A stretch of 64,000 nt of DNA. Source: Candidatus Nealsonbacteria bacterium. GTDB lineage: Bacteria > Patescibacteriota > Minisyncoccia > Minisyncoccales > JANBVM01. Shown one piece after another: positions 1 through 64,000 of the stretch. The stretch spans positions 128,776 through 192,775 of the forward strand of contig CP179889.1 in assembly GCA_047456315.1 (NCBI GenBank). The letters are read 5' to 3'. The first letter of the stretch is position 1. Each line of letters begins with the position of its first letter. The position numbers were made by a program, and so were the translations under genes. The notes under the pieces were generated by a model that saw only the letters and a program-made list of their open reading frames with translations, made no database searches and was not told the DNA's origin.

Positions 1-852
1 TTATTTGACCCAAGGTTTAATGTGGTTGTGGGAACCCAAAGAAACCCTGGCAGACAGCCTGGTTCGGCTTTTAAGCCATTTGTTTACGCCACTGCTTTTA
101 AACAAGGCTATGATGATAAATACACTGTTATTGATGAGCCAACTGATTTTGGCCCTTGGGGAAAAGAGGAAGAATATTCACCTCAAAACTATGACGAACT
201 TTTCCGGGGTCCGGTGACCCTAAGGCAGGCCTTGGCTCAATCTTTAAATGTCCCCTCAGTAAAAGTCCTTCTTAATTTAGCTGGATTAAATGAAAGCGTT
301 AAAACTGCCAAAGATCTGGGAATCACCACCCTAAAACCTCATTATGGACCCTCAATTGTACTTGGAGGGTGGGAAGTAAAACTACTGGAAATGGCTTCTG
401 CTTATGGAGTTTTTGCAAATGATGGGTTAAAGGTTCCTCCGGTCTCAATCTTAAAAATAGAAGATTCAAAAGGGAATATTATTGAGCAAAATAAAAAAAC
501 TCCTAAAAGAGTTTTGGAAACGAATGTAGTTAGATTGATTAATAATATCTTGTCAGACAATGATACAAGAGCTCCAATGTTTGGCTCCTCATCTCTGCTT
601 TATTTTAGAGACTTTGATGTAGCTGCTAAAACTGGCACAACTCAAGACTATCGTGATGCCTGGACAATAGGTTATACACCTTCTGCTGTGGTTGGTGTTT
701 GGGCAGGAAATAATAATAATGAATCAATGAAAGAAAAACCAGGAATTGTTCTTGCAGGACCAATTTTCAATAGAATTATGAATAAACTTTTATGGAAATT
801 CCCAAAACAGGATTTCCCAGAGCCAGAAACAACCTTAAGTCAATTTAAGTAG
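1..852 (+). CDS. Class A penicillin-binding protein, transpeptidase module (5' end outside window)
   Basis: The reading frame is open from nt 1; the track ORF 22..852 starts at an internal GTG. It has the SxxK active-site context 'RQPGSAFKPFVY' and a 'KTGTT' motif. Confidence 0.85.
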   Translation, partial: LFDPRFNVVVGTQRNPGRQPGSAFKPFVYATAFKQGYDDKYTVIDEPTDFGPWGKEEEYSPQNYDELFRGPVTLRQALAQSLNVPSVKVLLNLAGLNESVKTAKDLGITTLKPHYGPSIVLGGWEVKLLEMASAYGVFANDGLKVPPVSILKIEDSKGNIIEQNKKTPKRVLETNVVRLINNILSDNDTRAPMFGSSSLLYFRDFDVAAKTGTTQDYRDAWTIGYTPSAVVGVWAGNNNNESMKEKPGIVLAGPIFNRIMNKLLWKFPKQDFPEPETTLSQFK

Positions 853-1969
853 ATTTAATCGGCATTATAATATAAAGATAATCCTCATCTCCTAAAGGTT
901 TTAAGGCAGCAGGACCATCTTCATCTGTTAATTCAAAACTCAGTTTGTCTTTTCTAATTTCTGTTATTCCATCAATTAGAAATCTATGATTAAAAGAAAC
1001 AACAAGATCATCACCCTTAACGTCTCCAATAAAAAAGCTTTTATACTCGCCCAGATCAGGGCTCTGGCTTAAAACCTCAATTTTATTGCTTTTAGGACTG
1101 ATTTTTAATTTAACCTCATTCACCTTGCCACTAAAAAGACTGGCTCCTTTAATTTGATTAAGAAGCTCTTTTTTTTGCACCTGCACCTCTGTTTTATATT
1201 TTTTAGGAATAATCTCTTCATAATTAGGGTATTCTCCGCCAATTAACCTGGAAATAAATTGAATCTGGGGATGATTTACTCCACTCATCATGTACTCAAA
1301 TAATATCTGATTTGGGGAAAAACAAATTTTTAAATCCCCTTGTTTTTCACTAAAAACACTAATAATTTCTTTAGCGGCTGATTGGGGCAATATTAAAGAA
1401 TGCCTTTTTGAAATTTTAGTATCAATAAATATCTTTTTTTCAGCCAATCTAAAACTATCAGTAGCGACCATTTTAATTAAGTTGCTTTCAAAAATAAAAT
1501 ATATCCCTGAAATCTCGGGTCTGGCTGTAGAAACAGAGGGAATATTTATTATTTGAGACAGAGCCTGACAAAAACTAAGGTTATCAATTTTAATAGTTTG
1601 TCCTTCTTTTAACTGGGGAATAATAGGAAATTCTTCCGGATTTATTCCTTTAATTTTTGTTTTATAATTATCACAAACCAAATCCATAATAAAATTTTCT
1701 ATATTTAAACTAATAGGTTTATTGGGTAAAAGATTTAAAAAATTAGAAAGAAATCTTGTTGGAATACAAATTTCTCCTTGTTTTTCAATCTTAACTAATC
1801 CCCACCAATTAATAGCTGATTCTAAATTAGTGGTTGATAGTTTTAAAAAATTCTTTTCTGTTTTTAAAAGAGTATTTTGTAAAACAGGTAAGGTTAATGA
1901 TTTTTGAGAAATTTTTTCAACAATACCAATACCTTCTTTTAGTTTTTCTTTTAATATATTTATTTTCAT
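845..1969 (-). CDS. dnaN: DNA polymerase III beta sliding clamp
   Basis: 374 aa, directly downstream of dnaA on the same strand. Clamp-typical length and C-terminus ('...YLYIIMPIK'). Confidence 0.9.
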   Translation of the reverse strand: MKINILKEKLKEGIGIVEKISQKSLTLPVLQNTLLKTEKNFLKLSTTNLESAINWWGLVKIEKQGEICIPTRFLSNFLNLLPNKPISLNIENFIMDLVCDNYKTKIKGINPEEFPIIPQLKEGQTIKIDNLSFCQALSQIINIPSVSTARPEISGIYFIFESNLIKMVATDSFRLAEKKIFIDTKISKRHSLILPQSAAKEIISVFSEKQGDLKICFSPNQILFEYMMSGVNHPQIQFISRLIGGEYPNYEEIIPKKYKTEVQVQKKELLNQIKGASLFSGKVNEVKLKISPKSNKIEVLSQSPDLGEYKSFFIGDVKGDDLVVSFNHRFLIDGITEIRKDKLSFELTDEDGPAALKPLGDEDYLYIIMPIKST

Positions 1970-2121
1970 TGTTGTTGTTGGCTTTAGTGATTAATTATTG
2001 TTTTTGAATATATTTCATTTGGGGAAAACCCTGTGTATTTCTTTTGGAATTTATTAAGGAAAAGTTTGGGATTATTTAAAGTATTTTTTAATAACGTTTT
2101 TTTACAAAGCTTTTCCACTAT

Positions 2122-3471
2122 TTAAGCACACATTAAACGTTGTTTTATTAGCTCTATTTCTTCGTCTAAACTTTCATTTTTATTAACCTCTTTTGTTATT
2201 TTTTCATAAGCATAAATTGCTGTTGTGTGGTCTTTTCCTCCAAACCTTCTGCCAATAAATGGAAAAGATGCTTTTAATTCTTGCCTTAATAAAAACATAG
2301 CAATTTGCCTTGGCCTGACTATTTCTTTCTTTCTTGAGATTGAAATCAAATCTTTCTCCTTTAAGTCATAAAAATCAGCTACAATTTGAATTATTTTTTT
2401 AGCATTAACATTGCGTGAAGGTGATAAGGCCAGGTTTTTAAGAAGCTTTTTGGCGGTTTTAAGATCAGGATGATTATTATTAAGTTTTTGATAAGCAATT
2501 AAAACATTTAAAGCCCCTTCCAGTTCCCTAATATTTCTTTGAACTTTTGAGCTGATATAATTTAGAATTTCATCTGAAAAATTAACTTCCCGTTCTTGAC
2601 ACTTTGATTTTAATATCGCAATTCTTGTTTCTATGTCCGGAAAAGATATGTCGGTTATCATTCCTCCTTCAAAACGTGACCTTAATCTTTCAGCTAAGGC
2701 TGGAATAGCTTTCGGCGGTCTATCAGAAGAAATAATAATCTGCTTATTCTTTTCATAAAGAGCATTAAAGGTGTAAAAAAATTCTTCCTGAGTTTTTTCT
2801 TTTTTTGTTAAAAACTGAACATCATCTATTATTAAAACATCAATCTTCTGGTATTTTGCTTTTAGTTTTTCAGTTTCTCTATTCCTTATTGATGATATTA
2901 CTTCGGCAACAAATTTACCTGTTGGTATGTATTTAACTTTTTTATCTTTGAAATTTTGAATTATTTCATTGCCAATTGCTTGAAGTAAATGAGTTTTTCC
3001 TAGCCCCACTCTTCCATAAATAAATAATGGGTTATATACTTGCCCTGGTTTTTTTGTTACTGCCCATCCAGCTGCCTGAGCTAATTCATTAAACGGACCA
3101 ACAATAAAATTATTAAAAGTATATCTGGGATTAAGGTTTGTATCTTTATCAACCTTGAATTCCTGGAATTCTAACTGCCCGGTCTCAATAGAAAAAGGAG
3201 CAGTTTTTTTAAGAATATCTGTCTTTGGCTTTCCAACTTCATATTTAATATCTTTTATTTTATTGTCTAGCTCGCGCAAGACTTTGAAAATAGTTTTATT
3301 ATACTTTTGCTCAAGCCATTCCCGGGCAAATGAATTAGGAACAGATACAAAAATACAACCTTCTTTTTGCGAGGTAATCTGTGTGCTTTTAAACCAAGTA
3401 GCAAAACTAGCCGGAGAGATTTGAAGTTGGATTTGGGCTAATACTGCTTGCCAGAGTTCTTCATCATTCAT
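2122..3471 (-). CDS. dnaA: Chromosomal replication initiator DnaA
   Basis: 449 aa. Walker A 'GRVGLGKTHLL', Walker B 'VLIIDDVQF', and the C-terminal DnaA-box-binding region 'RQIAMFLLRQELKASFPFIGRRFGGKDHTTAIYAYEKI'. Confidence 0.97.
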   Translation of the reverse strand: MNDEELWQAVLAQIQLQISPASFATWFKSTQITSQKEGCIFVSVPNSFAREWLEQKYNKTIFKVLRELDNKIKDIKYEVGKPKTDILKKTAPFSIETGQLEFQEFKVDKDTNLNPRYTFNNFIVGPFNELAQAAGWAVTKKPGQVYNPLFIYGRVGLGKTHLLQAIGNEIIQNFKDKKVKYIPTGKFVAEVISSIRNRETEKLKAKYQKIDVLIIDDVQFLTKKEKTQEEFFYTFNALYEKNKQIIISSDRPPKAIPALAERLRSRFEGGMITDISFPDIETRIAILKSKCQEREVNFSDEILNYISSKVQRNIRELEGALNVLIAYQKLNNNHPDLKTAKKLLKNLALSPSRNVNAKKIIQIVADFYDLKEKDLISISRKKEIVRPRQIAMFLLRQELKASFPFIGRRFGGKDHTTAIYAYEKITKEVNKNESLDEEIELIKQRLMCA

Positions 3472-3695
3472 TATATTTCAATTTAATTATTTAATAGGTT
3501 ATTATAACTGTTAGTCAATGGAATGTAAAATAAACATAAAACTTTATGTTTTGTTAAAAATATGAGTAAAAGCTGGGTAAAAACTGTGAATTTGTCATTG
3601 ACAAACAGTCTATTTCAGGGTTTAATTAATGATAAAATTTTTTAAAAAAATATTGACGCAAGTCATATTTAGAGATAAAATAAACGAAATGAAAT
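3472..3695. other. Candidate oriC / divergent promoter region between dnaA and rpmH
   Basis: A 224-nt AT-rich spacer in the canonical dnaA<>rpmH position. It contains the palindrome TTTGTCA-T-TGACAAA (about 3590-3604). I found no perfect TTATCCACA box. Confidence 0.35.
3653..3681 (+). promoter_or_regulatory. Sigma70-like promoter of rpmH-rnpA-yidC-jag
   Basis: TTGACG (3653-3658), 17-nt spacer, TAAAAT (3676-3681), about 15 nt upstream of the rpmH ATG. Confidence 0.5.
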
Positions 3696-3830
3696 ATGTC
3701 AATTACTTATAAGCCAAAAAAGAGAAAAAGGAAGAGAAAACATGGATTTTTTAAAAGAAACAGAACTAAATCTGGTAAGAGAATTTTAAAAAGAAGAAGG
3801 AAAAAAGGTCGTAAGAAAATTACTGTTTAG
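3696..3830 (+). CDS. rpmH: 50S ribosomal protein L34
   Basis: Too short for the ORF track. I translated it by hand as [44 protein letters not shown] (44 aa). It sits in the canonical position before rnpA. Confidence 0.93.
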
Positions 3831-3834
3831 AAAA

Positions 3835-4176
3835 ATGCTGGCCCAATTAAACCGCTTAAAAAAGAAAAAGGATTTTGAAAAGGTTTTTAAACTGGGTAAA
3901 GGAATAAAACTGGGATTTATTGCATTAAAGATTAACAAGAATAATTTTAAAAATTCTCGTTTTGGTTTTGTAGTTTCTTTAAAGGTTTCCAAAAAAGCTG
4001 TTGTGCGTAATAAGGTTAAAAGAAGATTAAGAGAGATAGTAAGAGCAAGGATTAAAGATATTAAAAAAGGAATTGATGTTGTATTAATAGCTTTGCCTGA
4101 TTCATCCACAAAAGACTTTGAAGAAACGGAAAAATTAGTGGAGAAATTATTTAAAAAAGCAGGGATTTTAATTTAA
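3835..4176 (+). CDS. rnpA: Ribonuclease P protein component
   Basis: 113-aa basic protein directly after rpmH, with an 'AVVRNKVKRRLREIVR' RnpA-type motif. Confidence 0.9.
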   Translation: MLAQLNRLKKKKDFEKVFKLGKGIKLGFIALKINKNNFKNSRFGFVVSLKVSKKAVVRNKVKRRLREIVRARIKDIKKGIDVVLIALPDSSTKDFEETEKLVEKLFKKAGILI

Positions 4177-4178
4177 AT

Positions 4179-4889
4179 ATGAATATATTAGTTGAAATTT
4201 TTAATAAAGTTCTTTATCAGCCATTATTTAATGTGCTGGCTTTTCTTTATCACTGGCTGCCTGGTAATGATTTTGGAATAGCTGTAATTATTCTAACAAT
4301 TTTAATCAGACTGGCTCTTTATCCTTTAATGAGCAAGTCATTAAAATCACAAAAAGTTTTCAGGGAACTTCAGCCAAAAATTAAAGAAATTCAGAAAAAA
4401 TTTAAAGATGACCAGAAAAAACAAACTGAAGAATTATTGAATCTTTATCGGGAAGCAAAGATAAATCCGATTGGTGGATTTTTACCATTACTTATTCAAC
4501 TGCCTCTTTTAATTGCTCTTTATCAGGTTTTCTGGAGAGGGCTTGAGCCAGGAGCAATGAATAGCTTATACAGTTTTATGCCTGTTTTAGGAGAAATAAA
4601 TCCTAGTTTTTTAGGAATTGTGAATCTTTCTCAGGCAAGTATATTTCTAGCAGTTTTAGCAGGTACGGTTCAGTTCTTCCAGGCAAAAACAATGAATCCA
4701 AAGCAAAAAAAACAAAAAAGTCAGATTGCAAATATAATGCAAAAACAAATGTTATATTTCCTGCCACTTTTCACAGTCATAATTCTTCTTCGTTTGCCAG
4801 CAGCTATTGCTCTTTACTTGATTGTTACTTCCTTGTTTTCAATAGCTCAACAATATAATGTTAATAAAAACCATGTTAAATCAAACTGA
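4179..4889 (+). CDS. yidC: Membrane protein insertase YidC/Oxa1 (short form)
   Basis: 236 aa with multiple hydrophobic helices and a conserved 'GIAVIILTILIRLALYPL' segment. Located after rnpA. Confidence 0.88.
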   Translation: MNILVEIFNKVLYQPLFNVLAFLYHWLPGNDFGIAVIILTILIRLALYPLMSKSLKSQKVFRELQPKIKEIQKKFKDDQKKQTEELLNLYREAKINPIGGFLPLLIQLPLLIALYQVFWRGLEPGAMNSLYSFMPVLGEINPSFLGIVNLSQASIFLAVLAGTVQFFQAKTMNPKQKKQKSQIANIMQKQMLYFLPLFTVIILLRLPAAIALYLIVTSLFSIAQQYNVNKNHVKSN

Positions 4890-5334
4890 TTTAGAAATAA
4901 TTAAACAGATTACCAAGGAGTTTTTCAAAAAAACAAGTTTTGACGTAGAGATTGAATTCTTGTCTCAACAAGACTTAATTATTCCTATTAACTTAAGAAC
5001 CGATGAACCTAAAATTCTAATTGGTGAACGAGGCCAAACTTTAGGTGAAATTCAAAGATTATTAAAAGCAATTTTAAGAAGAAGAATTAACCAAGATTTC
5101 TACATTGATTTAGATATTAATGGTTACAAGAAGAGAAAGGTTGAGTATTTAAAAGAATTAGCAAAATCAATTGCCGACGAAGTTTCCTTGATGAAGGAAG
5201 AAAAAGTTCTTCCTTCTATGCCAGCTTATGAAAGAAGAATTATTCATTTAGAATTATCAGAAAGAGAAGGTATTGCTACTGATAGTGTGGGCAGGGATCC
5301 AGATCGTAAGGTTATTATACGACCTTGTCCCTAA
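4858..5334 (+). CDS. jag: Jag/KhpB-type KH + R3H RNA-binding protein
   Basis: R3H region 'ERRIIHLELSEREGIATDSVGRDPDRKVIIRP', in the conserved position after yidC. The start is uncertain: 4858 overlaps yidC, and ATG 4873 is the alternative. Confidence 0.8.
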   Translation: MLIKTMLNQTDLEIIKQITKEFFKKTSFDVEIEFLSQQDLIIPINLRTDEPKILIGERGQTLGEIQRLLKAILRRRINQDFYIDLDINGYKKRKVEYLKELAKSIADEVSLMKEEKVLPSMPAYERRIIHLELSEREGIATDSVGRDPDRKVIIRPCP

Positions 5335-5479
5335 TTAATTACTAAACAAGTTCTAATGTTTAAAGCGTAAATGTTGTTTTTTAGGGTGCGGTTTGACAAA
5401 ACCTTCATCTTTGCTATTCTAGAAACAGTAACCTATGTTAGTCATAGGCATACAATCCATCAAGGAGGTAAATATATCT

Positions 5480-5698
5480 ATGTCAAAAAGAAAACTGCAC
5501 CGTGATAGAGACCGTGAGATAGTGGGTCATACCGATGAAAAGGGAGTCACTCGCGATAAAAGTGGCGATATTACAGGGTCTATTGATAGGCATGGAGTCA
5601 CTCGCGATAAAAGTGGCGATATTACAGGGTCTATTGATAAACACGGAATCCGTCGTGATAAAGACAATGATGTTATAGGATATGACGAAGATTATTAA
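5480..5698 (+). CDS. Small hypothetical protein built from 17-aa tandem repeats
   Basis: ATG at 5480 is preceded by AAGGAGG, so I prefer it to the track start at 5435. 72 aa with repeats of GVTRDKSGDITGSIDxH, followed by a hairpin terminator. Confidence 0.55.
   Translation: MSKRKLHRDRDREIVGHTDEKGVTRDKSGDITGSIDRHGVTRDKSGDITGSIDKHGIRRDKDNDVIGYDEDY
5543..5644 (+). repeat. Direct tandem repeat, 2 x 51 nt (first 46 nt identical), inside the CDS
   Basis: Unit 5543-5593 and unit 5594-5644 are both 'ggagtcactcgcgataaaagtggcgatattacagggtctattgata', then diverge in the last 5 nt. A third, degenerate unit follows. Confidence 0.9.
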
Positions 5699-5718
5699 GC
5701 GGTAATTAATAAAAACCC

Positions 5719-5757
5719 AAACAGATATCATTGTTTAAATGATGCCTGTTTTTTTTG
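5719..5757 (+). terminator. Rho-independent terminator
   Basis: Stem AACAG..ATCATT / AATGAT..CTGTT with an internal 2-nt mismatch, followed by a T-run. Confidence 0.6.
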
Positions 5758-5794
5758 TTTACCTTCTAATGTTATTTAATTAAATAAACGAAAA

Positions 5795-5853
5795 AATAAA
5801 AGAAAAGCCCTAGAGAAAGTTCCCCTATTTTAAAACCAATTATTAAATAGGGC
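5795..5853 (-). terminator. Putative terminator of the T4SS-like operon
   Basis: On the minus strand, AGCCCUA (overlapping the stop codon) pairs with UAGGGCU and is followed by UUUUCUUUUAUUUUUU. An alternative inner pairing, CCCUAUUU/AAAUAGGG, also exists. Confidence 0.4.
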
Positions 5854-6243
5854 TTATAATGGTTCTATATTAAGAATGGTTAGTTCTGGGTTAATTATCT
5901 GTAAAATGAGAAATGAGGCTAATACAATTATTAATCCTAAAATTGCAGATGTGATTATGTCTTTAGCTTCTAAAAGTGTACCCTGGTTGCCAGCTGAACT
6001 CATCCACATAAAACCTCCTCTTACTAACATAATAAAAGCAGAGAGACCAGAAATACTGACAATAAAGTAATATAGCCAGGCAATTATCTCATTTATGTCT
6101 GTGTTCTCTTCTAATGTAAATCCTCCAAACTCTGGATAGGTTAAATTCAACTGTATTCCATCATTACCAAAACAAATACCAGGTGCTAACAATACTGAAA
6201 CTAAAATAATGGTTAATATAGATTTATTTTTTAAAATAAACAT
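5854..6243 (-). CDS. T4SS pilin-like protein (VirB2/TrbC-type; signal peptide + 2 TM)
   Basis: 129 aa. N-terminal signal-like segment, then TM-loop-TM '...MLVRGGFMWMSSAGNQGTLLEAKDIITSAILGLIIVLASFLIL'. Last gene of the VirB4 operon. Four other ORFs in the window share this C-terminal architecture. Confidence 0.65.
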   Translation of the reverse strand: MFILKNKSILTIILVSVLLAPGICFGNDGIQLNLTYPEFGGFTLEENTDINEIIAWLYYFIVSISGLSAFIMLVRGGFMWMSSAGNQGTLLEAKDIITSAILGLIIVLASFLILQIINPELTILNIEPL

Positions 6244-6258
6244 CTTATTTTATTATAC

Positions 6259-6657
6259 TTAACTTTTAAGTTCAGTGTAAATAGTGAATGTCCAAAGAGG
6301 AGCAATGTCGCCAATGGCAGGGATTATTTTTACAGCCAAGTTTTTTCCATATTTTTTTAGAAAACCGCCCATTCCTTTTGACGTTTGTTTGCTCATTTTT
6401 CCTTTTCCTCGCTGAATACCCCCACCTCTAAATATTGACCAGATATTAACAATTATGAAACCAACGACATAAACTATTTTTGAAAGAAGGAGACCTACTC
6501 CTGCAGCTAAAATCAAGACAGCGCAAACTATACTAAGAAAATCAAGCATCATTCCCACACTCATCATTAAAATTCCTTCTGGACTGAGTAAGCTTGTTTT
6601 CTGAGATGGTTGTTGTGCAACCTCTTCGGGAGCTATCTGGTTGGATTGATCTTCCAT
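6259..6657 (-). CDS. Hypothetical membrane protein (T4SS-like locus)
   Basis: 132 aa with two or three hydrophobic helices and a Gly/Lys-rich loop. Tightly packed between the VirB4-like and pilin-like genes. Confidence 0.5.
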   Translation of the reverse strand: MEDQSNQIAPEEVAQQPSQKTSLLSPEGILMMSVGMMLDFLSIVCAVLILAAGVGLLLSKIVYVVGFIIVNIWSIFRGGGIQRGKGKMSKQTSKGMGGFLKKYGKNLAVKIIPAIGDIAPLWTFTIYTELKS

Positions 6658-6659
6658 AA

Positions 6660-8447
6660 TTATTCCTTTTTATTTTTAATTTCTTTAATTCTAGCTGCCT
6701 CCTTGGGGCTGGTAGTAATAATCTGGTCTTCAGTATACGACGCAACTGATTTCATGGCAACATGTTTTTGTCCGGCAAAAAATATTCCCTCACCCACATC
6801 TGCCTCTAAAAGAAGGTATTTTTCTCCCTCTGTTAGATTAAATACTTTTTGCACTATATCAATTGTTGCTGATGACTGTTTCATTATAACTTGCAAAGAT
6901 GAGTTTGTAATAATGGGCTGTCCATAATTTGATTTCATGAAATCATTAACATCCTGGGTTATGGTGGTTACTCCTAACGAATACTTTCTTCCGCGCTTAC
7001 ATATTCCATAAAGAAATGAAGCACCGTCTTCGTTTTGCATTATCCACCAGGCCTCATCAACCAACAGGATTCTTTTTTTAGTTTCAGTTTTTATCTTATT
7101 CCAGATATATCTCATAATAATAAACAATGCTATTGGTCTTAGTTCGTCTTCCATATCTCTGATTCCGAAAACCACAAACGGCTTGTCCATTGTAATATTT
7201 GTCGGCTGGTTAAAGAACTGGGCAAACGTCCCTTTTGTGAATTTTCTGACACGTCTTACCAGTGACTCAGCCCCTTCCATTTGCATTAAAATTTGTTCAA
7301 AGTCATGCATTAGAGGAATCCTTTTCTGCCATGTAGCTGGATCGCTTTCAGGAGTAATGTCTTTGGCAGCATAGGTTTCTGTTAATGCCTGATCAATTAT
7401 TGCATCTTCCTCAGACGTTAAGCCACCCAGCATGATTCTTAAAAGCCCAACTAAGTTTATAACGTTTGAACGCAGAACATCTTCTGGTTTTTCATCTTCT
7501 CTTGGTTCTGGCAGGTCAAAGGGATTAATGTGGCTTAGCGAAGCCAGCGATATATTAAAGAAAGAACCGCCCACAGAATCAGCCAAATATTTGTACTCAT
7601 TTTCAGGGTCTAAAATCATTATATCAATTCCAGTCATTAAGGATCTTAAAATTTCTGTTTTGACAAAATACGACTTTCCTGATCCGCTTTTTCCAAAAAT
7701 TACTGAATTGGCATTTTCCAAACTAAATCTATCAAATAAAATTAAGGAATTATTATGCCTGTTGACTCCATAAAGTATTCCATCATTTGAGCTTAAATCA
7801 AAAGAAATAAAAGGAAAGATTGAAGACAAAGGACCAGTATTCATGCTGTTGTGGATTTGAAGCTGGTCTGTCCCATAAGGAGCAGTAGTATTAAATCCTT
7901 CTCTCTGCTGATAAAGAGAGGGCTTAATGTAAATTAATCTTGATTCTAAAATTGACCTTAAATTAGTTTCGATATCTCTTATCTGCTGGACTGTATCTCC
8001 ATACACTGTTAAATAAACACCAAACTTAAACATTCTTTCCTGGGCAGTTTGCAGGCTGTCTCTTAATGCTTCTAAATCCTGATAAGCAATCTCAAGGGTT
8101 GGGTCTCTAATTAACCCTTTTTCTTCTCTTTCACCAAGCTCAGCTGCTACTTCTGTAACTCTTTTCCTTAATTGTTTTAAGACCAGTCCAGTGTCTATTG
8201 GGTGAACATGAATAGCAACATTCATTGGAGTGTCCATATTAATAATTGGAGAAAACCAGCCAGTGCTTAAATATCTAGGATAAGAGAATATAAAAAAGGA
8301 TTTAGCCAGCTTTCTGCCTAATTTCATGTAGCCCGAGGTCGTTGTAAAAGAAGAAGGCGCTATTATATCTTTCACATCTAAGGCCGGGGATTCGAAAATC
8401 TGTGATGATATTTCTTCCTTCTTTTTTTTAAAAAATGGTAATTTCAT
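6660..8447 (-). CDS. VirB4/TraC-class T4SS ATPase (AAA_10/DUF87-like)
   Basis: 595 aa. Walker A 'FGKSGSGKSY', Walker B 'RILLVDEAWW', and an N-terminal 'YPRYLSTGWFSPII' segment typical of VirB4/TrsE-type proteins. Confidence 0.8.
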   Translation of the reverse strand: MKLPFFKKKKEEISSQIFESPALDVKDIIAPSSFTTTSGYMKLGRKLAKSFFIFSYPRYLSTGWFSPIINMDTPMNVAIHVHPIDTGLVLKQLRKRVTEVAAELGEREEKGLIRDPTLEIAYQDLEALRDSLQTAQERMFKFGVYLTVYGDTVQQIRDIETNLRSILESRLIYIKPSLYQQREGFNTTAPYGTDQLQIHNSMNTGPLSSIFPFISFDLSSNDGILYGVNRHNNSLILFDRFSLENANSVIFGKSGSGKSYFVKTEILRSLMTGIDIMILDPENEYKYLADSVGGSFFNISLASLSHINPFDLPEPREDEKPEDVLRSNVINLVGLLRIMLGGLTSEEDAIIDQALTETYAAKDITPESDPATWQKRIPLMHDFEQILMQMEGAESLVRRVRKFTKGTFAQFFNQPTNITMDKPFVVFGIRDMEDELRPIALFIIMRYIWNKIKTETKKRILLVDEAWWIMQNEDGASFLYGICKRGRKYSLGVTTITQDVNDFMKSNYGQPIITNSSLQVIMKQSSATIDIVQKVFNLTEGEKYLLLEADVGEGIFFAGQKHVAMKSVASYTEDQIITTSPKEAARIKEIKNKKE

Positions 8448-8470
8448 TGATAAATATTTAAATCTTTTAA

Positions 8471-9106
8471 TTACATTGTTAACTCAGGTGGTATATCTGG
8501 ATAATATCCAACCTCAGATTCTTCTGGATGGTATAGGCTCCAGAAAAGTTCAATTAATTCAGTGGTGTTTAAAGGGATAGATTGAAGCCCGCATCTTCTT
8601 AGTCCCAAAGCAACAAATTCCATTCTTTGCCAGAGCTGAGTTCTTGCTCTTTGAAACTTTTCTTCTGTTAAGGATGCGGGTTTTTTCTGCTTTGATTCTT
8701 CGGCAGTTAATTTGTGAAGCTCAATTAAGCTGAAAGGAACAATTACAAAAAACTGCTTTGACATAATTGCTCCGCCTCTGATTAGCTCTCTGATAAACTT
8801 TTGATATTCAGCAATCTGGATTTTTAAAAGTTCATTTCTTTCTTTTGCCTCTAATTCTTTTAATTTCTCTAAATACCCTGTAATGTTCAGCTTTTTTGAC
8901 TGCATAACTATTTCAATAGAAAAATCCAAAGAATTTAAAAAATTCTGAAACTGAAAAATAATGGCATTTTGTTCGTCTTCTGATTTAAGAGCAAAGTTAA
9001 TAGAAGAAACCATAAGGATTCCTCTTAATGCCCTACTTTTCAAAATAACCACTCCTTCTTTAATCTGGTCTATCTCAATAATTTGTTGTGTTGTTCCTTC
9101 TGCCAT
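8471..9106 (-). CDS. Hypothetical protein resembling a VirB4 N-terminal domain
   Basis: 211 aa. 'QIKEGVVILKSRALRGILMVSSINFALKSEDEQNAIIFQFQNFLNSLDFSIEIV' resembles the N-terminal region of Gram-positive VirB4 homologues. It has no Walker motifs. Confidence 0.4.
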   Translation of the reverse strand: MAEGTTQQIIEIDQIKEGVVILKSRALRGILMVSSINFALKSEDEQNAIIFQFQNFLNSLDFSIEIVMQSKKLNITGYLEKLKELEAKERNELLKIQIAEYQKFIRELIRGGAIMSKQFFVIVPFSLIELHKLTAEESKQKKPASLTEEKFQRARTQLWQRMEFVALGLRRCGLQSIPLNTTELIELFWSLYHPEESEVGYYPDIPPELTM

Positions 9107-9107
9107 A

Positions 9108-9509
9108 TTATTTGGTTTTTGTTTCTATTTCTGTTTGAACGTCTTTAAGGTGGCTTTTTCTAACAATTTTCAAAGGCGTTTCTTCTTCAACCTCTTTCTT
9201 TTCTGCTTTTCTTAGTACTGATATTGTTCCTTCTTTTTTTTTCCAAAGATACATTTTAGGCGATAACTTGAATTTTAAAAAGCTTATTACAACGCTAGGA
9301 AGAGGTCTTCCTCCAACTTTTAGAAAAGCCAGAGCGATTGATGCTCCGCCTATGAAAACACAAGCTATAATAAATATTGAGAAAGGAGCACTGAAATAAA
9401 TCATAAAACAGATTGCTCCTGCAATCCCAACATATATAAACTGCTTGAAAGTTAAAGGCCCTACTATTTTTGCCTCATGTTCAATAAATTGGGGGACAGT
9501 GAATCTCAT
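9108..9509 (-). CDS. PrgI-family (VirB3-like) T4SS membrane protein
   Basis: 133 aa. 'VPQFIEHEAKIVGPLTFKQFIYVG' is followed by two TM helices, which is the PrgI hallmark. Its stop abuts the next gene. Confidence 0.7.
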   Translation of the reverse strand: MRFTVPQFIEHEAKIVGPLTFKQFIYVGIAGAICFMIYFSAPFSIFIIACVFIGGASIALAFLKVGGRPLPSVVISFLKFKLSPKMYLWKKKEGTISVLRKAEKKEVEEETPLKIVRKSHLKDVQTEIETKTK

Positions 9510-9511
9510 GA

Positions 9512-9934
9512 CTATTCTGTTTGCTCTCTATAAATATCTTTTCTTTTGTCCGCGATTGTTTTTTTATCTGTCGCCGGCCTTAGCACTTTCATTTGTGCTG
9601 GGGGAGTAATTTCCATATTATAAAGCTCTTCCAAACTGCTCTTAACAGGATAAAAGATAAATCGGTTAATTTCCAGAACTACTTTTTTCGCGATATTTTT
9701 TTCCAATCCTAACTCTTTTTCTATGGTTTTCTGGAATTCATCAGGCAGCAGGAGTCCCAATAAAACCCAGCTCATCTGGTCCACGACATCAGAGGCATGG
9801 TCTGTAATTTCATATTTCTCACAGATATTTTGCATGTTATTTGCTGTTTCGTCTGAAGACAGGGCTTCCTGCAGAGGTTGGGGAAGTCCCTTATATAACT
9901 TCCAATATTGTTCAGAAGAAATTTTTTCTGCCAT
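9512..9934 (-). CDS. Hypothetical protein (first gene of the PrgI/VirB4 operon)
   Basis: 140-aa soluble ORF, 2 nt from the PrgI-like gene. I recognise no motif. Confidence 0.5.
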   Translation of the reverse strand: MAEKISSEQYWKLYKGLPQPLQEALSSDETANNMQNICEKYEITDHASDVVDQMSWVLLGLLLPDEFQKTIEKELGLEKNIAKKVVLEINRFIFYPVKSSLEELYNMEITPPAQMKVLRPATDKKTIADKRKDIYREQTE

Positions 9935-10010
9935 ATTTTTTTATTATTTATCTTATTTAAATTTTATATCATTTTACGTCATTTAACAATTAATTAAAAG
10001 AAATGAAAAA

Positions 10011-10040
10011 TAAAAAAAGGTGCTTAATTACACCTCTTTG
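10011..10040 (-). terminator. Rho-independent terminator after the zinc-ribbon gene
   Basis: Minus-strand AGGUG-loop-CACCU followed by UUUUUUA. Confidence 0.5.
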
Positions 10041-10063
10041 ATTAGAAAAATAAAGAATAATAA

Positions 10064-10438
10064 TTACTTCTCGGCTATCGTTTCTTTTGTTTTTTCAATC
10101 CTCTCTTTTATATCAGCTCCACAAAAAGGGCACAATGAACTTGTTGTTGGTGTTAACACTCCACAATAAGGACACTGTATTTCTTCTTCGGTTTCAGTGG
10201 ACTCACCCTTTTCAGTTATAGAAACAGAAAACTTCTTTTTCGCGCCCTCTATTGTCTTTCTTATTTTTTTATCAAATTTCTTTTTATTTCCTAATGCTTG
10301 TTTGATATTATTCAAAAATCTATCAGTCAAGAGCAATTCTTTCTCTGCTTCATATTTTGCATGTATTGATTTCCTAACGTCTTTCATTGAAATACTTGAT
10401 CCTCTTATCTTACTTATTAGTTTCTTTTTAATACCCAT
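10064..10438 (-). CDS. Small basic protein with C-terminal zinc ribbon
   Basis: 124 aa with a 'CPYCG...CPFCG' CxxC-x-CxxC motif at the C-terminus. It has its own promoter-like and terminator elements. Confidence 0.6.
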   Translation of the reverse strand: MGIKKKLISKIRGSSISMKDVRKSIHAKYEAEKELLLTDRFLNNIKQALGNKKKFDKKIRKTIEGAKKKFSVSITEKGESTETEEEIQCPYCGVLTPTTSSLCPFCGADIKERIEKTKETIAEK

Positions 10439-10534
10439 TCATCCTCACTTTTTATGTCGAATATTTTGTTTTTAAATTCTACCTATTTTATTATATATAT
10501 TTTCAATAAAGTCAATAATTAATAAAAAAGACCT

Positions 10535-10570
10535 ATATAAAAAATAAGATAGTCGTTAGAACTATCTTTG
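10535..10570 (-). terminator. Rho-independent terminator after small ORF 10592..10765
   Basis: Minus-strand AGAUAGU-UCUAACG-ACUAUCU (7-bp stem) followed by UAUUUUUU. Confidence 0.55.
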
Positions 10571-10591
10571 GATATTGTTTAAATAAATTTT

Positions 10592-10765
10592 TTAAGTTGA
10601 GCTTGTTATAGATACTATTTCCGCCTCTTTCTTCTTTATTTCCTTTTTTATTTCGTATTCTTTATTTTCGTTTTCTATAAGAAGAAGGAGCATCTCTAAG
10701 TCTTTTTCTTGTTTTCTACCCTCTTTCTTTAATTTTTTGAAATTATTCCTTTTTTTTACAAACAT
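10592..10765 (-). CDS. Small hypothetical basic/coiled-coil protein (57 aa)
   Basis: Below the ORF-track size cutoff. Hand translation: MFVKKRNNFKKLKKEGRKQEKDLEMLLLLIENENKEYEIKKEIKKKEAEIVSITSST. Flanked by the promoter at 10808-10836 and the terminator at 10535-10570. Confidence 0.4.
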   Translation of the reverse strand: MFVKKRNNFKKLKKEGRKQEKDLEMLLLLIENENKEYEIKKEIKKKEAEIVSITSST

Positions 10766-10807
10766 CACCTTTATTTTTTTAAAAATCTATAATTTATAAA
10801 CTTTTTT

Positions 10808-10836
10808 ATTATATATATTTATTAGTAAATCGTCAA
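10808..10836 (-). promoter_or_regulatory. Sigma70-like promoter for small ORF 10592..10765
   Basis: Minus strand: TTGACG (10836-10831), 17-nt spacer, TATAAT (10813-10808). Confidence 0.5.
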
Positions 10837-10844
10837 AAATTAAT

Positions 10845-10880
10845 TTTTAAAAAAATTAGACAGCCACGGAAGCTATCTTT
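10845..10880 (-). terminator. Rho-independent terminator after small ORF 10883..11044
   Basis: Minus-strand AGAUAGC-UUCCGUG-GCUGUCU (7 bp including one G-U pair) followed by AAUUUUUUU. Confidence 0.5.
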
Positions 10881-10882
10881 TA

Positions 10883-11044
10883 TTAAAGATTTGCTATTTC
10901 TATTTCGTTCTTTTGTAACCTCTTTTGTAAATCTATTGTTTTATTAATATTATCAAGAAGAGTACTCATTTTTAATATCTCTTGTCGTGCTTTCGTATTT
11001 CCATTTATTATCTTTTTCATTTTTTTTTCGTTTCTTTTTTTCAT
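10883..11044 (-). CDS. Small hypothetical basic/coiled-coil protein (53 aa)
   Basis: Hand translation: MKKRNEKKMKKIINGNTKARQEILKMSTLLDNINKTIDLQKRLQKNEIEIANL. Weakly similar to the 57-aa ORF and to the N-terminal part of the zinc-ribbon protein. Confidence 0.4.
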   Translation of the reverse strand: MKKRNEKKMKKIINGNTKARQEILKMSTLLDNINKTIDLQKRLQKNEIEIANL

Positions 11045-11166
11045 CTCAATCCACTTTTCAAATCCTACATTATAAAATAAATAATTTATTTTTTTAAATC
11101 TATAATTTTTTATAACTTATGAAGTTTTATATATACTACTTTCATTATTGGTCCTTACTAAAGACT

Positions 11167-11216
11167 TTGTCAAGCCCTTGACAAAATTTAAAAAAGAGTG
11201 TATGATTTAAATCATA
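11167..11216. promoter_or_regulatory. Divergent promoter region with two perfect palindromes
   Basis: TTGTCAAG-CC-CTTGACAA (11167-11184) contains a plus-strand TTGACA. A 17-nt spacer leads to TATGAT (11201-11206), which starts the perfect 16-nt palindrome TATGATTTAAATCATA (11201-11216). Confidence 0.5.
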
Positions 11217-11245
11217 GGAAATTAAAAATCAAAGATGTATTGAAA

Positions 11246-11671
11246 ATGAACAAAGACAAAAGACTGATAAGAAAAAAAGGAATGGGACGTTTTGCCAATA
11301 GAAAGATTAACAAACTCATAGATGCGAACACCACTGCTAGAATACAGATTAAACTATTAAGTAAGGGTTCAGAGCAACTAGGCAAGCTAGTTGACAACAT
11401 GAAAAAAGTTGCCACCCACAAGCGATTATTTAAAATAGAAAAAGCTGAAAGAAAAGTGGCAAGAGACGCTTTGAAAGAGTCACTTGACGGAGATGAAGAC
11501 GGAGACGGAGATGAAGATGAAAATGAAGACGGAGAAACACTAGGTGAAACAATACCGGGTGTAAGAGAATTTTTAGAGGATATAATGAACCGGGCTGGAC
11601 ACGGATTAAGTCATACTCAGATTAGGGATTTAATTCGAGAAAAACTTGGGATTGAAATTGAAGAAGATTAA
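11246..11671 (+). CDS. Hypothetical protein with acidic D/E/G-rich tract
   Basis: The track ORF starts at GTG 11198, which lies inside the predicted -10 element, so ATG 11246 is preferred. 141 aa with a 'DGDEDGDGDEDENEDGE' tract. Confidence 0.5.
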   Translation: MNKDKRLIRKKGMGRFANRKINKLIDANTTARIQIKLLSKGSEQLGKLVDNMKKVATHKRLFKIEKAERKVARDALKESLDGDEDGDGDEDENEDGETLGETIPGVREFLEDIMNRAGHGLSHTQIRDLIREKLGIEIEED

Positions 11672-11762
11672 TTTACACTGGGTTGATTAAAATTATAATT
11701 AATTTTAATCTTTAATTAGACCGGCATGTCATAAAACTGCCTTTTTTTTATTTTAATTTAAA

Positions 11763-14360
11763 TTATTTTAACATCTTTTTATATTTTTCTCCTTCTTCTT
11801 GCATTTTTTTCAATACTAGTAATAGTTCTTTTTTTTCTCTTTCTGCTACTTCCTTTTCTTCTATTTTTACTCCCTTTGTTGCATCCCACTTTCCCGCTTC
11901 TTCCTGCCATTCTTTTATAGCTTCTCCTAATTTTATTATATCTTTCTCTAAAGATTCTTTTGTTGATTTAATTGCTTCCTTACGTTTTTCTAAAGATTTC
12001 CCAAGTTCGCTAATAGATTTTTCTGTTTTTTCAAGATATTTCTTAATATTTCTAGTAACCGTTATATCCCCCTTTTCAATCTTCTCTTTAGTTTCTTTAA
12101 AATTTTTCTCAAGGTTATTTAATTCTTCCTCCACCTGTTTAGTGCTTTCTCTTTTAACTTTTAGAATACTTACTCCCGTTTTAATAGCTGACCTAGTTGC
12201 CTCTGTTTTTATTACGGCCTTTTTTATATTTTTTGGCCATCTTGGATTTATTGGTAATTCCGGTTCTACTGGAGCTTTGGTAGTTGTAGGCGGGGTTGCG
12301 GGATGTTCTTTCGCTTCTTTTTTAATCTTTTCAAGCTCTCCTCTCTTAAGTTTTCTACCTGTCACTTCCTTGAAATGCTTATTGTAAGCGGAAGCTCGCA
12401 CCAAGCGTGGACTTATTCTATAAAGCTTATCATTTTTAAAAGTATTTATTCCTCCTTTTTTATTGATTAGGTCGTTGAACTTATCTTTACCTAATTTTTC
12501 ATAAGCTTTTACAAAAAATTGAGGATCATCTCTATACACACTAGCTGCTCTTCCCGCATCAGAAACTAACGCTTTTTTAGATGTATCTTCTAATTTTACC
12601 TTTTGCATATGTAATGCCTTAATGGCGAATTCTTCTTTTTTACCTTCTTCAATTCCAAATTTTTCAAACATACCATCATCCTTCATTTTTTCCACTTGTT
12701 TGTCTATATCTTCTTTTTGCCTATAACCCTGTGCTTTAGCAATCTCTGCTCCACTGAATTCCTCTGGGGCGATGTCTGTCATCATCTTAGTCTCGTCTTT
12801 GTAACCTTTTTTTCCAGCCAGTGATTTGGCGCCCGATGTAAGCTTATCTTTGACCTCTGGGTGTTCCTCCATCAGTTTTGAAGTCTTTTCTGCCCCTAAA
12901 GCCTTAACGACTCCCATCCTCCCTCTCTTTCCTCTTGATTTTATCCAAGATGCTTGGGCTTTTGTATCCCATTCTTCAAATCCTTCTGGGGTTGCTGTTC
13001 TATGTTTTGCCCAATCTTGCTTAGTTTTCTCCTTATATTTAATAAGGCCTGGGGCTAATTTTTTCATTCCCGGAACGCGCGCTAGTGTCCCTGCTGCAGC
13101 TCCAGCTACGCGTTTTGCTGCTACTCCCGCAACTCCTCCTCCTACTCTTTTTCCCACTCCTTTTCCAATACCCTTAGCCCTTTTTATTATTCCTTTGGCA
13201 ATTTCTGGCATAGATTCAATAGAAACCATTATGCCGAAAATCAGCATGAATATTGCAACCAGAGGTCCAATAGTTTGCTCTATAATTGTTCCAATAGGGA
13301 TAGTTAATGGGCCTACAACGATATTATTAGCAAGCGCGCCAGCGCTTAATGGCATTCCATCCGAATGATCTATAATCCAATTGGAAAGATAAAGAAAAAA
13401 ACCAAGAGGTATTCCTATAACAGCCCATTGGATAAGTGTTTCCCACCATTTATTCCAATGCAATATACTGGGTAAAAGCGCTTTTACTGTCGTGGACTCA
13501 GGTAAAACCTGAGAAAAGAAAGCAATTGGCGCTAAAATTACCAAAATCCAAAGCATTATGAATCGGGCAAAAAATAAAAGACATACCATTAAATAAGTCA
13601 AGCTGGCAATAGTGTAAAAGAGAATCATGACAGCATGCTTTATAATGATAGAAAGAAAAACCCCAATAATAGGTTCAGTGCCACTTAAAAGCTTAACAAA
13701 AAATTCACCATTTATAGTCATTACTGTACCCAAATCCTCAAAGGCCTCCACAAAAAATTCAGCAAAGCCAAAACTAGAGAGAGCATTGCTTTTTGCTATT
13801 TCAGCAAAGAAAAAATTAGTGAAAAGATTTGCAATATCAACAATGAATCCAACCATAACTGGCGTGAAGTTGATTAAAAGAGCGACCATAATGAGCTTGG
13901 GTAAGATTTTTCTAGCTTCATACTCCTTCATTTTAAGAATAGTTGCCAAACCAATAAAAGCCAGAATCAAAATGATGAACATGTTGGCAAAATTCTTCGT
14001 AAATTCAAATCCAACTTCAACTACCCATCCAGAGATTATTGGAACTGACAAAGAAACTTCTATCAGCATGCCCAGAAAAGATGCTACTATTCCGAACATG
14101 ATTGCGGATATAAAACTAAAAAATGCTGTAAGCATTACTAAGAAAAAGAAGGGCAGACGAACAGGAAGAGACATAACATATGCAATAAGATCCAATACTT
14201 CACTGACTATTGGTACATATATGGCATGAGCAATTTGAAGGCTGAAAAAACACAAAAACAAACCCAGACTTATTCCTAGTATTAAATTTTTTTTATTATG
14301 AGAGAAAACAGAAACAAAATGTTTTTTAAAATCAGAAAATAATTTAGATAGATTATTCAT
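11763..14360 (-). CDS. Large polytopic membrane protein, VirB6/TrbL-like, with long charged coiled-coil tail
   Basis: About 865 aa from ATG 14360; the track start at 14411 overlaps the upstream gene. The N-terminal half has about 10 hydrophobic helices. A Gly-rich linker 'GIGKGVGKRVGGGVAGVAAKRVAGAAAG' follows, then about 400 aa rich in K/E. Confidence 0.5.
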   Translation of the reverse strand: MNNLSKLFSDFKKHFVSVFSHNKKNLILGISLGLFLCFFSLQIAHAIYVPIVSEVLDLIAYVMSLPVRLPFFFLVMLTAFFSFISAIMFGIVASFLGMLIEVSLSVPIISGWVVEVGFEFTKNFANMFIILILAFIGLATILKMKEYEARKILPKLIMVALLINFTPVMVGFIVDIANLFTNFFFAEIAKSNALSSFGFAEFFVEAFEDLGTVMTINGEFFVKLLSGTEPIIGVFLSIIIKHAVMILFYTIASLTYLMVCLLFFARFIMLWILVILAPIAFFSQVLPESTTVKALLPSILHWNKWWETLIQWAVIGIPLGFFLYLSNWIIDHSDGMPLSAGALANNIVVGPLTIPIGTIIEQTIGPLVAIFMLIFGIMVSIESMPEIAKGIIKRAKGIGKGVGKRVGGGVAGVAAKRVAGAAAGTLARVPGMKKLAPGLIKYKEKTKQDWAKHRTATPEGFEEWDTKAQASWIKSRGKRGRMGVVKALGAEKTSKLMEEHPEVKDKLTSGAKSLAGKKGYKDETKMMTDIAPEEFSGAEIAKAQGYRQKEDIDKQVEKMKDDGMFEKFGIEEGKKEEFAIKALHMQKVKLEDTSKKALVSDAGRAASVYRDDPQFFVKAYEKLGKDKFNDLINKKGGINTFKNDKLYRISPRLVRASAYNKHFKEVTGRKLKRGELEKIKKEAKEHPATPPTTTKAPVEPELPINPRWPKNIKKAVIKTEATRSAIKTGVSILKVKRESTKQVEEELNNLEKNFKETKEKIEKGDITVTRNIKKYLEKTEKSISELGKSLEKRKEAIKSTKESLEKDIIKLGEAIKEWQEEAGKWDATKGVKIEEKEVAEREKKELLLVLKKMQEEGEKYKKMLK

Positions 14361-14389
14361 ATTAATTTTAATTATTATACCACAAATTA

Positions 14390-16111
14390 TTAAAAAGGAA
14401 GGGACCACCAAGTATCTGTAAATCCAATAATGTTAACAATAATGTTTATAATCCACCAAGCTAAGAACATTATTAAATAGCCTGTTCCAGCTCTTTGCCA
14501 GATTTGTTTTACATTAACAATAGTGCCTGGCGCTCCTAATGAAAAATAGGATGTTACTGCAGTAAATATTATCAAAAGAGCCAAAGCAATTAATCCAACT
14601 CTCCACAGAACAAAATCAATGATATTTTTTAATAACAAAAAAATGTGTTTTATTTCACAAGGATCTCTTTCGTTCCAGGGGGTTTCAGGACTATCCGAAA
14701 CTCTACCGCAAGGCACAAGACCGAACTGGGCTGGTGGGATGGGCTGAATAAAAGTAAAGTTTAACATAGGGCTAAGAATGCTTGTTTCAATACAACTTGT
14801 GTCAAGGCAGGATCTGAGCCACCAATTATATGTCCCTAAGCATTTTAGAGGAGGGCGGGCAGAATGATTAGTGGTGATGCCCTCAACTAGTGGTTGACCA
14901 GCTATACAGGTTTCATCAGCCTCTTCTGGGTCTTTTGTTGCATAATCAATTTTATACTTATAAGCTTTGGCTCCTTCAACTGACTGCCAGGAAATGCTTT
15001 TTTGATAAGTATAAAGAGTGCCGTCTATTTCAGGAGAGGGGCAGTTTTCATCAAGCACGCCATCAAACACACAGGGAGCGCTGAGACGAAAAGTGGTAAA
15101 GTCTTGAATACTACTCCATGTCCCGCAATAACTACTTTGTTTATCAACACAGGGTTTTACCCGCCACCAGTATTGTGTATTTTGAACCAAGCCAGGATAA
15201 GTTTCACCAGGATAATAGTCTACGCTGGCTTCTAAATCAATTGTACTGTCTCTAATAACAATATTTGTTTCACCAAAGGAATTATTTTCAGAAACTTCAT
15301 ATACATAAGAAACAGCCTTATAAACATCGTCCCAATTAATCTTGACTGGAATTATGCTATTATCAGCACTTAAATTGACTGGGGGTGCTCCAGTAGTTTT
15401 AAAAAACCAGGTCTCGCTAAATTCAGAGCAATTTGTTCCGTCTTCGTTGTAACAAGATTTAGTATGCCAGTTGTATGTGGTGTTACATTCAAGTGAATCC
15501 CAAATATCATCAAACGAAACAGTAACATAAGGTCCATTTACAGGGCCAATAGTTATATTTGTATCTTTTTTAACCTCATAAATATAAGAACTGACTAATG
15601 AATTGTGACTCCACCCTAACAAGTCATCCATATTTACCACAGGAATTTCGCTTGGATTGGCTGGGTCATAAAAAGGTTCAATCAGCTCAGGAGGAACAAG
15701 TCCAACGTCTTTTGTTGTAAAACTCCATCTTTCGCTGAAATCAGCGCACTCATCAATTGGCTCGTCATCATCGCAACCTGTTCCGCAGTTGGTATAATCA
15801 TCATTAGCGCAAGCAGCAAATTCCCATTCATAGGTTGTAAGTCCTGTAAAAATACCTAGCCAATTTGGTATAGTGATTTCAGAGGCGGTAGTAGTTCCCT
15901 GTCCATATCGAAGATTTCCACCCTTATAGATTTGAATATGGTAAGAATTAGCATTTACGTCATCGCACCAATCAAGCTTAATTGGGACCGAAGGGTCAAT
16001 ATCAGTTTCTCCATCAGAGGGAGAAACAGGATTAGTGCAGGTAGCTTGAACTAAAAACGGAAAAAGAATCAAGAAAAACAAAACAAAAATAATTTTTAAA
16101 ATTTTCCTCAT
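14390..16111 (-). CDS. Secreted Cys-containing four-repeat protein with C-terminal T4SS pilin-like 2-TM domain
   Basis: 573 aa. Signal peptide, then four modules of about 100-110 aa, each with '..W..V..A.SY.Y.[IV]' ... 'Y.W....C......C..[FW]S..w.F.T'. Next comes 'LVPCG...PCEIKHIFLLLKNIIDFVL' plus TM-loop-TM, as in the other pilin-like ORFs. Confidence 0.6.
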   Translation of the reverse strand: MRKILKIIFVLFFLILFPFLVQATCTNPVSPSDGETDIDPSVPIKLDWCDDVNANSYHIQIYKGGNLRYGQGTTTASEITIPNWLGIFTGLTTYEWEFAACANDDYTNCGTGCDDDEPIDECADFSERWSFTTKDVGLVPPELIEPFYDPANPSEIPVVNMDDLLGWSHNSLVSSYIYEVKKDTNITIGPVNGPYVTVSFDDIWDSLECNTTYNWHTKSCYNEDGTNCSEFSETWFFKTTGAPPVNLSADNSIIPVKINWDDVYKAVSYVYEVSENNSFGETNIVIRDSTIDLEASVDYYPGETYPGLVQNTQYWWRVKPCVDKQSSYCGTWSSIQDFTTFRLSAPCVFDGVLDENCPSPEIDGTLYTYQKSISWQSVEGAKAYKYKIDYATKDPEEADETCIAGQPLVEGITTNHSARPPLKCLGTYNWWLRSCLDTSCIETSILSPMLNFTFIQPIPPAQFGLVPCGRVSDSPETPWNERDPCEIKHIFLLLKNIIDFVLWRVGLIALALLIIFTAVTSYFSLGAPGTIVNVKQIWQRAGTGYLIMFLAWWIINIIVNIIGFTDTWWSLPF

Positions 16112-16938
16112 TATTGAATATTAAAACTTTTTGTTAATTTTTGCCACTCATCAACACCTAAAGTTTCAGCTCTTTGGCTCGGCTGAACATTATTTTTCAA
16201 AAGCCATTCTTTGATTTTCTCCTTTTCCATTTTCAATCCTTTTGATAAATTATTTATTAATTGCTTTCTAGGATGAGAAAATCCAGCTTTAACAATTTTA
16301 AAAAATTTCTCAGTAAACTTCTTTGAGAATTTTGTTTTTAATGGAACTATTTTAATAATTGCAGAATCCACTTTTGGTTCAGGCCAGAATGATTTTTTTG
16401 AAATATATGAAATAATTTTTGGCTTGGCGTAAAACTGAACTGAAACAGCCAAAAGACTCATTTTATTAGGTTTAGCGCAAATTCTTTGGGCAACTTCTTT
16501 TTGAATCATTAAAATCATTGATTCTGGAGGATTTTTCATTTCCAAAAATCTCCTGATAACTGGCGAGGTAATATAATAAGGAAGATTCGCTATCAGCTTA
16601 TATGGTTTTAATGTATAGATTCCAAGATCAGTTTTTAGTATGTCTTTATTGATTAATTTAATGTTTTTAATGTTCTGACTTTGTATAATGTTCTTTAAGA
16701 TCTCACACATTCTTTTGTCTTTTTCTATTGCAATCACCTTTTTAGTTTTTTTTGCTAGTTTCAGTGTTAGATTCCCAATTCCAGGCCCTATTTCTAAAAC
16801 CAGGTCTTTTTTTGAAAGCTCAGCTGTTTCAATTATTTTTTCAAAAGCTTTTTCATTAACTAAAAAATTCTGCCCAAATGCTTTTGAGGGCCGTATTCCA
16901 TAGCTTTTCAACAAATTCTTAACATCTTTTCTACTCAT
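16111..16938 (-). CDS. rsmA: 16S rRNA (adenine1518/1519-N6)-dimethyltransferase
   Basis: 275 aa. 'FGQNFLVN', SAM-binding 'VLEIGPGIGNLT', and 'NLPYYITSPV' motifs. Confidence 0.92.
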   Translation of the reverse strand: MSRKDVKNLLKSYGIRPSKAFGQNFLVNEKAFEKIIETAELSKKDLVLEIGPGIGNLTLKLAKKTKKVIAIEKDKRMCEILKNIIQSQNIKNIKLINKDILKTDLGIYTLKPYKLIANLPYYITSPVIRRFLEMKNPPESMILMIQKEVAQRICAKPNKMSLLAVSVQFYAKPKIISYISKKSFWPEPKVDSAIIKIVPLKTKFSKKFTEKFFKIVKAGFSHPRKQLINNLSKGLKMEKEKIKEWLLKNNVQPSQRAETLGVDEWQKLTKSFNIQ

Positions 16939-17035
16939 TTTACTCAGATTTTACCACAAAATCTTAGTTTGTGCTTTAGCTTTTATCACTTGACAACCTG
17001 CTCTAATATTAGAAAATAGATTATTAAGCTAATAT

Positions 17036-18109
17036 ATGTCTAAAACACTAGATAAGACTTTTAAATGTTTGAAAGCAGGATGGAAGAAATCTTCAAAGCC
17101 GCTTGTGGTGGCGGTTGTTTTGATTCTATTGGTTTTTATTACTGCCTCTAGAAAAAGCAAGGATGTTATTTTTTTACCAACAGATTTACCTGAAACTGCC
17201 AGTGCAGTGCAGGCTTTTCTTGGGGCTAACCAAAAACCCAAACCAGAGCTTCCAGAATTCATTACTATCAACAATAACAGCTTTAGGTCTACTAGCCCTC
17301 CTTACGTAATAACGCCTAAAGTATTAGGCGCTTTAGTAGGGGGTCTGGATATTGATGATATTCAGAGAACAGAAATTACTGAATATATTGTTGAAGATGG
17401 CGATACTCTATGGGTAATAGCAAACAGTTTTGACATTTCTTTGGAAACTTTAATGTGGGCCAATGAGTTAACTCACACCGTTTTAGTAAGGCCTGGCCAG
17501 AAACTAATTATTCCCCCTGTAACAGGTGTTATTCATCACGTAAAAGCAGGAGACACAATAAGTGAGATTGCGGGAACATACAAAGTTAAAACAGAAGAAA
17601 TAGTTTCCTTTAACGGATTGTCGTCTGAGGTTGATATTCTTATTGGTGATATTTTAATTATTCCTAATGGAAAAATGCCTGTTTCAACCCAATATGCTCG
17701 CACCTGGATACCTTTAAGCAAGAGCTATTTTATGTGCCCTATCTCTTCTCCCTGCAGAATCACCCAAGGCCTTCATTGGTATAATGCTATTGATTTCAGC
17801 CATGGTAAGTGCGGAGATTCAATCTATGCTGCTGCAGGAGGACAGGTTTTAAGGGTGAATTTAACACAATCTACTTCCCGTTGGGCTTTTTCTGGAGCAG
17901 GAAATCATATAACAATTCTACATCCTAATGGCGTTGTGACAATGTATGGACATATTTCCACTAGTTTTGTAAGTCCAGGAGATCCAGTTTATCAGGGCCA
18001 GACCATTGCTTTAATGGGCGGTATGCCAGGAACACCAGGCGCTGGTATGTCTACTGGATGCCATGTTCACTTTAGTGTCCGAGGAGCCAGTAATCCATTC
18101 AGATATTAA
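17036..18109 (+). CDS. LysM-domain M23 family metallopeptidase
   Basis: An N-terminal TM segment, two LysM repeats ('YIVEDGDTLWVIANSF..', 'HHVKAGDTISEIAGTY..') and an M23 core ('HWYNAIDFS', 'GNHITILHPNGVVTMYGH', 'GCHVHF'). Confidence 0.88.
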   Translation: MSKTLDKTFKCLKAGWKKSSKPLVVAVVLILLVFITASRKSKDVIFLPTDLPETASAVQAFLGANQKPKPELPEFITINNNSFRSTSPPYVITPKVLGALVGGLDIDDIQRTEITEYIVEDGDTLWVIANSFDISLETLMWANELTHTVLVRPGQKLIIPPVTGVIHHVKAGDTISEIAGTYKVKTEEIVSFNGLSSEVDILIGDILIIPNGKMPVSTQYARTWIPLSKSYFMCPISSPCRITQGLHWYNAIDFSHGKCGDSIYAAAGGQVLRVNLTQSTSRWAFSGAGNHITILHPNGVVTMYGHISTSFVSPGDPVYQGQTIALMGGMPGTPGAGMSTGCHVHFSVRGASNPFRY

Positions 18110-18133
18110 AGATTCATTCTATACATATATATT

Positions 18134-18165
18134 AAAACCTCTACAAATATATTGTAGAGGTTTTT
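18134..18165. terminator. Bidirectional rho-independent terminator
   Basis: CCTCTACAA-atata-TTGTAGAGG with flanking A-run and T-run, between convergent genes. Confidence 0.7.
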
Positions 18166-18206
18166 CTAAAAACAAAACAATCACCCTATTATTGAGTAGC
18201 TATAGT

Positions 18207-18572
18207 TTATTTACACTTTATACAGAGCCTTGCTTCTGGATAAACTTTTAGCCTGTCAGCAGGAATTGGTTTTTTGCATTTTTCACAAATTCCATAAGCG
18301 TTTCTTTTTATGTTTTCCAGAGCATTATTGATGTTTTGAAGTCGAATTTCTAAATTATGTTCTATTGGTAAAAGACTGCTGTATTCTTCAACTGCATCAG
18401 CTGCAGTTTCCAGAGCCGAACCACCAGAACCACCATTCCATTTAGGAAATCTGGTGTCCCAGTCACCTTTTACATTTTTATCCTTGTCAGCAAAAGTTTT
18501 AAGCTGTTTTTCAATCTGTTTTTTCTCTTTTTCTAATCTTTCTTTAAATTGTTCAATAGTTTTTTTATCCAT
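18207..18572 (-). CDS. DksA/TraR-family C4 zinc-finger protein
   Basis: 121 aa with a C-terminal 'CEKCKKPIPADRLKVYPEARLCIKC' motif. Confidence 0.8.
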   Translation of the reverse strand: MDKKTIEQFKERLEKEKKQIEKQLKTFADKDKNVKGDWDTRFPKWNGGSGGSALETAADAVEEYSSLLPIEHNLEIRLQNINNALENIKRNAYGICEKCKKPIPADRLKVYPEARLCIKCK

Positions 18573-18585
18573 AATGTTAAATTAT

Positions 18586-21018
18586 TTATTCTGATAAACC
18601 TTGCTTTAATTGATTGATTTTTTCATAAGCACTGATAATAGTTGTTTCTAAAATCTGTTTTTGCTCTACTGCTATAAAGAATTCGTCCAAAGCGCTTTCA
18701 ACAGAGCTTCTCCAGCCAGAAAAAATTAATATATCAACTCCAGCTAAGACTGGTTTAGTTACTATCTGGTTCAAGGTAAAATTATCAAGCAAAGAATTCT
18801 GGCTTAAGTCATCAGAAATAATTAAAATATTAGAACCCAGCTCATTTTTCAAAAACTCAATGCTGGTTGAAGAAAATGAAAAGGGCAGAGCTGAATCAAT
18901 ATCTTGATAAATAGCATTTGAAACCATAACCATTTCAGGATTTACTTCAATCGCTTTTTTAAACTGTGATGTTTCTGGTAAATTAGTGGTTGCTAATTTA
19001 TCTTCTGGATTAAAATCAATACCAACATATCCTGGGAAATGCTTGATGGCGGTTAAAATACCAGTTTCTTTTTGCCCTTTGATAAGTGATTTAGCCAGCT
19101 CTTCTGATAAACTAAGAGTTTTTTGAAATGAACGTTCATAAATGAAATCACTGCTCTGAGCGTTATCTAAAACAGGTGATAAATTAAGATTCACTCCTAA
19201 TTCTTTTAATTCTTCACCTCTTTTCAGTCCCACTGCATAAGCATAATTAGCAGTAGATATTTCCGATTGAGCAGTTTTTTCTGTTAGAAATTCTATTCTT
19301 GAAACTGAACCGCCTTCCTGATCAACAGCAATTAAAAGAGGCAGTCCGGTTTCTTTTTTTGAAAGATTCTGAAGATTAGTGATCAAGGTTTTTAACTGTT
19401 GTTGATTTTCAATATTTTTTGAAAGAAGAAGCACTCCTCCTGGCTTGTATTTTTTTATGAACTGCTCAAGCTGGAAACTTAGCGTTTTTCCTTCAAATCC
19501 AACAATAAACATCTGGCCAGCCTTGTTTTTCAAATCAATAATTACAGCTTTTTCTTTTACTGCCTTTATGCTTTCTTCTATACTTTTGAAAGATGTGCTT
19601 AAAAGAAAATAATCATCCATTAAACTGTAGCAAATTCCCAAATCATTCATTGAAAGCGTTAAGAAGCGAAATGGGGTATTTTCAAAAGAATAATCTCTAA
19701 ATCTAGTGGACAAAGTGGTCACTTTATTTCCAGAAACTAAAAGTCCGTTTGTGATTATGTCATTTTCCCAGGACAGAAGAGATGAATTTAATTTTTCTTT
19801 ATCTTTTATTTCAGCAATAATAACACCTCTTTTGCCGTGTTCCTGGGGATAAACTAATAAATTAAAGGTGTCTATCTTTAAGCTCTCTAAAACATCAGCA
19901 GGTATTGTTATTTGAAAGCTTTCGGTAACTTCAGTAAGAGTCATTATTCTCTTTTCTTGTTCATTTTTAATAACAATACGCACAAATTCATTATTTTCTA
20001 AAACTTTCGTTATTATTTGATTGTAAATATTATTTATACTATTGGTATCCGTAGCATTAAAAGTAAGGATATCTTTAACAATAATTAAAGAATCAGGAAT
20101 AACAATTTCCGGCTCTTCAACAATTTCTTCTGGAGATTCTTGCTCCTCTTCAATGGAATCCTCTTCTTTAATGGCTAATTGCTCTCTTTGAGCAAAGAAC
20201 CAATAAGCAAAACCTATAACTAAACTAACAAGAATAACAATAATAACTCTTACAAAGATTTTTTTCAATGGAGATGGCCTTATAGGTGGCTTGGGAGTAA
20301 ACAATTCTTCTTTAGTTGGTTCTGGTTTAGCCCTTGGTTTTGGTTCCGGCATGATCCCTGGTTTTTTTGGTTCAGTTTGCAGTCCAACAATTCTTTCTCT
20401 TTCTTTTTTAACTTCAAACTCTCTTAAACTTTTAATGTCTTTTTTCATTGTTCGTATTTCTTCTCTTTTCAAGCGCTCTAATTTTTCTTCTTCTGGTTTA
20501 GGAGCTACAGGTTTCTCAAGAGAAGGTTCCTCTTTTTTTTCAAACGTTGGTCCCTGTGGTTTTGGCTCAGGCGCCGCTTCTTTTGGGCTTGGTTTTTCTT
20601 GTAAAGCTTGTGTTAATTCTTCTTTTGCTCGCTGTGCTGATACTGGCGGTGTTGGTTCTAGTTTTGGTTTTGGTTCCAGTGTCGGCTTTGGTTCTGGTTC
20701 TGGTGTCGGTTCTGGTGCTGGTTCTGGTTCTGGTATTGGCTCTGGTGCTGGCTCTAGTTTAGGTTTTAGCTCTGGCTCTGGTGGCACTGGAACCTCTTCT
20801 TTTTTAATTGGTTCAGGAGAAATTTGTTCTATTGGTTTTACTTCTGGTTTTGGCTCAGGCGCCTGTTTTTCTTCTTGCTCAGAAAGGCTGCTAGTTTCAT
20901 CTAGACGAGTTCTCCTCAATCTTTCCTGAGCTCTCTCTAAAGGAGTTTTAATTTTTGTTTTAAGAAGTTTTAATTCGTTTTCTTCTTTTTCCTTATTTTC
21001 TTCTACGTGGTTCACCAT
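18586..21018 (-). CDS. Membrane-anchored glycoside hydrolase family 3 (NagZ-like) with Pro/Glu/Lys-rich N-terminal region
   Basis: 810 aa. PEP/PKP low-complexity tract, one TM ('IIVILVSLVIGFAYWFF'), a middle domain, and a C-terminal GH3 module with 'LIAVDQEGGSVSRI' and 'KHFPGYVG'. Confidence 0.75.
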   Translation of the reverse strand: MVNHVEENKEKEENELKLLKTKIKTPLERAQERLRRTRLDETSSLSEQEEKQAPEPKPEVKPIEQISPEPIKKEEVPVPPEPELKPKLEPAPEPIPEPEPAPEPTPEPEPKPTLEPKPKLEPTPPVSAQRAKEELTQALQEKPSPKEAAPEPKPQGPTFEKKEEPSLEKPVAPKPEEEKLERLKREEIRTMKKDIKSLREFEVKKERERIVGLQTEPKKPGIMPEPKPRAKPEPTKEELFTPKPPIRPSPLKKIFVRVIIVILVSLVIGFAYWFFAQREQLAIKEEDSIEEEQESPEEIVEEPEIVIPDSLIIVKDILTFNATDTNSINNIYNQIITKVLENNEFVRIVIKNEQEKRIMTLTEVTESFQITIPADVLESLKIDTFNLLVYPQEHGKRGVIIAEIKDKEKLNSSLLSWENDIITNGLLVSGNKVTTLSTRFRDYSFENTPFRFLTLSMNDLGICYSLMDDYFLLSTSFKSIEESIKAVKEKAVIIDLKNKAGQMFIVGFEGKTLSFQLEQFIKKYKPGGVLLLSKNIENQQQLKTLITNLQNLSKKETGLPLLIAVDQEGGSVSRIEFLTEKTAQSEISTANYAYAVGLKRGEELKELGVNLNLSPVLDNAQSSDFIYERSFQKTLSLSEELAKSLIKGQKETGILTAIKHFPGYVGIDFNPEDKLATTNLPETSQFKKAIEVNPEMVMVSNAIYQDIDSALPFSFSSTSIEFLKNELGSNILIISDDLSQNSLLDNFTLNQIVTKPVLAGVDILIFSGWRSSVESALDEFFIAVEQKQILETTIISAYEKINQLKQGLSE

Positions 21019-23128
21019 ATTTTTTGTTTTGATTTAAAGATAAATCTATTCTTCCTTGCTGGTCAATAGAAATTATCTTTACTTCTACTGCGTCTCCTAT
21101 TTTAACAATATCTGTAACCTTTTCCACTCTGTAAGGCGCTAGTTTTGAAATATGAATCAAGCCTTCTTGACCAGGAAGAATTTCAACAAAAGCTCCAAAA
21201 GTCAATATTCTTGTTACTTTGCCTTGAAAAATCTGACCCACTTTAACTTCTCTTGTAATGTCTTTAATCCAGTCAACAGCTTTTTTTGCAGCATCTTCTT
21301 TCTCTGCAGTAATAAAAACCTTGCCTGAATCTTCAATATCAATAGAAACACTGCACTCTTCAATTATTTCATTTATTATTTTTCCGCCTGGCCCAATAAC
21401 CTTGCCAATCTTTTCTGGGTCAATTTGAAGAACTAAAATTCTTGGAGCATAAGAAGATAGCTTTGATCTTGGTTTTTCTATAGTTTTTTTCATTTCATTT
21501 AATATCTCAATCCTTGATTTTTTTGCTTCTTCCAGTGATTCTTTTAATATTTTTTCTGTAATTCCCCCAATTTTAATGTCCATCTGGATTGCTGTCGCTC
21601 CTTTTTTTGTTCCTGCTAATTTAAAATCCATATCACCATTGTGATCTTCAGGACCCTGAATATCGGTTAAAATCTTGTAATTAGTTTGGTTATTTGGGAA
21701 CTTTACTCCAGGTTCAATAACTAAACCTATGGAAATCCCAGCCACAGGAGTTTTTATTGGAACACCTGCATCCATTAATGCTAAAGAAGAACTGCAGACA
21801 GAAGCCATGCTTGTTGAACCATTAGAAGATAATATTTCTGAAACAATTCTTATTGTATAAGGAAATTCATCAGAGGAAGGAATTAAAGGAGCCAGTGATT
21901 TTTCAGCTAAAATACCATGGCCAATTTCTCTTCTGCCTGGTCCTCTGATGGGCCTTGTTTCTCCTACTGAATAAGGAGGGAAGTTATAATGATGCATAAA
22001 ACGTTTTTTTCCAACAACTTCCATTCCCTCTAAAAGCTGAACATCTCCTGGAGCTCCCAGAGTAAGGATTGACAGAGATTTTGTTTGCCCTCTTGAAAAC
22101 ATACTAGAGCCATGCGTTCTTGGGATAAGCCCCACTTTAGAGTCAAGTTTTCGTATTTCGTTTAACTTTCTTCCATCAATCCTTTCCCCTTTTTCTAATA
22201 TATTAGTTCTAACAATTTTTTTAATTTGTTTATCAAAAAATTCAATAGCGCGGTTGATCTTTTCCGGATAATTATCTTTTGCAAAAACAATCACCTGTTC
22301 TTTTAACTGGTTGATTTCATGTTTTCTTAACTTTTTATCTTTCTGAAAAAGTGCTTTTTCCAGCTTATCTTTTAAAATCTTATTGATTTCATTTTCCAGT
22401 TCAGTTTCTTTGACGGGTTCTGGTATTACGATTTTTTCTTTTCCTGTTTTTTGAATAATTTTATTTTCAAAATCAATTATTTTTTTAAGATGAAGTTCTG
22501 CAAACTTATATGCATCCAAAATTAAAGAATCTTCTATTTCGTTGAAGCTTCCTTCTATCATGTTAACTAAAACCTTTTTTTCTTTTTCTACTGCAGAAAA
22601 AACAAGATTCATATCGCTTTCCTTAAGTTGCTCATAGGTTGGATTTAAGGTAAACTTATTTTCTATTCTTCCAACTCTTACTGCTGCCAAAGGTCCTTGC
22701 CATGGAATATCAGATATTGAAAGAGCCAAGGACGCTCCTAAAAGACCTAAAATATCAGGGTCATTTTCTGCATCCCATGAAAGAATAGTTGTTATAACCT
22801 GGACATCTCTTTTTATCTTTTTATCAAACAAAGGCCTGATAGCTCTATCAATTAATCTGGAATTGCAAATTGCTTCATCTGTGGGTCTGCCCTCTCTTTT
22901 AATATATCTTGGACCTTTAATCTTGCCAGCGGCATAGAATTTTTCCTCATAGTTAACACTAAGAGGAAAGTAATCAAGATGGGTTTCTCTGCTTGATATT
23001 ACTGCTGTTGCCAAGACCATTGTCTCTCCATACTGAACAAAAACAGAACCATTACTTTGTTCTGCTAAGTCTGTAATTTCAACTATTAAATTTCTTTTAG
23101 CAATTTCTAATTTTAATTTTTCAGCCAC
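20993..23128 (-). CDS. pnp: Polyribonucleotide nucleotidyltransferase (PNPase)
   Basis: 711 aa with two RNase PH domains, KH and a C-terminal S1 ('GQIFQGKVTRILTFGAFVEILPGQEGLIHISKL'). Located downstream of rpsO. Confidence 0.95.
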   Translation of the reverse strand: MAEKLKLEIAKRNLIVEITDLAEQSNGSVFVQYGETMVLATAVISSRETHLDYFPLSVNYEEKFYAAGKIKGPRYIKREGRPTDEAICNSRLIDRAIRPLFDKKIKRDVQVITTILSWDAENDPDILGLLGASLALSISDIPWQGPLAAVRVGRIENKFTLNPTYEQLKESDMNLVFSAVEKEKKVLVNMIEGSFNEIEDSLILDAYKFAELHLKKIIDFENKIIQKTGKEKIVIPEPVKETELENEINKILKDKLEKALFQKDKKLRKHEINQLKEQVIVFAKDNYPEKINRAIEFFDKQIKKIVRTNILEKGERIDGRKLNEIRKLDSKVGLIPRTHGSSMFSRGQTKSLSILTLGAPGDVQLLEGMEVVGKKRFMHHYNFPPYSVGETRPIRGPGRREIGHGILAEKSLAPLIPSSDEFPYTIRIVSEILSSNGSTSMASVCSSSLALMDAGVPIKTPVAGISIGLVIEPGVKFPNNQTNYKILTDIQGPEDHNGDMDFKLAGTKKGATAIQMDIKIGGITEKILKESLEEAKKSRIEILNEMKKTIEKPRSKLSSYAPRILVLQIDPEKIGKVIGPGGKIINEIIEECSVSIDIEDSGKVFITAEKEDAAKKAVDWIKDITREVKVGQIFQGKVTRILTFGAFVEILPGQEGLIHISKLAPYRVEKVTDIVKIGDAVEVKIISIDQQGRIDLSLNQNKKYGEPRRRK

Positions 23129-23148
23129 AAAATTATTCTCATTAACTA

Positions 23149-23652
23149 TTACTTTTTCAAAAGGTATTTTCTTGGATTTTTATCTATGTCAATGAATTCA
23201 TCAGCTCCTTTTTTAAGCATTAAAGAGGCTGATCTTCCAAAAGCAATAACCTCAACTCTTTTTCCTCTGTGTTTAAGGTATTCAATTAACTGAAGAAAAT
23301 CACCATCTCCTGATGCTAAAACAATAGTGTCAACATTTGGTGATATTCTAATAGCGTCAACAGCAATACCTACATCCCAGTCAGCCTTTTTTGCTCCGCC
23401 GTAGAACTCCTGCAGTTCACGTACCCTGGTTTCAATACCAATCTTTGTTAAAGCTTCAAAAAAAGGCTTTTCCTCTCCAGTTTTTGTGCTGACCACATAA
23501 GCAAAAGCCCTTATCAGATTTCTTTTACTAACAGCTGTTTTTAAAATTTCATTAAAGTTAACCCGTGCGCTGTGAAGGTTTTTGGCAGAATGATAAAGAT
23601 TTTGAACATCAATCAGGAGCGCTACTCTTTGACTAACATGCTTCATTGTCAT
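23149..23652 (-). CDS. NYN-domain (LabA/DUF88-like) protein
   Basis: 167 aa with 'VALLIDVQNLYHSA' and 'IVLASGDGDFLQLIEYLKHRGKRVEVIAF'. Confidence 0.75.
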   Translation of the reverse strand: MTMKHVSQRVALLIDVQNLYHSAKNLHSARVNFNEILKTAVSKRNLIRAFAYVVSTKTGEEKPFFEALTKIGIETRVRELQEFYGGAKKADWDVGIAVDAIRISPNVDTIVLASGDGDFLQLIEYLKHRGKRVEVIAFGRSASLMLKKGADEFIDIDKNPRKYLLKK

Positions 23653-23654
23653 AA

Positions 23655-23921
23655 TTACCTTTTGAGACCTACTTTTTTAATAATCGCATTGTATCTTCTA
23701 GTGCTTTCACCTTTCAAGAATTTCAAAAGCTTTCTTCTTTTTGAAACCATTTTCAATAAGCCCTTTTTTGAATGAATATCTTTGGGATGTTTTTTCAAGT
23801 GAGATAAAAGCTCTTTAATCTGTTCAGAAAGCAAAGCAATCTGGACTTCAGCAGATCCAGTATCTTGTTCGTGCTTTTTATACTCTTTTATAATTTTTTC
23901 TTTTTTCTTTGAAATTAACAT
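23655..23921 (-). CDS. rpsO: 30S ribosomal protein S15
   Basis: 88 aa with 'DTGSAEVQIALLSEQIKELLSHLKKHPKDIHSKKGLLKMVSKRRKLLKFL'. Confidence 0.93.
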   Translation of the reverse strand: MLISKKKEKIIKEYKKHEQDTGSAEVQIALLSEQIKELLSHLKKHPKDIHSKKGLLKMVSKRRKLLKFLKGESTRRYNAIIKKVGLKR

Positions 23922-23956
23922 ATTTTTAAACCATTTAACCTATACTAAAGAGGTTG

Positions 23957-24028
23957 TGTCCCCGGAGGGAATCGGACCCCCATGTCCTGCTTAGAAGGCA
24001 GGTGTTCTATCCGTTGAACTACGGGGAC
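23957..24028 (-). tRNA. tRNA-Arg (anticodon TCT)
   Basis: Hand-folded cloverleaf: acceptor GTCCCCG/CGGGGAC, anticodon arm CCTGC-CTTCTAA-GCAGG, T-loop TCCGATT. Confidence 0.9.
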
Positions 24029-24106
24029 TTTTAGAATAAAAGGATATCATTATTTTAGCTTAAAATCAAATAAAATCAAATTTTTTATCTTAAAGTTATA
24101 ATTTTA

Positions 24107-24409
24107 TTATCTGGCAAAAATATCTAAATATTGTTTGGTAGCAGTTTCTTCAAACCGTTCTTCTCTATCTTGCCAGGTTTCTAGGATTTTCTGATACATA
24201 TCTGATTTAAATTTTAACCCCACTTTTGCGCCTTCTACAGACTCTGACTGAGGTATGACACTGTATTTATAAAATATGAGAATGCCAAATATTAAAGAAA
24301 GCACAAAAAGCCCTAAAAAAGTAAGAAAGGCCTTTTCCGCCAGCTTTTTAGGCAGTTTTTTAATAAAAACCTTTATTTGTTTTGCTTTAATTGTTTTTGG
24401 TATTTTCAT
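24107..24409 (-). CDS. Small single-TM protein at the end of the type IV pilus operon
   Basis: 100 aa with one TM helix ('FLTFLGLFVLSLIFGILIFY'). Follows the pilO-like gene. Confidence 0.45.
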   Translation of the reverse strand: MKIPKTIKAKQIKVFIKKLPKKLAEKAFLTFLGLFVLSLIFGILIFYKYSVIPQSESVEGAKVGLKFKSDMYQKILETWQDREERFEETATKQYLDIFAR

Positions 24410-24420
24410 AGTTTGAAAGG

Positions 24421-24981
24421 TTAATTAGCAAAAGCCTTGACTGAAAAACTGGCCCTGGCGTCACCAACAGAATATGCTTCTAACTCTTTAGACCTTAGAG
24501 CGTCTGAAGTTAAACGAATTATATTGATATTCTCAATCTGGACTAAATAAGGGCCAGACTCTAATTTTTCAATTAACTTTAAGAGGTCAGGAAAACTGGA
24601 AACAGCGTTAACTTGGAAAATAATTGAATACCAGGGATCGCCTGGTTTTTTCGCTGGCTCAGAAGGAGAAATTCTAATAGAAACATTAGAAGCCTCTGAG
24701 ATATCTTCTAAAAAACCAATAAAATCAACAGGCGCCTCTGAATTAACAAATAGACTTTCACCTTTTTCTAAATTTGCTTTTATTTCCTTATAATCCTTTC
24801 GAAAATCTTCAATATTTTTCAGCTTGCTGTCAAGATAAAGAGAATCCTGTTTTTTAAAAGATAATTCTGTAGCATTTTCCTTAATATCTTTAAAAAGAGG
24901 ATAAATCAAAAAGATAATCATAAAAGCACTTAGAGCAAGGAAAATAACCAGTGATAATTTAACTTGATTTTTCAAGCTCAT
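24421..24981 (-). CDS. pilO: Type IV pilus assembly protein PilO-like
   Basis: 186 aa with an N-terminal TM, a coiled coil and a C-terminal domain. Overlaps the pilN stop by 4 nt. Confidence 0.6.
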   Translation of the reverse strand: MSLKNQVKLSLVIFLALSAFMIIFLIYPLFKDIKENATELSFKKQDSLYLDSKLKNIEDFRKDYKEIKANLEKGESLFVNSEAPVDFIGFLEDISEASNVSIRISPSEPAKKPGDPWYSIIFQVNAVSSFPDLLKLIEKLESGPYLVQIENINIIRLTSDALRSKELEAYSVGDARASFSVKAFAN

Positions 24982-25532
24982 TGGATCTCTTTGTTAAGTT
25001 TAAAATTAATACTAAAATCAAGATTCTCTGACTCTATCCAGCTCTCAGGGGCAACATAAATATCAGACAAACTTTGTTCATTTTTAAGATTTTCTTGAAA
25101 ACTTAATAATCTATCTCTGTCAGGACTAAGGCCGTGTATAGATATGCGTGGATTGTCTTTACTTGTTATTCTTGGAAGCGCAAAATCAAAACTTGTTAAA
25201 TAAACTTCACTGGGAATAAGCTCATCAGTAAGTTCTAAAAGCGGAGTTAGCTCTGTTATTTGTTGATAAAAAGAATCCAGCTCAGAAAGAAAGAAGTTTG
25301 ACTCTTTGATTTCTTTTTCCAGATCCTGGTTTAAAGAAAGCGTTTTTTCTTTTTCCAGTAGTAATATTTTTTCAGCTTCCAAATTCCATAAAGTGTAATT
25401 CTTTATTAAAAAAAGAATTAAAGATAAACAAATCAAAAAACAAATAAAAAGAGTGCCTAATATCAGAATTAGTCTGAAACGCTCTTCTTCAAAAAGTTTT
25501 TGTTTTTGCTCTTGTGGCAGTAAATTAATCAT
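24978..25532 (-). CDS. pilN: Type IV pilus assembly protein PilN
   Basis: 184 aa with an 'MINLLPQEQK' N-terminus followed by a TM helix. Confidence 0.75.
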   Translation of the reverse strand: MINLLPQEQKQKLFEEERFRLILILGTLFICFLICLSLILFLIKNYTLWNLEAEKILLLEKEKTLSLNQDLEKEIKESNFFLSELDSFYQQITELTPLLELTDELIPSEVYLTSFDFALPRITSKDNPRISIHGLSPDRDRLLSFQENLKNEQSLSDIYVAPESWIESENLDFSINFKLNKEIQ

Positions 25533-26662
25533 GCGCCATATTTATTATTTTCTTTTATTGCTCTTAGGGCTAGCCCTAATGCAGTGGCATACGCCAGGGA
25601 TTGTTCTTTTGTTAAACTTGCCTCACCCTCTTCTTTTATAATATTTATCCAAGGATTCCCAATTTCAACCGGCAGTTTAAGTTCCATTGAAAGTAATTCA
25701 GGGAGCCCTTTTAGATTGGAACCTCCTCCGCAAAGAATAATCTTTGAAACTTTTTTATTCTTTACTGGTAAATGTTTATGACCAGCATGGGTTTGATAAT
25801 ATTCCAAATGCTTTCTAATCTGCTGGGTTAAGTCAACTAAAACTGGAATAAGGGCTTCAAATATTTTTCTTTCCTCCTTTTTTATTGTCCCCTTGTTATT
25901 ATTTGCTTTGGTTTTTCCTATTAATCCATATTTAATTTTCAAACTTTCTGCTTTTTTTTGATTTATACCCAGGGCCTTCATAATAATTTCAGTGAAATGA
26001 TTTGAAGAAACTGAAATTGAGGAAGTGAACCTTAAAGAATGGCCCGAGAAAATAATGAAGCTGGTTCTTGTAGCCCCAAAATCAATTAAAAGAATAGGTG
26101 AGGTTGTCATTTCGTCTTTTATTAGAGTTCTGGCAATAGATAAGGATTCTATTTCCAGTGCAACAGGCTCCAGTCCTGCTAATTTCAAAGATGAAACATA
26201 AGGATTAACTGTTTGTTTTGGCAAGGCAGCAATTAAAATATCATAATGGCCCAGACGGTTTTCTAATGGCGATACAATCTGGAAATCCAGATAAACCTGT
26301 TCTAGAGCAGTGGGTATATAGTTTTCAGCTTCATAGGCTACAGCTGAACTTAAATCTTCTTCTGGAACTTTTGGCATCTGGATTACCTGAAGAAATGCTT
26401 TTTCCTCTGGCAAAGAAGCAATCACATATTTTGTTTTAATTTTCTCCCCCTTAACTTGCCTGATAGCTGTTTCAATTGTTCTGGCCAGCTTATTGTCGTC
26501 TATAATTTCTCCGTTTTTAATTATACCTGGCTCTATTCTTGTTTCTCCAAAAGAAACAAGCTCTAGTTCTCCTTCTCTTTTTTTAATTTGAGCAATCTTT
26601 AAAGACAAATCAGAGATGTCCAGTCCAAATACTTCCCGTTTGATACTAAAATATTCCAACAT
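25529..26662 (-). CDS. pilM: Type IV pilus assembly protein PilM (actin-like ATPase fold)
   Basis: 377 aa with 'FGLDISDLSLKIAQ', 'LIDFGATRTSF' and 'IILCGGGSNLKGL' motifs. Confidence 0.85.
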   Translation of the reverse strand: MLEYFSIKREVFGLDISDLSLKIAQIKKREGELELVSFGETRIEPGIIKNGEIIDDNKLARTIETAIRQVKGEKIKTKYVIASLPEEKAFLQVIQMPKVPEEDLSSAVAYEAENYIPTALEQVYLDFQIVSPLENRLGHYDILIAALPKQTVNPYVSSLKLAGLEPVALEIESLSIARTLIKDEMTTSPILLIDFGATRTSFIIFSGHSLRFTSSISVSSNHFTEIIMKALGINQKKAESLKIKYGLIGKTKANNNKGTIKKEERKIFEALIPVLVDLTQQIRKHLEYYQTHAGHKHLPVKNKKVSKIILCGGGSNLKGLPELLSMELKLPVEIGNPWINIIKEEGEASLTKEQSLAYATALGLALRAIKENNKYGA

Positions 26663-26699
26663 TTTTATTTTTTTATTTTTATTTAAATATTTTACATTT

Positions 26700-27974
26700 T
26701 TATTCTATCTCTTTCCAGCTGTTTATCTGCCAGGAAGCTCCCGGACCAGAAGAAAAACTTGCATTTCTTAATCCTGATTCATAAAGAATTTGCGCGTTAT
26801 TATCAAGATAAATCTTATAACCTGTTACTTCTTTTGTTTGAATGTTGTTTCTTAAGACAATCAATCCTTGGGTTGTATAAAAAATAGCGGTATCGCTGTT
26901 ATTGTCAACGTCAATGGCTGGATAACGGGTGCTTAAGGAGTTATTTGTTGATAAAAGCAATAAATAACTTCCTTGTTGTCCTGTTCCAGTAAGATATGTG
27001 CCAGGTTTTATTTTGATTTTACCATCAACAAGTAGCAATCCGCTCAGCGAGCCATAAGAATCTGAATCAAGTTTAATTTTAGCGCCATTATCAACCTTTA
27101 AATCGCCTACGACCCAGATAGTACCAGTCATATTCAAGGTAGAATCATTGTCCACAGTAAACTTTCCTGTAATTTTTTTTGGTCCAAGGCTCTCAGTTGT
27201 TTTTTTAGTAATCTTATAATCTCCAATAATAGTTCCACCCGCCTCAGCTTCTTGTTTCCAATCATCGATTTGAGCTTCTGAAAGAGGCAAGTCCTTTGCT
27301 AGAATTTCTTCAGATTGTTCGATTATAAGGCCATCAACCTCACAATCATCAAGAATTCCTCCTGTAACATAGGTCAGGTCGCCTTCAATATCACAATTTT
27401 CGCAGCTATAAGCCTTGGCATCTCTGTCAATACTTAATCCCTGTATCTTATTGCCATTTCCAGCAACAATAATTGTATCCTCAATTGTGCCTGCTCCGAA
27501 TACAGTGCCATTGGAATAAATATTGCCTCTGACCAGAGAACCATTTCCCATTTCCATTCCTCCATTTCCTATTTGAGCTCCGTAGTGGAAGGAAACTTCC
27601 TGAACAGAAATTCCGTATCTAGCTTCCATTTTCCTGATTCTGTCCAAGATATTTGCCTCAGCAGTAATAATTTTTGAATTTTCAAATTCATCAGTAATAT
27701 CAACCACAACAGAAGTGTTGCCCACATCAATGCTGTATGGGACTGATAAGCTCATATCATTTTCAAGCCTTAAGAGTGCGTCTTCAAGCCCAGCTTCAGC
27801 TCCATAGTAAGCTTGAGTTGATTTTACAATATTTTGAAATATTTTCTGCTGATTATATACAGTCACAGAAATACCAATAACAACGACAAGAACCACTGCT
27901 AAAATCAAGATAGCGCCATAAAATAATGCAAATCCTTTTTCTTTATTATTTTTATCAAATAAGATTTTGAACAT
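26700..27974 (-). CDS. PilX-like pilus-associated protein
   Basis: 424 aa. An N-terminal hydrophobic helix is followed by 'AYYGAEAGLEDALLRL' (PilX_N-like), then a Gly/Asn-rich region that looks beta-helix-like. Confidence 0.55.
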   Translation of the reverse strand: MFKILFDKNNKEKGFALFYGAILILAVVLVVVIGISVTVYNQQKIFQNIVKSTQAYYGAEAGLEDALLRLENDMSLSVPYSIDVGNTSVVVDITDEFENSKIITAEANILDRIRKMEARYGISVQEVSFHYGAQIGNGGMEMGNGSLVRGNIYSNGTVFGAGTIEDTIIVAGNGNKIQGLSIDRDAKAYSCENCDIEGDLTYVTGGILDDCEVDGLIIEQSEEILAKDLPLSEAQIDDWKQEAEAGGTIIGDYKITKKTTESLGPKKITGKFTVDNDSTLNMTGTIWVVGDLKVDNGAKIKLDSDSYGSLSGLLLVDGKIKIKPGTYLTGTGQQGSYLLLLSTNNSLSTRYPAIDVDNNSDTAIFYTTQGLIVLRNNIQTKEVTGYKIYLDNNAQILYESGLRNASFSSGPGASWQINSWKEIE

Positions 27975-27975
27975 T

Positions 27976-28506
27976 TTAATATCTTCTTAGTGAGACAGTG
28001 GAAGTGGTATTTACTGATGCTTGATATTCTGGTTTATCGGAGGGAGCAATATAGCTAATTTCTAAATTTATCTGAATAGAATCTGTGCTTGTACTGGTAT
28101 TTACTTGAAAGAATTTTAAACTATCAACCTTTACTTTCTCAGAAGTTAAACCAGTTGGATTCTGGTTTTCTTTTTTTAAACAAACCTGATTCCCGCAAAT
28201 GAAGAAATCAATATAGCTTGTTTCCTCGCCTGTCTGAGCATAGTTTTCAGTTTCCAATGACAACTGGCCAGTACTGCTTGAGAAAACAGAAGTTGGGCTG
28301 TAAATACTCTGGGCATGCTTTATTTCATAAACAATTGTTTCTATAACTCTTTCACTATTATTTAATACTTCTTTTGATGCTTTAATTTTTACATTGGAGC
28401 GGTTAGCCCACAGAAAAAAAGAAGAGATTGCTAAAACAATGATTGATGAGACACTGATATAAATTAGGATTTCTGTAAGGGTAAAACCTCTTATTGTTTT
28501 TTTCAT
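27976..28506 (-). CDS. Prepilin-type N-terminal cleavage/methylation domain protein (minor pilin)
   Basis: ATG 28506 forms an ATGA overlap with the upstream stop. 'MKKTIRG|FTLTEILIYISV' is a class III signal. Confidence 0.75.
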   Translation of the reverse strand: MKKTIRGFTLTEILIYISVSSIIVLAISSFFLWANRSNVKIKASKEVLNNSERVIETIVYEIKHAQSIYSPTSVFSSSTGQLSLETENYAQTGEETSYIDFFICGNQVCLKKENQNPTGLTSEKVKVDSLKFFQVNTSTSTDSIQINLEISYIAPSDKPEYQASVNTTSTVSLRRY

Positions 28507-29009
28507 TTCCAGTTTGTTAAATAAGTTACTATCTCTATTTGGTGGTCTTTGTTTCTTTCCTGCCAACTGACAGTTGCTGTGATCTTTTTAGTATTTGGGT
28601 CATTGGTTCCTCCCATCTTAACAATATTATCCAGCCCATCTCTTTTTACTGTTTTAAAAACAATTTTTTTCGTAAAACCATTAATGGTTTCTGTTCCCTC
28701 AATTAACTGCCACTTCAGGGGTAAACCAGATTTTTCAATATAATAATTAATACCAGTGGTTAAACTTGCAATGCCATCTACGCTCCAATCAGTTGAATCT
28801 CTAAAGCTTCTGACTTGCTCTATTAATTCTTGGGCAATATTGTTTGCCTGAGAAGTTTGTTTTGTTAAACTGGTAGCATTTAAAGAAAAAGAAACAAGTC
28901 CTAAAAGACTTGTTAAACTAACAGTGATAATTGAAATAACTATTAATATTTCTATTAGCGATATCCCTTTTTGTTTGTTGGGCTTACTGCCAAACTGGTT
29001 CTGAAACAT
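28503..29009 (-). CDS. Prepilin-type N-terminal cleavage/methylation domain protein (minor pilin)
   Basis: 'KQKG|ISLIEILIVISIITV' class III signal. Start at ATG 29009 is preferred; the track start is 29048. Confidence 0.7.
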   Translation of the reverse strand: MFQNQFGSKPNKQKGISLIEILIVISIITVSLTSLLGLVSFSLNATSLTKQTSQANNIAQELIEQVRSFRDSTDWSVDGIASLTTGINYYIEKSGLPLKWQLIEGTETINGFTKKIVFKTVKRDGLDNIVKMGGTNDPNTKKITATVSWQERNKDHQIEIVTYLTNWK

Positions 29010-29892
29010 AAATAGAAGTTCCTTGAGTGGTTTGTCCACTGGCATCATAATTAATTAAATCACCGGTTGAATCGGCATCCAGCTCAATTTTCAAGGCTTT
29101 GTCATTGTATCTTTGATCTCTGTGTACACAGAATTGAGTTCCTAAAACAGGATCATTAAACCAGTGAGTGTGAATTTTTATTGTTTGAATTTCACCACTA
29201 ACATCAATATCACCTTCCCAGAAAAACTGGTCTTCTTGTATGTTATTGTTAATAATAATGGTTTCAGAAACACTAGAACTATTATAGAAAAAAGTAAGTA
29301 TCAAACTTTCTGAGTGTATATTTATTTGACGGCTGTAATCAAAATGAATGTGGCGTGAATCTTTAACTCTATTGCTGTCAGTAGGGACAACTTGCTCGTG
29401 AAAGATTTGTCCTGAGGGTTCAATAATAATGGCTCGTGTTTTTAAAACATCATTTTTTAATCTTAAAGAGATTTGGCCAGGATTAGCAGTCAGGCCGGTG
29501 ATCCTGTCAAAAACTACTTCCTGTCCGCTTCCAGCAAAATCAACTTCATAAATTTCAACCAAACTGGGAATCTTATAGTCCCTGTCAAAGGAAACGTCTC
29601 TGGAAGCATAATCAGTTCCCTTAAAAAGAACATATTCTTGCGGGCTGATGATTGAGAAATAAACACCCCAGTTGCTGCTTTGCTCTGAGGCCAGTGTTTT
29701 ACTTTGAGCTAATTTTAAAATATTGATTATTTCTTCAACGCTATTTATCAGGTCTGATTCTTTTTGAAAGTTGCGATAAGCTGGAATAGCAGTTGCTGTT
29801 ATAACAACCAAAATTCCAATTACTGTAAGCGTTTCAACAAGCGTGAATCCAGTACTCTGGATTTTATTTTTAGCCTTCACTCTTTTTATCAT
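28984..29892 (-). CDS. Prepilin-type pilin-like protein (302 aa)
   Basis: 'QSTG|FTLVETLTVIGILVV' class III signal. Directly downstream of pilC. Confidence 0.75.
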   Translation of the reverse strand: MIKRVKAKNKIQSTGFTLVETLTVIGILVVITATAIPAYRNFQKESDLINSVEEIINILKLAQSKTLASEQSSNWGVYFSIISPQEYVLFKGTDYASRDVSFDRDYKIPSLVEIYEVDFAGSGQEVVFDRITGLTANPGQISLRLKNDVLKTRAIIIEPSGQIFHEQVVPTDSNRVKDSRHIHFDYSRQINIHSESLILTFFYNSSSVSETIIINNNIQEDQFFWEGDIDVSGEIQTIKIHTHWFNDPVLGTQFCVHRDQRYNDKALKIELDADSTGDLINYDASGQTTQGTSIYVSEPVWQ

Positions 29893-31106
29893 ATATTTCC
29901 AAGCATGCTGTACATTGGTTGAACCATTGAAACTGCAAAAAAACCAATTGTAACTCCAATAATTATCATTAAAATTGGTTCAATCACAGCAGCCAGGTTT
30001 TTTGTGGTGTTGGATACCTCTTCTTCAAAAAAATCTGCTAATTCCGACAGAACAGTAGAGGTTTCACCAGTTTCTTCTCCTACAGCTATCATCTGGATAA
30101 CAATTAAAGGATAAACACCTTTATAGCCCGTTAAAACCTCAGATAATTTGCCTCCTTTTCTTACTTTTTCTGCTGCTTCATTCATGGCTGCTCTAAAATA
30201 GAAATTACCTAAAGTATTAGCAGTAATTTCCAGAGACCGGGGCAAAGAAACTCCTGCCCCAATCAGAGAACTTAAGTTTCTGGTTACATATGCAGAATTA
30301 GTTGCTTTAATGATTGAGGAGATAACAGGAATTTTTAAAAGTATTTTATCAGATATTTTTTTAACTGCTTCTATTTTTAAAATCCGTATTAAAAAAATAA
30401 TAAATACTATCAGTCCTAAAAATATTAAGTGCCAGTGACTTGCTACAAAAGTGCCAAAACCAATTACAACTTTTGTAGTAGCTGGAAGCTCAAGATTTAA
30501 ATCTTCAAATGTTTCAGCTAATTTTGGAACAACCATGATGAGCATCAGCGCTCCAACAGCAATCATGGCGCAGATAATTATGATTGGATAAATCATGGCG
30601 CTTTGTACCCTGGATATTAAAACATGCTCTTTTTCCATCTGCGCGCTTAGCGTTTCTAGAACTTTTTCCAGGGTTCCTGATTCCTCACCTACCTTCACCA
30701 TGCTTCTTAAAAGCTGAGGGAAAACTGAAGGATAAAAACTCATAGCTTCAGAAAGGCTTTTTCCCTCTACAATTCTATCTTTAATCTCTGACAGAGCTTT
30801 TCTAAATTCAGGAGTTTTTACCTGTTTTGACAAGGACTTGATTGCGCGAGGCAAGGGCAGTCCTGCTGCAATCATGACCTGAAGGTTTCTGACAAAAAAC
30901 ATCTTTTCTGTCAAAGGAACCCCGCCAAAAGTAGGAAGATCAATATTGAACTTTGATTTTTTTAATTCGTCTGATAATTGGGCCTTAATTAAAACAAATC
31001 CCTGAGCATGCAATTTCTGGGATAATTGATGCGTGTCTTTTGCTTCCAAAAATCCTGATTTCTCTTCTCCTTTAACAGATTTGGCTTTGTAAAAATATCT
31101 TGGCAT
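29889..31106 (-). CDS. pilC: Type IV pilus platform protein PilC (GspF family)
   Basis: 405 aa with a duplicated GspF domain and three TM segments. Located after pilB. Confidence 0.9.
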   Translation of the reverse strand: MPRYFYKAKSVKGEEKSGFLEAKDTHQLSQKLHAQGFVLIKAQLSDELKKSKFNIDLPTFGGVPLTEKMFFVRNLQVMIAAGLPLPRAIKSLSKQVKTPEFRKALSEIKDRIVEGKSLSEAMSFYPSVFPQLLRSMVKVGEESGTLEKVLETLSAQMEKEHVLISRVQSAMIYPIIIICAMIAVGALMLIMVVPKLAETFEDLNLELPATTKVVIGFGTFVASHWHLIFLGLIVFIIFLIRILKIEAVKKISDKILLKIPVISSIIKATNSAYVTRNLSSLIGAGVSLPRSLEITANTLGNFYFRAAMNEAAEKVRKGGKLSEVLTGYKGVYPLIVIQMIAVGEETGETSTVLSELADFFEEEVSNTTKNLAAVIEPILMIIIGVTIGFFAVSMVQPMYSMLGNI

Positions 31107-31114
31107 TTTAAAAT

Positions 31115-32860
31115 TTATTCAACTATTGCTCTTAACACCTCTTCAATAGAAGTTATTCCCTGAGCTGCTTTTATAAAACCATCTTCAATCATTGTTCTCA
31201 TTCCTTCGCTTCTGGCTTGCTGATGAATCTTGTCTGAGATTGCTTGAGCAATAATTAATTCTTTTATTGTTTCTGTAACTGGTAAAACCTCAAAAATCCC
31301 TATTCTTCCTTTGTAGCCGTCAGAGCACTCTTTACTAGGTTTTGGCTTGTAAAAAGGAATAGTTTTCCAGGTTGCTCTCTGGCTTACAATCTTTTCCTGT
31401 TTTAAGATTTTAAGGACTGCCTCCAGGTTACAATATTTTGAAATTTCTCTTAATTCAGAATCTTTAAGTTTGTATTTCTCTCTTTCACTGCAAAGCCTTC
31501 TTACCAGTCGCTGGGCTAAAATACAATTTAAGGTTGAGGCAATTAAAAATGGCTCGCATTTCATATCCATTAAACGAGGCAAGGTTCCGGCAGCAGAATT
31601 AGTGTGCAGAGTTGATAGAACCAAATGACCTGTTAAAGAGGCATTAATGCAAAGTCTGGCTGTTTCATTGTCTCTTATCTCTCCAACCATAATAATGTCT
31701 GGGTCTTGACGGAGCAATGACCTTAGTCCGTTTGCAAAAGTTAAGCCAATCTTCGCTCTCACCTGAGTTTGGTTGATTCTTGGCATCCTGTATTCAATAG
31801 GATCCTCAATTGTAGAAATATTTATTCCAGGATTATTTAAAATGTCCATCATTGAATAAAGGGTAGTGGTTTTTCCAGAACCAGTGGGTCCTGTTACTAA
31901 AATCATTCCCACTGGTTTTCGCAAAGAATCCTGGGTTCTTTCAAGGTTCTCTTCGATTAAACCTAATTGTTCTAAAGAGAAAGCTTCAGATGTTTCTGCT
32001 AAAAGCCTCATAACAACTTTCTCGCCATTGAAAACCGGAAGGATTGAAACCCTGATTGAATATTTGTAATCTTCAGTTTCTATTTTAAAACGGCCATCCT
32101 GAGGCAGACGATGTTCATCTAGTTTCAAATTAGAAAGCACTTTTATTCTGGCTACAATACCTGAAGATGCTAATTTTGGCAGAGTCATAGCGTCTCTTAA
32201 AATTCCATCAATCCTGTATCTGACTAAAACTTCTTTTTCAACTGGTTCAATATGAATATCTGAAGCGCGCTGTAAAATCGCATGCTTCATTAAAGTATCA
32301 ACAATTCTAATCACAGGCAGCTCTTCTGCTATTTTTTCCAGTTCAGCTTTTTCCTCCAGCTTTTCTTCTTTAACGGGCTTAATTACTCCAACTTCTTTTT
32401 TAATAATTTCCCCAAATTCAGCTTCCAGGGTCTTTTGATATTGGCGCAGAACGCTTTTTATTGATTTGGGGCTGGTTAAACGGGGTAAAATTTTTAAGCT
32501 GGTTGTTTTTTTAATGAATTCAATTGTTCTTAAATCTTTTGGGTCAAGCATTGCTACCTCTAAATTATTCCCTGTTTTTCTGAAAGCAACAATATTGTTG
32601 GAACGAGCAACTGGTTCTGGAATTATTTTCAAGAGCTTAGGATCAATCATTTCTTTCTCCAAATCAACAAAAGGAATGCCTAGAATATATGCTTCTAGCT
32701 TTATTAATTGCTCTTGATTAATCAAACCCTCTGAAACTAAAACATCACTAATTTCCTTTTTAGTTTTTTGAGCCTTTTTGTGCGCTTTGTTGAACTGTTC
32801 TTCAGTGAGCAAATTAGCATCAATTAAAAAGGCTTTTAGTTGTTGGGGCTCTACTTTCAT
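31115..32860 (-). CDS. pilB: Type IV pilus assembly ATPase PilB (GspE family)
   Basis: 581 aa. Walker A 'GPTGSGKTTT', an Asp box, Walker B 'DIIMVGEIRD' and a His box 'GHLVLSTLHT'. Confidence 0.93.
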   Translation of the reverse strand: MKVEPQQLKAFLIDANLLTEEQFNKAHKKAQKTKKEISDVLVSEGLINQEQLIKLEAYILGIPFVDLEKEMIDPKLLKIIPEPVARSNNIVAFRKTGNNLEVAMLDPKDLRTIEFIKKTTSLKILPRLTSPKSIKSVLRQYQKTLEAEFGEIIKKEVGVIKPVKEEKLEEKAELEKIAEELPVIRIVDTLMKHAILQRASDIHIEPVEKEVLVRYRIDGILRDAMTLPKLASSGIVARIKVLSNLKLDEHRLPQDGRFKIETEDYKYSIRVSILPVFNGEKVVMRLLAETSEAFSLEQLGLIEENLERTQDSLRKPVGMILVTGPTGSGKTTTLYSMMDILNNPGINISTIEDPIEYRMPRINQTQVRAKIGLTFANGLRSLLRQDPDIIMVGEIRDNETARLCINASLTGHLVLSTLHTNSAAGTLPRLMDMKCEPFLIASTLNCILAQRLVRRLCSEREKYKLKDSELREISKYCNLEAVLKILKQEKIVSQRATWKTIPFYKPKPSKECSDGYKGRIGIFEVLPVTETIKELIIAQAISDKIHQQARSEGMRTMIEDGFIKAAQGITSIEEVLRAIVE

Positions 32861-32890
32861 TTATAATTAGCAGTTAAGAACTAATAAATG

Positions 32891-33259
32891 TTATTGATCA
32901 AAAGCTTTTTTGATCTTTTCCGTCAATTCTTCTAAAGTATATTGCGCTTTAACCAGGTAAGATTTAGCTCCAAGTCCAATTGCTTTATCTATATCATCCA
33001 TTCCCTCAAGATTTGTTAGAACAATTACTGGAATATCTTTTGTTTCATCACTCTCTTTTAGTTTTTTAAGAACATCAAAACCATGCATTTTCGGCAGTAC
33101 AAGATCAAGAAGAATTAGATCAGGCTTTTTTTCCTGAGCCAGTCTCAGGCCTATTTCTCCATTAAGCGCGGAAATCACTTCATATTCTTCTTGTTTTAAT
33201 ACTTCACCAACTGTTTTTTGAAGCGCAGATTCATCTTCTATAAATAAAATAGTTTTCAT
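32891..33259 (-). CDS. Single-domain response regulator (CheY-like receiver)
   Basis: 'ILFIEDE', 'DLILLDLVLPKMHGFDVL' and 'PVIVLTN..'. There is no output domain. ATG 33259 is preferred to TTG 33280. Confidence 0.85.
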   Translation of the reverse strand: MKTILFIEDESALQKTVGEVLKQEEYEVISALNGEIGLRLAQEKKPDLILLDLVLPKMHGFDVLKKLKESDETKDIPVIVLTNLEGMDDIDKAIGLGAKSYLVKAQYTLEELTEKIKKAFDQ

Positions 33260-33309
33260 ATTAGGGAGAACAAGAAACAATCAGTTTTTTGCTCCTTGTT
33301 TTTTGTTTG

Positions 33310-34257
33310 TTATTTGGTTGGTATTGTAAACCAAAACGTCGACCCTTTATTTTCTTCTGAATTAAATCCGATTTTACCCTTTGCCCTTTTAATAATTTCT
33401 TTTGAAATATATAATCCTAGGCCTGAGCCTTTTGTCTGATGTTTTAGGATATTTTCTGAACGGAAGAATTTCTGGAAAATATATTTATGGTCTTTTTGGG
33501 GAATTCCTACTCCATTATCTTTTATTGAAAAAAGGATATCATTATTCTTTACAGAAAGCGTTATCTCAACCCTTCCTTTTTCATTACTGTATCTGATAGC
33601 ATTGTCCAGGAGGTTTTCCATAACCAGCTTAATGCGTGAAGGATCAGAAAAAGCTTTGGGAAGATTTTTGTCATCTAAAAAAACAACCCCTATGTTTGAA
33701 GCACTTGACAGAGCCTTATACTCATTAATTAAGCTTTTTGTTAATTCTTCCATTGAAAACTCCTGTTTTTTGAAAGGCAATTTAGCGCTTTCAATTCTTG
33801 ATACTGTCAGCAGATCAGAAACCAGGTCATGCATTCTTCCGCTGTTCTCTTTAATGATTTTAAAATATTCAGTTTGTTTTTCTTCAATTTTCCCTAATTT
33901 TCCAGACATAAGTAATTCAATGGTCCACTTTAAGTTGGACAAAGGAGAGCGCAGCTGATGAGACACAATTGAGATAAATTCTGATTTTAAGCGGCTTGCC
34001 TCAGCCAATCTTTCAAAGCTGCGAGTAATAATCACAGCAATAATTAATAAAATTCCTGCTAAAAGCTGTATAATAAATGCAACAATTAATGGGTCTTCAA
34101 TATAGCGGGTGCCAAAGGCATAGGCAAACAAGCTGGATGTTATAATAATTACTCCCATAACCAAAAAAAGGAATTGAGGGCATTGCCACAAAGAGAGATT
34201 ATATTTTTTGCACTGGGCAAAAATATTTAACTCTAAAAGAATTTTTCTTAAATTCAT
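33310..34257 (-). CDS. Sensor histidine kinase
   Basis: 315 aa with two TM helices, H-box 'SHQLRSPL', N-box 'LLDNAIRYS', and G-boxes 'DNGVGI' and 'GSGLGL'. Confidence 0.9.
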   Translation of the reverse strand: MNLRKILLELNIFAQCKKYNLSLWQCPQFLFLVMGVIIITSSLFAYAFGTRYIEDPLIVAFIIQLLAGILLIIAVIITRSFERLAEASRLKSEFISIVSHQLRSPLSNLKWTIELLMSGKLGKIEEKQTEYFKIIKENSGRMHDLVSDLLTVSRIESAKLPFKKQEFSMEELTKSLINEYKALSSASNIGVVFLDDKNLPKAFSDPSRIKLVMENLLDNAIRYSNEKGRVEITLSVKNNDILFSIKDNGVGIPQKDHKYIFQKFFRSENILKHQTKGSGLGLYISKEIIKRAKGKIGFNSEENKGSTFWFTIPTK

Positions 34258-34323
34258 ATTATTTTTTTCATTTTAACACATTAATTGACCAAACAAAAAC
34301 AAATTGCTAAAATTCTAAAGCGC

Positions 34324-34394
34324 CGGGACATGGTGTAATGGTAGCACGAGTCCTTTGGGAGGATTTAGTCCGAGTTCGAGTCTCGGTGTCCCGA
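34324..34394 (+). tRNA. tRNA-Pro (anticodon TGG)
   Basis: Acceptor CGGGACA/TGTCCCG, anticodon arm AGTCC-TTTGGGA-GGATT, T arm CCGAG-TTCGAGT-CTCGG. Confidence 0.88.
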
Positions 34395-34406
34395 CAGCAA
34401 AAATGA

Positions 34407-34481
34407 GCGGGTGTAGTATAACGGCTATTATGCGACCCTTCCAAGGTCGAGACGAGGGTTCGATTCCCTTCACCCGCTCCA
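34407..34481 (+). tRNA. tRNA-Gly (anticodon TCC), CCA encoded
   Basis: Acceptor GCGGGTG/CACCCGC, anticodon arm CGACC-CTTCCAA-GGTCG, T arm GAGGG-TTCGATT-CCCTT, then T-CCA. Confidence 0.9.
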
Positions 34482-34483
34482 AA

Positions 34484-34517
34484 GAACAAAAACAGCGGAA
34501 TTTCCGCTGTTTTTGTT
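34484..34517. terminator. Bidirectional terminator (tRNA operon / rny)
   Basis: ACAGCGGA-att-TCCGCTGT with an A-run upstream and a T-run downstream. Confidence 0.75.
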
Positions 34518-34531
34518 AAGGCTTCTATAGT

Positions 34532-36061
34532 TTACTTTGCGTATTCTATCACTCTGCTTTCTCTTATTACATTAACTTTTATTTCTCCCGGATAACGCAA
34601 TTCCTCCTGGATTTTTCTGGCAATTTCTCTGGCCAAAACTTTGGCTTGAAAATCATCTATTTCTTCTGGTTTAACAAAAATCCTTATTTCTCTTCCTGCT
34701 TGAAGGGCCCAAGCTTTTTTAACTCCATTAAAATCTAAAGCTATATTTTCCAAGCTAGACAATCTTTTAAGGTAATTTTCTAAAGTGTCTTTTCTTGCCC
34801 CTGGTCTGGTGCCTGAAATCTGGTCTCCGACCTGGACAAGAATAGCTTCAATGCTGCTGTAAGGATATTCTTCGTGATGGGATTTCATTGCATCAATAAC
34901 CTCTTTTTCTATTTTAAATTTCTCTAAGATTTTTATCCCTATATCAACGTGAGAACCTTCTATCTGATGGTCAACTGCTTTTCCAATATCATGGAATAAT
35001 CCTGCTTTTTTACAGACTAAAGAATCAGCTCCAATTTCATCAGCTAAAAATGAAGATAAATATGCTACTTCAATTGAGTGAAGTAAAACATTCTGACCAT
35101 AACTTGTTCTGAACTTTAATCTGCCTAAAAGCTGCATTAGTTTTGGATCTAATCCAACCAGGCCAAGTTCATAAGCAGCCACCTCTCCAGCTTTTTTAAT
35201 CTGATTGCCTATCTCTTGCTTAGCTTCTTTAACCTTCTCTTCGATTCTGGCTGGTTGAATTCTTCCATCTAATATTAATTTTTCCAGTGCAAATTTAGCT
35301 ATGTGGCGCCTCACCGGGTCAAAGCCAGAAATTACAACTGTTTCTGGTGTTTCATCAACTATTATTTCTACGCCTGTTAATTTTTCAAGAGTTTTAATGT
35401 TTCTGCCTTCTTTGCCAATTATTCTTCCTTTAATGTCTTCATTGGGCAGAGCAACAGTAGTGGTGGTTGTTTCTTGGGTCTGGGATAAAGCATACTTTTG
35501 AATTGCAGTGACTAAAACCTCTTTAGCTTTTTTTTCATATCTTTCATATCCTTCTGTTTCTAATTTTCTTAATCTCTCTAAAATATCTAGCTGGTATTTA
35601 TCCTCTACTGCTTTTAAAAGCTTTTCTTTAGCTTCCTTTTTATTCATTTTGGCAACTTTTTCCAGTTTTTTGACAGCTTGATCCTTTAACTCTTCTAAAG
35701 AAGATTTAATTTGCCTTACTTTTTCTACTTTTTGTTCAAAATCTCTCTGATTTAATTCAAAATTAGATATTTTTTTATCTAAAACACTTTCTCTTTTTAA
35801 GAGCAGTTGTTCTCCCCTGATTAGTCTTTTTCTTGTTGCATATACTTCTTTTTTTGCATCATCCAATACAAAAGAAGCTTTGTTTTTAGCATTAGAGACA
35901 ATCTTAGCTGCCTCTTGAGTTGTTTTTTCAATCTTTTTTCGTATTTTCCCTTCAATTGTCTTCCAATCCTTTCTTGCTATTGACTGACGAGCATAATAAC
36001 CGAGCATTGTTCCAATTGAAAGAGAAACAATCCCTAGAATTAATAAGGTTAGTTGAGTCAT
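34532..36061 (-). CDS. rny: Ribonuclease Y
   Basis: 509 aa with an N-terminal TM, a coiled coil, KH ('GRIIGKEGRNIKTLEKLTGVEIIVD') and an HD domain ('GLFHDIGKAVDH'). Confidence 0.93.
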   Translation of the reverse strand: MTQLTLLILGIVSLSIGTMLGYYARQSIARKDWKTIEGKIRKKIEKTTQEAAKIVSNAKNKASFVLDDAKKEVYATRKRLIRGEQLLLKRESVLDKKISNFELNQRDFEQKVEKVRQIKSSLEELKDQAVKKLEKVAKMNKKEAKEKLLKAVEDKYQLDILERLRKLETEGYERYEKKAKEVLVTAIQKYALSQTQETTTTTVALPNEDIKGRIIGKEGRNIKTLEKLTGVEIIVDETPETVVISGFDPVRRHIAKFALEKLILDGRIQPARIEEKVKEAKQEIGNQIKKAGEVAAYELGLVGLDPKLMQLLGRLKFRTSYGQNVLLHSIEVAYLSSFLADEIGADSLVCKKAGLFHDIGKAVDHQIEGSHVDIGIKILEKFKIEKEVIDAMKSHHEEYPYSSIEAILVQVGDQISGTRPGARKDTLENYLKRLSSLENIALDFNGVKKAWALQAGREIRIFVKPEEIDDFQAKVLAREIARKIQEELRYPGEIKVNVIRESRVIEYAK

Positions 36062-36177
36062 ATTTCAAAACAGGAAATTGGCTATTTAGCACAATTTCAG
36101 CAAATTGTAAGATTGTTTTTTCAAAAACTGACATTGTTTTAATAGTTCCAAATTCCAAAATTAATTGACATAAATTA

Positions 36178-36205
36178 ATTATATCAGAGATTTTTTAAAA
36201 GTCAA
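36178..36205 (-). promoter_or_regulatory. Sigma70-like promoter of rny (extended -10)
   Basis: Minus strand: TTGACT (36205-36200), 16-nt spacer ending in TG-A, TATAAT (36183-36178). It implies a leader of about 110 nt. Confidence 0.5.
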
Positions 36206-36276
36206 ACTTTTATTTATTAAATAAAATTTTATCTGTTTTTACTAACAAGGAGATTATCTTATTGGCAGGCAGTGGT

Positions 36277-38385
36277 TTAGGAGGCTGGCCAGTCTTCTAT
36301 CATTAAGCACTTCTTCTTGTTTTTAATCGGCAGTTCCTGATAAATTTCTTCAGTAATAAATGGAACAAAAGGATGAAGCAGTTTTAAGGAAGCAATTAAA
36401 GTATAAAGCAATACTTTCTTTGTTTTTTTTCTCTCGATTTTAGTTTTAGCTTTTGAAATTTCTTCTTTTGAATATTCAATACACTGGTCACAAAAATCAT
36501 GCCAGAAGAAATCATAAAGAGCTTGAGCTGCTTTTCCAAACTCAAATTTATCTAAGTATTTATTAACAGATTTAGTTGTTTTATTAATTGCACTTAATAT
36601 CTTTTTATTGTTTTTCGAAAGTTTTAATTTTGAAATCTGTGCTTTTGTTGGAATTTCTAATTTTGAACCTTTAAACTGCACTATTACAAACCTTGTTGCA
36701 TTCCAAATCTTATTACAGAATTTCTTGCCCATAATAATTGTATCTTCATTAAATCTTACATCTTGTCCGCCCGTTAAGAGCCAGGCCAGGCCAAATCTGG
36801 TTGCATCAGCGCCATACTTATCAATCAGCACCAGCGGGTCAATGCCAGTGCCCAGTGATTTAGACATGCGCCTGCCGTCTTTTGCCAGAATTGTTGGATG
36901 AATATATATATCATTAAATGGTTTTTTGCCTATAAATTCCATGCTGGAAAAGACCATTCTTGCCACCCATAAATTAATAATATCTCTTGCGGTTGAAAGT
37001 ACATTAGTTGGATAAAACGTTTTTAAATCCTTTGTTTTTTTAGGCCAGCCAAGTGTTGCAAAAGGCCACAGAGCTGAGGAAAACCAGGTGTCTAAAACAT
37101 CTTCTGATCCTTTAATAGGAACTTTATGGCCCCACCAGATTTGTCTTGAAATGCACCAGTCTCTGATATTAGAAAGCCAGTCAAAATATGTTTTTTCAAA
37201 TCTTTTTGGATAAAACTTTACTTTTCCGCTTTTCACTTGTTTTTCGGCCATTTTCGCCAATTTATCCATTTTTACAAACCATTGTTTTGAAGGAATAATC
37301 TCGATTGTTGAGTTACAGCGGTAGCATTTAGGAACCTGATGAGTATACTCTTTTATTTTTTCAATCAGCCCTAATTTATTTAAATCATTAATAATTTTTT
37401 CTCTTGCCTTGAAAACTGAAAGCCCCCTGTAATCCAAAGGTGTCTTATCAGTCATTTTTTTCCTTTCATTAATCACTTTTATCATTTCAAGCTTATGTTC
37501 AAGAGACATCAAATAATCTTTTTGGTCATGGGCTGGAGTTACTTTTACTGCTCCTGTTCCAAATTCAATATCAACCATTCTATCGGCTATAATTGGAATT
37601 TCCCTGCGAACCAAAGGCAAAATCACAGATTTTCCAATCAATTTTTTATATCTTTTATCTTTAGGATTAACCGCCACTGCAGTGTCTCCCAGCATTGTTT
37701 CCGGCCTTGTTGTTGCAACAATAATATATTCCTGTTTTTTACTTCTTATTTCCTGCTTAACAGGATATTTAAGATACCAGAGCCTTGAATTTTGTTCTTT
37801 GTATTCCAGTTCAAGGTCTGACAAGCTGGTTTTACATTTAAAACACCAGTTAATTGGTCTTTCTTTCTGATAAATCCAACCTTTTTTATAATAATGTAAG
37901 AATGTTTTCTTAACTGCCTTAGAATAATCCTCGTCCATTGTAAATCTTGTTCTTGACCAGTCTAAAGACGAACCTAGTTTTTTGAACTGGTCTAAAATAA
38001 TATTTCCATATTTTTTCTTCCACTGCCAAACACGTTTGATAAATTCTTTTTTACCAAGCTCTTCTCTTGTTTTCCCTTCTTTTAATAATTGCTTTTTAAC
38101 TTTGGCCTCAGTGGCAATTCCAGCATGATCTGTTCCAGGAATCCAGAGTGTTTTATAGCCCTTTAATCTTTTCCATCTTATTAAAATATCCTGAACAGTG
38201 GCATTTAATGCGTGGCCCATATGCAAATTTCCAGTTACATTTGGCGGAGGAATAGTAATGCAGTACGACTTCTTTCTTTTGCCAGGCAGCTTATCAGGAT
38301 TAAAAAAACCAGTCTTTAGCCAAAGCTTATAGATTTTATCTTCTGTTTCTTTGGCATTGTATGGTTTTGAGAATTTTGATTTCAT
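36277..38385 (-). CDS. valS: Valine--tRNA ligase (short form lacking the C-terminal coiled coil)
   Basis: 702 aa with 'PPPNVTGNLHMGHA' (HIGH) and 'RRMSKSLG' (KMSKS), plus a ValRS-type N-terminal region. Confidence 0.88.
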   Translation of the reverse strand: MKSKFSKPYNAKETEDKIYKLWLKTGFFNPDKLPGKRKKSYCITIPPPNVTGNLHMGHALNATVQDILIRWKRLKGYKTLWIPGTDHAGIATEAKVKKQLLKEGKTREELGKKEFIKRVWQWKKKYGNIILDQFKKLGSSLDWSRTRFTMDEDYSKAVKKTFLHYYKKGWIYQKERPINWCFKCKTSLSDLELEYKEQNSRLWYLKYPVKQEIRSKKQEYIIVATTRPETMLGDTAVAVNPKDKRYKKLIGKSVILPLVRREIPIIADRMVDIEFGTGAVKVTPAHDQKDYLMSLEHKLEMIKVINERKKMTDKTPLDYRGLSVFKAREKIINDLNKLGLIEKIKEYTHQVPKCYRCNSTIEIIPSKQWFVKMDKLAKMAEKQVKSGKVKFYPKRFEKTYFDWLSNIRDWCISRQIWWGHKVPIKGSEDVLDTWFSSALWPFATLGWPKKTKDLKTFYPTNVLSTARDIINLWVARMVFSSMEFIGKKPFNDIYIHPTILAKDGRRMSKSLGTGIDPLVLIDKYGADATRFGLAWLLTGGQDVRFNEDTIIMGKKFCNKIWNATRFVIVQFKGSKLEIPTKAQISKLKLSKNNKKILSAINKTTKSVNKYLDKFEFGKAAQALYDFFWHDFCDQCIEYSKEEISKAKTKIERKKTKKVLLYTLIASLKLLHPFVPFITEEIYQELPIKNKKKCLMIEDWPAS

Positions 38386-39416
38386 AATCTTAAATTAGCA
38401 TCTACGCTGAATTTTTTCCAGCGTTTATTCTTGTTTTTCGTCAAGTGATAATAGGCAGTAACAGCTATCATTAGCGCATTGTCTGTTGAGTATTTTTTGT
38501 CTGGTATTCTATATTTAACAGTTAGCAATTGTTTTTTTATTGCAGTTTTAAATTGCTTGCGAAGCTCTTTGTTTGCAGAAACACCTCCTCCTAAAATTAT
38601 GCTTTTTACCTTATACTCTTTCGCAGCTTTAATGGTCTTATAAATCAAAACATCAATTATTGCTTGTTGTGTTTCATGAGCCATTGCTCTAACATAGTTC
38701 TTTGATTTTTTAATTTTCATTGGTTGAGATTTAAAGTGATAGAGGGCAGCAGTTTTAAGCCCTGAAAAACTAAAATCATAGTTTTTTTGATTTATCATTG
38801 GACGGGGCAAATCAATTTTAATCTTCGGCTTTTTTTTGTACTCTTTTGCCTCTTTTTCAATAATGGGCCCCCCAGGATAGTCCAAACCCAACATTCTGGC
38901 TATTTTATCAAAACATTCACCAGCTGCATCGTCACGAGTTTCACCTAATATTTTATAGTTTCCAAAAGCCCTAATTAAAATAATCTGAGTATGACCACCA
39001 GAAACTATTAAGGCAATGCTTGGAAAATTAAACTTTGACTCTAAAAAATTAGCATAAATATGCGCTTCAATATGATTGATAGGAGCAATATCAACTTTTA
39101 ATTTTTTAGCTAAATTTCTGGCAAAATTAACACCTGACCAAAGACATGGCTCCAGTCCCGGTCCATTAGTAACAGCAATCACATCAATTTTTGGATTTTT
39201 CGCTTGTTTTATTGCCTTTTTATAAATTACTGGTAAATTCTTTTCATGTTCTCTTTTTGCCAAAAAAGGATAAACTCCACCATATTTTTTATGGATTTCA
39301 TCCTGCGAAGAAACAATATTTGATAAAATCTTGATTTTGGGCTGTTTTTTACCAATAATCTTAATTAAAGCAATACAAGTATCATCACAAGAAGTTTCTA
39401 TTGCTAAAATAATCAT
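38382..39416 (-). CDS. tsaD: tRNA N6-adenosine threonylcarbamoyltransferase
   Basis: 344 aa with 'ILAIETSCDDT', 'HIEAHI' and 'LIVSGGHT' (Kae1/TsaD family). Confidence 0.92.
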   Translation of the reverse strand: MIILAIETSCDDTCIALIKIIGKKQPKIKILSNIVSSQDEIHKKYGGVYPFLAKREHEKNLPVIYKKAIKQAKNPKIDVIAVTNGPGLEPCLWSGVNFARNLAKKLKVDIAPINHIEAHIYANFLESKFNFPSIALIVSGGHTQIILIRAFGNYKILGETRDDAAGECFDKIARMLGLDYPGGPIIEKEAKEYKKKPKIKIDLPRPMINQKNYDFSFSGLKTAALYHFKSQPMKIKKSKNYVRAMAHETQQAIIDVLIYKTIKAAKEYKVKSIILGGGVSANKELRKQFKTAIKKQLLTVKYRIPDKKYSTDNALMIAVTAYYHLTKNKNKRWKKFSVDANLRL

Positions 39417-39457
39417 AATATTGCTTATTTTATCATTATTTTTTAAGAATAAAAGGG

Positions 39458-39485
39458 TTGATTTTTTCTAATTTTAAGATAGAAT
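39458..39485 (+). promoter_or_regulatory. Sigma70-like promoter upstream of tRNA-Glu
   Basis: TTGATT (39458-39463), 16-nt spacer, TAGAAT (39480-39485), about 14 nt before the tRNA 5' end. Confidence 0.5.
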
Positions 39486-39499
39486 TAAAAACATAAAAT

Positions 39500-39571
39500 G
39501 GCCCCATCGTCTAATGGTCAGGACGGTAGATTTTCAATCTACTAATACGGGTTCGATTCCCGTTGGGGCCA
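39500..39571 (+). tRNA. tRNA-Glu (anticodon TTC)
   Basis: Acceptor GGCCCCA/TGGGGCC, anticodon arm GTAGA-TTTTCAA-TCTAC, T arm ACGGG-TTCGATT-CCCGT. Confidence 0.9.
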
Positions 39572-39572
39572 C

Positions 39573-41096
39573 ATGAAAAATTATCTCACTCTTTCAAGAT
39601 CAACGGATTTAGAATATTTAAAAGACAAAACCTTGTATCGTTTCCTGGAAATTCTTCCCGGATTTTTATCTTGGCTTACTTTAATTGGTGCGTTTCTATT
39701 ATCAGGATTATATCCAATAACAATTGCTATTTTCATAATTCTATTTGATTTTTACTGGCTTCTGAAAATCAGCTATTTGTCGTTTCATCAGATGGCAAGC
39801 TTTAGAAAAATGAGAAATAACCTTAAAACTGATTGGATGAGAAAATTGAATCAGGTTAAAAATTGGGAAAGAATCCATCATTTAATAATCTTACCTTTTT
39901 ATACTGAAAAAGAAGAAATAGTTAAAAGTTCATGCAAGGCATTGGTAGCCTGCAAATATCCCAAAAATAAAATGATGGTTATTTTAGCTACTGAGGAAAA
40001 AGCTGGAGAAGAGGCACAAAGAATAGCCAATCAATTAAGCAAAGAGTTCTCATCAAAGTTCTTAAAATTCTTAGTGACAATACATCCAAAGGACTTACCA
40101 GATGAGGTAGAGGGCAAGGGCTCGAATACAGCCTGGGCAATAAAGCAGGCAAAGGAAAAAATTATTAAACCGCTTAATATTAAAAAAGACAATATCATTG
40201 TTTCTACCTTTGATATTGATACAAAACCATATCCTCAGTATTTTACCTGTTTAACATATAATTATTTAACAGTTAAAAATCCAAATCGCTGTTCTTACCA
40301 ACCGATTCCTATTTATAATAATAATATCTGGACAGCTCCAGCTTTCTCACGTGTTATTGCTACATCAGGTACTTTCTGGCAAATGATGCAACAGGAAAGA
40401 CCAGAAATACTGGTTACTTATTCATCTCATTCAACTCCTTTCGAGGTTTTAGATGAAGTGGGCTATCCCAAGAACGTTGTTTCTGATGATTCAAGGATTT
40501 TCTGGAAGGCCTATCTTTTTTACGACGGCAATTACAAGGTTTTCCCTCTTCATTATCCAGTGTCAATGGATGCAGTTCTTGCTAAAAATCTAGGTAAAAC
40601 CATAGTCAATCAATACAAGCAACAAAGACGATGGGCCTGGGGATGTAATGACATTCCTTTTATGCTTTTCGGCTTTTTAAAGAATAAAAAAATTGCACTT
40701 TCCAGAAAGATTTCATACTCGCTAAGCGTGCTGGATGGATTTTGGTCATGGGCAACTGCTTCTTTTTTAATATTTTTCCTGGGCTGGCTTCCTTTAATGT
40801 TTGGTGGTGAAAAATTTAACGTAACGCTTCTTTCATATAACCTGCCAAGATTCACTGCTGATTTAATGAGATTATCTATGATTGGAATGATTATTTCATC
40901 AATAATCAGTCTTTTAATTCTTCCCCCAAAGCCAAAAAAACTTAGCAGGCTTAAAAATCTTTCAATGATTCTTCAGTGGCTGCTCTTGCCAATAACTTTA
41001 ATTGTTTTTGGCGGCATTCCTTCTTTGGATGCACAGACCAGATTAATGTTTAAGAAATATCTGGGTTTTTGGGTGACTGAAAAAGAAAGAGGATAA
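39573..41096 (+). CDS. Integral-membrane family 2 glycosyltransferase (cellulose-synthase-like)
   Basis: 507 aa with TM helices at both ends, a central GT-A-like region ('STFDIDTKP') and a 'QQRRWAWG' (QxxRW) motif. The ATG begins 1 nt after the tRNA-Glu 3' end. Confidence 0.65.
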   Translation: MKNYLTLSRSTDLEYLKDKTLYRFLEILPGFLSWLTLIGAFLLSGLYPITIAIFIILFDFYWLLKISYLSFHQMASFRKMRNNLKTDWMRKLNQVKNWERIHHLIILPFYTEKEEIVKSSCKALVACKYPKNKMMVILATEEKAGEEAQRIANQLSKEFSSKFLKFLVTIHPKDLPDEVEGKGSNTAWAIKQAKEKIIKPLNIKKDNIIVSTFDIDTKPYPQYFTCLTYNYLTVKNPNRCSYQPIPIYNNNIWTAPAFSRVIATSGTFWQMMQQERPEILVTYSSHSTPFEVLDEVGYPKNVVSDDSRIFWKAYLFYDGNYKVFPLHYPVSMDAVLAKNLGKTIVNQYKQQRRWAWGCNDIPFMLFGFLKNKKIALSRKISYSLSVLDGFWSWATASFLIFFLGWLPLMFGGEKFNVTLLSYNLPRFTADLMRLSMIGMIISSIISLLILPPKPKKLSRLKNLSMILQWLLLPITLIVFGGIPSLDAQTRLMFKKYLGFWVTEKERG

Positions 41097-41149
41097 ACCT
41101 AAAAATTGGTTATTTATTATTTTCATTGTATAATTATTTATATAAGCCC

Positions 41150-41875
41150 ATGAATAATTTTTTAAACTACCCTTTATACATTTTCTTTGGAGTACTGCCC
41201 AGTATAATCTGGCTTTCGTTTTATTTAAAAAGAGATTCTCATCCTGAGCCAAAGAAAATGATTTTAAAAATCTTTTTTTACGGAGCATTAATAACCATAC
41301 CCGCAATTTTACTGGAAACAATTTTTTTTGAAGGAACAAGAAGATTGGGCCTGTCACCTCTTATCATATTTTGCCTAAACATTTTTTTGGGAGTAGCCCT
41401 AATTGAAGAGGCTTTAAAGTTTTTAGTGGTTAAAATAAAAGTTCTTAATAATCCTGAATTTGATGAACCAGTTGATTCAATGATTTATATGATAATTGCA
41501 GCACTAGGATTTGCCGCAGCTGAGAATTTACTGATTTTGTTCCCGCTTCAAAGCCCCTTTTTAGGAGAAATATTTGAAATTTCTTTTTTAAGATTTTTGG
41601 GAGCTACTTTTCTTCATGCGCTGTGCTCTGCTGTAGTGGGATTCTTTATTGGACTTTCTTTTTACAAAAAAGAAAAAAGGAGCAGATTGGTTTTCATTGG
41701 TCTTAGTTTGGCAATAATATTGCACGGTTTATATAATTTCTCTATAATTAAAGTTGAGAAAGGTTTAAATCTTTTAATATCATTTACTCTTTTAATAATT
41801 ACTGCGATTTTTATTTCAGAAGCATTTAAAAAATTAAAAAATTTAGCTAAGGCTAAAAGAGATCAGATAATTTAA
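41150..41875 (+). CDS. PrsW-family intramembrane metalloprotease
   Basis: Polytopic, with 'EEALKFL' and 'FLHALCSAVVG' motifs. ATG 41150 is preferred over TTG 41126, which overlaps a TATAAT box at 41129-41134. Confidence 0.75.
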   Translation: MNNFLNYPLYIFFGVLPSIIWLSFYLKRDSHPEPKKMILKIFFYGALITIPAILLETIFFEGTRRLGLSPLIIFCLNIFLGVALIEEALKFLVVKIKVLNNPEFDEPVDSMIYMIIAALGFAAAENLLILFPLQSPFLGEIFEISFLRFLGATFLHALCSAVVGFFIGLSFYKKEKRSRLVFIGLSLAIILHGLYNFSIIKVEKGLNLLISFTLLIITAIFISEAFKKLKNLAKAKRDQII

Positions 41876-41883
41876 ATAAAAAT

Positions 41884-42492
41884 ATGGCCAGTTCATTTTT
41901 AGAAAAACTTAAAAAAGGAATGGGAGTTGAGGAATTGGAGAAAATGGAAAAAACTGCTGAAAAAACAGAAGAAGCTCCTGTTGAAAAAAAGAAAGAAGAA
42001 AAAATAATTAAAAAAGAAGTTGTTAAAAAAACTGTCAAAACAAAAGCTAAAAAAGCTCTTGGTTCAGTGAAAAAGAAAGAAAAGGTTGAAATAGAAAAAA
42101 TTGAGAAAGAGATACCAGCACCAGCCCCTATTTTAGCAAAAGAAGAAAAAGAAAGCTGGCCTCAGCTAGAAGGTCAGTTAGCTGTTGATGTTTATCAAAC
42201 TGATTTAGAATTAGTCATACAGTCAGCTATTGCTGGGGTAAAACCAAATAACATAGATGTTTCGATTGATGACGACGTTGTTACAATAAAAGGAAAAAGG
42301 AATAAAATATCTGCTGAAGAAGGGGACTATTTTTATCAGGAATGCCACTGGGGAGCATTTTCACGTCAAATAATCTCACCTGTTGAAATTAACCCAGGAA
42401 GAGTTGATGCAAGCTTGAAGGATGGAATTCTAACAATCAGAATTCCTAAAATTGTAAAAGACAAGAAGACAAAGATAGTAATAAAAGGGTGA
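41884..42492 (+). CDS. Hsp20/alpha-crystallin family small heat-shock protein with Lys/Glu-rich N-terminal extension
   Basis: C-terminal ACD: 'LAVDVYQTDLELVIQSAIAGVKPNNIDVSI..VVTIKGKR' ... 'GAFSRQI..P..V....V.ASLKDGILTIRIPK'. Confidence 0.85.
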   Translation: MASSFLEKLKKGMGVEELEKMEKTAEKTEEAPVEKKKEEKIIKKEVVKKTVKTKAKKALGSVKKKEKVEIEKIEKEIPAPAPILAKEEKESWPQLEGQLAVDVYQTDLELVIQSAIAGVKPNNIDVSIDDDVVTIKGKRNKISAEEGDYFYQECHWGAFSRQIISPVEINPGRVDASLKDGILTIRIPKIVKDKKTKIVIKG

Positions 42493-42504
42493 ATAATACT
42501 TATT

Positions 42505-42539
42505 AAAACAAAGACCGCTTTTGAAGCGGTTTTTGTTTT
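42505..42539. terminator. Bidirectional terminator
   Basis: AAAACAAAGACCGCT-tttga-AGCGGTTTTTGTTTT (long stem with one mismatch), between hsp20 (+) and tRNA-Leu (-). Confidence 0.75.
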
Positions 42540-42543
42540 AATG

Positions 42544-42627
42544 TGCCGAAGGTGGGAGTTGAACCCACAAGCCATAAATGGCATGAGGTCCTAAACCTCA
42601 CGTGTTTGCCAGTTTCACCACTTCGGC
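42544..42627 (-). tRNA. tRNA-Leu (anticodon TAG)
   Basis: Acceptor GCCGAAG/CTTCGGC, anticodon arm TGAGG-TTTAGGA-CCTCA, a long variable arm, T arm GTGGG-TTCAACT-CCCAC. Confidence 0.9.
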
Positions 42628-42715
42628 AATGTGTCAATGATATTTCTTTTAATAAAAGAAATCAACCCTCAAATCAAAAGAGGATTGATTTAATTACGAA
42701 TCATAAAAACCCTTA

Positions 42716-43156
42716 TTATCCTAACCCCAAGACATTGCTTACTACTGCTGGAATGGCATTAGCCAGAAGAGCAACTGCTAAACCAATTATTGCGTTCCTT
42801 ATATAATCTCTTCCTTTAGTTACCTGTTCAGCATTTCCACCAGCTGTAAGGATACTATAACCTCCAAATATTGCCATAATTGCTGAAACAGTTACCACTC
42901 CGAGAAATATCCAGTTAGTTGCTTTTAGTATTGTATTCAGTGTACAGCACATGGCACAGTCATGATATTCATCATCAAACTCACAATCAACACCACCTGT
43001 AATAACAGTAGGACAACGAATGCCAGCGTAATCGTTAATCTTTGTTTCAGTTAGAATACATTTTGTAGCTGGTTCATCCAGAGCCAAAATCATGACAGGC
43101 ATTGCCAATGAAAGCATCACTACAGCAATAGGTATTATTAAAAGGCTCTTTTTCAT
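42716..43156 (-). CDS. T4SS pilin-like protein with Cys-rich ectodomain
   Basis: 146 aa with a signal peptide, 7 Cys (including 'DCAMCC') and a C-terminal TM-loop-TM '...FGGYSILTAGGNAEQVTKGRDYIRNAIIGLAVALLA'. Confidence 0.6.
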   Translation of the reverse strand: MKKSLLIIPIAVVMLSLAMPVMILALDEPATKCILTETKINDYAGIRCPTVITGGVDCEFDDEYHDCAMCCTLNTILKATNWIFLGVVTVSAIMAIFGGYSILTAGGNAEQVTKGRDYIRNAIIGLAVALLANAIPAVVSNVLGLG

Positions 43157-43224
43157 TTTAATTTCTAAATTGTATGATTATCACTTTTTTCTTTCTTCTT
43201 CTCGACCTTTTTCTTTTTTAAAAA

Positions 43225-43572
43225 CTAATTAACTCCTAATAAATTTTCTATTACTGCCATTATACCCTTTGCAAATAAAATTATCAAAAAACCAATAATT
43301 GTCCAAAGAATAATATTTCTTGCTCTTTGGGTTTGTTCCAGATTTCCTCCTGCTGTAACAAATAAGAATCCTGCTATAACAACCATTAAGGGGGCTAAAA
43401 CAATAGCAATATTAAAGATAAAATCAATAAGATTATCGATAATATCTTCAAATTGTGTGCCTTCTGCTAAAGGGTTTTCAATTACTATTACGTCAGCACT
43501 CAAAGTGCCTGCAATCATAACCAGAATAAAACTAATTAAGAAAAGTGGTTTTAAAAATTTTGTTTTCTCCAT
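43225..43572 (-). CDS. T4SS pilin-like protein
   Basis: 115 aa with a signal peptide and 'VVIAGFLFVTAGGNLEQTQRARNIILWTIIGFLIILFA' (TM-loop-TM). Confidence 0.6.
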   Translation of the reverse strand: MEKTKFLKPLFLISFILVMIAGTLSADVIVIENPLAEGTQFEDIIDNLIDFIFNIAIVLAPLMVVIAGFLFVTAGGNLEQTQRARNIILWTIIGFLIILFAKGIMAVIENLLGVN

Positions 43573-43576
43573 ATAT

Positions 43577-44086
43577 TTATTTTACTAAAATTAATGCCCA
43601 GTGGTAAATACCTGCCTTAAACTCTTTTTTAAGCTTAAAGCCAAGGTTTTTTGCAATTATTTCCACATCATCTGATAAAATTTTCTTTTCAGGACCTAGG
43701 GGAGAATCATGTTGCCAATCAACAATTAAAAGTTGTCCATTGTCTTTTAAAACTCTTTTCGCTTCTTCCAATATATCACTAATATTATTAGCTTCAAACA
43801 AAAGATTTGTCACTAGTACTAAGTTGCAGGAATTATCAAAAAGCTTAGAGCTTTTTTCTACATCTGCCTTAACAGGCTCAATATTAGAAATTTTAAAGGT
43901 TTTCATTTTACTTTTTAAAGCAGAAAGCGGCTCCTTTAAAATATCAATGGCATAAACTTTTCCATCTTTAAGTATTTGAGCCAGAGGCAGCACCCAGCCG
44001 CCAGAGCCGCATCCAAAATCAGCTGCAACTAAATCTTCTTTTAGATTAAGCTCTTTTAATACTTTACTAGGATTGAGAAATGCCAT
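43577..44086 (-). CDS. Class I SAM-dependent methyltransferase
   Basis: 169 aa with motif I 'VAADFGCGSGGW'. Confidence 0.8.
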   Translation of the reverse strand: MAFLNPSKVLKELNLKEDLVAADFGCGSGGWVLPLAQILKDGKVYAIDILKEPLSALKSKMKTFKISNIEPVKADVEKSSKLFDNSCNLVLVTNLLFEANNISDILEEAKRVLKDNGQLLIVDWQHDSPLGPEKKILSDDVEIIAKNLGFKLKKEFKAGIYHWALILVK

Positions 44087-44136
44087 AATGCTTTCTTGTT
44101 TATTATACCTTGATAAAATAATTTTTCAAAAGAAAA

Positions 44137-47100
44137 TTAGATACAGGCTACAGAAGCAACTTTATCATTTGGATTAAGCTTCATTATTCTAACCCCTTGG
44201 GTTGATCTTTTTTGTTTTGATATAGAGTCAACCTTAATTCTTATTACCTGGGCCTGGCGGGATATAGCAATTAAATCTTCTTCTTTTTGATTTAAAATCT
44301 TGGAGGCAATTAATTCACCAGTTTTTTTAGTAATATTTGCTGTTTTAATGCCTGTTCCTCCTCTTTTTTGAAGGCGATACTCTCTAATATCTGTTCTTTT
44401 TCCATAGCCATTCTCACTTACAACCAGCAAGTATTTTTTAACTTTCTTTTCTTTAGTTTCTTTTGCAATAACATCCATGCCTATTAATTCATCTCCTTTC
44501 TTTAATCTTATTCCTGTTACTCCAGCAGCTGGACGGCCCATTGACCTGATGTCTTTTTCTTTAAATCTTACGGACATTCCTTTTTTAGTAACTAGAATGA
44601 CTTCATCATCACCGCTGGTTTTGCAAACCTTTTCAAGTAAATCTCCTTTTCTTAAAGATATGGCTATTAATCCTGAACGTCTGACGTTTTTGAATTCACT
44701 AAGGCTAGTTTTTTTAACTATTCCTTTTTTAGTTGCCATTGCCAGATATTTTGCTTCTTCGCCGTTTTTGTCCTGCTTGTTTATTGGAATAATTGATAAA
44801 ACCTTGTCATGCCTTGATAATTCCAAGAAGTTTAAAAGACCGCGTCCTTTGGCAACCCTTGAACCTTTTGGAATTTCATAAACCAAAGTTTTAAACACTT
44901 TTCCTGAATCAGTGAAAAACAACAATTCATCATGAGTGTTGGCGATTAAGAAATGCTCAACAATATCATCGCTAACTGTTTTCATGCCAAGTATTCCTTT
45001 CCCGCCTCTTCTTTGAGTCTTATAGGCCTTGGGGTCAATTCTTTTAATATATCCTCCCTGGGTTAAAGTAATTATCGCCTCTTCTTTGGGAATTAAATCC
45101 TCTTCAGATATTTTATCTATCTTTGAGATAACAAGCTTTGTTCTTCTTTCATCTCCGAAGGTTTCTTTTGTCTGGCGCAGCTCTTTTTTAATAATAGTTT
45201 TAATTTTAGCCGGGCTTTTTAAAATAGCAGTCAATTCTTTTATTTTTTCAATCAGTTCTTTTAATTCCTCTTCAAGTCTTTTCCTTTCTAGTTTCGCCAA
45301 GGCTGATAATTTGGTATCTAAAATTGCATTTGTCTGGATTTCTGTTAATTTAAAACGCTTCATTAAATTTTTCTTGGCATCTTCTCTGTCTTTTGATTTT
45401 TTAATTGTTTCAATAACAGCATCAATCCTGGCAAGACATTTTTTAAGACCTTCTAAGATATGAGCGCGTTGCTTGGCTTTCTTCAGTTCATACTTTGCTC
45501 TTCTTGCAACCACTTCTTTTCTGTGGGCAATAAAGTAAGTTAAAATATCTAATAAGTTTAAAACTTTTGGCTGGGAGCCATCAACTAAAGCTAAAATATT
45601 TAAATGAAATGTACGCTGCAAGTCAGTAAACTTATAAAGCTGATTCAGAATTCTTTGAGCAATTACATCTCTTTGGAGCTCTATAACAATTCTCATTCCT
45701 TCTTTGTCTGATTCATCCCTTATATCTTTAATGCCCTCAATTCTTTTTTCTGAAACCAGTTTTGCTAGCTGTTCAAGCAGGTTTGATTTTTGAACTTGGA
45801 AAGGAATTTCAGTTATTAAAATTTGCAGTCTTTCTTTCTTGCTTTCTACTATTTCAGCTTTTCCACGAGTTAAAATTGGTCCTTTGCCCTGTGAGTAGGC
45901 CTCAATAATAGCCTTTTTGTCATACATAAACCCTCCTAAAGGAAAATCTGGACCTTTAATAAATTTAAATAAATCTATAGTATTTGATTTAGGATTGTCA
46001 ATTAAATAGATCAAAGCATCACAAACCTCATTTAAATTATGAGGTGGAATATTTGTTGCCATACCAACAGCAATACCCAGACAACCATTAAGTAAAAGCT
46101 GAGGCAGAGGTGAGGGCACAACCAAAGGTTCTTTTCTAGTTCCATCATAATTATCAACAAAATCAACAGTGTCTTTTGAAATGTCTTTTAACATTTCTTC
46201 TCCTTCTTTCGAGAGACGCATTTCGCTGTACCTCATGGCGGCATATTCAGATGGGTCGTCAATTGAATTATGGACAAAAATTCCAGCTGCCAAGGCGAAA
46301 TTATGCCATGTATCAATGGTCAAATCATAAACATCTTCTCTCTTAGAAAAAATCTTGGTTTTTACTACTTTATGATTACGTTTTTGAGCTTCCACTAAAA
46401 TCTCTGAAAAATTATCGAAATAACTTAAAGCATTCTCTATTTTAGGAACACCGTTATTAATTCTTTCTTTTTCATACGTCTCAGGATTAACTTTTGAATG
46501 TTTATTTAAAAGAGCGTAAACAAATCTTAAAATCTTAGTTTTTATAACTTTTTCTTTGTAAGCGGGATCTCGCCATTTTTTATGCAAAGAAGCCTTAGCT
46601 TTCTGGATTAGTTCTTTCATCAGGGCAGGATTTTCTTTTAAGCGACGATAATTAGAGGAAGTGACTCCAGTTATAATTTTTTTTCTAAATTCTGGATTTT
46701 GCCACTGAGCGCGAGCTTTTTCCCTGTGAAGTTCTCGAATCTTCGGATCTTTCCACATTTCTTTTGCCATTTTCTTAAAATAGTCCTTAGAATACTTTGC
46801 TTGATGTTCAGGATTTTGCCACATTTTTTTTAGCGCATCTTTGACTTTCTGCCGGTAATCAGAATTTTTCCATAGTTTTTTGGAAATCTTGCTTTGTCTA
46901 ATTCGCAATAAAGGATTATTATATTTTTCTTTCATTAATCTGGACATATGTTCCCGATATTCTGGATTTTGCCACATTTTAAGAGCGCTTTCTCTCAATT
47001 CTTTAATCTTACAAGCCCGATATTCTTTATCCTGCCATCTTCTCTTCATCTCTACTGATTTTAAACAACTCAATAATTTTTGGAAACTTTTCTTTTCCCA

Positions 47101-48240
47101 TAATTTTTTAAGGTTTTTACTTGAAGCTTTTCTCATAAAATCTTTATATTCTGGGTCCTTCCACATCTTTCTCCTTGCTTCTGTCCAGACCATTCTATAT
47201 TTTGGATCTTTCCACATTTTTTTATTCATTTCAGCTCTTTCTTGAGCACGAAGCTCTCTGTTTTCTTTTTTAGACCACCATTTTTTTCTTCCCTCAGCAA
47301 GTTTTTTTACATAATCAGGATTATTATGTCTTTGAGAGGCAATCTTTTTATGATAATTCCAATGATCTTTCCACTGAATCCTTAAAATATTATCGGGGTT
47401 GTTGTTTAATTTATTAAAATCTTTATGATGCCTTATTCTGCCCGCCTTTTTTTCATAAATTCCGTTTTCAAGATTCCATTCATCGGCTAAACGATGAACA
47501 AATTCCCATTTTTCCATTACCGGCTGACGTATTATTTCGTAACCTTTTAAGTTTTTGTCTTCTTTGCCATCGTAAAGTTTTGCATACAACGGCATTAAAG
47601 AGTCGCCTGGTTTTAAAAACCTGGCTTCTTTGTAGTTTCCATTTCTCAACATGAATCGGTGGTCTAGCGTACACTTAATCTTCTCTCCATTATCTAAGGT
47701 AACTTCTATTATCTCTTCGTTTTTTCTGGTTAATTTTGGATTTTTGATTTCAGCAATTTCAATTTTTTTAGCTTTAGAGTTAAAAGCAAACGTCCAGTGT
47801 CTTTTTCCTTTAACCTTTTCTTTTATTAGTTCTCCAAAAGTTAAGCTTCTGCCATCGCAAAGCTTTACTTTAGTGTCTTTTGTAAAACAACCCATATTCC
47901 CTTGACCTTGGATTAAAGGATATCTTAAGGAAAAATCCTGTGCCATTCTTACGGCTGCTCCATAAACCGCTTGATCTGAATGGGGATGATAACGACCCAG
48001 GGTTGAACCAACAACAGTGGCTGATTTCCTGAATTTTGCATTGTGGCGCAATCCATCTTCAAGCATTACATAAAGAATTCTTCTTTGAACTGGTTTTAAT
48101 CCATCTCTTACATCAGGCAAGGCACGTGAAATTATCACTGACATTGCATAGTCAATGTATGACTCCTTCATTTCTTCAACAATTTCTCTTGGTTGAACAG
48201 TTCCAATAGATGTATTTTTATCTTTTTTATCTTTTTCCAT
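44137..48240 (-). CDS. gyrA: DNA gyrase subunit A, interrupted by a 541-aa intein
   Basis: 1367 aa. The exteins total 826 aa: '..[35 protein letters not shown]' | intein | '[18 protein letters not shown]..'. The C-terminal beta-pinwheel region is present. Confidence 0.95.
46267..47889 (-). mobile_element. Intein in gyrA (Hint domain + HNH endonuclease motif + tandem basic repeats)
   Basis: Cys1 '[13 protein letters not shown]' (block A), 'TLDHRF' (block B), and C-terminal '[22 protein letters not shown]|S' (blocks F/G). HNH-like '[28 protein letters not shown]'. I checked the boundaries codon by codon. Confidence 0.9.
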
Positions 48241-48243
48241 TTA

Positions 48244-48969
48244 TTAATTAGAAACTTCTTCTAAATTATTTAAGGCATTATTTAAATGCTTTGGCAGTTT
48301 TGATTTAAATTCTTTTTCACTGCCATCTGGTATTTTAATTTTTAAAATGCTCGCGTGTAAAAATTGTCGTTTTAAGCCGTTTGGTTCAACCTGGTTTTTA
48401 AAGCCATACATTTTATCTCCGCAGACTGGATGATTTAAGTACTGAAAATGTGCTCTTATCTGGTGCTTTCTACCGGTTTTGATTTCAACTTCAACTAAAG
48501 TATATTTATTTTTCTTTTTATCAATAAACCTTTTCAAGACATTATAATTTGTAACTGCCTGTCTTTTATTTTCTGCCCCTGGTTCAAAAGGTAGATATAC
48601 TTTTTGTTTTTTTCTATCTTTTAATCCACGACCAATTAAAGTATCAATAACTCCCTTTTCTTTTTTAACTTCACCATTAACTAAAGCAATATACTTTTTA
48701 ATAACTTTCCTTTGCTGAAATTGCTTTTGTAAAAAAAACAAAGTTTCGTTATTTTTAGCCACTAACAATAATCCTGAGGTGTCTTTGTCTAATCTGTGAA
48801 CTATTCCATATCTTGGGGCTTCACCAACATTTTTCAAATTCTGATATTTTTTAACAAGCAAATCAATTAATGTTTTTTCATCTGTTTTATCTTCTCTAAA
48901 AACTATTATTCCTGCTGGTTTATCAGCTACTAATAAATTTTTATCTTCAAAAACAATATTGATTTTCAT
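48244..48969 (-). CDS. RluA-family pseudouridine synthase
   Basis: 241 aa with 'VADKPAGIIV' and the catalytic 'HRLDKDTSGLLLVAK'. The ATG begins 1 nt after the tRNA-Val 3' end. Confidence 0.88.
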   Translation of the reverse strand: MKINIVFEDKNLLVADKPAGIIVFREDKTDEKTLIDLLVKKYQNLKNVGEAPRYGIVHRLDKDTSGLLLVAKNNETLFFLQKQFQQRKVIKKYIALVNGEVKKEKGVIDTLIGRGLKDRKKQKVYLPFEPGAENKRQAVTNYNVLKRFIDKKKNKYTLVEVEIKTGRKHQIRAHFQYLNHPVCGDKMYGFKNQVEPNGLKRQFLHASILKIKIPDGSEKEFKSKLPKHLNNALNNLEEVSN

Positions 48970-48970
48970 G

Positions 48971-49044
48971 TGGGCGATATAGGACTTGAACCTATGACCT
49001 TCACAATGTCAATGTGACGCGCTAGCCAACTGCGCCAATCGCCC
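48971..49044 (-). tRNA. tRNA-Val (anticodon GAC)
   Basis: Acceptor GGGCGAT/ATCGCCC, anticodon arm TCACA-TTGACAT-TGTGA, T arm ATAGG-TTCAAGT-CCTAT. Confidence 0.9.
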
Positions 49045-49048
49045 TATG

Positions 49049-49120
49049 TGGGCATGCCAGGGATCGAACCTGGGACTTCTACTTTATAAGAGTAGCGTTC
49101 TGCCACTGAACTACATGCCC
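49049..49120 (-). tRNA. tRNA-Ile (anticodon TAT)
   Basis: All four stems are perfect: acceptor GGGCATG/CATGCCC, D GTTC/GAAC, anticodon arm CTACT-CTTATAA-AGTAG, T CCAGG-TTCGATC-CCTGG. Confidence 0.85.
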
Positions 49121-49129
49121 GCCACAAGA

Positions 49130-51037
49130 CTACACGCGTTTAACGCTTACTTTTATCTGCTTTCCTTTTTTTGCTTTTGTTTTTAAAACTTTTATCTTTC
49201 TTGAATTTTTCTTTCCAATCAAGCTTTCAAATTCCTCTTTTTCAATAATTTCTTTATCAATCAAAGTTTTAGCAATCTTATCAAGCAATCTTTTTCTTTT
49301 TATTAAAATTTTCTTGGCCTTGCTTTCAGCTTCTTTTATAAACCTACTAACTTCTTTGTCAATTGATGCAGCTACTTGTTCAGAATAATTTCTCTGTTCG
49401 CCCAGTTCTTTTCCTAAAAATATCAGTTCTTCTTTCTCGCCAAATGATATTGGACCCAAAGAACTCATGCCATATCTTTTGACAAGTTTTCTTGCCAAAT
49501 CAGATGCTTTTTTTAAATCATTTGAAGCTCCGGTTGTAATATCTTTAAATTTTAATTTTTCAGCAACATATCCTCCAAGAAGTGTTGACATTTCTGATAA
49601 AAACTCGCTCTTTGTTTTCATTCTCTTGTCTTTTCCCGGCATTTGCAGGGTGTAGCCAGCTGCCATTCCTCTGGCAATAATTGAAATCTTTCTTATTGGT
49701 TCAGTATTTGGTAAAGACGCAGATACTAGAGCATGACCTGCTTCATGATAAGCAGCAATTGCTTTTTCTTCTTTGTTTAAAATATGGCTTTTCCTTTCTG
49801 GTCCTAACAGCACTTTTTCTATTGATTCTAAAACTTCTGTTTGATAAACCTGATTTTTATCTCTTCTGGCAGCTAATATTGCAGCCTCGTTCATAATATT
49901 TGCTAAATCAGCTCCAGAAAATCCAGGAGTTCTCTCAGCAACTTCTCTTAGTTTTACATCAGGAGCTAATGGTTTTTCTCTTGCATGAATCTTTAAAATC
50001 TGTTCTCTGTCATTTATATCAGGCAGGTCTAAAACTATTCTTCTGTCAAACCTGCCTGGACGAAGCAGGGCTGGATCTAAAATATCAGGTCTGTTAGTAG
50101 CTGCAAGAACGATTCTTGTGTCATTTCTTTCAAAACCATCCATTTCAACCAGAATTTGATTTAAGGTCTGTTCTCTTTCATCATGTCCCCCTCCAATCCC
50201 AGCTCCTCTCATCCTGCCGACAGCGTCAAGTTCATCAATAAAAATTATTGATGTCCCGGCTTTTTTGGCAGTATTAAATAAATCCCTTACTCTGCTTGCA
50301 CCCACACCTACAAACAATTCTACAAAAGTTGAACCAGATGTGTGGAAAAAAGGAACATTGGCTTCTCCTGCCACTGCCCGGGCCAGTAATGTTTTTCCAA
50401 CTCCAGCTGGACCTAACAATAAAACTCCTCTTGGAATTCTGGCTCCCATTTTCAAAAACTTTTTTGGATATTTTAAAAAGTCAACAACCTCCTTTAATTC
50501 TTCTTTTGCCTCTTTTAGCCCTGCAACATCTCGAAAAGTTGTTTTATTCTTTTTATGGCCTTCAGCCCCGAATAACCTGGCCCTTGCTTTTGTAAAATCA
50601 AAAGCCTGCATAGAACCAGCTTTACTTTGTTTGAACATTGACCAGAAAAAGAAAACTAGAATTAAAACTGGAACAACTGAGAAAAGAAGGGGTGCTAACC
50701 AAGCCCAAGTGCCACCAGCGCCTTTTGTTTCAACCTCAATTTTTGCTAACTTTTCCTTTTCTATTCCGTAATTAAGCAATGACTGAGAGAGGCTGGATTC
50801 ATCTTCTTTGCGCGAGGTTGCTCTTGAATCATCCTGAAAAATAATATCAAGGTCATTCCCAGCAACAGTTATTTTTTTAATCTGCCCTTCATTGATTTCA
50901 TTGGCTAATTGAGAAAATGAGAGCTTTTCAATTTCGCCAAAAGGCTGATAAAACAAACTAAAAACTGCTGAGATAAGTAAAAAAATTAACAAAATTGTTA
51001 TGAAATTTTTAGCCAAATTTTTCATTTTAACAAACAA
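49130..51037 (-). CDS. ftsH: ATP-dependent zinc metalloprotease FtsH
   Basis: 635 aa with two TM helices, Walker A '[11 protein letters not shown]', 'IIFIDELDA', SRH, and the zinc motif 'HEAGHAL'. The start may be ATG 51025. Confidence 0.95.
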
Positions 51038-51039
51038 AC

Positions 51040-52110
51040 TTATTCTTTGATGAGCTTCAAGCTCATTCTATGCTCTTTTTCTTCTATTGAGAGAATCTTA
51101 AATTTATATTTTTTGCCCTCCTCTAAAACATCTTCCATGTTTTCATTTCCAAATTCAGAAATATGACAAAGACCTTGAATCTCTTTGTCTAGTTTCACAA
51201 AAGCTCCAAAAGGATTGAGTTTTGCAACTTTGCCCATAACAACATCTTCTTTCTTATACTTATCACCAATACCTTTCCAGGGGTCTTTTTTCAATGCTTT
51301 TAAGGAAAGCCAAACCCTGTTGCTTGAGATTTCAATAATCTTTACTTTAATCTTGTCTCCTGTTTTTACAACCTCTGCTGGGTCATTAATAATTTTCCAA
51401 TCAAGCTCAGAAATATGGACCAATCCTTCGATTTGCTCAGCTTTCTTTTTAACTGATAAAGGAAATCTGATAAAAGCGCCAAAATCAGTAACTCCTGTAA
51501 TCTCTCCTTTAACTGTATCACCTACCTTATATTTCTTTAACCTTTCTTTTATTTTTTCCAAATCTTTTGCTTTTTCTGATAAAATAATCTGTCCTTTTTT
51601 CTCAAATAAATCAAGAACTTTAACTTCCATTTCCTGACCCACGAATTTCTGGAGTTCTTGAAGAATCTTTATTCTTTCTCCTCCTTCTACTTTTGGATAA
51701 TTTTCATTTGACAATTGGGAAACAGGCAAGAAAGCAGAGACACCTGAAATCTCAGCTGTTAATCCGCCTTTATTTGCTCCAAGAATTTTAACCTTTATTA
51801 ATTCACCATCTTCTTTGTTTTTCTTAAGCTCCTCAAAAGTCATTTCCCTTGAAGCTTTGCTCATGGATAATTCAATAAAGCCATCCTCTGTTTCTAGGTC
51901 AGTTACTTTGGAAAAGACCTTATCGCCAATTTTGAGTTTTTTTAACTGATATTTGGCATCATAGAATTCTTTACCATAAACCACCCCAGTTCCAACTGGT
52001 CCCAGATCAACGAAAACAGAAGACCTTCCTTTTCCAACAATTGTTCCTTCAACCACTTCACCAACCCTTATTGGCCTTAGTAGTTCATTTTGTTCTAATA
52101 ATTGTTTCAT
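51040..52110 (-). CDS. rpsA: 30S ribosomal protein S1 (four S1 domains)
   Basis: Repeated S1 motifs ('GEVVEGTIV..', 'G..V.GKV..', 'GAFIRF', 'GAFVKL..GLCHISE'). ATG 52110 ('MKQLLEQ') is preferred; the track start is 52146. Confidence 0.8.
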
Positions 52111-52253
52111 GGATAAATGGGCAATATTTAAGGTCCTGAAATACAAAATACTTCAGGCTCTTAAATAAGCATAACTTTAGTTTACACATTTTATTGATTT
52201 TTTCAATAGTTATGATATAGATATTAATATAACTAATTTCATTAAATTATTCC

Positions 52254-52907
52254 ATGAATATAGTTTGGCATGGTCATTCTTTGTTTCAAATAACGACCAA
52301 TCCCCAGAAGAATAGTGCAGTTAAAATAGTGATTGATCCTTATGATAAAAGCATAGGATTAAGAGTTCCAAAGCTTGAAGCTGATATATTGCTGGTTACT
52401 CATCAGCATTATGACCACAATAATATTAAAGCTGTATCAGGAAATCCTTTTTTAATTGAAAATCCTGGGGAGTATGATGTAAAGAATGTTTTTATTGAAG
52501 GGATTGCTAGTTTTCATGATGAAGAACAGGGCAAGGCACGGGGTGATAATATTATCTATGTTATTGAAAGCGAGGATATAAGGGTTTGTCATCTAGGAGA
52601 CTTCGGTCAGAAAGAATTAACGCAAGAGCAGCTGGAAAAGATTGGTGATGTTGATGTTTTAATGATTCCAGTAGGCGGCACTTATACAATTTCAGCTCAG
52701 GAAGCAGGCAAGATAATGTCCCAGCTTGAACCCCACATTACAATTCCCATGCACTATGCTCTGCCAAACTTAAAAATTAAGCTAGAGCCAATCAGCAAAT
52801 TTTTAAAAGCATTTGGATTAAAATCATTACCACCCCTTAAGAAACTATCAATTAAAAAGAAGGATATATCATCTGATGAAGCAAAAATAATTATTTTAGA
52901 AAAATGA
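52254..52907 (+). CDS. MBL-fold metal-dependent hydrolase (UPF0173-like)
   Basis: 217 aa with 'WHGHSLFQI', 'LLVTHQHYDHNN' and 'HLGDFG'. Confidence 0.8.
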   Translation: MNIVWHGHSLFQITTNPQKNSAVKIVIDPYDKSIGLRVPKLEADILLVTHQHYDHNNIKAVSGNPFLIENPGEYDVKNVFIEGIASFHDEEQGKARGDNIIYVIESEDIRVCHLGDFGQKELTQEQLEKIGDVDVLMIPVGGTYTISAQEAGKIMSQLEPHITIPMHYALPNLKIKLEPISKFLKAFGLKSLPPLKKLSIKKKDISSDEAKIIILEK

Positions 52908-53431
52908 AACAAATAAAAGAAATAATACAACCATTTTTAAAGAAAAAAATTCCTGATGTTCGGCCTGGTGATACAGTAAAGGTTTATCAAAGATTCAAGG
53001 AAACCTCTAAAAAGAGGAAAGAAGCTAAAGATAAGATTCAGGTTTTTGAAGGCATAGTTATTGCCAGAAGACATGGAAAAGAAATTGGAGCAACAATTAT
53101 AGTAAGAAAAGTAATTGGTGGTGTTGGAGTTGAAAGAATCTTTCCACTGCATTTACCAACAATTGAGAAAATAGAAATCTTAAGAAGAAGTAAAACAAGA
53201 AGAGCAAAGCTTTATTTCTTAAGAACAGCCAAAGGTAAAAGAGCCAGATTAAAGAAAAAAGAGTTTATTGAGGCAATAGTAGAAGAAGAACCAAAACAAG
53301 AAATAAAAACAGAAGAAAAGACTGAAGTTTCAGAAAAAACTGAAGAAGTTAAAAAAGGAACAGAAGAGAAAATTTTAACTGAAGAAAAAGCAGAAAAAAG
53401 AGAGACTGAAATAAAATCAGAAGAAAAATAA
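52904..53431 (+). CDS. rplS: 50S ribosomal protein L19 with Lys/Glu-rich C-terminal extension
   Basis: 'IPDVRPGDTVKVYQRF', 'QVFEGIVIARRHGKEIGATIIVRKVIGGVGVERIFPLHLP' and 'RRAKLYFLR', followed by an E/K-rich tail of about 55 aa. Confidence 0.9.
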   Translation: MKQIKEIIQPFLKKKIPDVRPGDTVKVYQRFKETSKKRKEAKDKIQVFEGIVIARRHGKEIGATIIVRKVIGGVGVERIFPLHLPTIEKIEILRRSKTRRAKLYFLRTAKGKRARLKKKEFIEAIVEEEPKQEIKTEEKTEVSEKTEEVKKGTEEKILTEEKAEKRETEIKSEEK

Positions 53432-53445
53432 CTACTTAAATTCAT

Positions 53446-53529
53446 GCCCAGGTGATGAAATTGGTAAACATGCCACCTTGAGGTGGTGGTGGGGGCAACT
53501 CCTTGTGGGTTCGAGTCCCACTCTGGGCA
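53446..53529 (+). tRNA. tRNA-Leu (anticodon GAG)
   Basis: Acceptor GCCCAGG/TCTGGGC (one G-U pair), anticodon arm CCACC-TTGAGGT-GGTGG, a long variable arm, T arm GTGGG-TTCGAGT-CCCAC. Confidence 0.88.
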
Positions 53530-53535
53530 CAATTT

Positions 53536-53609
53536 GGGCACTTGGCGCAGTTGGCTAGCGCGTCGCGCTTACATCGCGAAGGTCGGGGGTTCAAATCCCT
53601 CAGTGCCCA
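53536..53609 (+). tRNA. tRNA-Val (anticodon TAC)
   Basis: Acceptor GGGCACT/AGTGCCC, anticodon arm TCGCG-CTTACAT-CGCGA, T arm GGGGG-TTCAAAT-CCCTC. Confidence 0.9.
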
Positions 53610-53611
53610 CA

Positions 53612-53640
53612 GAAAAAAGAGCCTTGTAGAGCTCTTTTTT
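53612..53640. terminator. Bidirectional terminator
   Basis: AAAAAAGAGC-cttgtaga-GCTCTTTTTT, between the tRNAs (+) and the convergent CDS (-). Confidence 0.65.
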
Positions 53641-53654
53641 AGATATTAAAAAAT

Positions 53655-54653
53655 CTAAACTCTATTTAATTTCTCCAAAATTCTCTTACAAACTTTTTTA
53701 TTAACAGGAGTTTCAATCCTTACTTCTTTTCCAAGCCTAACTACTCCTCCATTGTAATAATCAATTTCATCTAAATCTTTTAATTTTCCCGTTCTTCCTT
53801 TGCTAATAATATTAGCTAAAACATTTCTAAAAACTACTAGAACAAATTCAGGCATTAAAGAAAATAAAGAAGATAATAATTTAACTGGATAATTTGAAAA
53901 ATTAAGAAATTTGCCGTTAGATTTTTCAACAACTTCAATATATTCTTTTAAAGCTCTTAATTCCTCCTTAAATATTTCCTTATTCTTAAAACCATCTTTA
54001 ACTGATAGATTATGCGAAGCGCTTGCCATTCCAATTAAATTTAAAAATAACTTTGAGAATTCTAAATTTTTTGTATGTTTTTGAGGAAACTCTTTAACCT
54101 TAAACCCAGCCTTTCTGAAAATTTCAATAAGTCCTTTAATGTCTGTTTGGCCCTGCGCTTTTGAAATAGCAAGCCGTATTGGCAAAGAATATTTAATGTA
54201 TGTGTTATTATTTTTCTTTTGGTCTATTGGATTAAATAAAACACACCTGATTATTTTAATTTTACTTGCTTGTTCTTTAAATATTTCTTCAAGAGCTTTT
54301 TTTGAATCTTCTAATGCCTTTATACCATTTTGAGAAAGGAAAAGATCAGGTATTTTTTTACCTTTAAATTTCTCAAAATAGTATTTTATTACAGGAGCAA
54401 CTGGGTTCTTTGTTGCTAGAAAAATAATGTCTGGAGTTAAGTCTGCTTTAAAATCAGTATCTTTTATAACTTTAACATTAAACAATTCAGGCTTTTTATC
54501 TTTTTTTTGAACAAAGAGCCCTTTTTGTTTTATTGTTTCTATATCTGTTTCCTTTCCCACACCTAAAACATTAGCAAAGTTCTCTAGTTCATGGGCAAAC
54601 ATTGTTCCTGTTCTTCCCCCAATACCAATAATAATTATTTTAATCTTGTTCAT
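53655..54653 (-). CDS. NAD(P)-binding oxidoreductase, ketopantoate-reductase (ApbA/PanE)-like
   Basis: 332 aa with an N-terminal Rossmann 'KIIIIGIGGRTG'. The family call rests only on length and layout. Confidence 0.35.
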   Translation of the reverse strand: MNKIKIIIIGIGGRTGTMFAHELENFANVLGVGKETDIETIKQKGLFVQKKDKKPELFNVKVIKDTDFKADLTPDIIFLATKNPVAPVIKYYFEKFKGKKIPDLFLSQNGIKALEDSKKALEEIFKEQASKIKIIRCVLFNPIDQKKNNNTYIKYSLPIRLAISKAQGQTDIKGLIEIFRKAGFKVKEFPQKHTKNLEFSKLFLNLIGMASASHNLSVKDGFKNKEIFKEELRALKEYIEVVEKSNGKFLNFSNYPVKLLSSLFSLMPEFVLVVFRNVLANIISKGRTGKLKDLDEIDYYNGGVVRLGKEVRIETPVNKKVCKRILEKLNRV

Positions 54654-54749
54654 GCTTAATAAAGTATATCATTGTTTTAACTCTAAATAAATTGATTTTA
54701 GCTTGATTTTATGATAAATTTAAACATGTTTTTGTTTGATATTACCACT

Positions 54750-54835
54750 GGAGAGGTGCGTCGAACTGGCAAGACACAGGTTTCGAAAACCTGAGCCTAT
54801 TTATAGGTTTGTGGGTTCGAGTCCCACCCTCTCCG
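54750..54835 (+). tRNA. tRNA-Ser (anticodon CGA)
   Basis: Acceptor GGAGAGG/CCTCTCC, anticodon arm CAGGT-TTCGAAA-ACCTG, a long variable arm, T arm GTGGG-TTCGAGT-CCCAC. Confidence 0.9.
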
Positions 54836-54885
54836 CTCTGGTTTATTTAAATCAAATATATACTATATAATCAATTTAACAATAT

Positions 54886-55278
54886 ATGCCAATGTTTGAA
54901 TTATTTAAAAAAAGTGATGAAATAGATCCAAAGGATTTACAAGAGGTTATTTCTCAGCTTAAGAATCTAAAAAAAGATTTTAGAAAAATGTCAATTGAAT
55001 TAAATGGCCTTAAAAAAGAGTCTAAGTTTTCGGTTCAAAAAACGGGTATTGTAAGATTTAATCCCTTTAAGAATCTGGGGGGAAACCAGAGCTTTTCTGT
55101 CGCGCTTTTAGATGGTAACAATGATGGAGTGGTAATTACCAGTTTTTACAGTAAAGATGGAAACAGAGTATTTGGAAAGCCAATCAAAAAAGGACGCTCT
55201 TCGCACGTTTTGTCTGAAGAGGAAAAAAGGGCAATAGAAAAAGCTAAGAAAACTCGGATTAACAGAAAAGAAATTTAA
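54886..55278 (+). CDS. DUF4446-family protein
   Basis: 130 aa with 'VRFNPFKNLGGNQSFSVALLDGNNDGVVITSFYSKDGNRVFGKPI', the signature I associate with DUF4446. Confidence 0.6.
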   Translation: MPMFELFKKSDEIDPKDLQEVISQLKNLKKDFRKMSIELNGLKKESKFSVQKTGIVRFNPFKNLGGNQSFSVALLDGNNDGVVITSFYSKDGNRVFGKPIKKGRSSHVLSEEEKRAIEKAKKTRINRKEI

Positions 55279-56769
55279 ATGACAAATACTAAAGACAAAT
55301 TAACAAGCCGGCCTCCGGTTGTGGTAGTTTTGGGTCATATTGATAGTGGGAAAACAAGCCTGCTTGATAAAATAAGGGAGGCAAAGGTTGCTGAAAAAGA
55401 ATCTGGTGGAATTACCCAGCATATTGGCGCTTATCAGCTTGAAAAAGATAATAAGAAAATCACTTTTATTGATACTCCTGGACACGAAGCTTTTTCTCAA
55501 ATGAGGTCTCGTGGAGCAAAAACTGCTGATATTGCTATTTTGGTGATAGACAGCACTAAAGGAGTACAGATTCAAACCAAAGAAGCTATTGAGCATATTA
55601 AAAAGTCCCAGGTTTTTCCTATAGTTGCTTTTAATAAAATTGACAGGCCAGAAGCTGATCCTCAAAAAGCTAAGGGGCAATTAGAAAAACAAGGCATTGC
55701 TGTTGAGTCAGTAGGAGGAAAGATTCCTTCTGTTAATGTTTCAGCAAAAACAGGACAGGGCGTTGAAGAACTTTTAGAACTCATTCTTTTGATTGCTGAT
55801 ATGGAGAATTTCCAGGCTGATATTTCAAAGCCAGCTCAAGGAGTGGTTATTGAATCTTATTTGGATAATAAAAGAGGGCCAATAGCAACTTTGATTTTAA
55901 ACGAAGGTGTATTAAAACCAAATGATATTATTGGCACTTTTTCAGCTTTCGGGAAATTAAAAGGACTGGAGAATTTCAAAGGTGAGCAGATTTCTCAAGC
56001 CCTGCCCTCTGATCCAGTAGTTGTTTTAGGATTTAACCAGGCGCCAAAAGTTGGAGAAACATTTACACTTTTTAATGATTTGGAGCTGGCAAAAGCTCAG
56101 ATTAAAACAGCCAAGCAGAAAAGCATTGAAAAAGAAGCAGAGCTTCAAGAGGGACAAAAAATGCTTAATTTGATTATCAAAAGTGATGTTTTGGGTTCTA
56201 TTGAGGCAATAGAAAATGTTTTAGATGGTCTTCCTCAGGAAAAAGTTGTTTTAAAAATTATTAAATCAGGGGTAGGACAAATTAATGAAAATGATATTAA
56301 AATGGCAAAAAGCTCAAAAGCATTAGTGCTGGGCTTTAGAATTAAGGCAAATAATACTGCTCATAAATTAGCTGAAAGAGAAAATATTAGAATAATGAAT
56401 TTTGAAATAATTTATGATTTGGTTGAGGAAATCAGAAAATACATGGAAAAAATATTAGAGCCTGAAGTTGTAAGGATTAATTTGGGAAAACTTAAAGTGC
56501 TGGTGAGCTTTTGGAGTGAGAAAAAGCGCCAGATTGTTGGTGGAAGAATGACTGAAGGAGAAATTAAAAAAAGCGTTTTAATTGAAGTAACAAGAGATGG
56601 TGAAGTTATTGACCAGGGCAGATTAATAAATCTTCAAAAGAATAAAAAAGATATTGAAAAAGCATCCAAAGGAAATGAGGTGGGAATACTTTATGAAGGG
56701 GAAAAAAAGATTGAAAAAGGCGATGAATTAATAATATTTGTTAAAGAAAGAAGAAAGGGAGAATTGTGA
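55279..56769 (+). CDS. infB: Translation initiation factor IF-2 (short form, no N-terminal extension)
   Basis: 496 aa with the GTPase motifs G1 'GHIDSGKTS', 'DTPGHEAF' and 'NKID'. The C-terminal domains are present. Followed by rbfA. Confidence 0.93.
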   Translation: MTNTKDKLTSRPPVVVVLGHIDSGKTSLLDKIREAKVAEKESGGITQHIGAYQLEKDNKKITFIDTPGHEAFSQMRSRGAKTADIAILVIDSTKGVQIQTKEAIEHIKKSQVFPIVAFNKIDRPEADPQKAKGQLEKQGIAVESVGGKIPSVNVSAKTGQGVEELLELILLIADMENFQADISKPAQGVVIESYLDNKRGPIATLILNEGVLKPNDIIGTFSAFGKLKGLENFKGEQISQALPSDPVVVLGFNQAPKVGETFTLFNDLELAKAQIKTAKQKSIEKEAELQEGQKMLNLIIKSDVLGSIEAIENVLDGLPQEKVVLKIIKSGVGQINENDIKMAKSSKALVLGFRIKANNTAHKLAERENIRIMNFEIIYDLVEEIRKYMEKILEPEVVRINLGKLKVLVSFWSEKKRQIVGGRMTEGEIKKSVLIEVTRDGEVIDQGRLINLQKNKKDIEKASKGNEVGILYEGEKKIEKGDELIIFVKERRKGEL

Positions 56770-56770
56770 G

Positions 56771-57115
56771 ATGTCTAAACGCATAAAAAGAGTTAATCAA
56801 TTAATTAAACAAACTCTTTCCAAGCTTCTTTTAAAAGAGCTGGATTTTGAAAAAGATATTTTAATCACACTCACCAGGGTGGAAACTGCTTCTGATTTAA
56901 GCAAAGCCAGTGTTTTCATCAGCGTAATGCCAGAAGAAAAAATTGAGCTGGTTCTGCGTTTTTTAAACAGAAATATCTATCATCTACAGCAAAAAATCAA
57001 TAAGAAGTTAGTAATGAAGCGGGTTCCTAAGATTATATTTAGAACAGAAACAAAAACAGCTGAAGCTGATAGAGTTGAAAAGCTGTTAAATGAGTTGAAA
57101 AATGAAGAAAAATGA
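56771..57115 (+). CDS. rbfA: Ribosome-binding factor A
   Basis: An 'MSKRIKRVNQLIKQ' start (ATG 56771) and 'ITLTRVETASDLSKASVFISV'. Located after infB. Confidence 0.88.
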   Translation: MSKRIKRVNQLIKQTLSKLLLKELDFEKDILITLTRVETASDLSKASVFISVMPEEKIELVLRFLNRNIYHLQQKINKKLVMKRVPKIIFRTETKTAEADRVEKLLNELKNEEK

Positions 57116-57129
57116 GATAAAATAAGATA

Positions 57130-57960
57130 ATGTATCTTGATCCTCGAGGAGGTTCAAATAGGCGAAAATTTAACGCCGATTTCTTTAAAAGATGGTCAAA
57201 TAAAATGGCCTATGTTTTAGGTTTTTTATATGCTGATGGCAATATAACCAATGCTGTAAAATCTTCAAGGACTCAGTATATAAAATTTTCGAATAATGAT
57301 AAAGAAATATTGAGAAAGATTAAACTGGCTTTAGAATCAGAACATGCTATTCGTTCACGCCCACCCCATCTATCATTACATAAAAATGGTAAATTTTATC
57401 AAAGCTCAGAGTCTTTTTCCCTTAGGATAGGAAGTAAAAAAATGTTTAATGATTTATTAAAGTTTGGATTAACACCAAGTAAGTCAAAAACTATGAGACT
57501 TCCACACATTCCTTCTAAGTATTTACCTCATTTTGTTAGGGGCTATTTTGATGGTGATGGAACTATATACATAGGGCCCAAAGAAAAGATCATAAAAGCT
57601 AATGTGTCTTTTTCTAGCGGAGGTGAAAAATTCTTAAAATCTCTTTCCAATAGTTTAACAAAAAACCTCGGTGTTAAAAAAAGAAAAACTTATAAAGGTA
57701 AAAGAGATTTTCAAATAAGGTATTATACAAAAGAAAGTATAGACATGTTTAAATTTATGTATAATAATTCAAATAGCTTGTTCCTTCAAAGAAAATTTGA
57801 TATTTTTAAGCAATTTTTTGATATAAGGAACAAATGGCTAGACAAAAAAGTTGTTAAAATTTTAAATCAGAATACAAAAATATGGCCAGGTACCCAAACA
57901 GCTAGGGAACGCTCTGCAAAAGCGTCACACGCGGGTGCAAATCCCGCCCTGGTCTCATAA
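57130..57960 (+). CDS. Free-standing double-motif LAGLIDADG homing endonuclease; 3' end reads through tRNA-Cys
   Basis: Two LAGLIDADG motifs, 'MAYVLGFLYADGNI' and 'HFVRGYFDGDGTIY'. The last 25 codons (57884-57958) are the tRNA-Cys gene, and the stop TAA at 57958-57960 falls just after the tRNA. Confidence 0.8.
   Translation: MYLDPRGGSNRRKFNADFFKRWSNKMAYVLGFLYADGNITNAVKSSRTQYIKFSNNDKEILRKIKLALESEHAIRSRPPHLSLHKNGKFYQSSESFSLRIGSKKMFNDLLKFGLTPSKSKTMRLPHIPSKYLPHFVRGYFDGDGTIYIGPKEKIIKANVSFSSGGEKFLKSLSNSLTKNLGVKKRKTYKGKRDFQIRYYTKESIDMFKFMYNNSNSLFLQRKFDIFKQFFDIRNKWLDKKVVKILNQNTKIWPGTQTARERSAKASHAGANPALVS
57884..57955 (+). tRNA. tRNA-Cys (anticodon GCA)
   Basis: Acceptor GGCCAGG/CCTGGTC (one G-U pair), anticodon arm ACGCT-CTGCAAA-AGCGT, T arm GCGGG-TGCAAAT-CCCGC, discriminator T (U73, typical of Cys). 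Confidence 0.85.
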
Positions 57961-57962
57961 TC

Positions 57963-58045
57963 GCCGCGGTGTTGGAATGGTATACAATGCGGACTTAAAA
58001 TCCGTTGGGAATTATCCCGTGTGGGTTCGAATCCCACCCGCGGCA
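57963..58045 (+). tRNA. tRNA-Leu (anticodon TAA)
   Basis: Acceptor GCCGCGG/CCGCGGC, anticodon arm GCGGA-CTTAAAA-TCCGT, a long variable arm, T arm GTGGG-TTCGAAT-CCCAC. Confidence 0.9.
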
Positions 58046-58055
58046 CTTAGAAACT

Positions 58056-58086
58056 AAAAACCACTGCATTAAACAGCGGTTTTTTG
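58056..58086. terminator. Putative bidirectional terminator
   Basis: ACCACTG-cattaaa-CAGCGGT (one mismatch) with an A-run and T-run, between the tRNAs (+) and the 3D-domain gene (-). Confidence 0.5.
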
Positions 58087-58106
58087 AATAGTTTTTAAAT
58101 TCTTTA

Positions 58107-58616
58107 TTATCCCTCCAATACCTCAATAGTAGTTCTTTTTGCTCCAAAACTCAGAGCCTGCCAATAATCAGCAAGCCAGACATCAACATGATAATATCCT
58201 TTTTTTCTGTTCATTCTGTCTTCAACAACAAAGATTTTATCTCCATAAACTTCTGGAATTCTGATTCTTGTTCCAAAAGGTAATAGATTATTAGCTACAA
58301 TTCCATCTCTAACATAAGAACCAGAAGCAGTAATAAAAGGAGTGTCATCTGTTTGAGATTCTGTGCTTGAATAAGCAGTAATAATTACTGGTAATTCTCT
58401 TACAACCCTTGGAGGAGGATTGGTTGGATTAGAAAGAGAACTTAAAGTATTTCCCTGGATAAATGAAAAACTGGGCATTGCATCAAGAGAAATGTCCTTT
58501 CTCTGTCCTATCTGATAATACAGCTGGGACAGGGCTGAAAATAGAATTAAAAATATTGTTATTTTAAGCGCCTCAATTGCAAGGCGTTTGTTATACTTGA
58601 TAGTTGAATTTGTCAT
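58107..58616 (-). CDS. 3D-domain (MltA-like fold) cell-wall-associated protein
   Basis: 169 aa with an N-terminal TM and 'ITAYSSTESQTDDTPFITASGSYVRDGIVANNLLPFGTRIRIP...VVEDRMN' (3D domain). Confidence 0.75.
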   Translation of the reverse strand: MTNSTIKYNKRLAIEALKITIFLILFSALSQLYYQIGQRKDISLDAMPSFSFIQGNTLSSLSNPTNPPPRVVRELPVIITAYSSTESQTDDTPFITASGSYVRDGIVANNLLPFGTRIRIPEVYGDKIFVVEDRMNRKKGYYHVDVWLADYWQALSFGAKRTTIEVLEG

Positions 58617-58735
58617 ATTAAAACCCCTATAAAATCAAGGGGTTTTAGCATAATAGCTGTTTCAAAAACCAGTGTCAAGGGTCAAAAAAAACGCTTCAAA
58701 AAGCAAGTTTTAATGGTTGTGAATAAGTGAAAATG

Positions 58736-58808
58736 AGCGAGAGACGGGGATCGAACCCGCGACCTTCTCGTTGGCAACGAGACGTTCTACCAGCTGAACT
58801 ACTCCCGC
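58736..58808 (-). tRNA. tRNA-Gly (anticodon GCC)
   Basis: Acceptor GCGGGAG/CTCTCGC, anticodon arm TCTCG-TTGCCAA-CGAGA, T arm GCGGG-TTCGATC-CCCGT. Confidence 0.9.
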
Positions 58809-58811
58809 ATG

Positions 58812-58883
58812 TGCCGTGGAGTGGAATTGAACCACCTACCCTTTCTTTTTCAGAGAAATGCTCTACCAATGAGCTACCACGGC
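58812..58883 (-). tRNA. tRNA-Phe (anticodon GAA)
   Basis: Acceptor GCCGTGG/CCACGGC, anticodon arm TTTCT-CTGAAAA-AGAAA, T arm GGTGG-TTCAATT-CCACT. Confidence 0.9.
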
Positions 58884-58891
58884 TTATTTCG

Positions 58892-58965
58892 TGGACCCAG
58901 AGGGACTCGAACCCTCGACCTTCGGTATGCCATACCGACACTCTAACCAACTGAGCTATGGGCCC
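58892..58965 (-). tRNA. tRNA-Ala (anticodon GGC)
   Basis: Acceptor GGGCCCA/TGGGTCC with the G3:U70 pair, anticodon arm TCGGT-ATGGCAT-ACCGA, T arm GAGGG-TTCGAGT-CCCTC. Confidence 0.9.
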
Positions 58966-58975
58966 CTTCTTTTTG

Positions 58976-59047
58976 TGTCCCCGACAGGAGTCGAACCTGT
59001 ATCAATGACTTAGGAGGTCATGATTCTGTCCATTGAACTACGGGGAC
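58976..59047 (-). tRNA. tRNA-Arg (anticodon CCT)
   Basis: Acceptor GTCCCCG/CGGGGAC, anticodon arm ATGAC-CTCCTAA-GTCAT. Confidence 0.88.
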
Positions 59048-59090
59048 AAAGGGGACGAATTCTTATGCACTTTTTTAAGAAGATAAATAA

Positions 59091-59119
59091 ATTCTATCAG
59101 CTTTTACTCTTGTTGACAA
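59091..59119 (-). promoter_or_regulatory. Putative promoter of the 4-tRNA cluster
   Basis: Minus strand: TTGTCA (59119-59114), 17-nt spacer, TAGAAT (59096-59091). It overlaps a plus-strand TTGACA at 59113-59118 that faces htrA. Confidence 0.4.
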
Positions 59120-59172
59120 TATAAGTTAATGATAAAATTTAAAAAGATAATCAATATAAAACAATCAAAAAG

Positions 59173-60198
59173 ATGCAAAAATCACCAATTGTTGAAATTG
59201 CGAAAAAGGTTAATCCAGCTGTTATAACTATTGTTGTTTCCAAAGACCTGCCAAAGATTGAAGGTTTTTATTTTTTCCCTTTTGGAGGAAGACAGTTTAT
59301 TGTTCCCCGGGTTGAAAAAAATAAGAAAGAAGAAACAAAAATAGGGGGCGGTTCAGGGTTCATTGTTTCCAAAGATGGCTACGTTTTAACGTGCAACCAC
59401 GTGGTCAAGGATCCAACAGCCAACTATACTGTTATTGTTGAGCCCACTAAAAAATACTCAGCAAAGGTTTTAGCAAAAGACCCATTAATTGATGTTGCTA
59501 TTTTAAAAATTAAAGACCATTCCCTTCCTTTCATAGAACTGGGTGATTCGTCAAAGATTGAATTAGGAGAATCAGTAATAGCAGTAGGAAATCCTTTAGG
59601 AGAATTTGAAGATACAATATCAGCAGGCATTATTTCAGGGTTAAGCAGAAAGATTAAAGCCTACCAAGGCCCAGCACTCAGAGCAACTAGTTTAAGAGGA
59701 TTAATTCAGACCGATGCTGCTATTAATCCAGGCAACAGTGGTGGTCCTTTAGTAAATATGGAAGGAAAAGCAATAGGTGTTAATACAGCAATGGTTATGG
59801 GAGCTCAGAATATTGGTTTTGCCATTCCAATTGATTATGCCAAAAAGGATTTAGAAGAAGTAATGAAGTTTGGGAAAATTAAAAAACCATTTTTAGGAGT
59901 AAGGTATTTCATTTTAAATAAACAAGTAGCTCAAGCCAACAAGCTTCCAATTGATTACGGAGCTTTAATTGTCAGGGAAAACTTAGGGGAAAGTGCGATT
60001 ATTAAAAACTCTCCTGCCGATAAAGCAGGGCTGAAAGAATATGACATTATTCTGGAATGCAATGGTAAAAAAATTAATGAAGAATCTCCTTTGGCTGACT
60101 TACTTCAAGAACAAAACATTGGACAAGAAATAACATTGAAAGTTTTAAGAGAAGGGAAAAAAATAAACATTAAAATAAAGCTTGGAGAAAGAAAATAA
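59173..60198 (+). CDS. htrA: HtrA/DegP-family serine protease with one PDZ domain
   Basis: 341 aa with 'GSGFIVSKDGYVLTCNHV' (His), 'DVAILKI' (Asp), 'TDAAINPGNSGGPL' (Ser) and a C-terminal PDZ. Confidence 0.9.
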   Translation: MQKSPIVEIAKKVNPAVITIVVSKDLPKIEGFYFFPFGGRQFIVPRVEKNKKEETKIGGGSGFIVSKDGYVLTCNHVVKDPTANYTVIVEPTKKYSAKVLAKDPLIDVAILKIKDHSLPFIELGDSSKIELGESVIAVGNPLGEFEDTISAGIISGLSRKIKAYQGPALRATSLRGLIQTDAAINPGNSGGPLVNMEGKAIGVNTAMVMGAQNIGFAIPIDYAKKDLEEVMKFGKIKKPFLGVRYFILNKQVAQANKLPIDYGALIVRENLGESAIIKNSPADKAGLKEYDIILECNGKKINEESPLADLLQEQNIGQEITLKVLREGKKINIKIKLGERK

Positions 60199-60215
60199 TG
60201 GAATCTTTATTCTGG

Positions 60216-60239
60216 AAAACCGCCCACAAGGCGGTTTTT
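60216..60239 (+). terminator. Rho-independent terminator of htrA
   Basis: ACCGCC-cacaa-GGCGGT followed by TTTTT. Confidence 0.75.
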
Positions 60240-60282
60240 GGATGATTGGACTACAGGACTAGATTAGAATCTATTTTGAAGC
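60238..60282. repeat. Copy 1 of a hairpin-containing repeat flanking the NUDIX gene
   Basis: The core 60252-60277 'tacaggactagattagaatctatttt' matches 60848-60873 at 20 of 26 positions by my count. Confidence 0.6.
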
Positions 60283-60774
60283 TTAAAATCTTTTCCATTC
60301 TGTCTTTTTACCCTTCTGTTGTTTCTCAGTCATGGCTAATTCATCATATATTCCGTCAATTAAATCATAGCTCTTTGCCTCTTCTAATGTCACCCATGCA
60401 AAACTATTAACTTCGTCTTCTTGTAATTTAATATCACCAGAGGAATAATCAGCCATACAGGAAATCACTAAGGATGGACTGCCATCTTTATGAACAGTAG
60501 CAAGACTTGTTACATATTTAATGTTTTCTATTTCAATTCCAGCTTCTTCTTTGACTTCTCTTCTGAGAACTTTTTCTAAAACATTATACCAATAAAACTC
60601 TGTATCTTTTGGAAGAGATAAATAATCTTCTGTTTCTAGCTTTCCTCCTGGCACGGTCCATCTCCCTGCAAACCGCTTTTTATTATCAGAACGTCTGACA
60701 ATTAAATATTTGCCTTCTTTAATAACAATTGCTGTTATGACTACTTCGTGAAGATATGTTTTTGGTTGATTCAT
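60283..60774 (-). CDS. NUDIX hydrolase
   Basis: 163 aa with the Nudix box 'GGKLETEDYL...VLRREVKEEAGIE'. Confidence 0.88.
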   Translation of the reverse strand: MNQPKTYLHEVVITAIVIKEGKYLIVRRSDNKKRFAGRWTVPGGKLETEDYLSLPKDTEFYWYNVLEKVLRREVKEEAGIEIENIKYVTSLATVHKDGSPSLVISCMADYSSGDIKLQEDEVNSFAWVTLEEAKSYDLIDGIYDELAMTEKQQKGKKTEWKRF

Positions 60775-60834
60775 GGTTTCGCCATTTATCCTGTTATTAT
60801 TTATTCTATCAAAAAATTACCTCTGAGGCGATTT

Positions 60835-60885
60835 TGTCAGGGTGAGTTACGGGACCAGGTTAGAACCTGTTTGGGCAAGGTTTAA
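60835..60885. repeat. Copy 2 of the repeat; also resembles the 3' end of tRNA-His
   Basis: Core 60848-60873 'tacgggaccaggttagaacctgtttg'. Positions 60839-60855 'agggtgagttacgggac' match 62321-62337 'agggtgagcgacgggac' at 15 of 17 positions in direct orientation. Confidence 0.55.
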
Positions 60886-60941
60886 ATAAAAAGAGAGCAA
60901 GTAAGAAATATGCTCTTTAATAGGCTAAAATTATTTTTAGT

Positions 60942-61247
60942 CTAAATTGCTATTGTATACTCCTTCTTTGTATCACTTACTAATTCATCGACTTGGCTAC
61001 CAGCCTTCTTAATTCTATGTATGATTTCTTTTATTCTTTCCTGAACTCTTTCTTTTTCCTCAGGTGGGTCTGTTTCTTTTGCGACTATCTTGTCGTCTAA
61101 ATGTGAACAAATAACATATCTATATTCGGAAGGACTACTTTGACCTATTGAAATATCCCACTTCTCAAGAAATAGATTATTGTCTTCTACTATTTTTGCA
61201 AGGTCTTTCCAGGTTAAACAATCTTGCTCGTGTATTTTTATCCCCAC
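60942..61247 (-). CDS. Hypothetical protein (start uncertain)
   Basis: 101 aa from GTG 61247. The frame stays open for about 35 codons upstream without an ATG, GTG or TTG, and an AAGAGGTG lies near 61335. A terminator-like hairpin sits at about 60890-60925. Confidence 0.4.
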   Translation of the reverse strand: MGIKIHEQDCLTWKDLAKIVEDNNLFLEKWDISIGQSSPSEYRYVICSHLDDKIVAKETDPPEEKERVQERIKEIIHRIKKAGSQVDELVSDTKKEYTIAI

Positions 61248-61451
61248 TCTTAAATATGGCTTACCATTTTTAACAAGATAATTATATCCATAACTCCAAT
61301 TAGGAGAATTTTCATTTTCTTTCAGATTCCAACACCTCTTTATTTTTTAAATATCTTATTTAAACTCTAATTGCTTTATTATACCAAAAACCCGAGAAAC
61401 AATCTCGAGCTAAGTCAGGGTCATAAACTAAGTATTATTATAATTGATATT

Positions 61452-61550
61452 ATGAAAGCTTTGGAAGATTATGAGTATATTGAGAGGTTGAGGCGGAAAT
61501 TTAAGTTAATACGGGAATTTAACCAGGAGAAGGTTGCACAACTAAGTTAG
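61452..61550 (+). pseudogene. Possible remnant of an XRE-type HTH gene (32 codons)
   Basis: Hand translation MKALEDYEYIERLRRKFKLIREFNQEKVAQLS*. The ending '..IREFNQEKVAQLS' resembles the start of an HTH motif before truncation. It overlaps the convergent gene by 4 nt. Confidence 0.25.
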
Positions 61551-62260
61551 AGTTTGTTTGAGTTAAGATTAAAATCGGTAATATCCTTAAAACTACATGT
61601 ACAAGGGGCGTTCTTACATACATGACAATTATTAGAGAACATAATAGAAAGCTCTTTTGCCACACTTATTCCTAATGAGTTAAAAACACTCAATGCACAA
61701 GAGAAGAAATCAGCAGCTTCTAATTCAAGGTTTTTAAAATCTTCATCTTTATGTCCTCCACGGTAAGTTAATAACGCCTCTGAAAACTCGCCTGCTTCTT
61801 CTGCCAAATGAATACCTGCTCGTTCTATGGTCCGTTTATCAGCTGGATATATTTTATTAAACATATTTTGAAACTCTTCCAAAGTTTTTGGTTTTTTACT
61901 TTCGTCTATAGAAATACTTTTCCTCTTTTTTATATTTTTTTCCTTGCAAGAACATGGACATGAACCACAATAGGAACACAAGTAGGGAAACCTCTTCCAT
62001 GTTTGATTTTCTATGTCAATATGAAGCTGATTCATTGTAGACATAAACCAGCTAAAAGCTATTAATAAATTAATTTTTGTTTTTTCTTTATCGTTTTTTC
62101 TAATACCTTTAAGTCCCCTCATCATAAAACGTTCAACATTACTAACCATATTCCATAGACTGAAATATCGATCATTAGAAAGACCATACACTTCTTTTAC
62201 AAAACTTTGATATTCTCTTATTGTTGTATTTTGTTTAACTGAAGCCATATATTCTACCAT
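61547..62260 (-). CDS. MazG-like nucleotide pyrophosphohydrolase-fold protein with Cys-rich insertions
   Basis: 237 aa. 'HLAEEAGEFSEAL' and 'LELEAADFFSCALSVFNSLGI' resemble MazG EExxE/D helices. It also has 'CSYCGSCPCSC' and 'CHVCKNAPCTCS' clusters. Confidence 0.4.
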   Translation of the reverse strand: MVEYMASVKQNTTIREYQSFVKEVYGLSNDRYFSLWNMVSNVERFMMRGLKGIRKNDKEKTKINLLIAFSWFMSTMNQLHIDIENQTWKRFPYLCSYCGSCPCSCKEKNIKKRKSISIDESKKPKTLEEFQNMFNKIYPADKRTIERAGIHLAEEAGEFSEALLTYRGGHKDEDFKNLELEAADFFSCALSVFNSLGISVAKELSIMFSNNCHVCKNAPCTCSFKDITDFNLNSNKL

Positions 62261-62322
62261 AGCACAAACCCGAGCCGAATACTCGGGCTTTAAAAACTGA
62301 AAAGTATAATAAAATTACGCAG

Positions 62323-62397
62323 GGTGAGCGACGGGACTCGAACCCGCAACCTTCGGGTCCACAACCCGAAGCTCTAACCAATTGAGCTACGCCCACC
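62323..62397 (-). tRNA. tRNA-His (anticodon GTG) with encoded G-1
   Basis: G-1 plus acceptor GTGGGCG/CGCTCAC and C73, anticodon arm TCGGG-TTGTGGA-CCCGA, T arm GCGGG-TTCGAGT-CCCGT. Confidence 0.9.
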
Positions 62398-62438
62398 ATA
62401 TACGAGTTACAATATACTAAATACTAAACGCAAACAAG

Positions 62439-62511
62439 TGCCCCGTGAGGGACTCGAACCCCCAACCTTGAAGTTAAGAGCTTCTTGCTCTACCAGCTGA
62501 GCTAACGGGGC
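62439..62511 (-). tRNA. tRNA-Lys (anticodon CTT)
   Basis: Acceptor GCCCCGT/ACGGGGC, anticodon arm AGAAG-CTCTTAA-CTTCA (27:43 mismatch), T arm GGGGG-TTCGAGT-CCCTC. Confidence 0.85.
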
Positions 62512-62531
62512 GATTATATTCCAAATTAAGA

Positions 62532-62729
62532 TTACGGAATACTTATTGATCTGACAACTTCTCTAAAACGCTTGCGATTTTTAAATTTTAATGGAACACC
62601 AATACACCAATATTTAATTGTACTCTTAGAAACGTTTAACTCTTTTCCTATTTCTCTATAGCTCCTCCCTCTTTTTCGAAGATCAACAGCTTCCACATTT
62701 GTTTTAGGAGAATATTTTGATTTGCTCAT
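62532..62729 (-). CDS. Small HTH protein, paralogous to the N-terminus of ORF 63366..>64000 (possibly a truncated copy)
   Basis: 65 aa. 'RGRSYREIGKELNVSKSTIKYW' aligns with 'QGKSYREIINIIPNLSKSTLSGW' of the last ORF. It ends 20 nt before tRNA-Lys. Confidence 0.5.
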   Translation of the reverse strand: MSKSKYSPKTNVEAVDLRKRGRSYREIGKELNVSKSTIKYWCIGVPLKFKNRKRFREVVRSISIP

Positions 62730-62761
62730 ATTAAAAATTGATTGAGCTATAGAGGTTTAGT

Positions 62762-63235
62762 TTATGGGCACTGAATTCTCCACCAACCTTCTTCTACTTC
62801 TTCGGTTGCTGGGTCATCCGTAAGGCCAGTCCATTCAGCAACACCAATGCTGGCTAAGAAACTATTTAAGAATACCCAGGCAACAAATATTATTACAATA
62901 CCTATAACCACCGCAGTAATAATACCTTTAGCTTGCTCAACTTTTGCTGGAGACTGGCCAGCGCCTAGAAAAGTAAATCCGCCCCAGACCAACATCGCAG
63001 CTCCTATAATAGGAGTTAAACAGGTTAAAACAAACATAAGGAGATTGTTGATAAGAACAAAAATATGACAAAATTCACAATTCGACTGCGGTGTTAAGCA
63101 TATTGTTTTGTCATTGGGATCAAATTCTGCGCAACCACCACAAGGAACTATTGGACCTTCACAAATTGCAAAAATCTTATTTGGAACCAATAAAACTAAG
63201 AGTAATAAAATTATGAAAAACTTTTTATTCATCAA
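62762..63235 (-). CDS. T4SS pilin-like protein with Cys-rich N-terminal region
   Basis: 157 aa with a signal peptide, 'IVPCGGCAEF...NCEFCHIFVLINNLLMFVL' and TM-loop-TM 'MLVWGGFTFLGAGQSPAKVEQAKGIITAVVIGIVIIFVA'. Confidence 0.6.
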   Translation of the reverse strand: MMNKKFFIILLLLVLLVPNKIFAICEGPIVPCGGCAEFDPNDKTICLTPQSNCEFCHIFVLINNLLMFVLTCLTPIIGAAMLVWGGFTFLGAGQSPAKVEQAKGIITAVVIGIVIIFVAWVFLNSFLASIGVAEWTGLTDDPATEEVEEGWWRIQCP

Positions 63236-63288
63236 TTTTTATTATAATCTTTAAATGAAAACCTATCAACTAGCCACGTTTAATATGG

Positions 63289-63360
63289 GTACCCCCGGAA
63301 GGACTTGAACCCTCATCCCTGGTTCCGAAGACCAGTACTTTTTCCATTAAGCTACGGGGG
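63289..63360 (-). tRNA. tRNA-Arg (anticodon TCG)
   Basis: Acceptor ACCCCCG/CGGGGGT, anticodon arm CTGGT-CTTCGGA-ACCAG, T-loop TTCAAGT. Confidence 0.85.
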
Positions 63361-63365
63361 TAAAT

Positions 63366-64000
63366 TTATTTTTTACTTAAAATTTCTAAAATGCCCTGTT
63401 GCCATCCCATTATCCTTCTAAATAAATTAACATCACCTATATCGATTCTGCACACTCCTTTGTAATCTGAATTTTTTTTAATTTTATAAAAGGTTGGTTT
63501 ATAAGTAGTTTTTCCAAATCTTTCTACGGGAATTTTTGTAATTTTTGACCAAAATTTTTCACAATTTTCATTTCTATAAATTTTATGTATATAAATATGA
63601 ATTTTGAATTTTACCTCAGGAACTTTACAAATCTCTCTAAACCATTCCATCATTATCTTAATTAATCGAGGATCAGAGTTGGAAAACTGAACATATTCAT
63701 GAGCTTTACTTCCTTCTGCCCAATAAAGAGCAGTTCCTATTAAGAAAAGGGGGTTTTTAAAAAATAAAGATGATTCTTTTCTTGCGTTTTCAGTGATAAT
63801 TTTTATTTGCAAAATACGTTTCTTTCTTCTAGTCCAAGCGGACTTCATACGTGCGTTACAAGTAATTGTTTCGATATTTCTTTTAAGTTTTTCTTCTTGT
63901 TCTTGCGTTAGTCTAACATTTCTCAACCATCCAGACAAGGTACTTTTTGAAAGATTAGGGATTATGTTTATTATTTCCCTATAACTTTTACCTTGAATCC
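63366..64000 (-). CDS. HTH + LAGLIDADG-like endonuclease-related protein (5' end outside window)
   Basis: The frame stays open to nt 64000; the track start at TTG 63938 is internal. It has an N-terminal HTH '..GKSYREIINIIPNLSKSTLSGWLRNV' and a core 'FLIGTALYWAEGSK...VQFSNSDPRLIKIMMEWF' that resembles a single LAGLIDADG module. The stop lies 5 nt before tRNA-Arg. Confidence 0.5.
   Translation of the reverse strand, partial: IQGKSYREIINIIPNLSKSTLSGWLRNVRLTQEQEEKLKRNIETITCNARMKSAWTRRKKRILQIKIITENARKESSLFFKNPLFLIGTALYWAEGSKAHEYVQFSNSDPRLIKIMMEWFREICKVPEVKFKIHIYIHKIYRNENCEKFWSKITKIPVERFGKTTYKPTFYKIKKNSDYKGVCRIDIGDVNLFRRIMGWQQGILEILSKK

Follow-up and report, generated by a model that had tools for sequence, protein, structure and literature searches.

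Start codons abutting tRNA genes in Nealsonbacteria and allied Parcubacteria suggest tRNA-punctuated, effectively leaderless mRNAs

How a gene is expressed when its start codon stands directly against the 3′ end of a tRNA gene is the question raised by a locus of a Candidatus Nealsonbacteria bacterium (GenBank assembly GCA_047456315.1, contig CP179889.1). The locus lies within an analysed stretch of 64,000 nucleotides, here called the window, to which all coordinates refer. CPR/Patescibacteria account for a large share of bacterial diversity, and we know of no experimental study of translation initiation or RNA processing in these organisms. A literature search on the group returned nothing relevant on tRNA-generated leaderless mRNAs, Shine-Dalgarno (SD) usage, RNase Z, or the CCA-adding enzyme.

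Read directly from the plus strand, the junction is CCCGTTGGGGCC-A-C-ATG-AAA-AAT. The tRNA-Glu(UUC) gene extends from G1 at 39500 to the discriminator A73 at 39571, with the 3′ strand of its acceptor stem at 39564-39570. It is recognized by ARAGORN and by Rfam (RF00005, 70.9 bits), and the minimum free energy (MFE) structure of its precursor is a cloverleaf. The two programs place its end differently: ARAGORN counts the following C in (39500-39572), while the Rfam tRNA model stops at the discriminator, 39571. This C at 39572 is the sole nucleotide before ATG 39573-39575, with no further CCA encoded. The ATG opens a 507-aa CDS (39573-41096, plus strand) that was taken from the ORF list and assigned, with a weak Pfam match to PF13632, to the GT2-family membrane glycosyltransferases. 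An earlier note on this DNA had placed the glycosyltransferase start 1 nt past the tRNA 3′ end, which is exactly what is found. The tRNA and the protein gene share a strand with almost no spacer (39571-39573), and no leader with a ribosome-binding site separates them. As read from the sequence, there is no room between the two for a promoter or a terminator. The predicted MFE fold of the precursor RNA retains the cloverleaf and leaves nucleotides 1-20 of the mRNA unpaired.

An ordinary leader would be present if the start had been mis-assigned and translation began downstream, at the TTG of codon 21 or at residue 74, the next in-frame Met. Both codons exist in the ORF, and one homologue (P0024) is annotated from the equivalent of residue 25. 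The conservation of the N-terminus nevertheless makes such a mis-assignment extremely improbable. Residues 3-26 (NYL.LS.A.DL...LYR.LE) are conserved across more than 100 glycosyltransferase homologues, with Y4 and E26 invariant; in a set of 37 aligned homologues Y4 is likewise invariant, with conservation of 90% or more at L13, Y22, and R23. Homologues with a conserved N-terminus number 7874. Nearly all homologues are 505-511 aa long with 100% query coverage, and in NCBI the source MAG has a 100% identical protein of 507 aa annotated from the same ATG. On the upstream side, an in-frame TAA at 39543-39545, within tRNA-Glu, makes ATG 39573 the first possible start. The start is regarded as secure on two counts, this stop within the tRNA gene and an N-terminus conserved across more than 100 homologues, in line with the view of the earlier note that it is the only plausible one. 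The two downstream candidates were rejected since the N-terminal 25 residues are conserved as protein. For annotation, this means that a start codon that touches a tRNA gene in these genomes should be left in place and not ‘corrected’ to a downstream one.

The single C between discriminator and ATG had been described as a separator. The nucleotide is indeed there, but it is almost certainly position 74 of the tRNA and not a spacer. A C occupies position 74 in 262 of the 279 tRNA genes sampled from the clade (94%) and in 17 of the 19 in the window, while a full CCA is encoded in 56 of the 279 (20%) and in 2 of the 19. Neither tRNA-Glu nor the tRNA-Val discussed below has a genome-encoded CCA, each being followed by C-A-T. 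Because the C belongs to the tRNA, a released mRNA could start with C-AUG or exactly with AUG.

The same junction recurs on the minus strand, where tRNA-Val runs into rluA as TATCGCCC-A-C-ATG-AAA-ATC. Here the discriminator A of tRNA-Val(GAC) (48971-49044; ARAGORN, Rfam, and sequence) is 48971, position 74 is a C at 48970 and again the only nucleotide before the start, and the RluA-family pseudouridine synthase CDS (48244-48969; Pfam PF00849) opens with ATG 48969-48967. The near absence of a spacer (48971-48967) matches tRNA-Glu nucleotide for nucleotide, as the earlier note had pointed out. These genes lie in a longer minus-strand series: ftsH (49130-51037; Pfam and sequence) ends 9 nt upstream of tRNA-Ile(UAU) (49049-49120; ARAGORN, Rfam), which precedes tRNA-Val, and gyrA begins 3 nt after rluA. 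A promoter scan of the final ~320 nt of ftsH detected no consensus match. The tRNA-Val/rluA distance in relatives ranges from the same junction (L001) to 7 nt (L007) and 34 nt (L002). An Rfam search of the window returned the 19 tRNAs and nothing else, and two of these 19 abut a start codon.

Comparison across species places the tRNA-Glu junction in a wider pattern. tRNA-Glu precedes the glycosyltransferase gene on the same strand in 70 of 80 other species (71 of 81 loci with the window), and at 30 of these 71 loci the discriminator is at most 2 nt from the ATG. The distance is 1 nt at 21 loci, 19 with C74 together with L003 and L016, and 2 nt at nine; five of the nine read CC-ATG, an encoded CCA that shares its A with the start codon. 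One incomplete locus (L024) also has the two genes abutting. A census of tRNA-to-start distances, proposed in the earlier note at genome-wide scale, was run on 279 tRNAs from the window and the 80 species loci, counting ATG-opened ORFs of at least 100 codons. It peaks at 1 nt past the discriminator with 43 long ORFs (40 with C74 and three with G or T at position 74), against 11 at 2 nt, five at 3 nt, and never more than five at one offset in the range 4-60, all of these counts being phylogenetically non-independent, as they come from four junction families in one syntenic region. Apparent offset-0 junctions (L003, L016, and L055) were rejected: ARAGORN had drawn an 8-bp acceptor stem, and once corrected they fall at offset 1 with G or T at 74. 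The abutment of tRNAs and start codons at one offset is beyond chance. Besides tRNA-Glu, N73-C-ATG is found at tRNA-Arg(GCG) before a RecG-like helicase gene in at least 16 species, at tRNA-Val(GAC) before RluA, and at tRNA-Ser(UGA) before the gene of a 183-aa protein.

Start codons at the abutting junctions are strongly biased: at offsets 0-3 there are 59 ATG, one TTG, and no GTG, compared with 46, 9, and 7 at offsets 4-60 (non-independent counts). This is as expected if a 5′-terminal AUG is needed. Such an AUG preference is the rule for leaderless mRNAs in E. coli. In actinobacteria it is weaker (PMC3848588). Along the glycosyltransferase tree, abutment is gained or lost about 16 times, and SD-less leaders of 5-60 nt occur in many relatives; the arrangement is therefore tolerated, not strictly required. 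Its cause may be deletion pressure more than selection. At one further locus (L023), an 18-nt remnant of a tRNA 3′ end is fused to the start codon, possibly a scar left where the tRNA gene had taken up an insertion.

The promoter-like TTGATT-16-TAGAAT described before tRNA-Glu is present and conserved across species. Its -35 hexamer lies at 39458-39463 and its -10 hexamer at 39480-39485 of the plus strand, and the pair scores 9/12 in a consensus scan. The orthologous motif, TTGATTTTTTTCAATTTTTnnGnTAnAAT, is conserved including its spacer 5′ of tRNA-Glu in the majority of related species, at 32 loci within 60 nt and at 5 farther away (at least 37 species). Transcription would start at about 39492, leaving a 5′ leader of ~8 nt before tRNA-Glu for RNase P to remove. 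A role of the motif as a general promoter of the genome was rejected: matches to a relaxed pattern show no enrichment in the window (31 against 22.7 ± 4.5 expected), and in its strict form the motif is essentially confined to the orthologous tRNA-Glu promoter. A similar motif occurs 5′ of tRNA-Arg(UCU), at 24062-24079 on the minus strand.

The tRNA and the glycosyltransferase gene would share this upstream promoter, as in a tRNA-mRNA operon of the tufB type. In the window, tRNAs without a gene behind them are followed within about 40 nt by a hairpin and T-run terminator; a scan of the window detects no such element after tRNA-Glu or tRNA-Val(GAC). The next same-strand gene after the glycosyltransferase encodes a PrsW-family intramembrane protease (41126-41875, plus strand, exact start uncertain; Pfam PF13367, E = 3e-33). 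It is followed by Hsp20 (41884-42492, plus strand; Pfam PF00011), the last same-strand gene before a convergent tRNA-Leu(UAG), whose terminator-like hairpin was located by a terminator scan at 42530-42514 on the minus strand.

The junctions could also be products of compaction alone, deletions having consumed the spacer up to the tRNA while expression relies on an unrecognized promoter or start within the tRNA, or on SD-like pairing of the acceptor strand. The genome is very compact, with many CDS-CDS gaps of 0-3 nt, the abutting state has often been gained and lost, and the window carries TGGGG 5-9 nt before the ATG. The sequences at the junction, however, make this highly unlikely. For a transcript starting at the ATG, the -10 position reads CGTTGG, in the GC-rich acceptor strand, and neither the window nor relatives have a suitably spaced TAnnnT, since the nucleotides there form the GC-rich T-arm and acceptor. 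A candidate promoter within the tRNA-Glu gene, TACTAAT at 39540-39546, was rejected; it is present in the window, but relatives have no TAnnnT there. Nor is any SD-like element conserved, as the acceptor sequence varies from one species to another (TGGGGCC, TAGGGCC, TAGCGGC, TGGGACC); in the predicted fold, pairing in the acceptor helix would moreover hide such an element, and SD motifs go unused in the clade. SD-like use of TGGGG was rejected on these grounds.

Indeed, SD motifs are not enriched 5′ of genes in the clade. An SD-like core precedes 4 of 60 window genes, and among 844 ORFs it is found at -20 to -4 in 11%, against 13% in a control window. The earlier note was right that no SD element exists outside the tRNA body, and single-stranded upstream sequence is absent at the junction; however, the lack of an SD is the rule of this genome and no peculiarity of this gene, and as an argument it is worth nothing, given that genes of the clade in general show no SD enrichment. 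What is enriched is a -10-like element close to the start codon. TAnAAT hexamers with their 3′ end 7-10 nt before an ATG number 81, against a background of 3-5 per position, and a TTG stands 16-18 nt from the hexamer in 43% of the ATG-proximal cases compared with 19% of the distant ones. The clade thereby shows the promoter signature of transcriptionally leaderless mRNAs.

The reading of the glycosyltransferase message as a tRNA-punctuated, effectively leaderless mRNA is supported, in that every one of its predictions testable at the sequence level holds. It appears reasonably likely that the two genes are co-transcribed, that excision of the tRNA yields a 5′-(C)AUG mRNA, and that initiation is of the leaderless type; within this reading, we infer co-transcription, the cleavage site with its enzyme, and the mode of initiation. 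One RNA from the promoter at 39458-39485 would carry tRNA-Glu and the glycosyltransferase, and probably PrsW and Hsp20 as well. RNase P would remove the short 5′ leader, and RNase Z or a functional equivalent would cut at or next to position 73/74, freeing the tRNA for completion to CCA by a nucleotidyltransferase. The same cut would free a 5′-monophosphorylated mRNA beginning C-AUG or AUG, to be translated by 5′-end-dependent, SD-independent initiation of the leaderless type, which is apparently routine in the clade. The series ftsH, tRNA-Ile, tRNA-Val, rluA, and gyrA would follow the same logic, its tRNAs punctuating a long operon. As a counterpoint, RNase J, a 5′-exonuclease retained in CPR (PMC12641178), would readily attack an mRNA with a 5′-monophosphate.

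Pfam annotation identifies genes for three processing enzymes in the window: RnpA, the RNase P protein (3835-4176), RNase Y (34532-36061), and PNPase (20993-23128). RNase Z and the CCA-adding enzyme were not found among its 60 proteins (Pfam, ORFs of at least 90 aa). The only other candidates that the annotation turned up are an NYN-domain protein and a NUDIX protein.

This enzyme set fits another scheme, in which tRNA and mRNA are mutually exclusive fates of the transcript. RNase Y or J would cut inside the CDS and PNPase would trim back to C74, so that maturation of the tRNA destroys the mRNA; the glycosyltransferase would be made solely from that minority of transcripts left unprocessed at the tRNA 3′ end, translated with the tRNA body still attached. 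Genes for RNase Y and PNPase are present in the window, one for RNase Z was not seen there, and an encoded C74 would offer trimming a natural halt. In the five species whose CCA shares its A with the ATG, moreover, a mature tRNA and an intact AUG are impossible from one molecule. Against this, a folded tRNA 1 nt 5′ of the AUG would, to judge by known ribosome geometry, fill the space for the mRNA exit channel of the ribosome. The ATG-only bias and the sharp peak at a single offset would be difficult to account for were the precise 5′ boundary irrelevant, and conserved genes of housekeeping type (RecG-like, RluA) are so placed in many species. Mutually exclusive fates are on balance unlikely.

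If excision of the tRNA does generate the mRNA end, the position of the cut deserves attention. The CCA anti-determinant that acts on classical RNase Z includes C74, and the cutting enzyme or its site may for this reason be unusual. A full CCA blocks RNase Z (PMC1874595). A more specific proposal, tentative and somewhat doubtful, is that the tRNA 3′ endonuclease of Nealsonbacteria and allied Parcubacteria cuts after the encoded C74 and that tRNA excision regularly makes AUG-start leaderless mRNAs in these organisms. The tRNA would then need the addition of C75-A76 only, and the mRNA would begin exactly with AUG. Such a cut would explain why C74 is kept in 94% of tRNA genes despite an unencoded CCA, and why start codons pile up at that boundary and never come closer.

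Tying these start codons to tRNA excision would, if correct, imply that membrane, repair, and RNA-modification genes are coupled to tRNA promoters in their expression, and would predict an unusual 3′-processing specificity connected with the hard-wired C74. The hypothesis is directly testable in metatranscriptomes, because the predicted RNA ends are nucleotide-exact in dozens of species.

Several known systems share parts of this arrangement. The thrU-tyrU-glyT-thrT-tufB operon of E. coli is a tRNA-mRNA co-transcript. In T. kodakarensis, a tRNA-Lys lies inside the 159-nt 5′ UTR of TK0306 (PMC4247193). As in these two cases, one promoter is predicted here to serve a tRNA and a protein gene, with the tRNA cut from the common transcript; those mRNAs have a normal leader with a ribosome-binding region, whereas here tRNA position 74 alone intervenes. 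Bacillus subtilis likewise has CCA-less tRNA genes and the Gram-positive-type RNase set of RNase Y, PNPase, and RnpA. In contrast to the clade, with its 94% of encoded C74, its CCA-less genes do not keep this nucleotide, trnSL-Ala1 having U74 A75 (PMC1874595).

Tying a neighboring transcript end to tRNA-processing enzymes has parallels as well. In plants and Nanoarchaeum, ‘t-elements’ and tRNA-snoRNA dicistronic precursors are cut by RNase Z. Such tRNA-like elements and dicistronic precursors are mentioned in the T. kodakarensis study (PMC4247193). There as here, tRNA-processing enzymes would define the end of a neighboring non-tRNA transcript, for which the 18-nt remnant at L023 may be compared; unlike a t-element, that remnant may be a mere insertion scar. 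Leaderless mRNAs occur in Actinobacteria, Deinococcus, and archaea (PMC4633059; PMC3848588). The junction mRNAs resemble them in a predicted start within ~1 nt of the AUG and in having no SD, and the clade has a -10 box ending ~7 nt before ATG. Unlike those transcripts, whose 5′-triphosphate end arises by initiation, the 5′ end here would arise by processing and carry a monophosphate.

The closest counterpart is the tRNA punctuation of mitochondria, reportedly described by Ojala, Montoya and Attardi in 1981 and cited in PMC4633059 (refs 24-25). In mitochondria, excision of tRNAs by RNase P and RNase Z sets the mRNA ends; the resulting messages lack an SD, have 0-3 nt ahead of their AUG, and are translated by 5′-end-dependent initiation. 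In both systems, tRNA genes directly abut same-strand protein genes and may share nucleotides with them, as at the CC-ATG junctions of five species. The Nealsonbacteria case, known from sequence, differs in belonging to a bacterial chromosome of ~0.65 Mb in which 2 of the 19 window tRNAs abut a start, with a conserved sigma-70-type promoter for tRNAs and intrinsic terminators elsewhere. The tRNA/mRNA junctions described here are probably a bacterial variant of mitochondrial punctuation, which, if true, would be no organelle oddity and would also have been reached by size-reduced, free-standing bacterial genomes.

Direct reading of 39440-39600 on the plus strand places TTGATT at 39458-39463 and, after a 16-nt spacer, TAGAAT at 39480-39485, 14 nt before tRNA-Glu(UUC) (39500-39571, first base G39500). 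The acceptor 3' strand TGGGGCC (39564-39570) is followed by the discriminator A (39571), at which the Rfam tRNA model ends, by a single C (39572), which the ARAGORN span (39500-39572) includes, and by the ATG (39573-39575), then AAA AAT, of a 507-aa GT2-family membrane glycosyltransferase (GT). The one-base spacing described in the earlier note is exact to the nucleotide, as is its second instance on the minus strand, which reads ...TATCGCCC-A-C-ATG-AAA-ATC. Here tRNA-Val(GAC) (48971-49044; ARAGORN, Rfam) and C48970 precede a 241-aa RluA-family pseudouridine synthase (48244-48969; Pfam), whose ATG begins at 48969. The window has a G+C content of 33.7% and belongs to a Candidatus Nealsonbacteria (Patescibacteria/CPR) MAG, in which an NCBI protein matches GT at 100% identity.

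An in-frame TAA within tRNA-Glu (39543-39545) closes the GT frame upstream, leaving ATG 39573 as the first, and the sole possible, start codon for the 507-aa ORF. GT has 7874 database relatives; nearly all of the best 120 are 505-511 aa long at 99-100% query coverage, and the N-termini align from residue 2 or 3 on (M-K-N-Y-L-x-L-S-x-A-x-D-L...). Across 37 aligned sequences Y4 and E26 do not vary, and L13, Y22 and R23 reach at least 90% conservation. Selection on the protein thus acts on codons 3-26, and translation has to begin at or before codon 3, which rules out the two candidate starts farther down, TTG at codon 21 and ATG at codon 74. Together, the stop codon and the N-terminal conservation uphold the claim that no other start is plausible: judged from sequence, ATG 39573 must be the sole qualifying one. 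A wrongly assigned GT start fits the comparative data poorly and is hardly credible.

Scanning one genome per species yielded 80 related loci encoding GT homologs of 53-72% identity, and 70 of them (71 of 81 with the window) carry a same-strand tRNA-Glu(UUC) upstream. After correction of three ARAGORN mis-registrations, 21 loci, the window among them, show a discriminator-ATG distance of 1 nt, with C as the intervening base in 19. The distance is 2 nt in nine loci, five of which read CC-ATG, an encoded CCA sharing its A with the start codon; 5-34 nt in 20; and at least 40 nt in 21. A further locus that ends at a contig edge is also abutting (...GGGGCC-G-C-ATG) and is counted apart. On a neighbor-joining tree of GT proteins the abutting state is scattered, requiring about 16 parsimony changes; by this distribution, abutment is recurrent and labile and no single inherited quirk. 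In two loci the 3' end of tRNA-Glu is partly duplicated. L023 has an 18-nt copy (GATTCCCGTTGTGGCCAC, 17/18 identical; about 9980-9997) joined directly to a GTG start, 108 nt beyond the intact tRNA, and in L033 a similar 19-nt remnant lies ~30 nt before the GT start and 365 nt after the intact tRNA. Both look like a scar, or att-type duplication, left by an insertion into a tRNA gene that was ancestrally in the abutting state.

A census of tRNA-to-start distances, of the kind that the earlier note proposed genome-wide, covers the 279 tRNAs of the window and 80 loci for which discriminators were placed, and counts ATGs opening ORFs of at least 100 codons. It peaks sharply at 1 nt after the discriminator (43 ATGs), followed by 11 at 2 nt and 5 at 3 nt; no single offset from 4 to 60 nt has more than 5, and a true offset of 0 nt does not occur. 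Four independent junction families supply the abutting ATGs: tRNA-Glu(UUC) with GT2; tRNA-Arg(GCG) with a ~700-aa RecG-like helicase of conserved N-terminus, in at least 16 species; tRNA-Val(GAC) with RluA, abutting in the window and L001 and spaced by 7 nt in L007 and 34 nt in L002; and tRNA-Ser(UGA) with a 183-aa protein. Starts at offsets 0-3 comprise 59 ATG, one TTG and no GTG, versus 46 ATG, nine TTG and seven GTG at offsets 4-60, counts that are phylogenetically non-independent. In direction, this ATG bias is as predicted by a need for a 5'-terminal AUG.

The intervening base itself almost certainly belongs to the tRNA. Of the 19 tRNA genes in the window (e.g., at 39572, 48970, 42543, 53530, 53610), 17 have a C right after the discriminator and only two encode CCA; across the 81 loci, N74 is C in 262/279 (94%) and CCA is complete in 56/279 (20%), the commonest trailers being CAT, CCA and CAA. 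Since C74 is far more frequent than chance would give at a genomic C content of ~17%, and since start codons never overlap position 74 in the census, C74 is evidently kept in the tRNA gene by selection; on this comparative evidence, the single C before the ATG is tRNA position 74. Encoding C74 without C75-A76 is unusual, and differs from the U74 A75 of a CCA-less Bacillus subtilis gene (PMC1874595). In RNase P RNA a conserved G of the L15 loop pairs with C74, and cleavage is >100-fold slower when the substrate has G74 (PMC1874595), so that an encoded C74 would aid 5' maturation ahead of CCA addition. Alternatively, C74 may be kept because the 3' cut falls 3' of it. The pattern suggests either constraint, the two not being mutually exclusive, and which of them applies decides whether the mRNA would start C-AUG or AUG.

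Initiation in the clade appears to be SD-independent throughout, with reliance on leaderless and SD-independent modes. A GGAG/GAGG/AGGA core lies at -20 to -4 in 4 of 60 window genes, and among 844 clade ORFs its frequency is 11% versus 13% in a control window. That no SD sequence can exist outside the tRNA body at the junction is true, but uninformative where SD is unenriched clade-wide. TAnAAT boxes, in contrast to a background of ~3-5, end at -7, -8, -9 and -10 from the ATG in 28, 17, 21 and 15 cases, and a TTG lies 16-18 nt upstream in 43% of these versus 19% of hexamers farther off; window examples are 62762-63235 (-) and 5854-6243 (-). In genome sequence, such a pile-up just before the ATG is the standard mark of transcripts starting at the A of ATG, and clade ribosomes evidently accept leaderless mRNAs routinely.

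At the GT junction itself there is no -10 box between tRNA-Glu and the ATG, the required position being occupied by CGTTGG of the acceptor strand. Compaction alone, with expression from a promoter that is hidden or through an acceptor strand acting like an SD, also fits the comparative data poorly and seems improbable. The promoter-like element before tRNA-Glu is by itself weak, TTGATT-16-TAGAAT matching only 9/12 consensus positions, a level often reached in this AT-rich DNA (25 such matches in the window versus 16.8 ± 4.6 in shuffles), and gains its standing from conservation. Most species have TTGATTTTTTTCAATTTTTnnGnTAnAAT ending ~5-30 nt before tRNA-Glu; 32 loci match the strict pattern no more than 60 nt from the tRNA, and five more match it farther upstream. 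The spacer is conserved too, which hints at a role beyond -35/-10 recognition. A similar element, TTGATTTTATTTGATTTTAAGCTAAAAT, precedes tRNA-Arg(UCU) (24062-24079 and following, -).

The inferred co-transcription of tRNA and CDS is well supported by this context. Hairpin and T-run terminators lie within ~40 nt of tRNAs without a following gene (Gly-UCC, Leu-UAG, Val-UAC, Leu-UAA), and none was found after tRNA-Glu or tRNA-Val(GAC) in the window. The minus-strand order is rpsA (S1), ftsH, 9 nt, tRNA-Ile, 3 nt, tRNA-Val, C74, rluA, 3 nt and intein-containing gyrA; a promoter scan of the last ~320 nt of ftsH found no consensus promoter, which places tRNA-Ile and tRNA-Val inside a long operon. 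ftsH ends 9 nt before tRNA-Ile (49120-49132, -) and rplS/L19 14 nt before same-strand tRNA-Leu-GAG (53431-53446, +), so RNase P cleavage would also set these mRNA 3' ends.

The best explanation, and a fairly probable one, is co-transcription, tRNA excision and leaderless-type initiation. A single transcript would initiate at the conserved promoter; RNase P, whose protein RnpA has its gene at 3835-4176, would cleave at G39500, and a 3' tRNA endonuclease would cut at 73/74, after which CCA would be completed and the released 5'-monophosphate (C)AUG mRNA translated. The precursor is predicted to fold into a cloverleaf, the coding region remaining unpaired over its first 20 nt. From known ribosome geometry, the mRNA path should leave no room for a folded tRNA only 1 nt from the AUG, which makes release by processing the simplest route to translation. 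The main rival, rather unlikely, is that the tRNA 3' end is trimmed back from a cut inside the CDS, each transcript then yielding either tRNA or mRNA. The window encodes RNase Y and PNPase, and no RNase Z was seen in it; at CC-ATG junctions A76 is the A of AUG, so that tRNA and mRNA compete for one base. The junction observation is solid and its comparative support good, while the proposed excision mechanism is plausible; since it specifies the expected RNA ends down to the single base in dozens of species, it lends itself to direct testing.

Several other features lie in the window. A 276-aa LAGLIDADG homing-endonuclease ORF (57130-57960, +) has no stop before tRNA-Cys (57884-57955, +) and runs across the entire gene to TAA 57958-57960; excision of tRNA-Cys, if it occurs, would leave the mRNA without a stop codon. 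The usual bacterial tRNA-Ile2 is CAU/lysidine; tRNA-Ile here has anticodon UAU (49049-49120, -) and adjoins tRNA-Val(GAC) also in L001 and L002. GyrA (1367 aa, 44137-48240, -) has an intein at ~residues 132-658 (Pfam Intein_splicing). A putative NYN-domain (PF01936) ribonuclease gene (23149-23652, -) follows tRNA-Arg(UCU) at a distance of 303 nt, with PNPase (20993-23128) directly downstream. The replication-origin neighborhood (845-5334) holds dnaN (845-1969, -), dnaA (2122-3471, -), rnpA (3835-4176, +), yidC (4179-4889, +) and a jag/KhpB-like gene (4858-5334, +). Several small genes of T4SS-pilin-like type (PF18895) are accompanied by those for a TraG-like ATPase and for a PrgI-like protein, and adjacent to them is a type IV pilus cluster (PilM, T2SSF, T2SSE/PilB) with a two-component system (regions 5854-9509, 42716-43572, 62762-63235 and 25529-32860).

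In the literature searched, no paper on tRNA-generated leaderless mRNA in CPR or other bacteria was found, a weak negative. The proposed scheme resembles mitochondrial tRNA punctuation, joined here to bacterial leaderless translation. Classical bacterial tRNA-mRNA operons of the tufB type have a leader, and the archaeal tRNA-in-5'UTR case (PMC4247193) likewise differs from these junctions, which lack any leader. Unlike actinobacterial leaderless mRNAs (PMC4633059, PMC3848588), those proposed here would acquire their 5' end by processing.

Follow-up and report, generated by a model that had tools for sequence, protein, structure and literature searches.

The window analysed here, a 64,000-nucleotide stretch of a Candidatus Nealsonbacteria genome, contains an open reading frame (ORF) that starts just after rbfA and continues without a stop codon into tRNA-Cys, which raises the question of what kind of gene this is, how it came to lie there and whether the missing stop has a meaning. 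A first-pass annotation had described an ORF with two LAGLIDADG motifs, placed 15 nt after rbfA and crossing the whole tRNA gene. We found the same arrangement, with a spacer of 14 nt between the TGA of rbfA (57113-57115) and the ATG of the ORF; no stop precedes tRNA-Cys, and the frame, whose 25 C-terminal residues are WPGTQTARERSAKASHAGANPALVS, ends at a TAA (57958-57960) downstream of the tRNA. The annotation had named a stop hidden by a sequencing error as a possible refutation. Contig L161 (Logan DRR463594), an independent assembly with 99.2% identity over 4.66 kb, differed from the window ORF at one base only (57775) and retained the stop-less junction with tRNA-Cys. The features of the region are collected in Table 1.

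Table 1. Features of the infB-tRNA-Leu region, in positions of the window
Feature	Position	Strand	Support and remarks
infB (short IF-2, 496 aa)	55279..56769	+	Pfam GTP_EFTU and IF-2
rbfA (114 aa)	56771..57115	+	Pfam PF02033, E=2.8e-18
Promoter-like site TTGAAA-N17-TAAAAT	57095..57123	+	Consensus scan, 10/12 matches
Divergent tract relative to L081	57101..57996	.	Sliding identity 60-70%; both flanks 80-97%
LAGLIDADG endonuclease ORF	57130..57960	+	ATG start, 276 aa
Endonuclease conserved core, residues 1-251	57130..57882	+	Pfam, 468 homologues, AlphaFold pLDDT >90 for residues ~11-250, Foldseek
LAGLIDADG motif 1 (MAYVLGFLYADG)	57205..57240	+	D36 and G37 invariant in 120 homologues
LAGLIDADG motif 2 (HFVRGYFDGDG)	57529..57561	+	D143 and G144 invariant in 120 homologues
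Endonuclease tail, 25 codons and TAA	57883..57960	+	Encoded by tRNA-Cys; predicted disordered; not conserved as protein
tRNA-Cys(GCA)	57884..57956	+	ARAGORN; 57884-57955 by Rfam
tRNA-Leu(TAA)	57963..58046	+	Co-oriented; 5' half within the divergent tract
Terminator-like hairpin and T-run	58063..58090	+	Would close the putative unit promoter-endonuclease-tRNA-Cys-tRNA-Leu

The Pfam family LAGLIDADG_3 (PF14528) matched two stretches of the ORF (E=7.8e-14), and the two motifs ended in GFLYADG (D36, G37) and GYFDGDG (D143, G144). The homologue search returned 468 homologues, and conservation was assessed on 120 homologues having 42-63% identity to the window protein. The AlphaFold model of the endonuclease (pLDDT 90.3, pTM 0.87) was best matched by Foldseek to I-Tsp061I (2dch, E=1.9e-9), followed by an intein endonuclease, I-SceI, I-AniI and I-OnuI; the probability was 1.00 for I-Tsp061I, I-SceI, I-AniI and I-OnuI, all of which are monomeric LAGLIDADG homing endonucleases, and the bI3 maturase was also among the matches. 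A sequence search against solved structures gave chance matches only (thermonuclease, E ~0.4). Two motifs each bearing the acid and the glycine, the profile match and an alpha-beta-beta-alpha-beta-beta-alpha fold present twice are the marks of the two-domain LAGLIDADG superfamily, and the ORF is a real, free-standing gene for a monomeric two-domain LAGLIDADG homing endonuclease that is probably active.

That the gene stands outside any intron or intein, as had been noted before, was borne out by the Rfam and Pfam searches. No group I, group II or other Rfam intron family was found at E<=1 in 54000-60000, LAGLIDADG_3 was the sole Pfam domain in the ORF, which has its own ATG, and rbfA and tRNA-Cys were both complete on either side of it. 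An intron-encoded endonuclease was ruled out by the lack of an intron family and the uninterrupted flanking genes, and an intein-associated one by the lack of any other Pfam domain (Hint splicing domains). An integrase-type island at a tRNA gene was also rejected, because the insert is a single ORF with no integrase and no repeated tRNA sequence; the search for direct or inverted repeats around the insert, of the target-duplication or att-like kind, gave short AT-rich chance matches only.

In order to sample related genomes irrespective of the presence of the endonuclease, infB was used as the query. Among the 67 loci so obtained that reached tRNA-Cys, 66 were empty and L092 alone had the gene; it was missing from every one of the ten nearest relatives, whose infB is 76-89% identical and whose rbfA stopped ~6 nt before tRNA-Cys. 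Comparison of the rbfA-tRNA-Cys spacers with those of the relatives lacking the ORF thus yielded clean empty sites, which strongly back the idea, put forward in the first-pass annotation, of a homing site lying 5' of the tRNA gene; the recurrence of the family at this position in many lineages backs it as well. Patchy occurrence at one position, with undisturbed empty counterparts in close relatives, is the distribution of a homing gene. Relative to the empty sites, the 3'-end of rbfA in the window was ~8 codons shorter. Two alignments of the AT-rich spacer of the window with the empty sites were about equally good, and the best statement is that the insertion lies between the -10 box and ~15 nt before tRNA-Cys. 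As these ~15 nt appear to be retained from the empty sites, the insertion would be upstream of the tRNA and not at its edge.

The promoter-like site of Table 1 ends 6 nt before the ATG of the endonuclease gene. The arrangement TTGAAA-N17-TAAAAT-N6-ATG was shared by the window, L001 and L162, L092 having almost the same spacing (N8), and the closest empty sites had the same -35 with TAATAT or TAGTAT as -10, located 22 nt before tRNA-Cys, suggesting that this is the tRNA-Cys promoter, lying in the 3'-end of rbfA and now also driving the endonuclease gene. The endonuclease gene would then be situated between the promoter of tRNA-Cys and tRNA-Cys itself, a point absent from the earlier reading. 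The 14-nt spacer contained no Shine-Dalgarno sequence, and the endonuclease mRNA is possibly leaderless. The distance between the -10 box and the start codon was rejected as a family-wide trait, since only ~16/43 loci showed it (score of at least 9/12, manual count). A TTGCAGTAT block upstream of the distant 'MGIKY' clade was likewise rejected as cassette-specific; across 1.1 Mb of loci the motif turned up 158 times, also ahead of other genes, and it probably represents a common promoter element.

The linkage of the family to tRNA genes was surveyed in 80 related Patescibacteria loci from species-representative genomes. tRNA-adjacent loci accounted for 73/80, compared with 1/80 viral relatives having 28-38% identity (p=9e-36), so that the recurrent tRNA placement exceeds chance. 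tRNA-Cys was directly 3' and on the same strand in 42 of the 80 loci, where the ORF ended from -13 to +22 nt of tRNA position 1, except for five that read further; it was just 5' or divergent in 7 further loci, and tRNA-Asp was directly 3' in 17. A neighbour-joining tree of the endonuclease proteins split cleanly by tRNA identity into Cys(GCA), Met/Asp and Leu(GAG), and more distant paralogues were located 5' of tRNA-Leu(GAG) in L085, L112, L113 and L117. Judging from these loci, each endonuclease clade of this large family of Patescibacteria (candidate phyla radiation) is tied to one tRNA gene. The clades broadly tracked host groups, as illustrated by a Moranbacteria clade, implying that much of the inheritance is vertical. 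The gene is intergenic and tied to a conserved gene, the tRNA, as would be expected of a Seg/Mob-type free-standing endonuclease, for which the putative enzyme would also have to cut that gene in genomes without the endonuclease. A phage vector was not indicated, because viral contigs are rich in relatives but hardly ever carry them next to a tRNA.

The tRNA-Cys of the window has an intact, normal cloverleaf (GCA anticodon, U73 as discriminator), an Rfam score of 49.3 bits (threshold 29) and a G+C content of 62%, against 34% for the genome. Its oddities are a compensated C10:G25 pair in the D-stem and a UGCAAAU T-loop; the latter was rejected as a marker of endonuclease-carrying alleles, being present in 19/44 with the gene and in 24/66 without it. 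When the window was compared with L081 and L082, seven neighbouring tRNAs were 94-100% identical, whereas tRNA-Cys was 68.5% and tRNA-Leu(TAA) 86% identical. The divergent tract detected against L081 would represent an imported or co-converted segment comprising the -10 region, the endonuclease gene, tRNA-Cys and the 5' half of tRNA-Leu. The allele most similar to the window tRNA-Cys (85%) was that of L001, which carries the gene and whose infB is only 61% identical.

A second close pair gave a comparable picture. L085 and L084 have 93% DNA identity in infB-rbfA, and L085:1392-2200, which holds an endonuclease gene and tRNA-Leu(GAG), stands in place of L084:2056-2253; the flanks of this block were 88-97% identical and the tRNA ~50-70%. 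On this alignment, the paralogue together with its tRNA-Leu(GAG) is a replacement of the resident tRNA. The tract comparisons rest on these two pairs of close relatives differing in the presence of the gene, and both showed the pattern of co-conversion; the nearest relatives of L092, L001, L002, L003, L005, L112 and L117 had ~70% DNA identity, too distant to serve as further pairs. However, tRNA mosaicism without the gene also occurs: Ser-CGA, Leu-TAA and Ala-GGC differed by 23-28% between L084 and L085 with no adjacent endonuclease (~3/15 comparisons), and the replacement of tRNA-Cys could therefore be general recombination at tRNA loci. tRNA-Cys appears to be part of the mobile segment, which the earlier reading had not proposed, and it is presumably the cell's only copy.

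The sequence comparisons lead us to prefer, with a probability of roughly 0.6, the reading that a free-standing homing endonuclease travels jointly with a tRNA allele of its own, its gene and the neighbouring tRNA-Cys allele forming, on this view, a single mobile module. The enzyme would cut endonuclease-less alleles in or beside the tRNA-Cys gene, and repair from the module donor would copy in the endonuclease gene along with a divergent but structurally intact tRNA allele, which is presumed to resist cleavage and would replace the resident tRNA. Candidate differences in the target are tRNA positions 5, 10 and 25 and the D-loop. When alleles with and without the gene were compared, the alignment columns ranked highest were those of pair 10:25, with a D-loop insertion column next and pair 5:68 after it, and compensated changes at pairs 10:25 and 5:68 were enriched in the gene-carrying alleles. 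A compensated non-G:C pair 10:25 was present in 5/8 window-clade alleles with the gene and in 3/66 without it (p=1.7e-4, uncorrected for phylogeny). The gene-carrying alleles L002, L092 and L162 have kept G10:C25, and thus the proposed resistance change is not universal. The 25-codon tail and the absence of an upstream stop would be by-products of tight packing, with the likely side effect that RNase P processing of the co-transcript would leave many endonuclease mRNAs stop-less and enzyme levels low.

The first-pass annotation had proposed that the missing stop could limit the expression of the endonuclease. In such a regulatory overlap the stop codon would be purposely placed in or beyond the tRNA, and RNase P would generate a non-stop mRNA, followed by tmRNA rescue, degradation of the protein and low expression. 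In its favour, the stop was inside the tRNA in 30/42 tRNA-Cys-linked endonuclease genes, as opposed to 0/43 host genes occupying that position (p=1.3e-13), and in ~10/17 tRNA-Asp-linked members; the apparent sharing of the tRNA promoter, for which some translation brake would be called for, and the lack of a Shine-Dalgarno sequence also fit. The overlap in the tRNA-Cys-linked genes exceeds chance and is a trait of this family, and it counts in favour of the mobile module as well. However, 12/42 of the tRNA-Cys-linked members stop 1-13 nt before the tRNA, so that a non-stop mRNA after RNase P cleavage is plausible but not required. Among the homologues every one of the three frames is used on entering the tRNA, and the stops lie ahead of the tRNA, at its positions 8-10, at ~15-22 or beyond it; the frame that takes the anticodon GCA as Ala lacks a stop in many of them, and 22/120 read through in it. 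For the tail, disorder is predicted (pLDDT ~50) and conservation goes no further than the tRNA sequence dictates, and a spacer of a few AT-rich codons followed by a GC-rich tRNA would roughly yield such a mixture without selection. Given the three frames, the varied stops, the disordered tail and the members that stop ahead of the tRNA, a designed expression limiter is unsupported, and read-through by itself looks like an unremarkable by-product: the frame runs on into tRNA-Cys because there is no spacer between the two genes. We consider a regulatory overlap unlikely, although it is compatible with the movement of a gene-tRNA module and could hold in addition to it.

The mosaic tRNA alleles of close relatives without the gene, as well as the broad tracking of host taxa by the endonuclease clades, would also fit a gene that once homed, is now inactive or neutral and persists because, between a promoter and an essential tRNA, it is hard to delete; the divergent tRNA alleles would then stem from ordinary recombination and not from its nuclease. 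We find this quite improbable, because invariant catalytic residues and a well-conserved fold across 120 homologues, some of them as little as 42% identical, speak for selection on the enzyme; moreover, none of the 42 loci had a frameshifted copy at the tRNA-Cys site, the sole degraded copy found, that of L151, lying elsewhere, and divergent tract and endonuclease gene coincide in both close pairs. A domesticated host protein serving the cell in connection with tRNA-Cys, for instance as an RNA chaperone of the maturase kind or by regulating the tRNA operon, is very improbable. The position of the gene is stable across deep lineages, LAGLIDADG maturases exist and the structural matches include one, and the T-loop of the linked tRNA-Cys is unusual; but that T-loop is equally common without the gene, the ten closest relatives lack the gene, as do 66/67 infB-sampled loci, and the catalytic acids, which maturases often lose, have been kept. 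ORFs that cross tRNAs are usually annotation noise, and several spurious ones cross other tRNAs in the window. Nevertheless, we give a negligible chance to an artefact or another kind of element (a stop or frameshift gone unnoticed, an ORF arisen by chance, a portion of an intron or intein, the cargo of an integrase island), in view of the independent assembly identical at the junction, the strong family and structure matches, the lack of intron RNA at E<=1, of an intein domain and of an integrase, repeats that are only AT-rich chance ones, and an insert of only ~0.75-0.9 kb.

A comparable known system is SegB of phage T4, a free-standing homing endonuclease encoded within a tRNA cluster, whose recognition site includes a conserved T-arm motif of tRNAs (PMC2330249). 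It drives the inheritance of the segB gene and of the tRNA genes around it, the recipient's markers being lost (PMC2330249; PMC2790892). SegB (GIY-YIG) and the 'intronless homing' of MobE resemble the present case in having a free-standing endonuclease gene among tRNA genes, and co-conversion of the SegB type would leave divergent tracts like those of the window and L085. The T-even enzymes are GIY-YIG or HNH, whereas the window family is LAGLIDADG; SegB acts in phage co-infection, whereas the window family belongs to cellular Patescibacteria chromosomes, where cleavage is putative. Unlike SegB, the clades of the window family are each tied to a single tRNA and the ORF is physically fused to it.

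rRNA introns and insertions of the candidate phyla radiation carry LAGLIDADG homing endonucleases (PMC11270868), in a paper that mentions tRNA 0 times. These enzymes, together with the archaeal intron enzymes I-Tsp061I and I-DmoI, share with the window protein the two-domain monomeric fold, the Pfam family and, putatively for the window protein, a highly conserved RNA gene as target, and the former also its phylum-level hosts. They sit inside the RNA gene, in a self-splicing or removed insertion, whereas the window gene is beside the tRNA without an intron and appears to bring a replacement copy of the RNA gene. A survey of tRNA introns, akin in its tRNA-centred mobile-element biology and in the phylum, found elements that interrupt the anticodon loop, mostly without endonuclease genes, the LAGLIDADG genes being those of Cyanobacteriota tRNA-Arg, and described no free-standing tRNA-flanking LAGLIDADG genes (PMC13011429). 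Our literature search, including the Patescibacteria intron papers, found no description of a family with clades each locked to one tRNA gene. To our knowledge, free-standing LAGLIDADG homing endonucleases are uncommon in bacteria.

In synthetic 'cleave and rescue' drives, a nuclease cuts an essential gene and is linked to a recoded, cut-resistant copy of it; these are engineered with Cas9 in insects, whereas the matching logic here is deduced from allele patterns. We suggest, tentatively and with considerable doubt, that the family comprises natural 'cleave-and-replace' drives, in which each clade cuts the ordinary allele of one tRNA and carries a recoded resistant allele fused at its 3' side. 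If so, repeated sweeps followed by endonuclease loss would explain the mosaic of 65-80% identical tRNAs in genomes that are ~93% identical elsewhere, as well as odd but functional tRNA features (C10:G25, the UGCAAAU T-loop), and the placement between promoter and tRNA with a stop in the tRNA would make the element hard to delete and self-limiting in expression. Should the movement of the endonuclease with its tRNA allele be correct, a selfish nuclease would have a way of attacking an RNA gene that is essential and free of introns, namely to bring a substitute copy along, a cause would be offered for the rapid turnover of tRNA alleles in reduced genomes, and hundreds of natural meganucleases would become available whose likely tRNA targets can be read from empty and occupied alleles.

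The junction itself recalls mitochondrial 'tRNA punctuation', in which mRNAs end at tRNA processing sites and polyadenylation completes the stop codon. In both cases a coding region abuts a tRNA without a spacer and tRNA processing would set the 3'-end of the mRNA; we know of no counterpart of the stop-completing polyadenylation for an ORF of the window type. From a practical point of view, gene callers yield chimaeric 'proteins' with tRNA-encoded tails at such junctions, as carried by 22/120 of the database homologues.

In the window (33.7% G+C; 19 tRNA genes in 64 kb according to ARAGORN), whose protein homologues carried labels of Parcubacteria-type Patescibacteria (Nealsonbacteria, Staskawiczbacteria), the product of the ORF between rbfA and tRNA-Cys matched the Pfam family LAGLIDADG_3 (E=7.8e-14) with both motifs present. 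As described in the first-pass annotation, the ORF entered the tRNA without a previous stop codon; it did so in the frame in which the GCA anticodon is an alanine codon. The cloverleaf of the tRNA was normal, with U73. Rfam found no intron or other RNA family at E<=1 in 54000-60000 and Pfam no intein domain in the ORF product. A sequencing or assembly error hiding a stop codon was ruled out, because L161, a contig of an independent assembly (Logan run DRR463594) that was 99.2% identical to the window over 4.66 kb with one base different within the ORF, carried the identical junction.

Coordinates of the features in the window and in related loci
Feature	Locus	Coordinates	Strand	Remarks
infB	window	55279-56769		upstream of the endonuclease ORF
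rbfA	window	56771-57115		between infB and the endonuclease ORF
-35 box	window	57095-57100		same as in the closest empty sites
TAAAAT (-10)	window	57118-57123		17 nt after the -35 box; endonuclease ATG 6 nt further
Endonuclease ORF	window	57130-57960	+	276 aa; rbfA-ORF spacer of 14 nt
tRNA-Cys(GCA)	window	57884-57956 (ARAGORN); 57884-57955 (Rfam)		49.3 bits (Rfam)
Stop of the endonuclease ORF	window	57958-57960		TAA
tRNA-Leu(TAA)	window	57963-58046		3' of the ORF stop
Terminator-like hairpin	window	58063-58080		after tRNA-Leu(TAA)
Leu(GAG)-linked paralogue	L085	1433-2140		
Leu(GAG)-linked paralogue	L112 and L113	about 300-1020		
Leu(GAG)-linked paralogue	L117	8210-7454	-	
DHH-family phosphoesterase gene	L095	5785-6756		
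DHH-family phosphoesterase gene	L101	5821-6795		
DHH-family phosphoesterase gene	L122	6019-6795		

A search of 5.8 billion proteins yielded 468 relatives of the ORF product. When 120 of them, sharing 42-63% identity with the query, were aligned, D36, G37, D143 and G144 were invariant; these residues are the catalytic acids (D36, D143) and glycines (G37, G144) of the two LAGLIDADG motifs. AlphaFold gave a confident two-domain model for residues about 11-250 (pLDDT 90.3, pTM 0.87), with the pLDDT falling to about 50 across the tRNA-encoded residues 251-276. Nothing meaningful was obtained when solved structures were searched by sequence alone; Foldseek retrieved monomeric LAGLIDADG homing endonucleases and their relatives, with I-Tsp061I at the top (E=1.9e-9) and, below it, an intein endonuclease, the bI3 maturase, I-SceI, I-AniI and I-OnuI.

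Many database homologues had C-termini that were translated tRNA-Cys (for example, ...RERSAKPFYxGANPxxAS), and among the 120 homologues the C-termini used all three frames of the tRNA. In 22 of them the ORF read through the whole tRNA with the anticodon as Ala; others ended in ...LAR or ...MAT, with the tRNA U8-A9-G10 as stop, in ...LAxYPSS, with the stop within the D-loop, or in ...G(H/R)V(A/S)K, with the stop at about +18, and a further class stopped a few nucleotides 5' of the tRNA. At the 42 genomic loci with tRNA-Cys directly 3', the spacer between ORF and tRNA was always <=13 nt and the stop codon ended at -13 to +22 nt from tRNA position 1, except for five ORFs that ran further. The stop fell inside tRNA-Cys in 30 of these 42 loci versus 0 of 43 host genes at the same place (p=1.3e-13), as the latter (rbfA or, in some relatives, a DHH-family phosphoesterase) always left 3-28 nt between their stop and the tRNA; overlap is thus a trait of the endonuclease family. 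The stop-less junction stressed in the first-pass annotation is real and recurs in the family, but it is not a conserved coding feature, since all frames are used. The tRNA-encoded tail is not under selection as protein, and of the whole finding the missing stop matters least. Such tails of tRNA-Cys, in some cases also of tRNA-Leu, inflated the public-database lengths of the 22 read-through homologues by 25-80 residues (database entries P0011-P0110).

To survey the genomic context, one genome per species was scanned, giving at least 512 loci, of which the best 80 were analysed. A tRNA lay within about 250 nt in 73 of these 80, and contig ends cut off two of the other seven. tRNA-Cys was immediately 3' on the same strand in the above 42, mostly with tRNA-Leu(TAA) next; in seven (mainly Microgenomates) tRNA-Cys, co-oriented or divergent, was 45-175 nt upstream or overlapped the start of the ORF, and tRNA-Asp was immediately 3' in 17, usually with tRNA-Met(CAT) upstream. 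Because the upstream neighbour was variable (infB-rbfA in about 20 loci, other genes elsewhere), the constant partner of the endonuclease gene is the tRNA. Relatives on viral contigs (28-38% identical) were tRNA-adjacent in 1 of 80 cases versus the 73 of 80 genomic loci (p=9e-36), and 77 viral loci had no tRNA anywhere. Paralogues at 25-34% identity were located directly 5' of tRNA-Leu(GAG) in four loci (L085, L112, L113 and L117), and the ORF of L085 read into this tRNA, ending in ...LGLNGRVLELVDSLN before its stop. A neighbour-joining protein tree was cleanly split into Leu(GAG), Met/Asp and Cys clades, the last subdivided by arrangement; the clades broadly tracked host groups, so vertical descent is common.

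Several minor observations concern these loci. The tRNA-Leu(GAG) of the window (53446) was unoccupied by a paralogue. The sister clade between tRNA-Met(CAT) and tRNA-Asp(GTC) was found among L042-L080 (e.g. L053, L059, L070, L074); about 10 of its 17 ORFs overlapped the tRNA-Asp start, and some members had tRNA-Met upstream and no detectable tRNA-Asp downstream, where Rfam found no intron. One MAG (DATDVS01) had two contigs (L010 and L011), each with the endonuclease gene, tRNA-Cys, tRNA-Leu and tRNA-Lys but different tRNA-Cys sequences, which could be a strain mixture or two modules within one genome. Many genome contigs (L002, L009, L017, L018, L026, L027, L029 and L057) broke off no more than a few hundred bases past the endonuclease gene and its tRNA-Cys, and these ends could be assembly breaks from presence/absence variation in the population.

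When relatives were sampled through infB regardless of the endonuclease, only one (L092) of the 67 loci reaching tRNA-Cys, out of 80 metagenomic loci, carried the gene. Comparison of the rbfA-tRNA-Cys spacers, as the first-pass annotation had suggested, gave clean empty sites in the ten relatives closest to the window (infB identity 76-89%): infB, rbfA, tRNA-Cys and tRNA-Leu stood in this order, and about 6 nt separated the rbfA stop from the tRNA. The gene is thus sporadic and clean unoccupied sites are the norm, a pattern that is the hallmark of mobile endonuclease genes and argues against an essential domesticated function. In some relatives an NrnA-like DHH-family phosphoesterase gene stood between rbfA and tRNA-Cys in place of the endonuclease, ending 6 nt before the tRNA in L095 and L101. 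A LAGLIDADG remnant just 3' of tRNA-Leu(TAA) (L151:5620-6287), with two separate matching pieces in different frames, looks like a decaying copy, such as homing endonuclease genes are expected to leave in the course of their life cycle.

The tRNA itself appears to move together with the gene. Alleles were compared between L084 and L085 over the whole loci, and between window positions 50000-62000 and L081-L088. Seven neighbouring tRNAs of the window were 94-100% identical to those of its closest relatives (L081/L082), versus 68.5% for tRNA-Cys and 86% for tRNA-Leu(TAA); sliding identity dropped from 80-97% on either flank to 60-70% between 57101 and about 57996, a tract that takes in the -10 region and the endonuclease gene together with tRNA-Cys and the 5' half of tRNA-Leu. 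The best match of the window tRNA-Cys (85%) was in L001, which carries the endonuclease gene and has an infB only 61% identical. The paralogue of L085 is the clearest case: L085 and L084 were 93% identical in infB-rbfA DNA and 88-97% on both sides of the site, where block 1392-2200 of L085 (endonuclease gene and tRNA-Leu(GAG)) stands in place of L084:2056-2253, with tRNA-Leu(GAG) only about 50-70% identical and the next tRNA (Val) 97-99%. General recombination at tRNA loci is a real alternative explanation of the divergent tract, because between the same two loci tRNA-Ser(CGA), Leu(TAA) and Ala(GGC) were 72-77% identical, versus 98-100% for tRNA-Val, Cys, Gly and Arg, and no endonuclease gene now lies alongside the divergent alleles. 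Over two pairs, the probability of the coincidence is roughly 4%. These mosaic alleles of very close relatives may stem from earlier endonuclease sweeps, from recombination or from toxins that target tRNAs and act as the selective force.

The closest empty sites had TTGAAA-N17-TA(A/G)TAT in the rbfA 3' end, followed by a 22-nt leader and tRNA-Cys, and the final about 15 nt 5' of the window tRNA resembled this leader, suggesting that the endonuclease gene is located between the tRNA-Cys promoter and tRNA-Cys. It may share with tRNA-Cys and tRNA-Leu a single transcript that ends at the terminator-like hairpin. The message is possibly leaderless, and no Shine-Dalgarno sequence was visible ahead of the ATG. 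The promoter-to-ATG geometry of the window was exact in L001 and L162 and nearly so in L092; the -10/start geometry was present in only about 16 of 43 loci by an uncontrolled count. A second promoter within the ORF 3' end is possible. A distant clade ('MGIKY', L006-L048) had a conserved block, TTGCAGTATA...TTACCAC(T/C)TATAAT-N6-ATG/GTG, some 45 nt ahead of the ORF. The block has the look of a strong promoter whose expected transcription start coincides with the start codon; the TTGCAGTAT element was also seen ahead of other genes, including at window 59114.

An intact LAGLIDADG gene, fixed linkage to a given tRNA, sporadic presence with clean empty sites and divergent tracts including the tRNA were observed. 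We propose that the enzyme would cut the ordinary tRNA-Cys locus, that repair would copy in the endonuclease gene with its own tRNA allele, that this allele would resist cutting, and that the captured tRNA promoter would drive transcription. Where the stop lies in the tRNA, RNase P processing would produce stop-less endonuclease mRNAs and limit expression, as the first-pass annotation had proposed. The closest known parallel is SegB of phage T4, a GIY-YIG enzyme whose free-standing gene lies within a cluster of tRNA genes; SegB recognises a motif of the tRNA T-arm and drives the inheritance of the tRNA genes around its own (PMC2330249). LAGLIDADG genes in Patescibacteria are known from rRNA insertions (PMC11270868); free-standing tRNA-flanking ones were absent from that paper and from PMC13011429, on elements of the same phylum that interrupt tRNA anticodon loops, and a full-text literature search gave none. 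The endonuclease would belong to the already known free-standing homing endonucleases, in a tRNA-flanking LAGLIDADG form that we did not find described.

Candidate target or resistance positions were sought by aligning eight window-clade tRNA-Cys alleles with the endonuclease gene and 66 without. The paired positions 10 and 25 were the most discriminating columns, followed by D-loop length and pair 5:68. A compensated non-G:C 10:25 pair was found in 5 of 8 alleles with the gene versus 3 of 66 without (p=1.7e-4 each, uncorrected and ignoring kinship), and a pyrimidine at position 10 in 7 of 12 versus 3 of 66 when further homologues were counted as implied by their protein tails; some alleles carrying the gene kept G10. 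These changes leave the cloverleaf intact and alter the DNA of the tRNA 5' third, nearest the endonuclease gene, a possible signal matching the expected look of cut-resistant alleles. The window tRNA-Cys has a C10:G25 pair, a G2-U71 wobble and the T-loop UGCAAAU, with G in place of the near-universal U55; this T-loop was common in the lineage regardless of the endonuclease gene, in 19 of 44 alleles with it versus 24 of 66 without.
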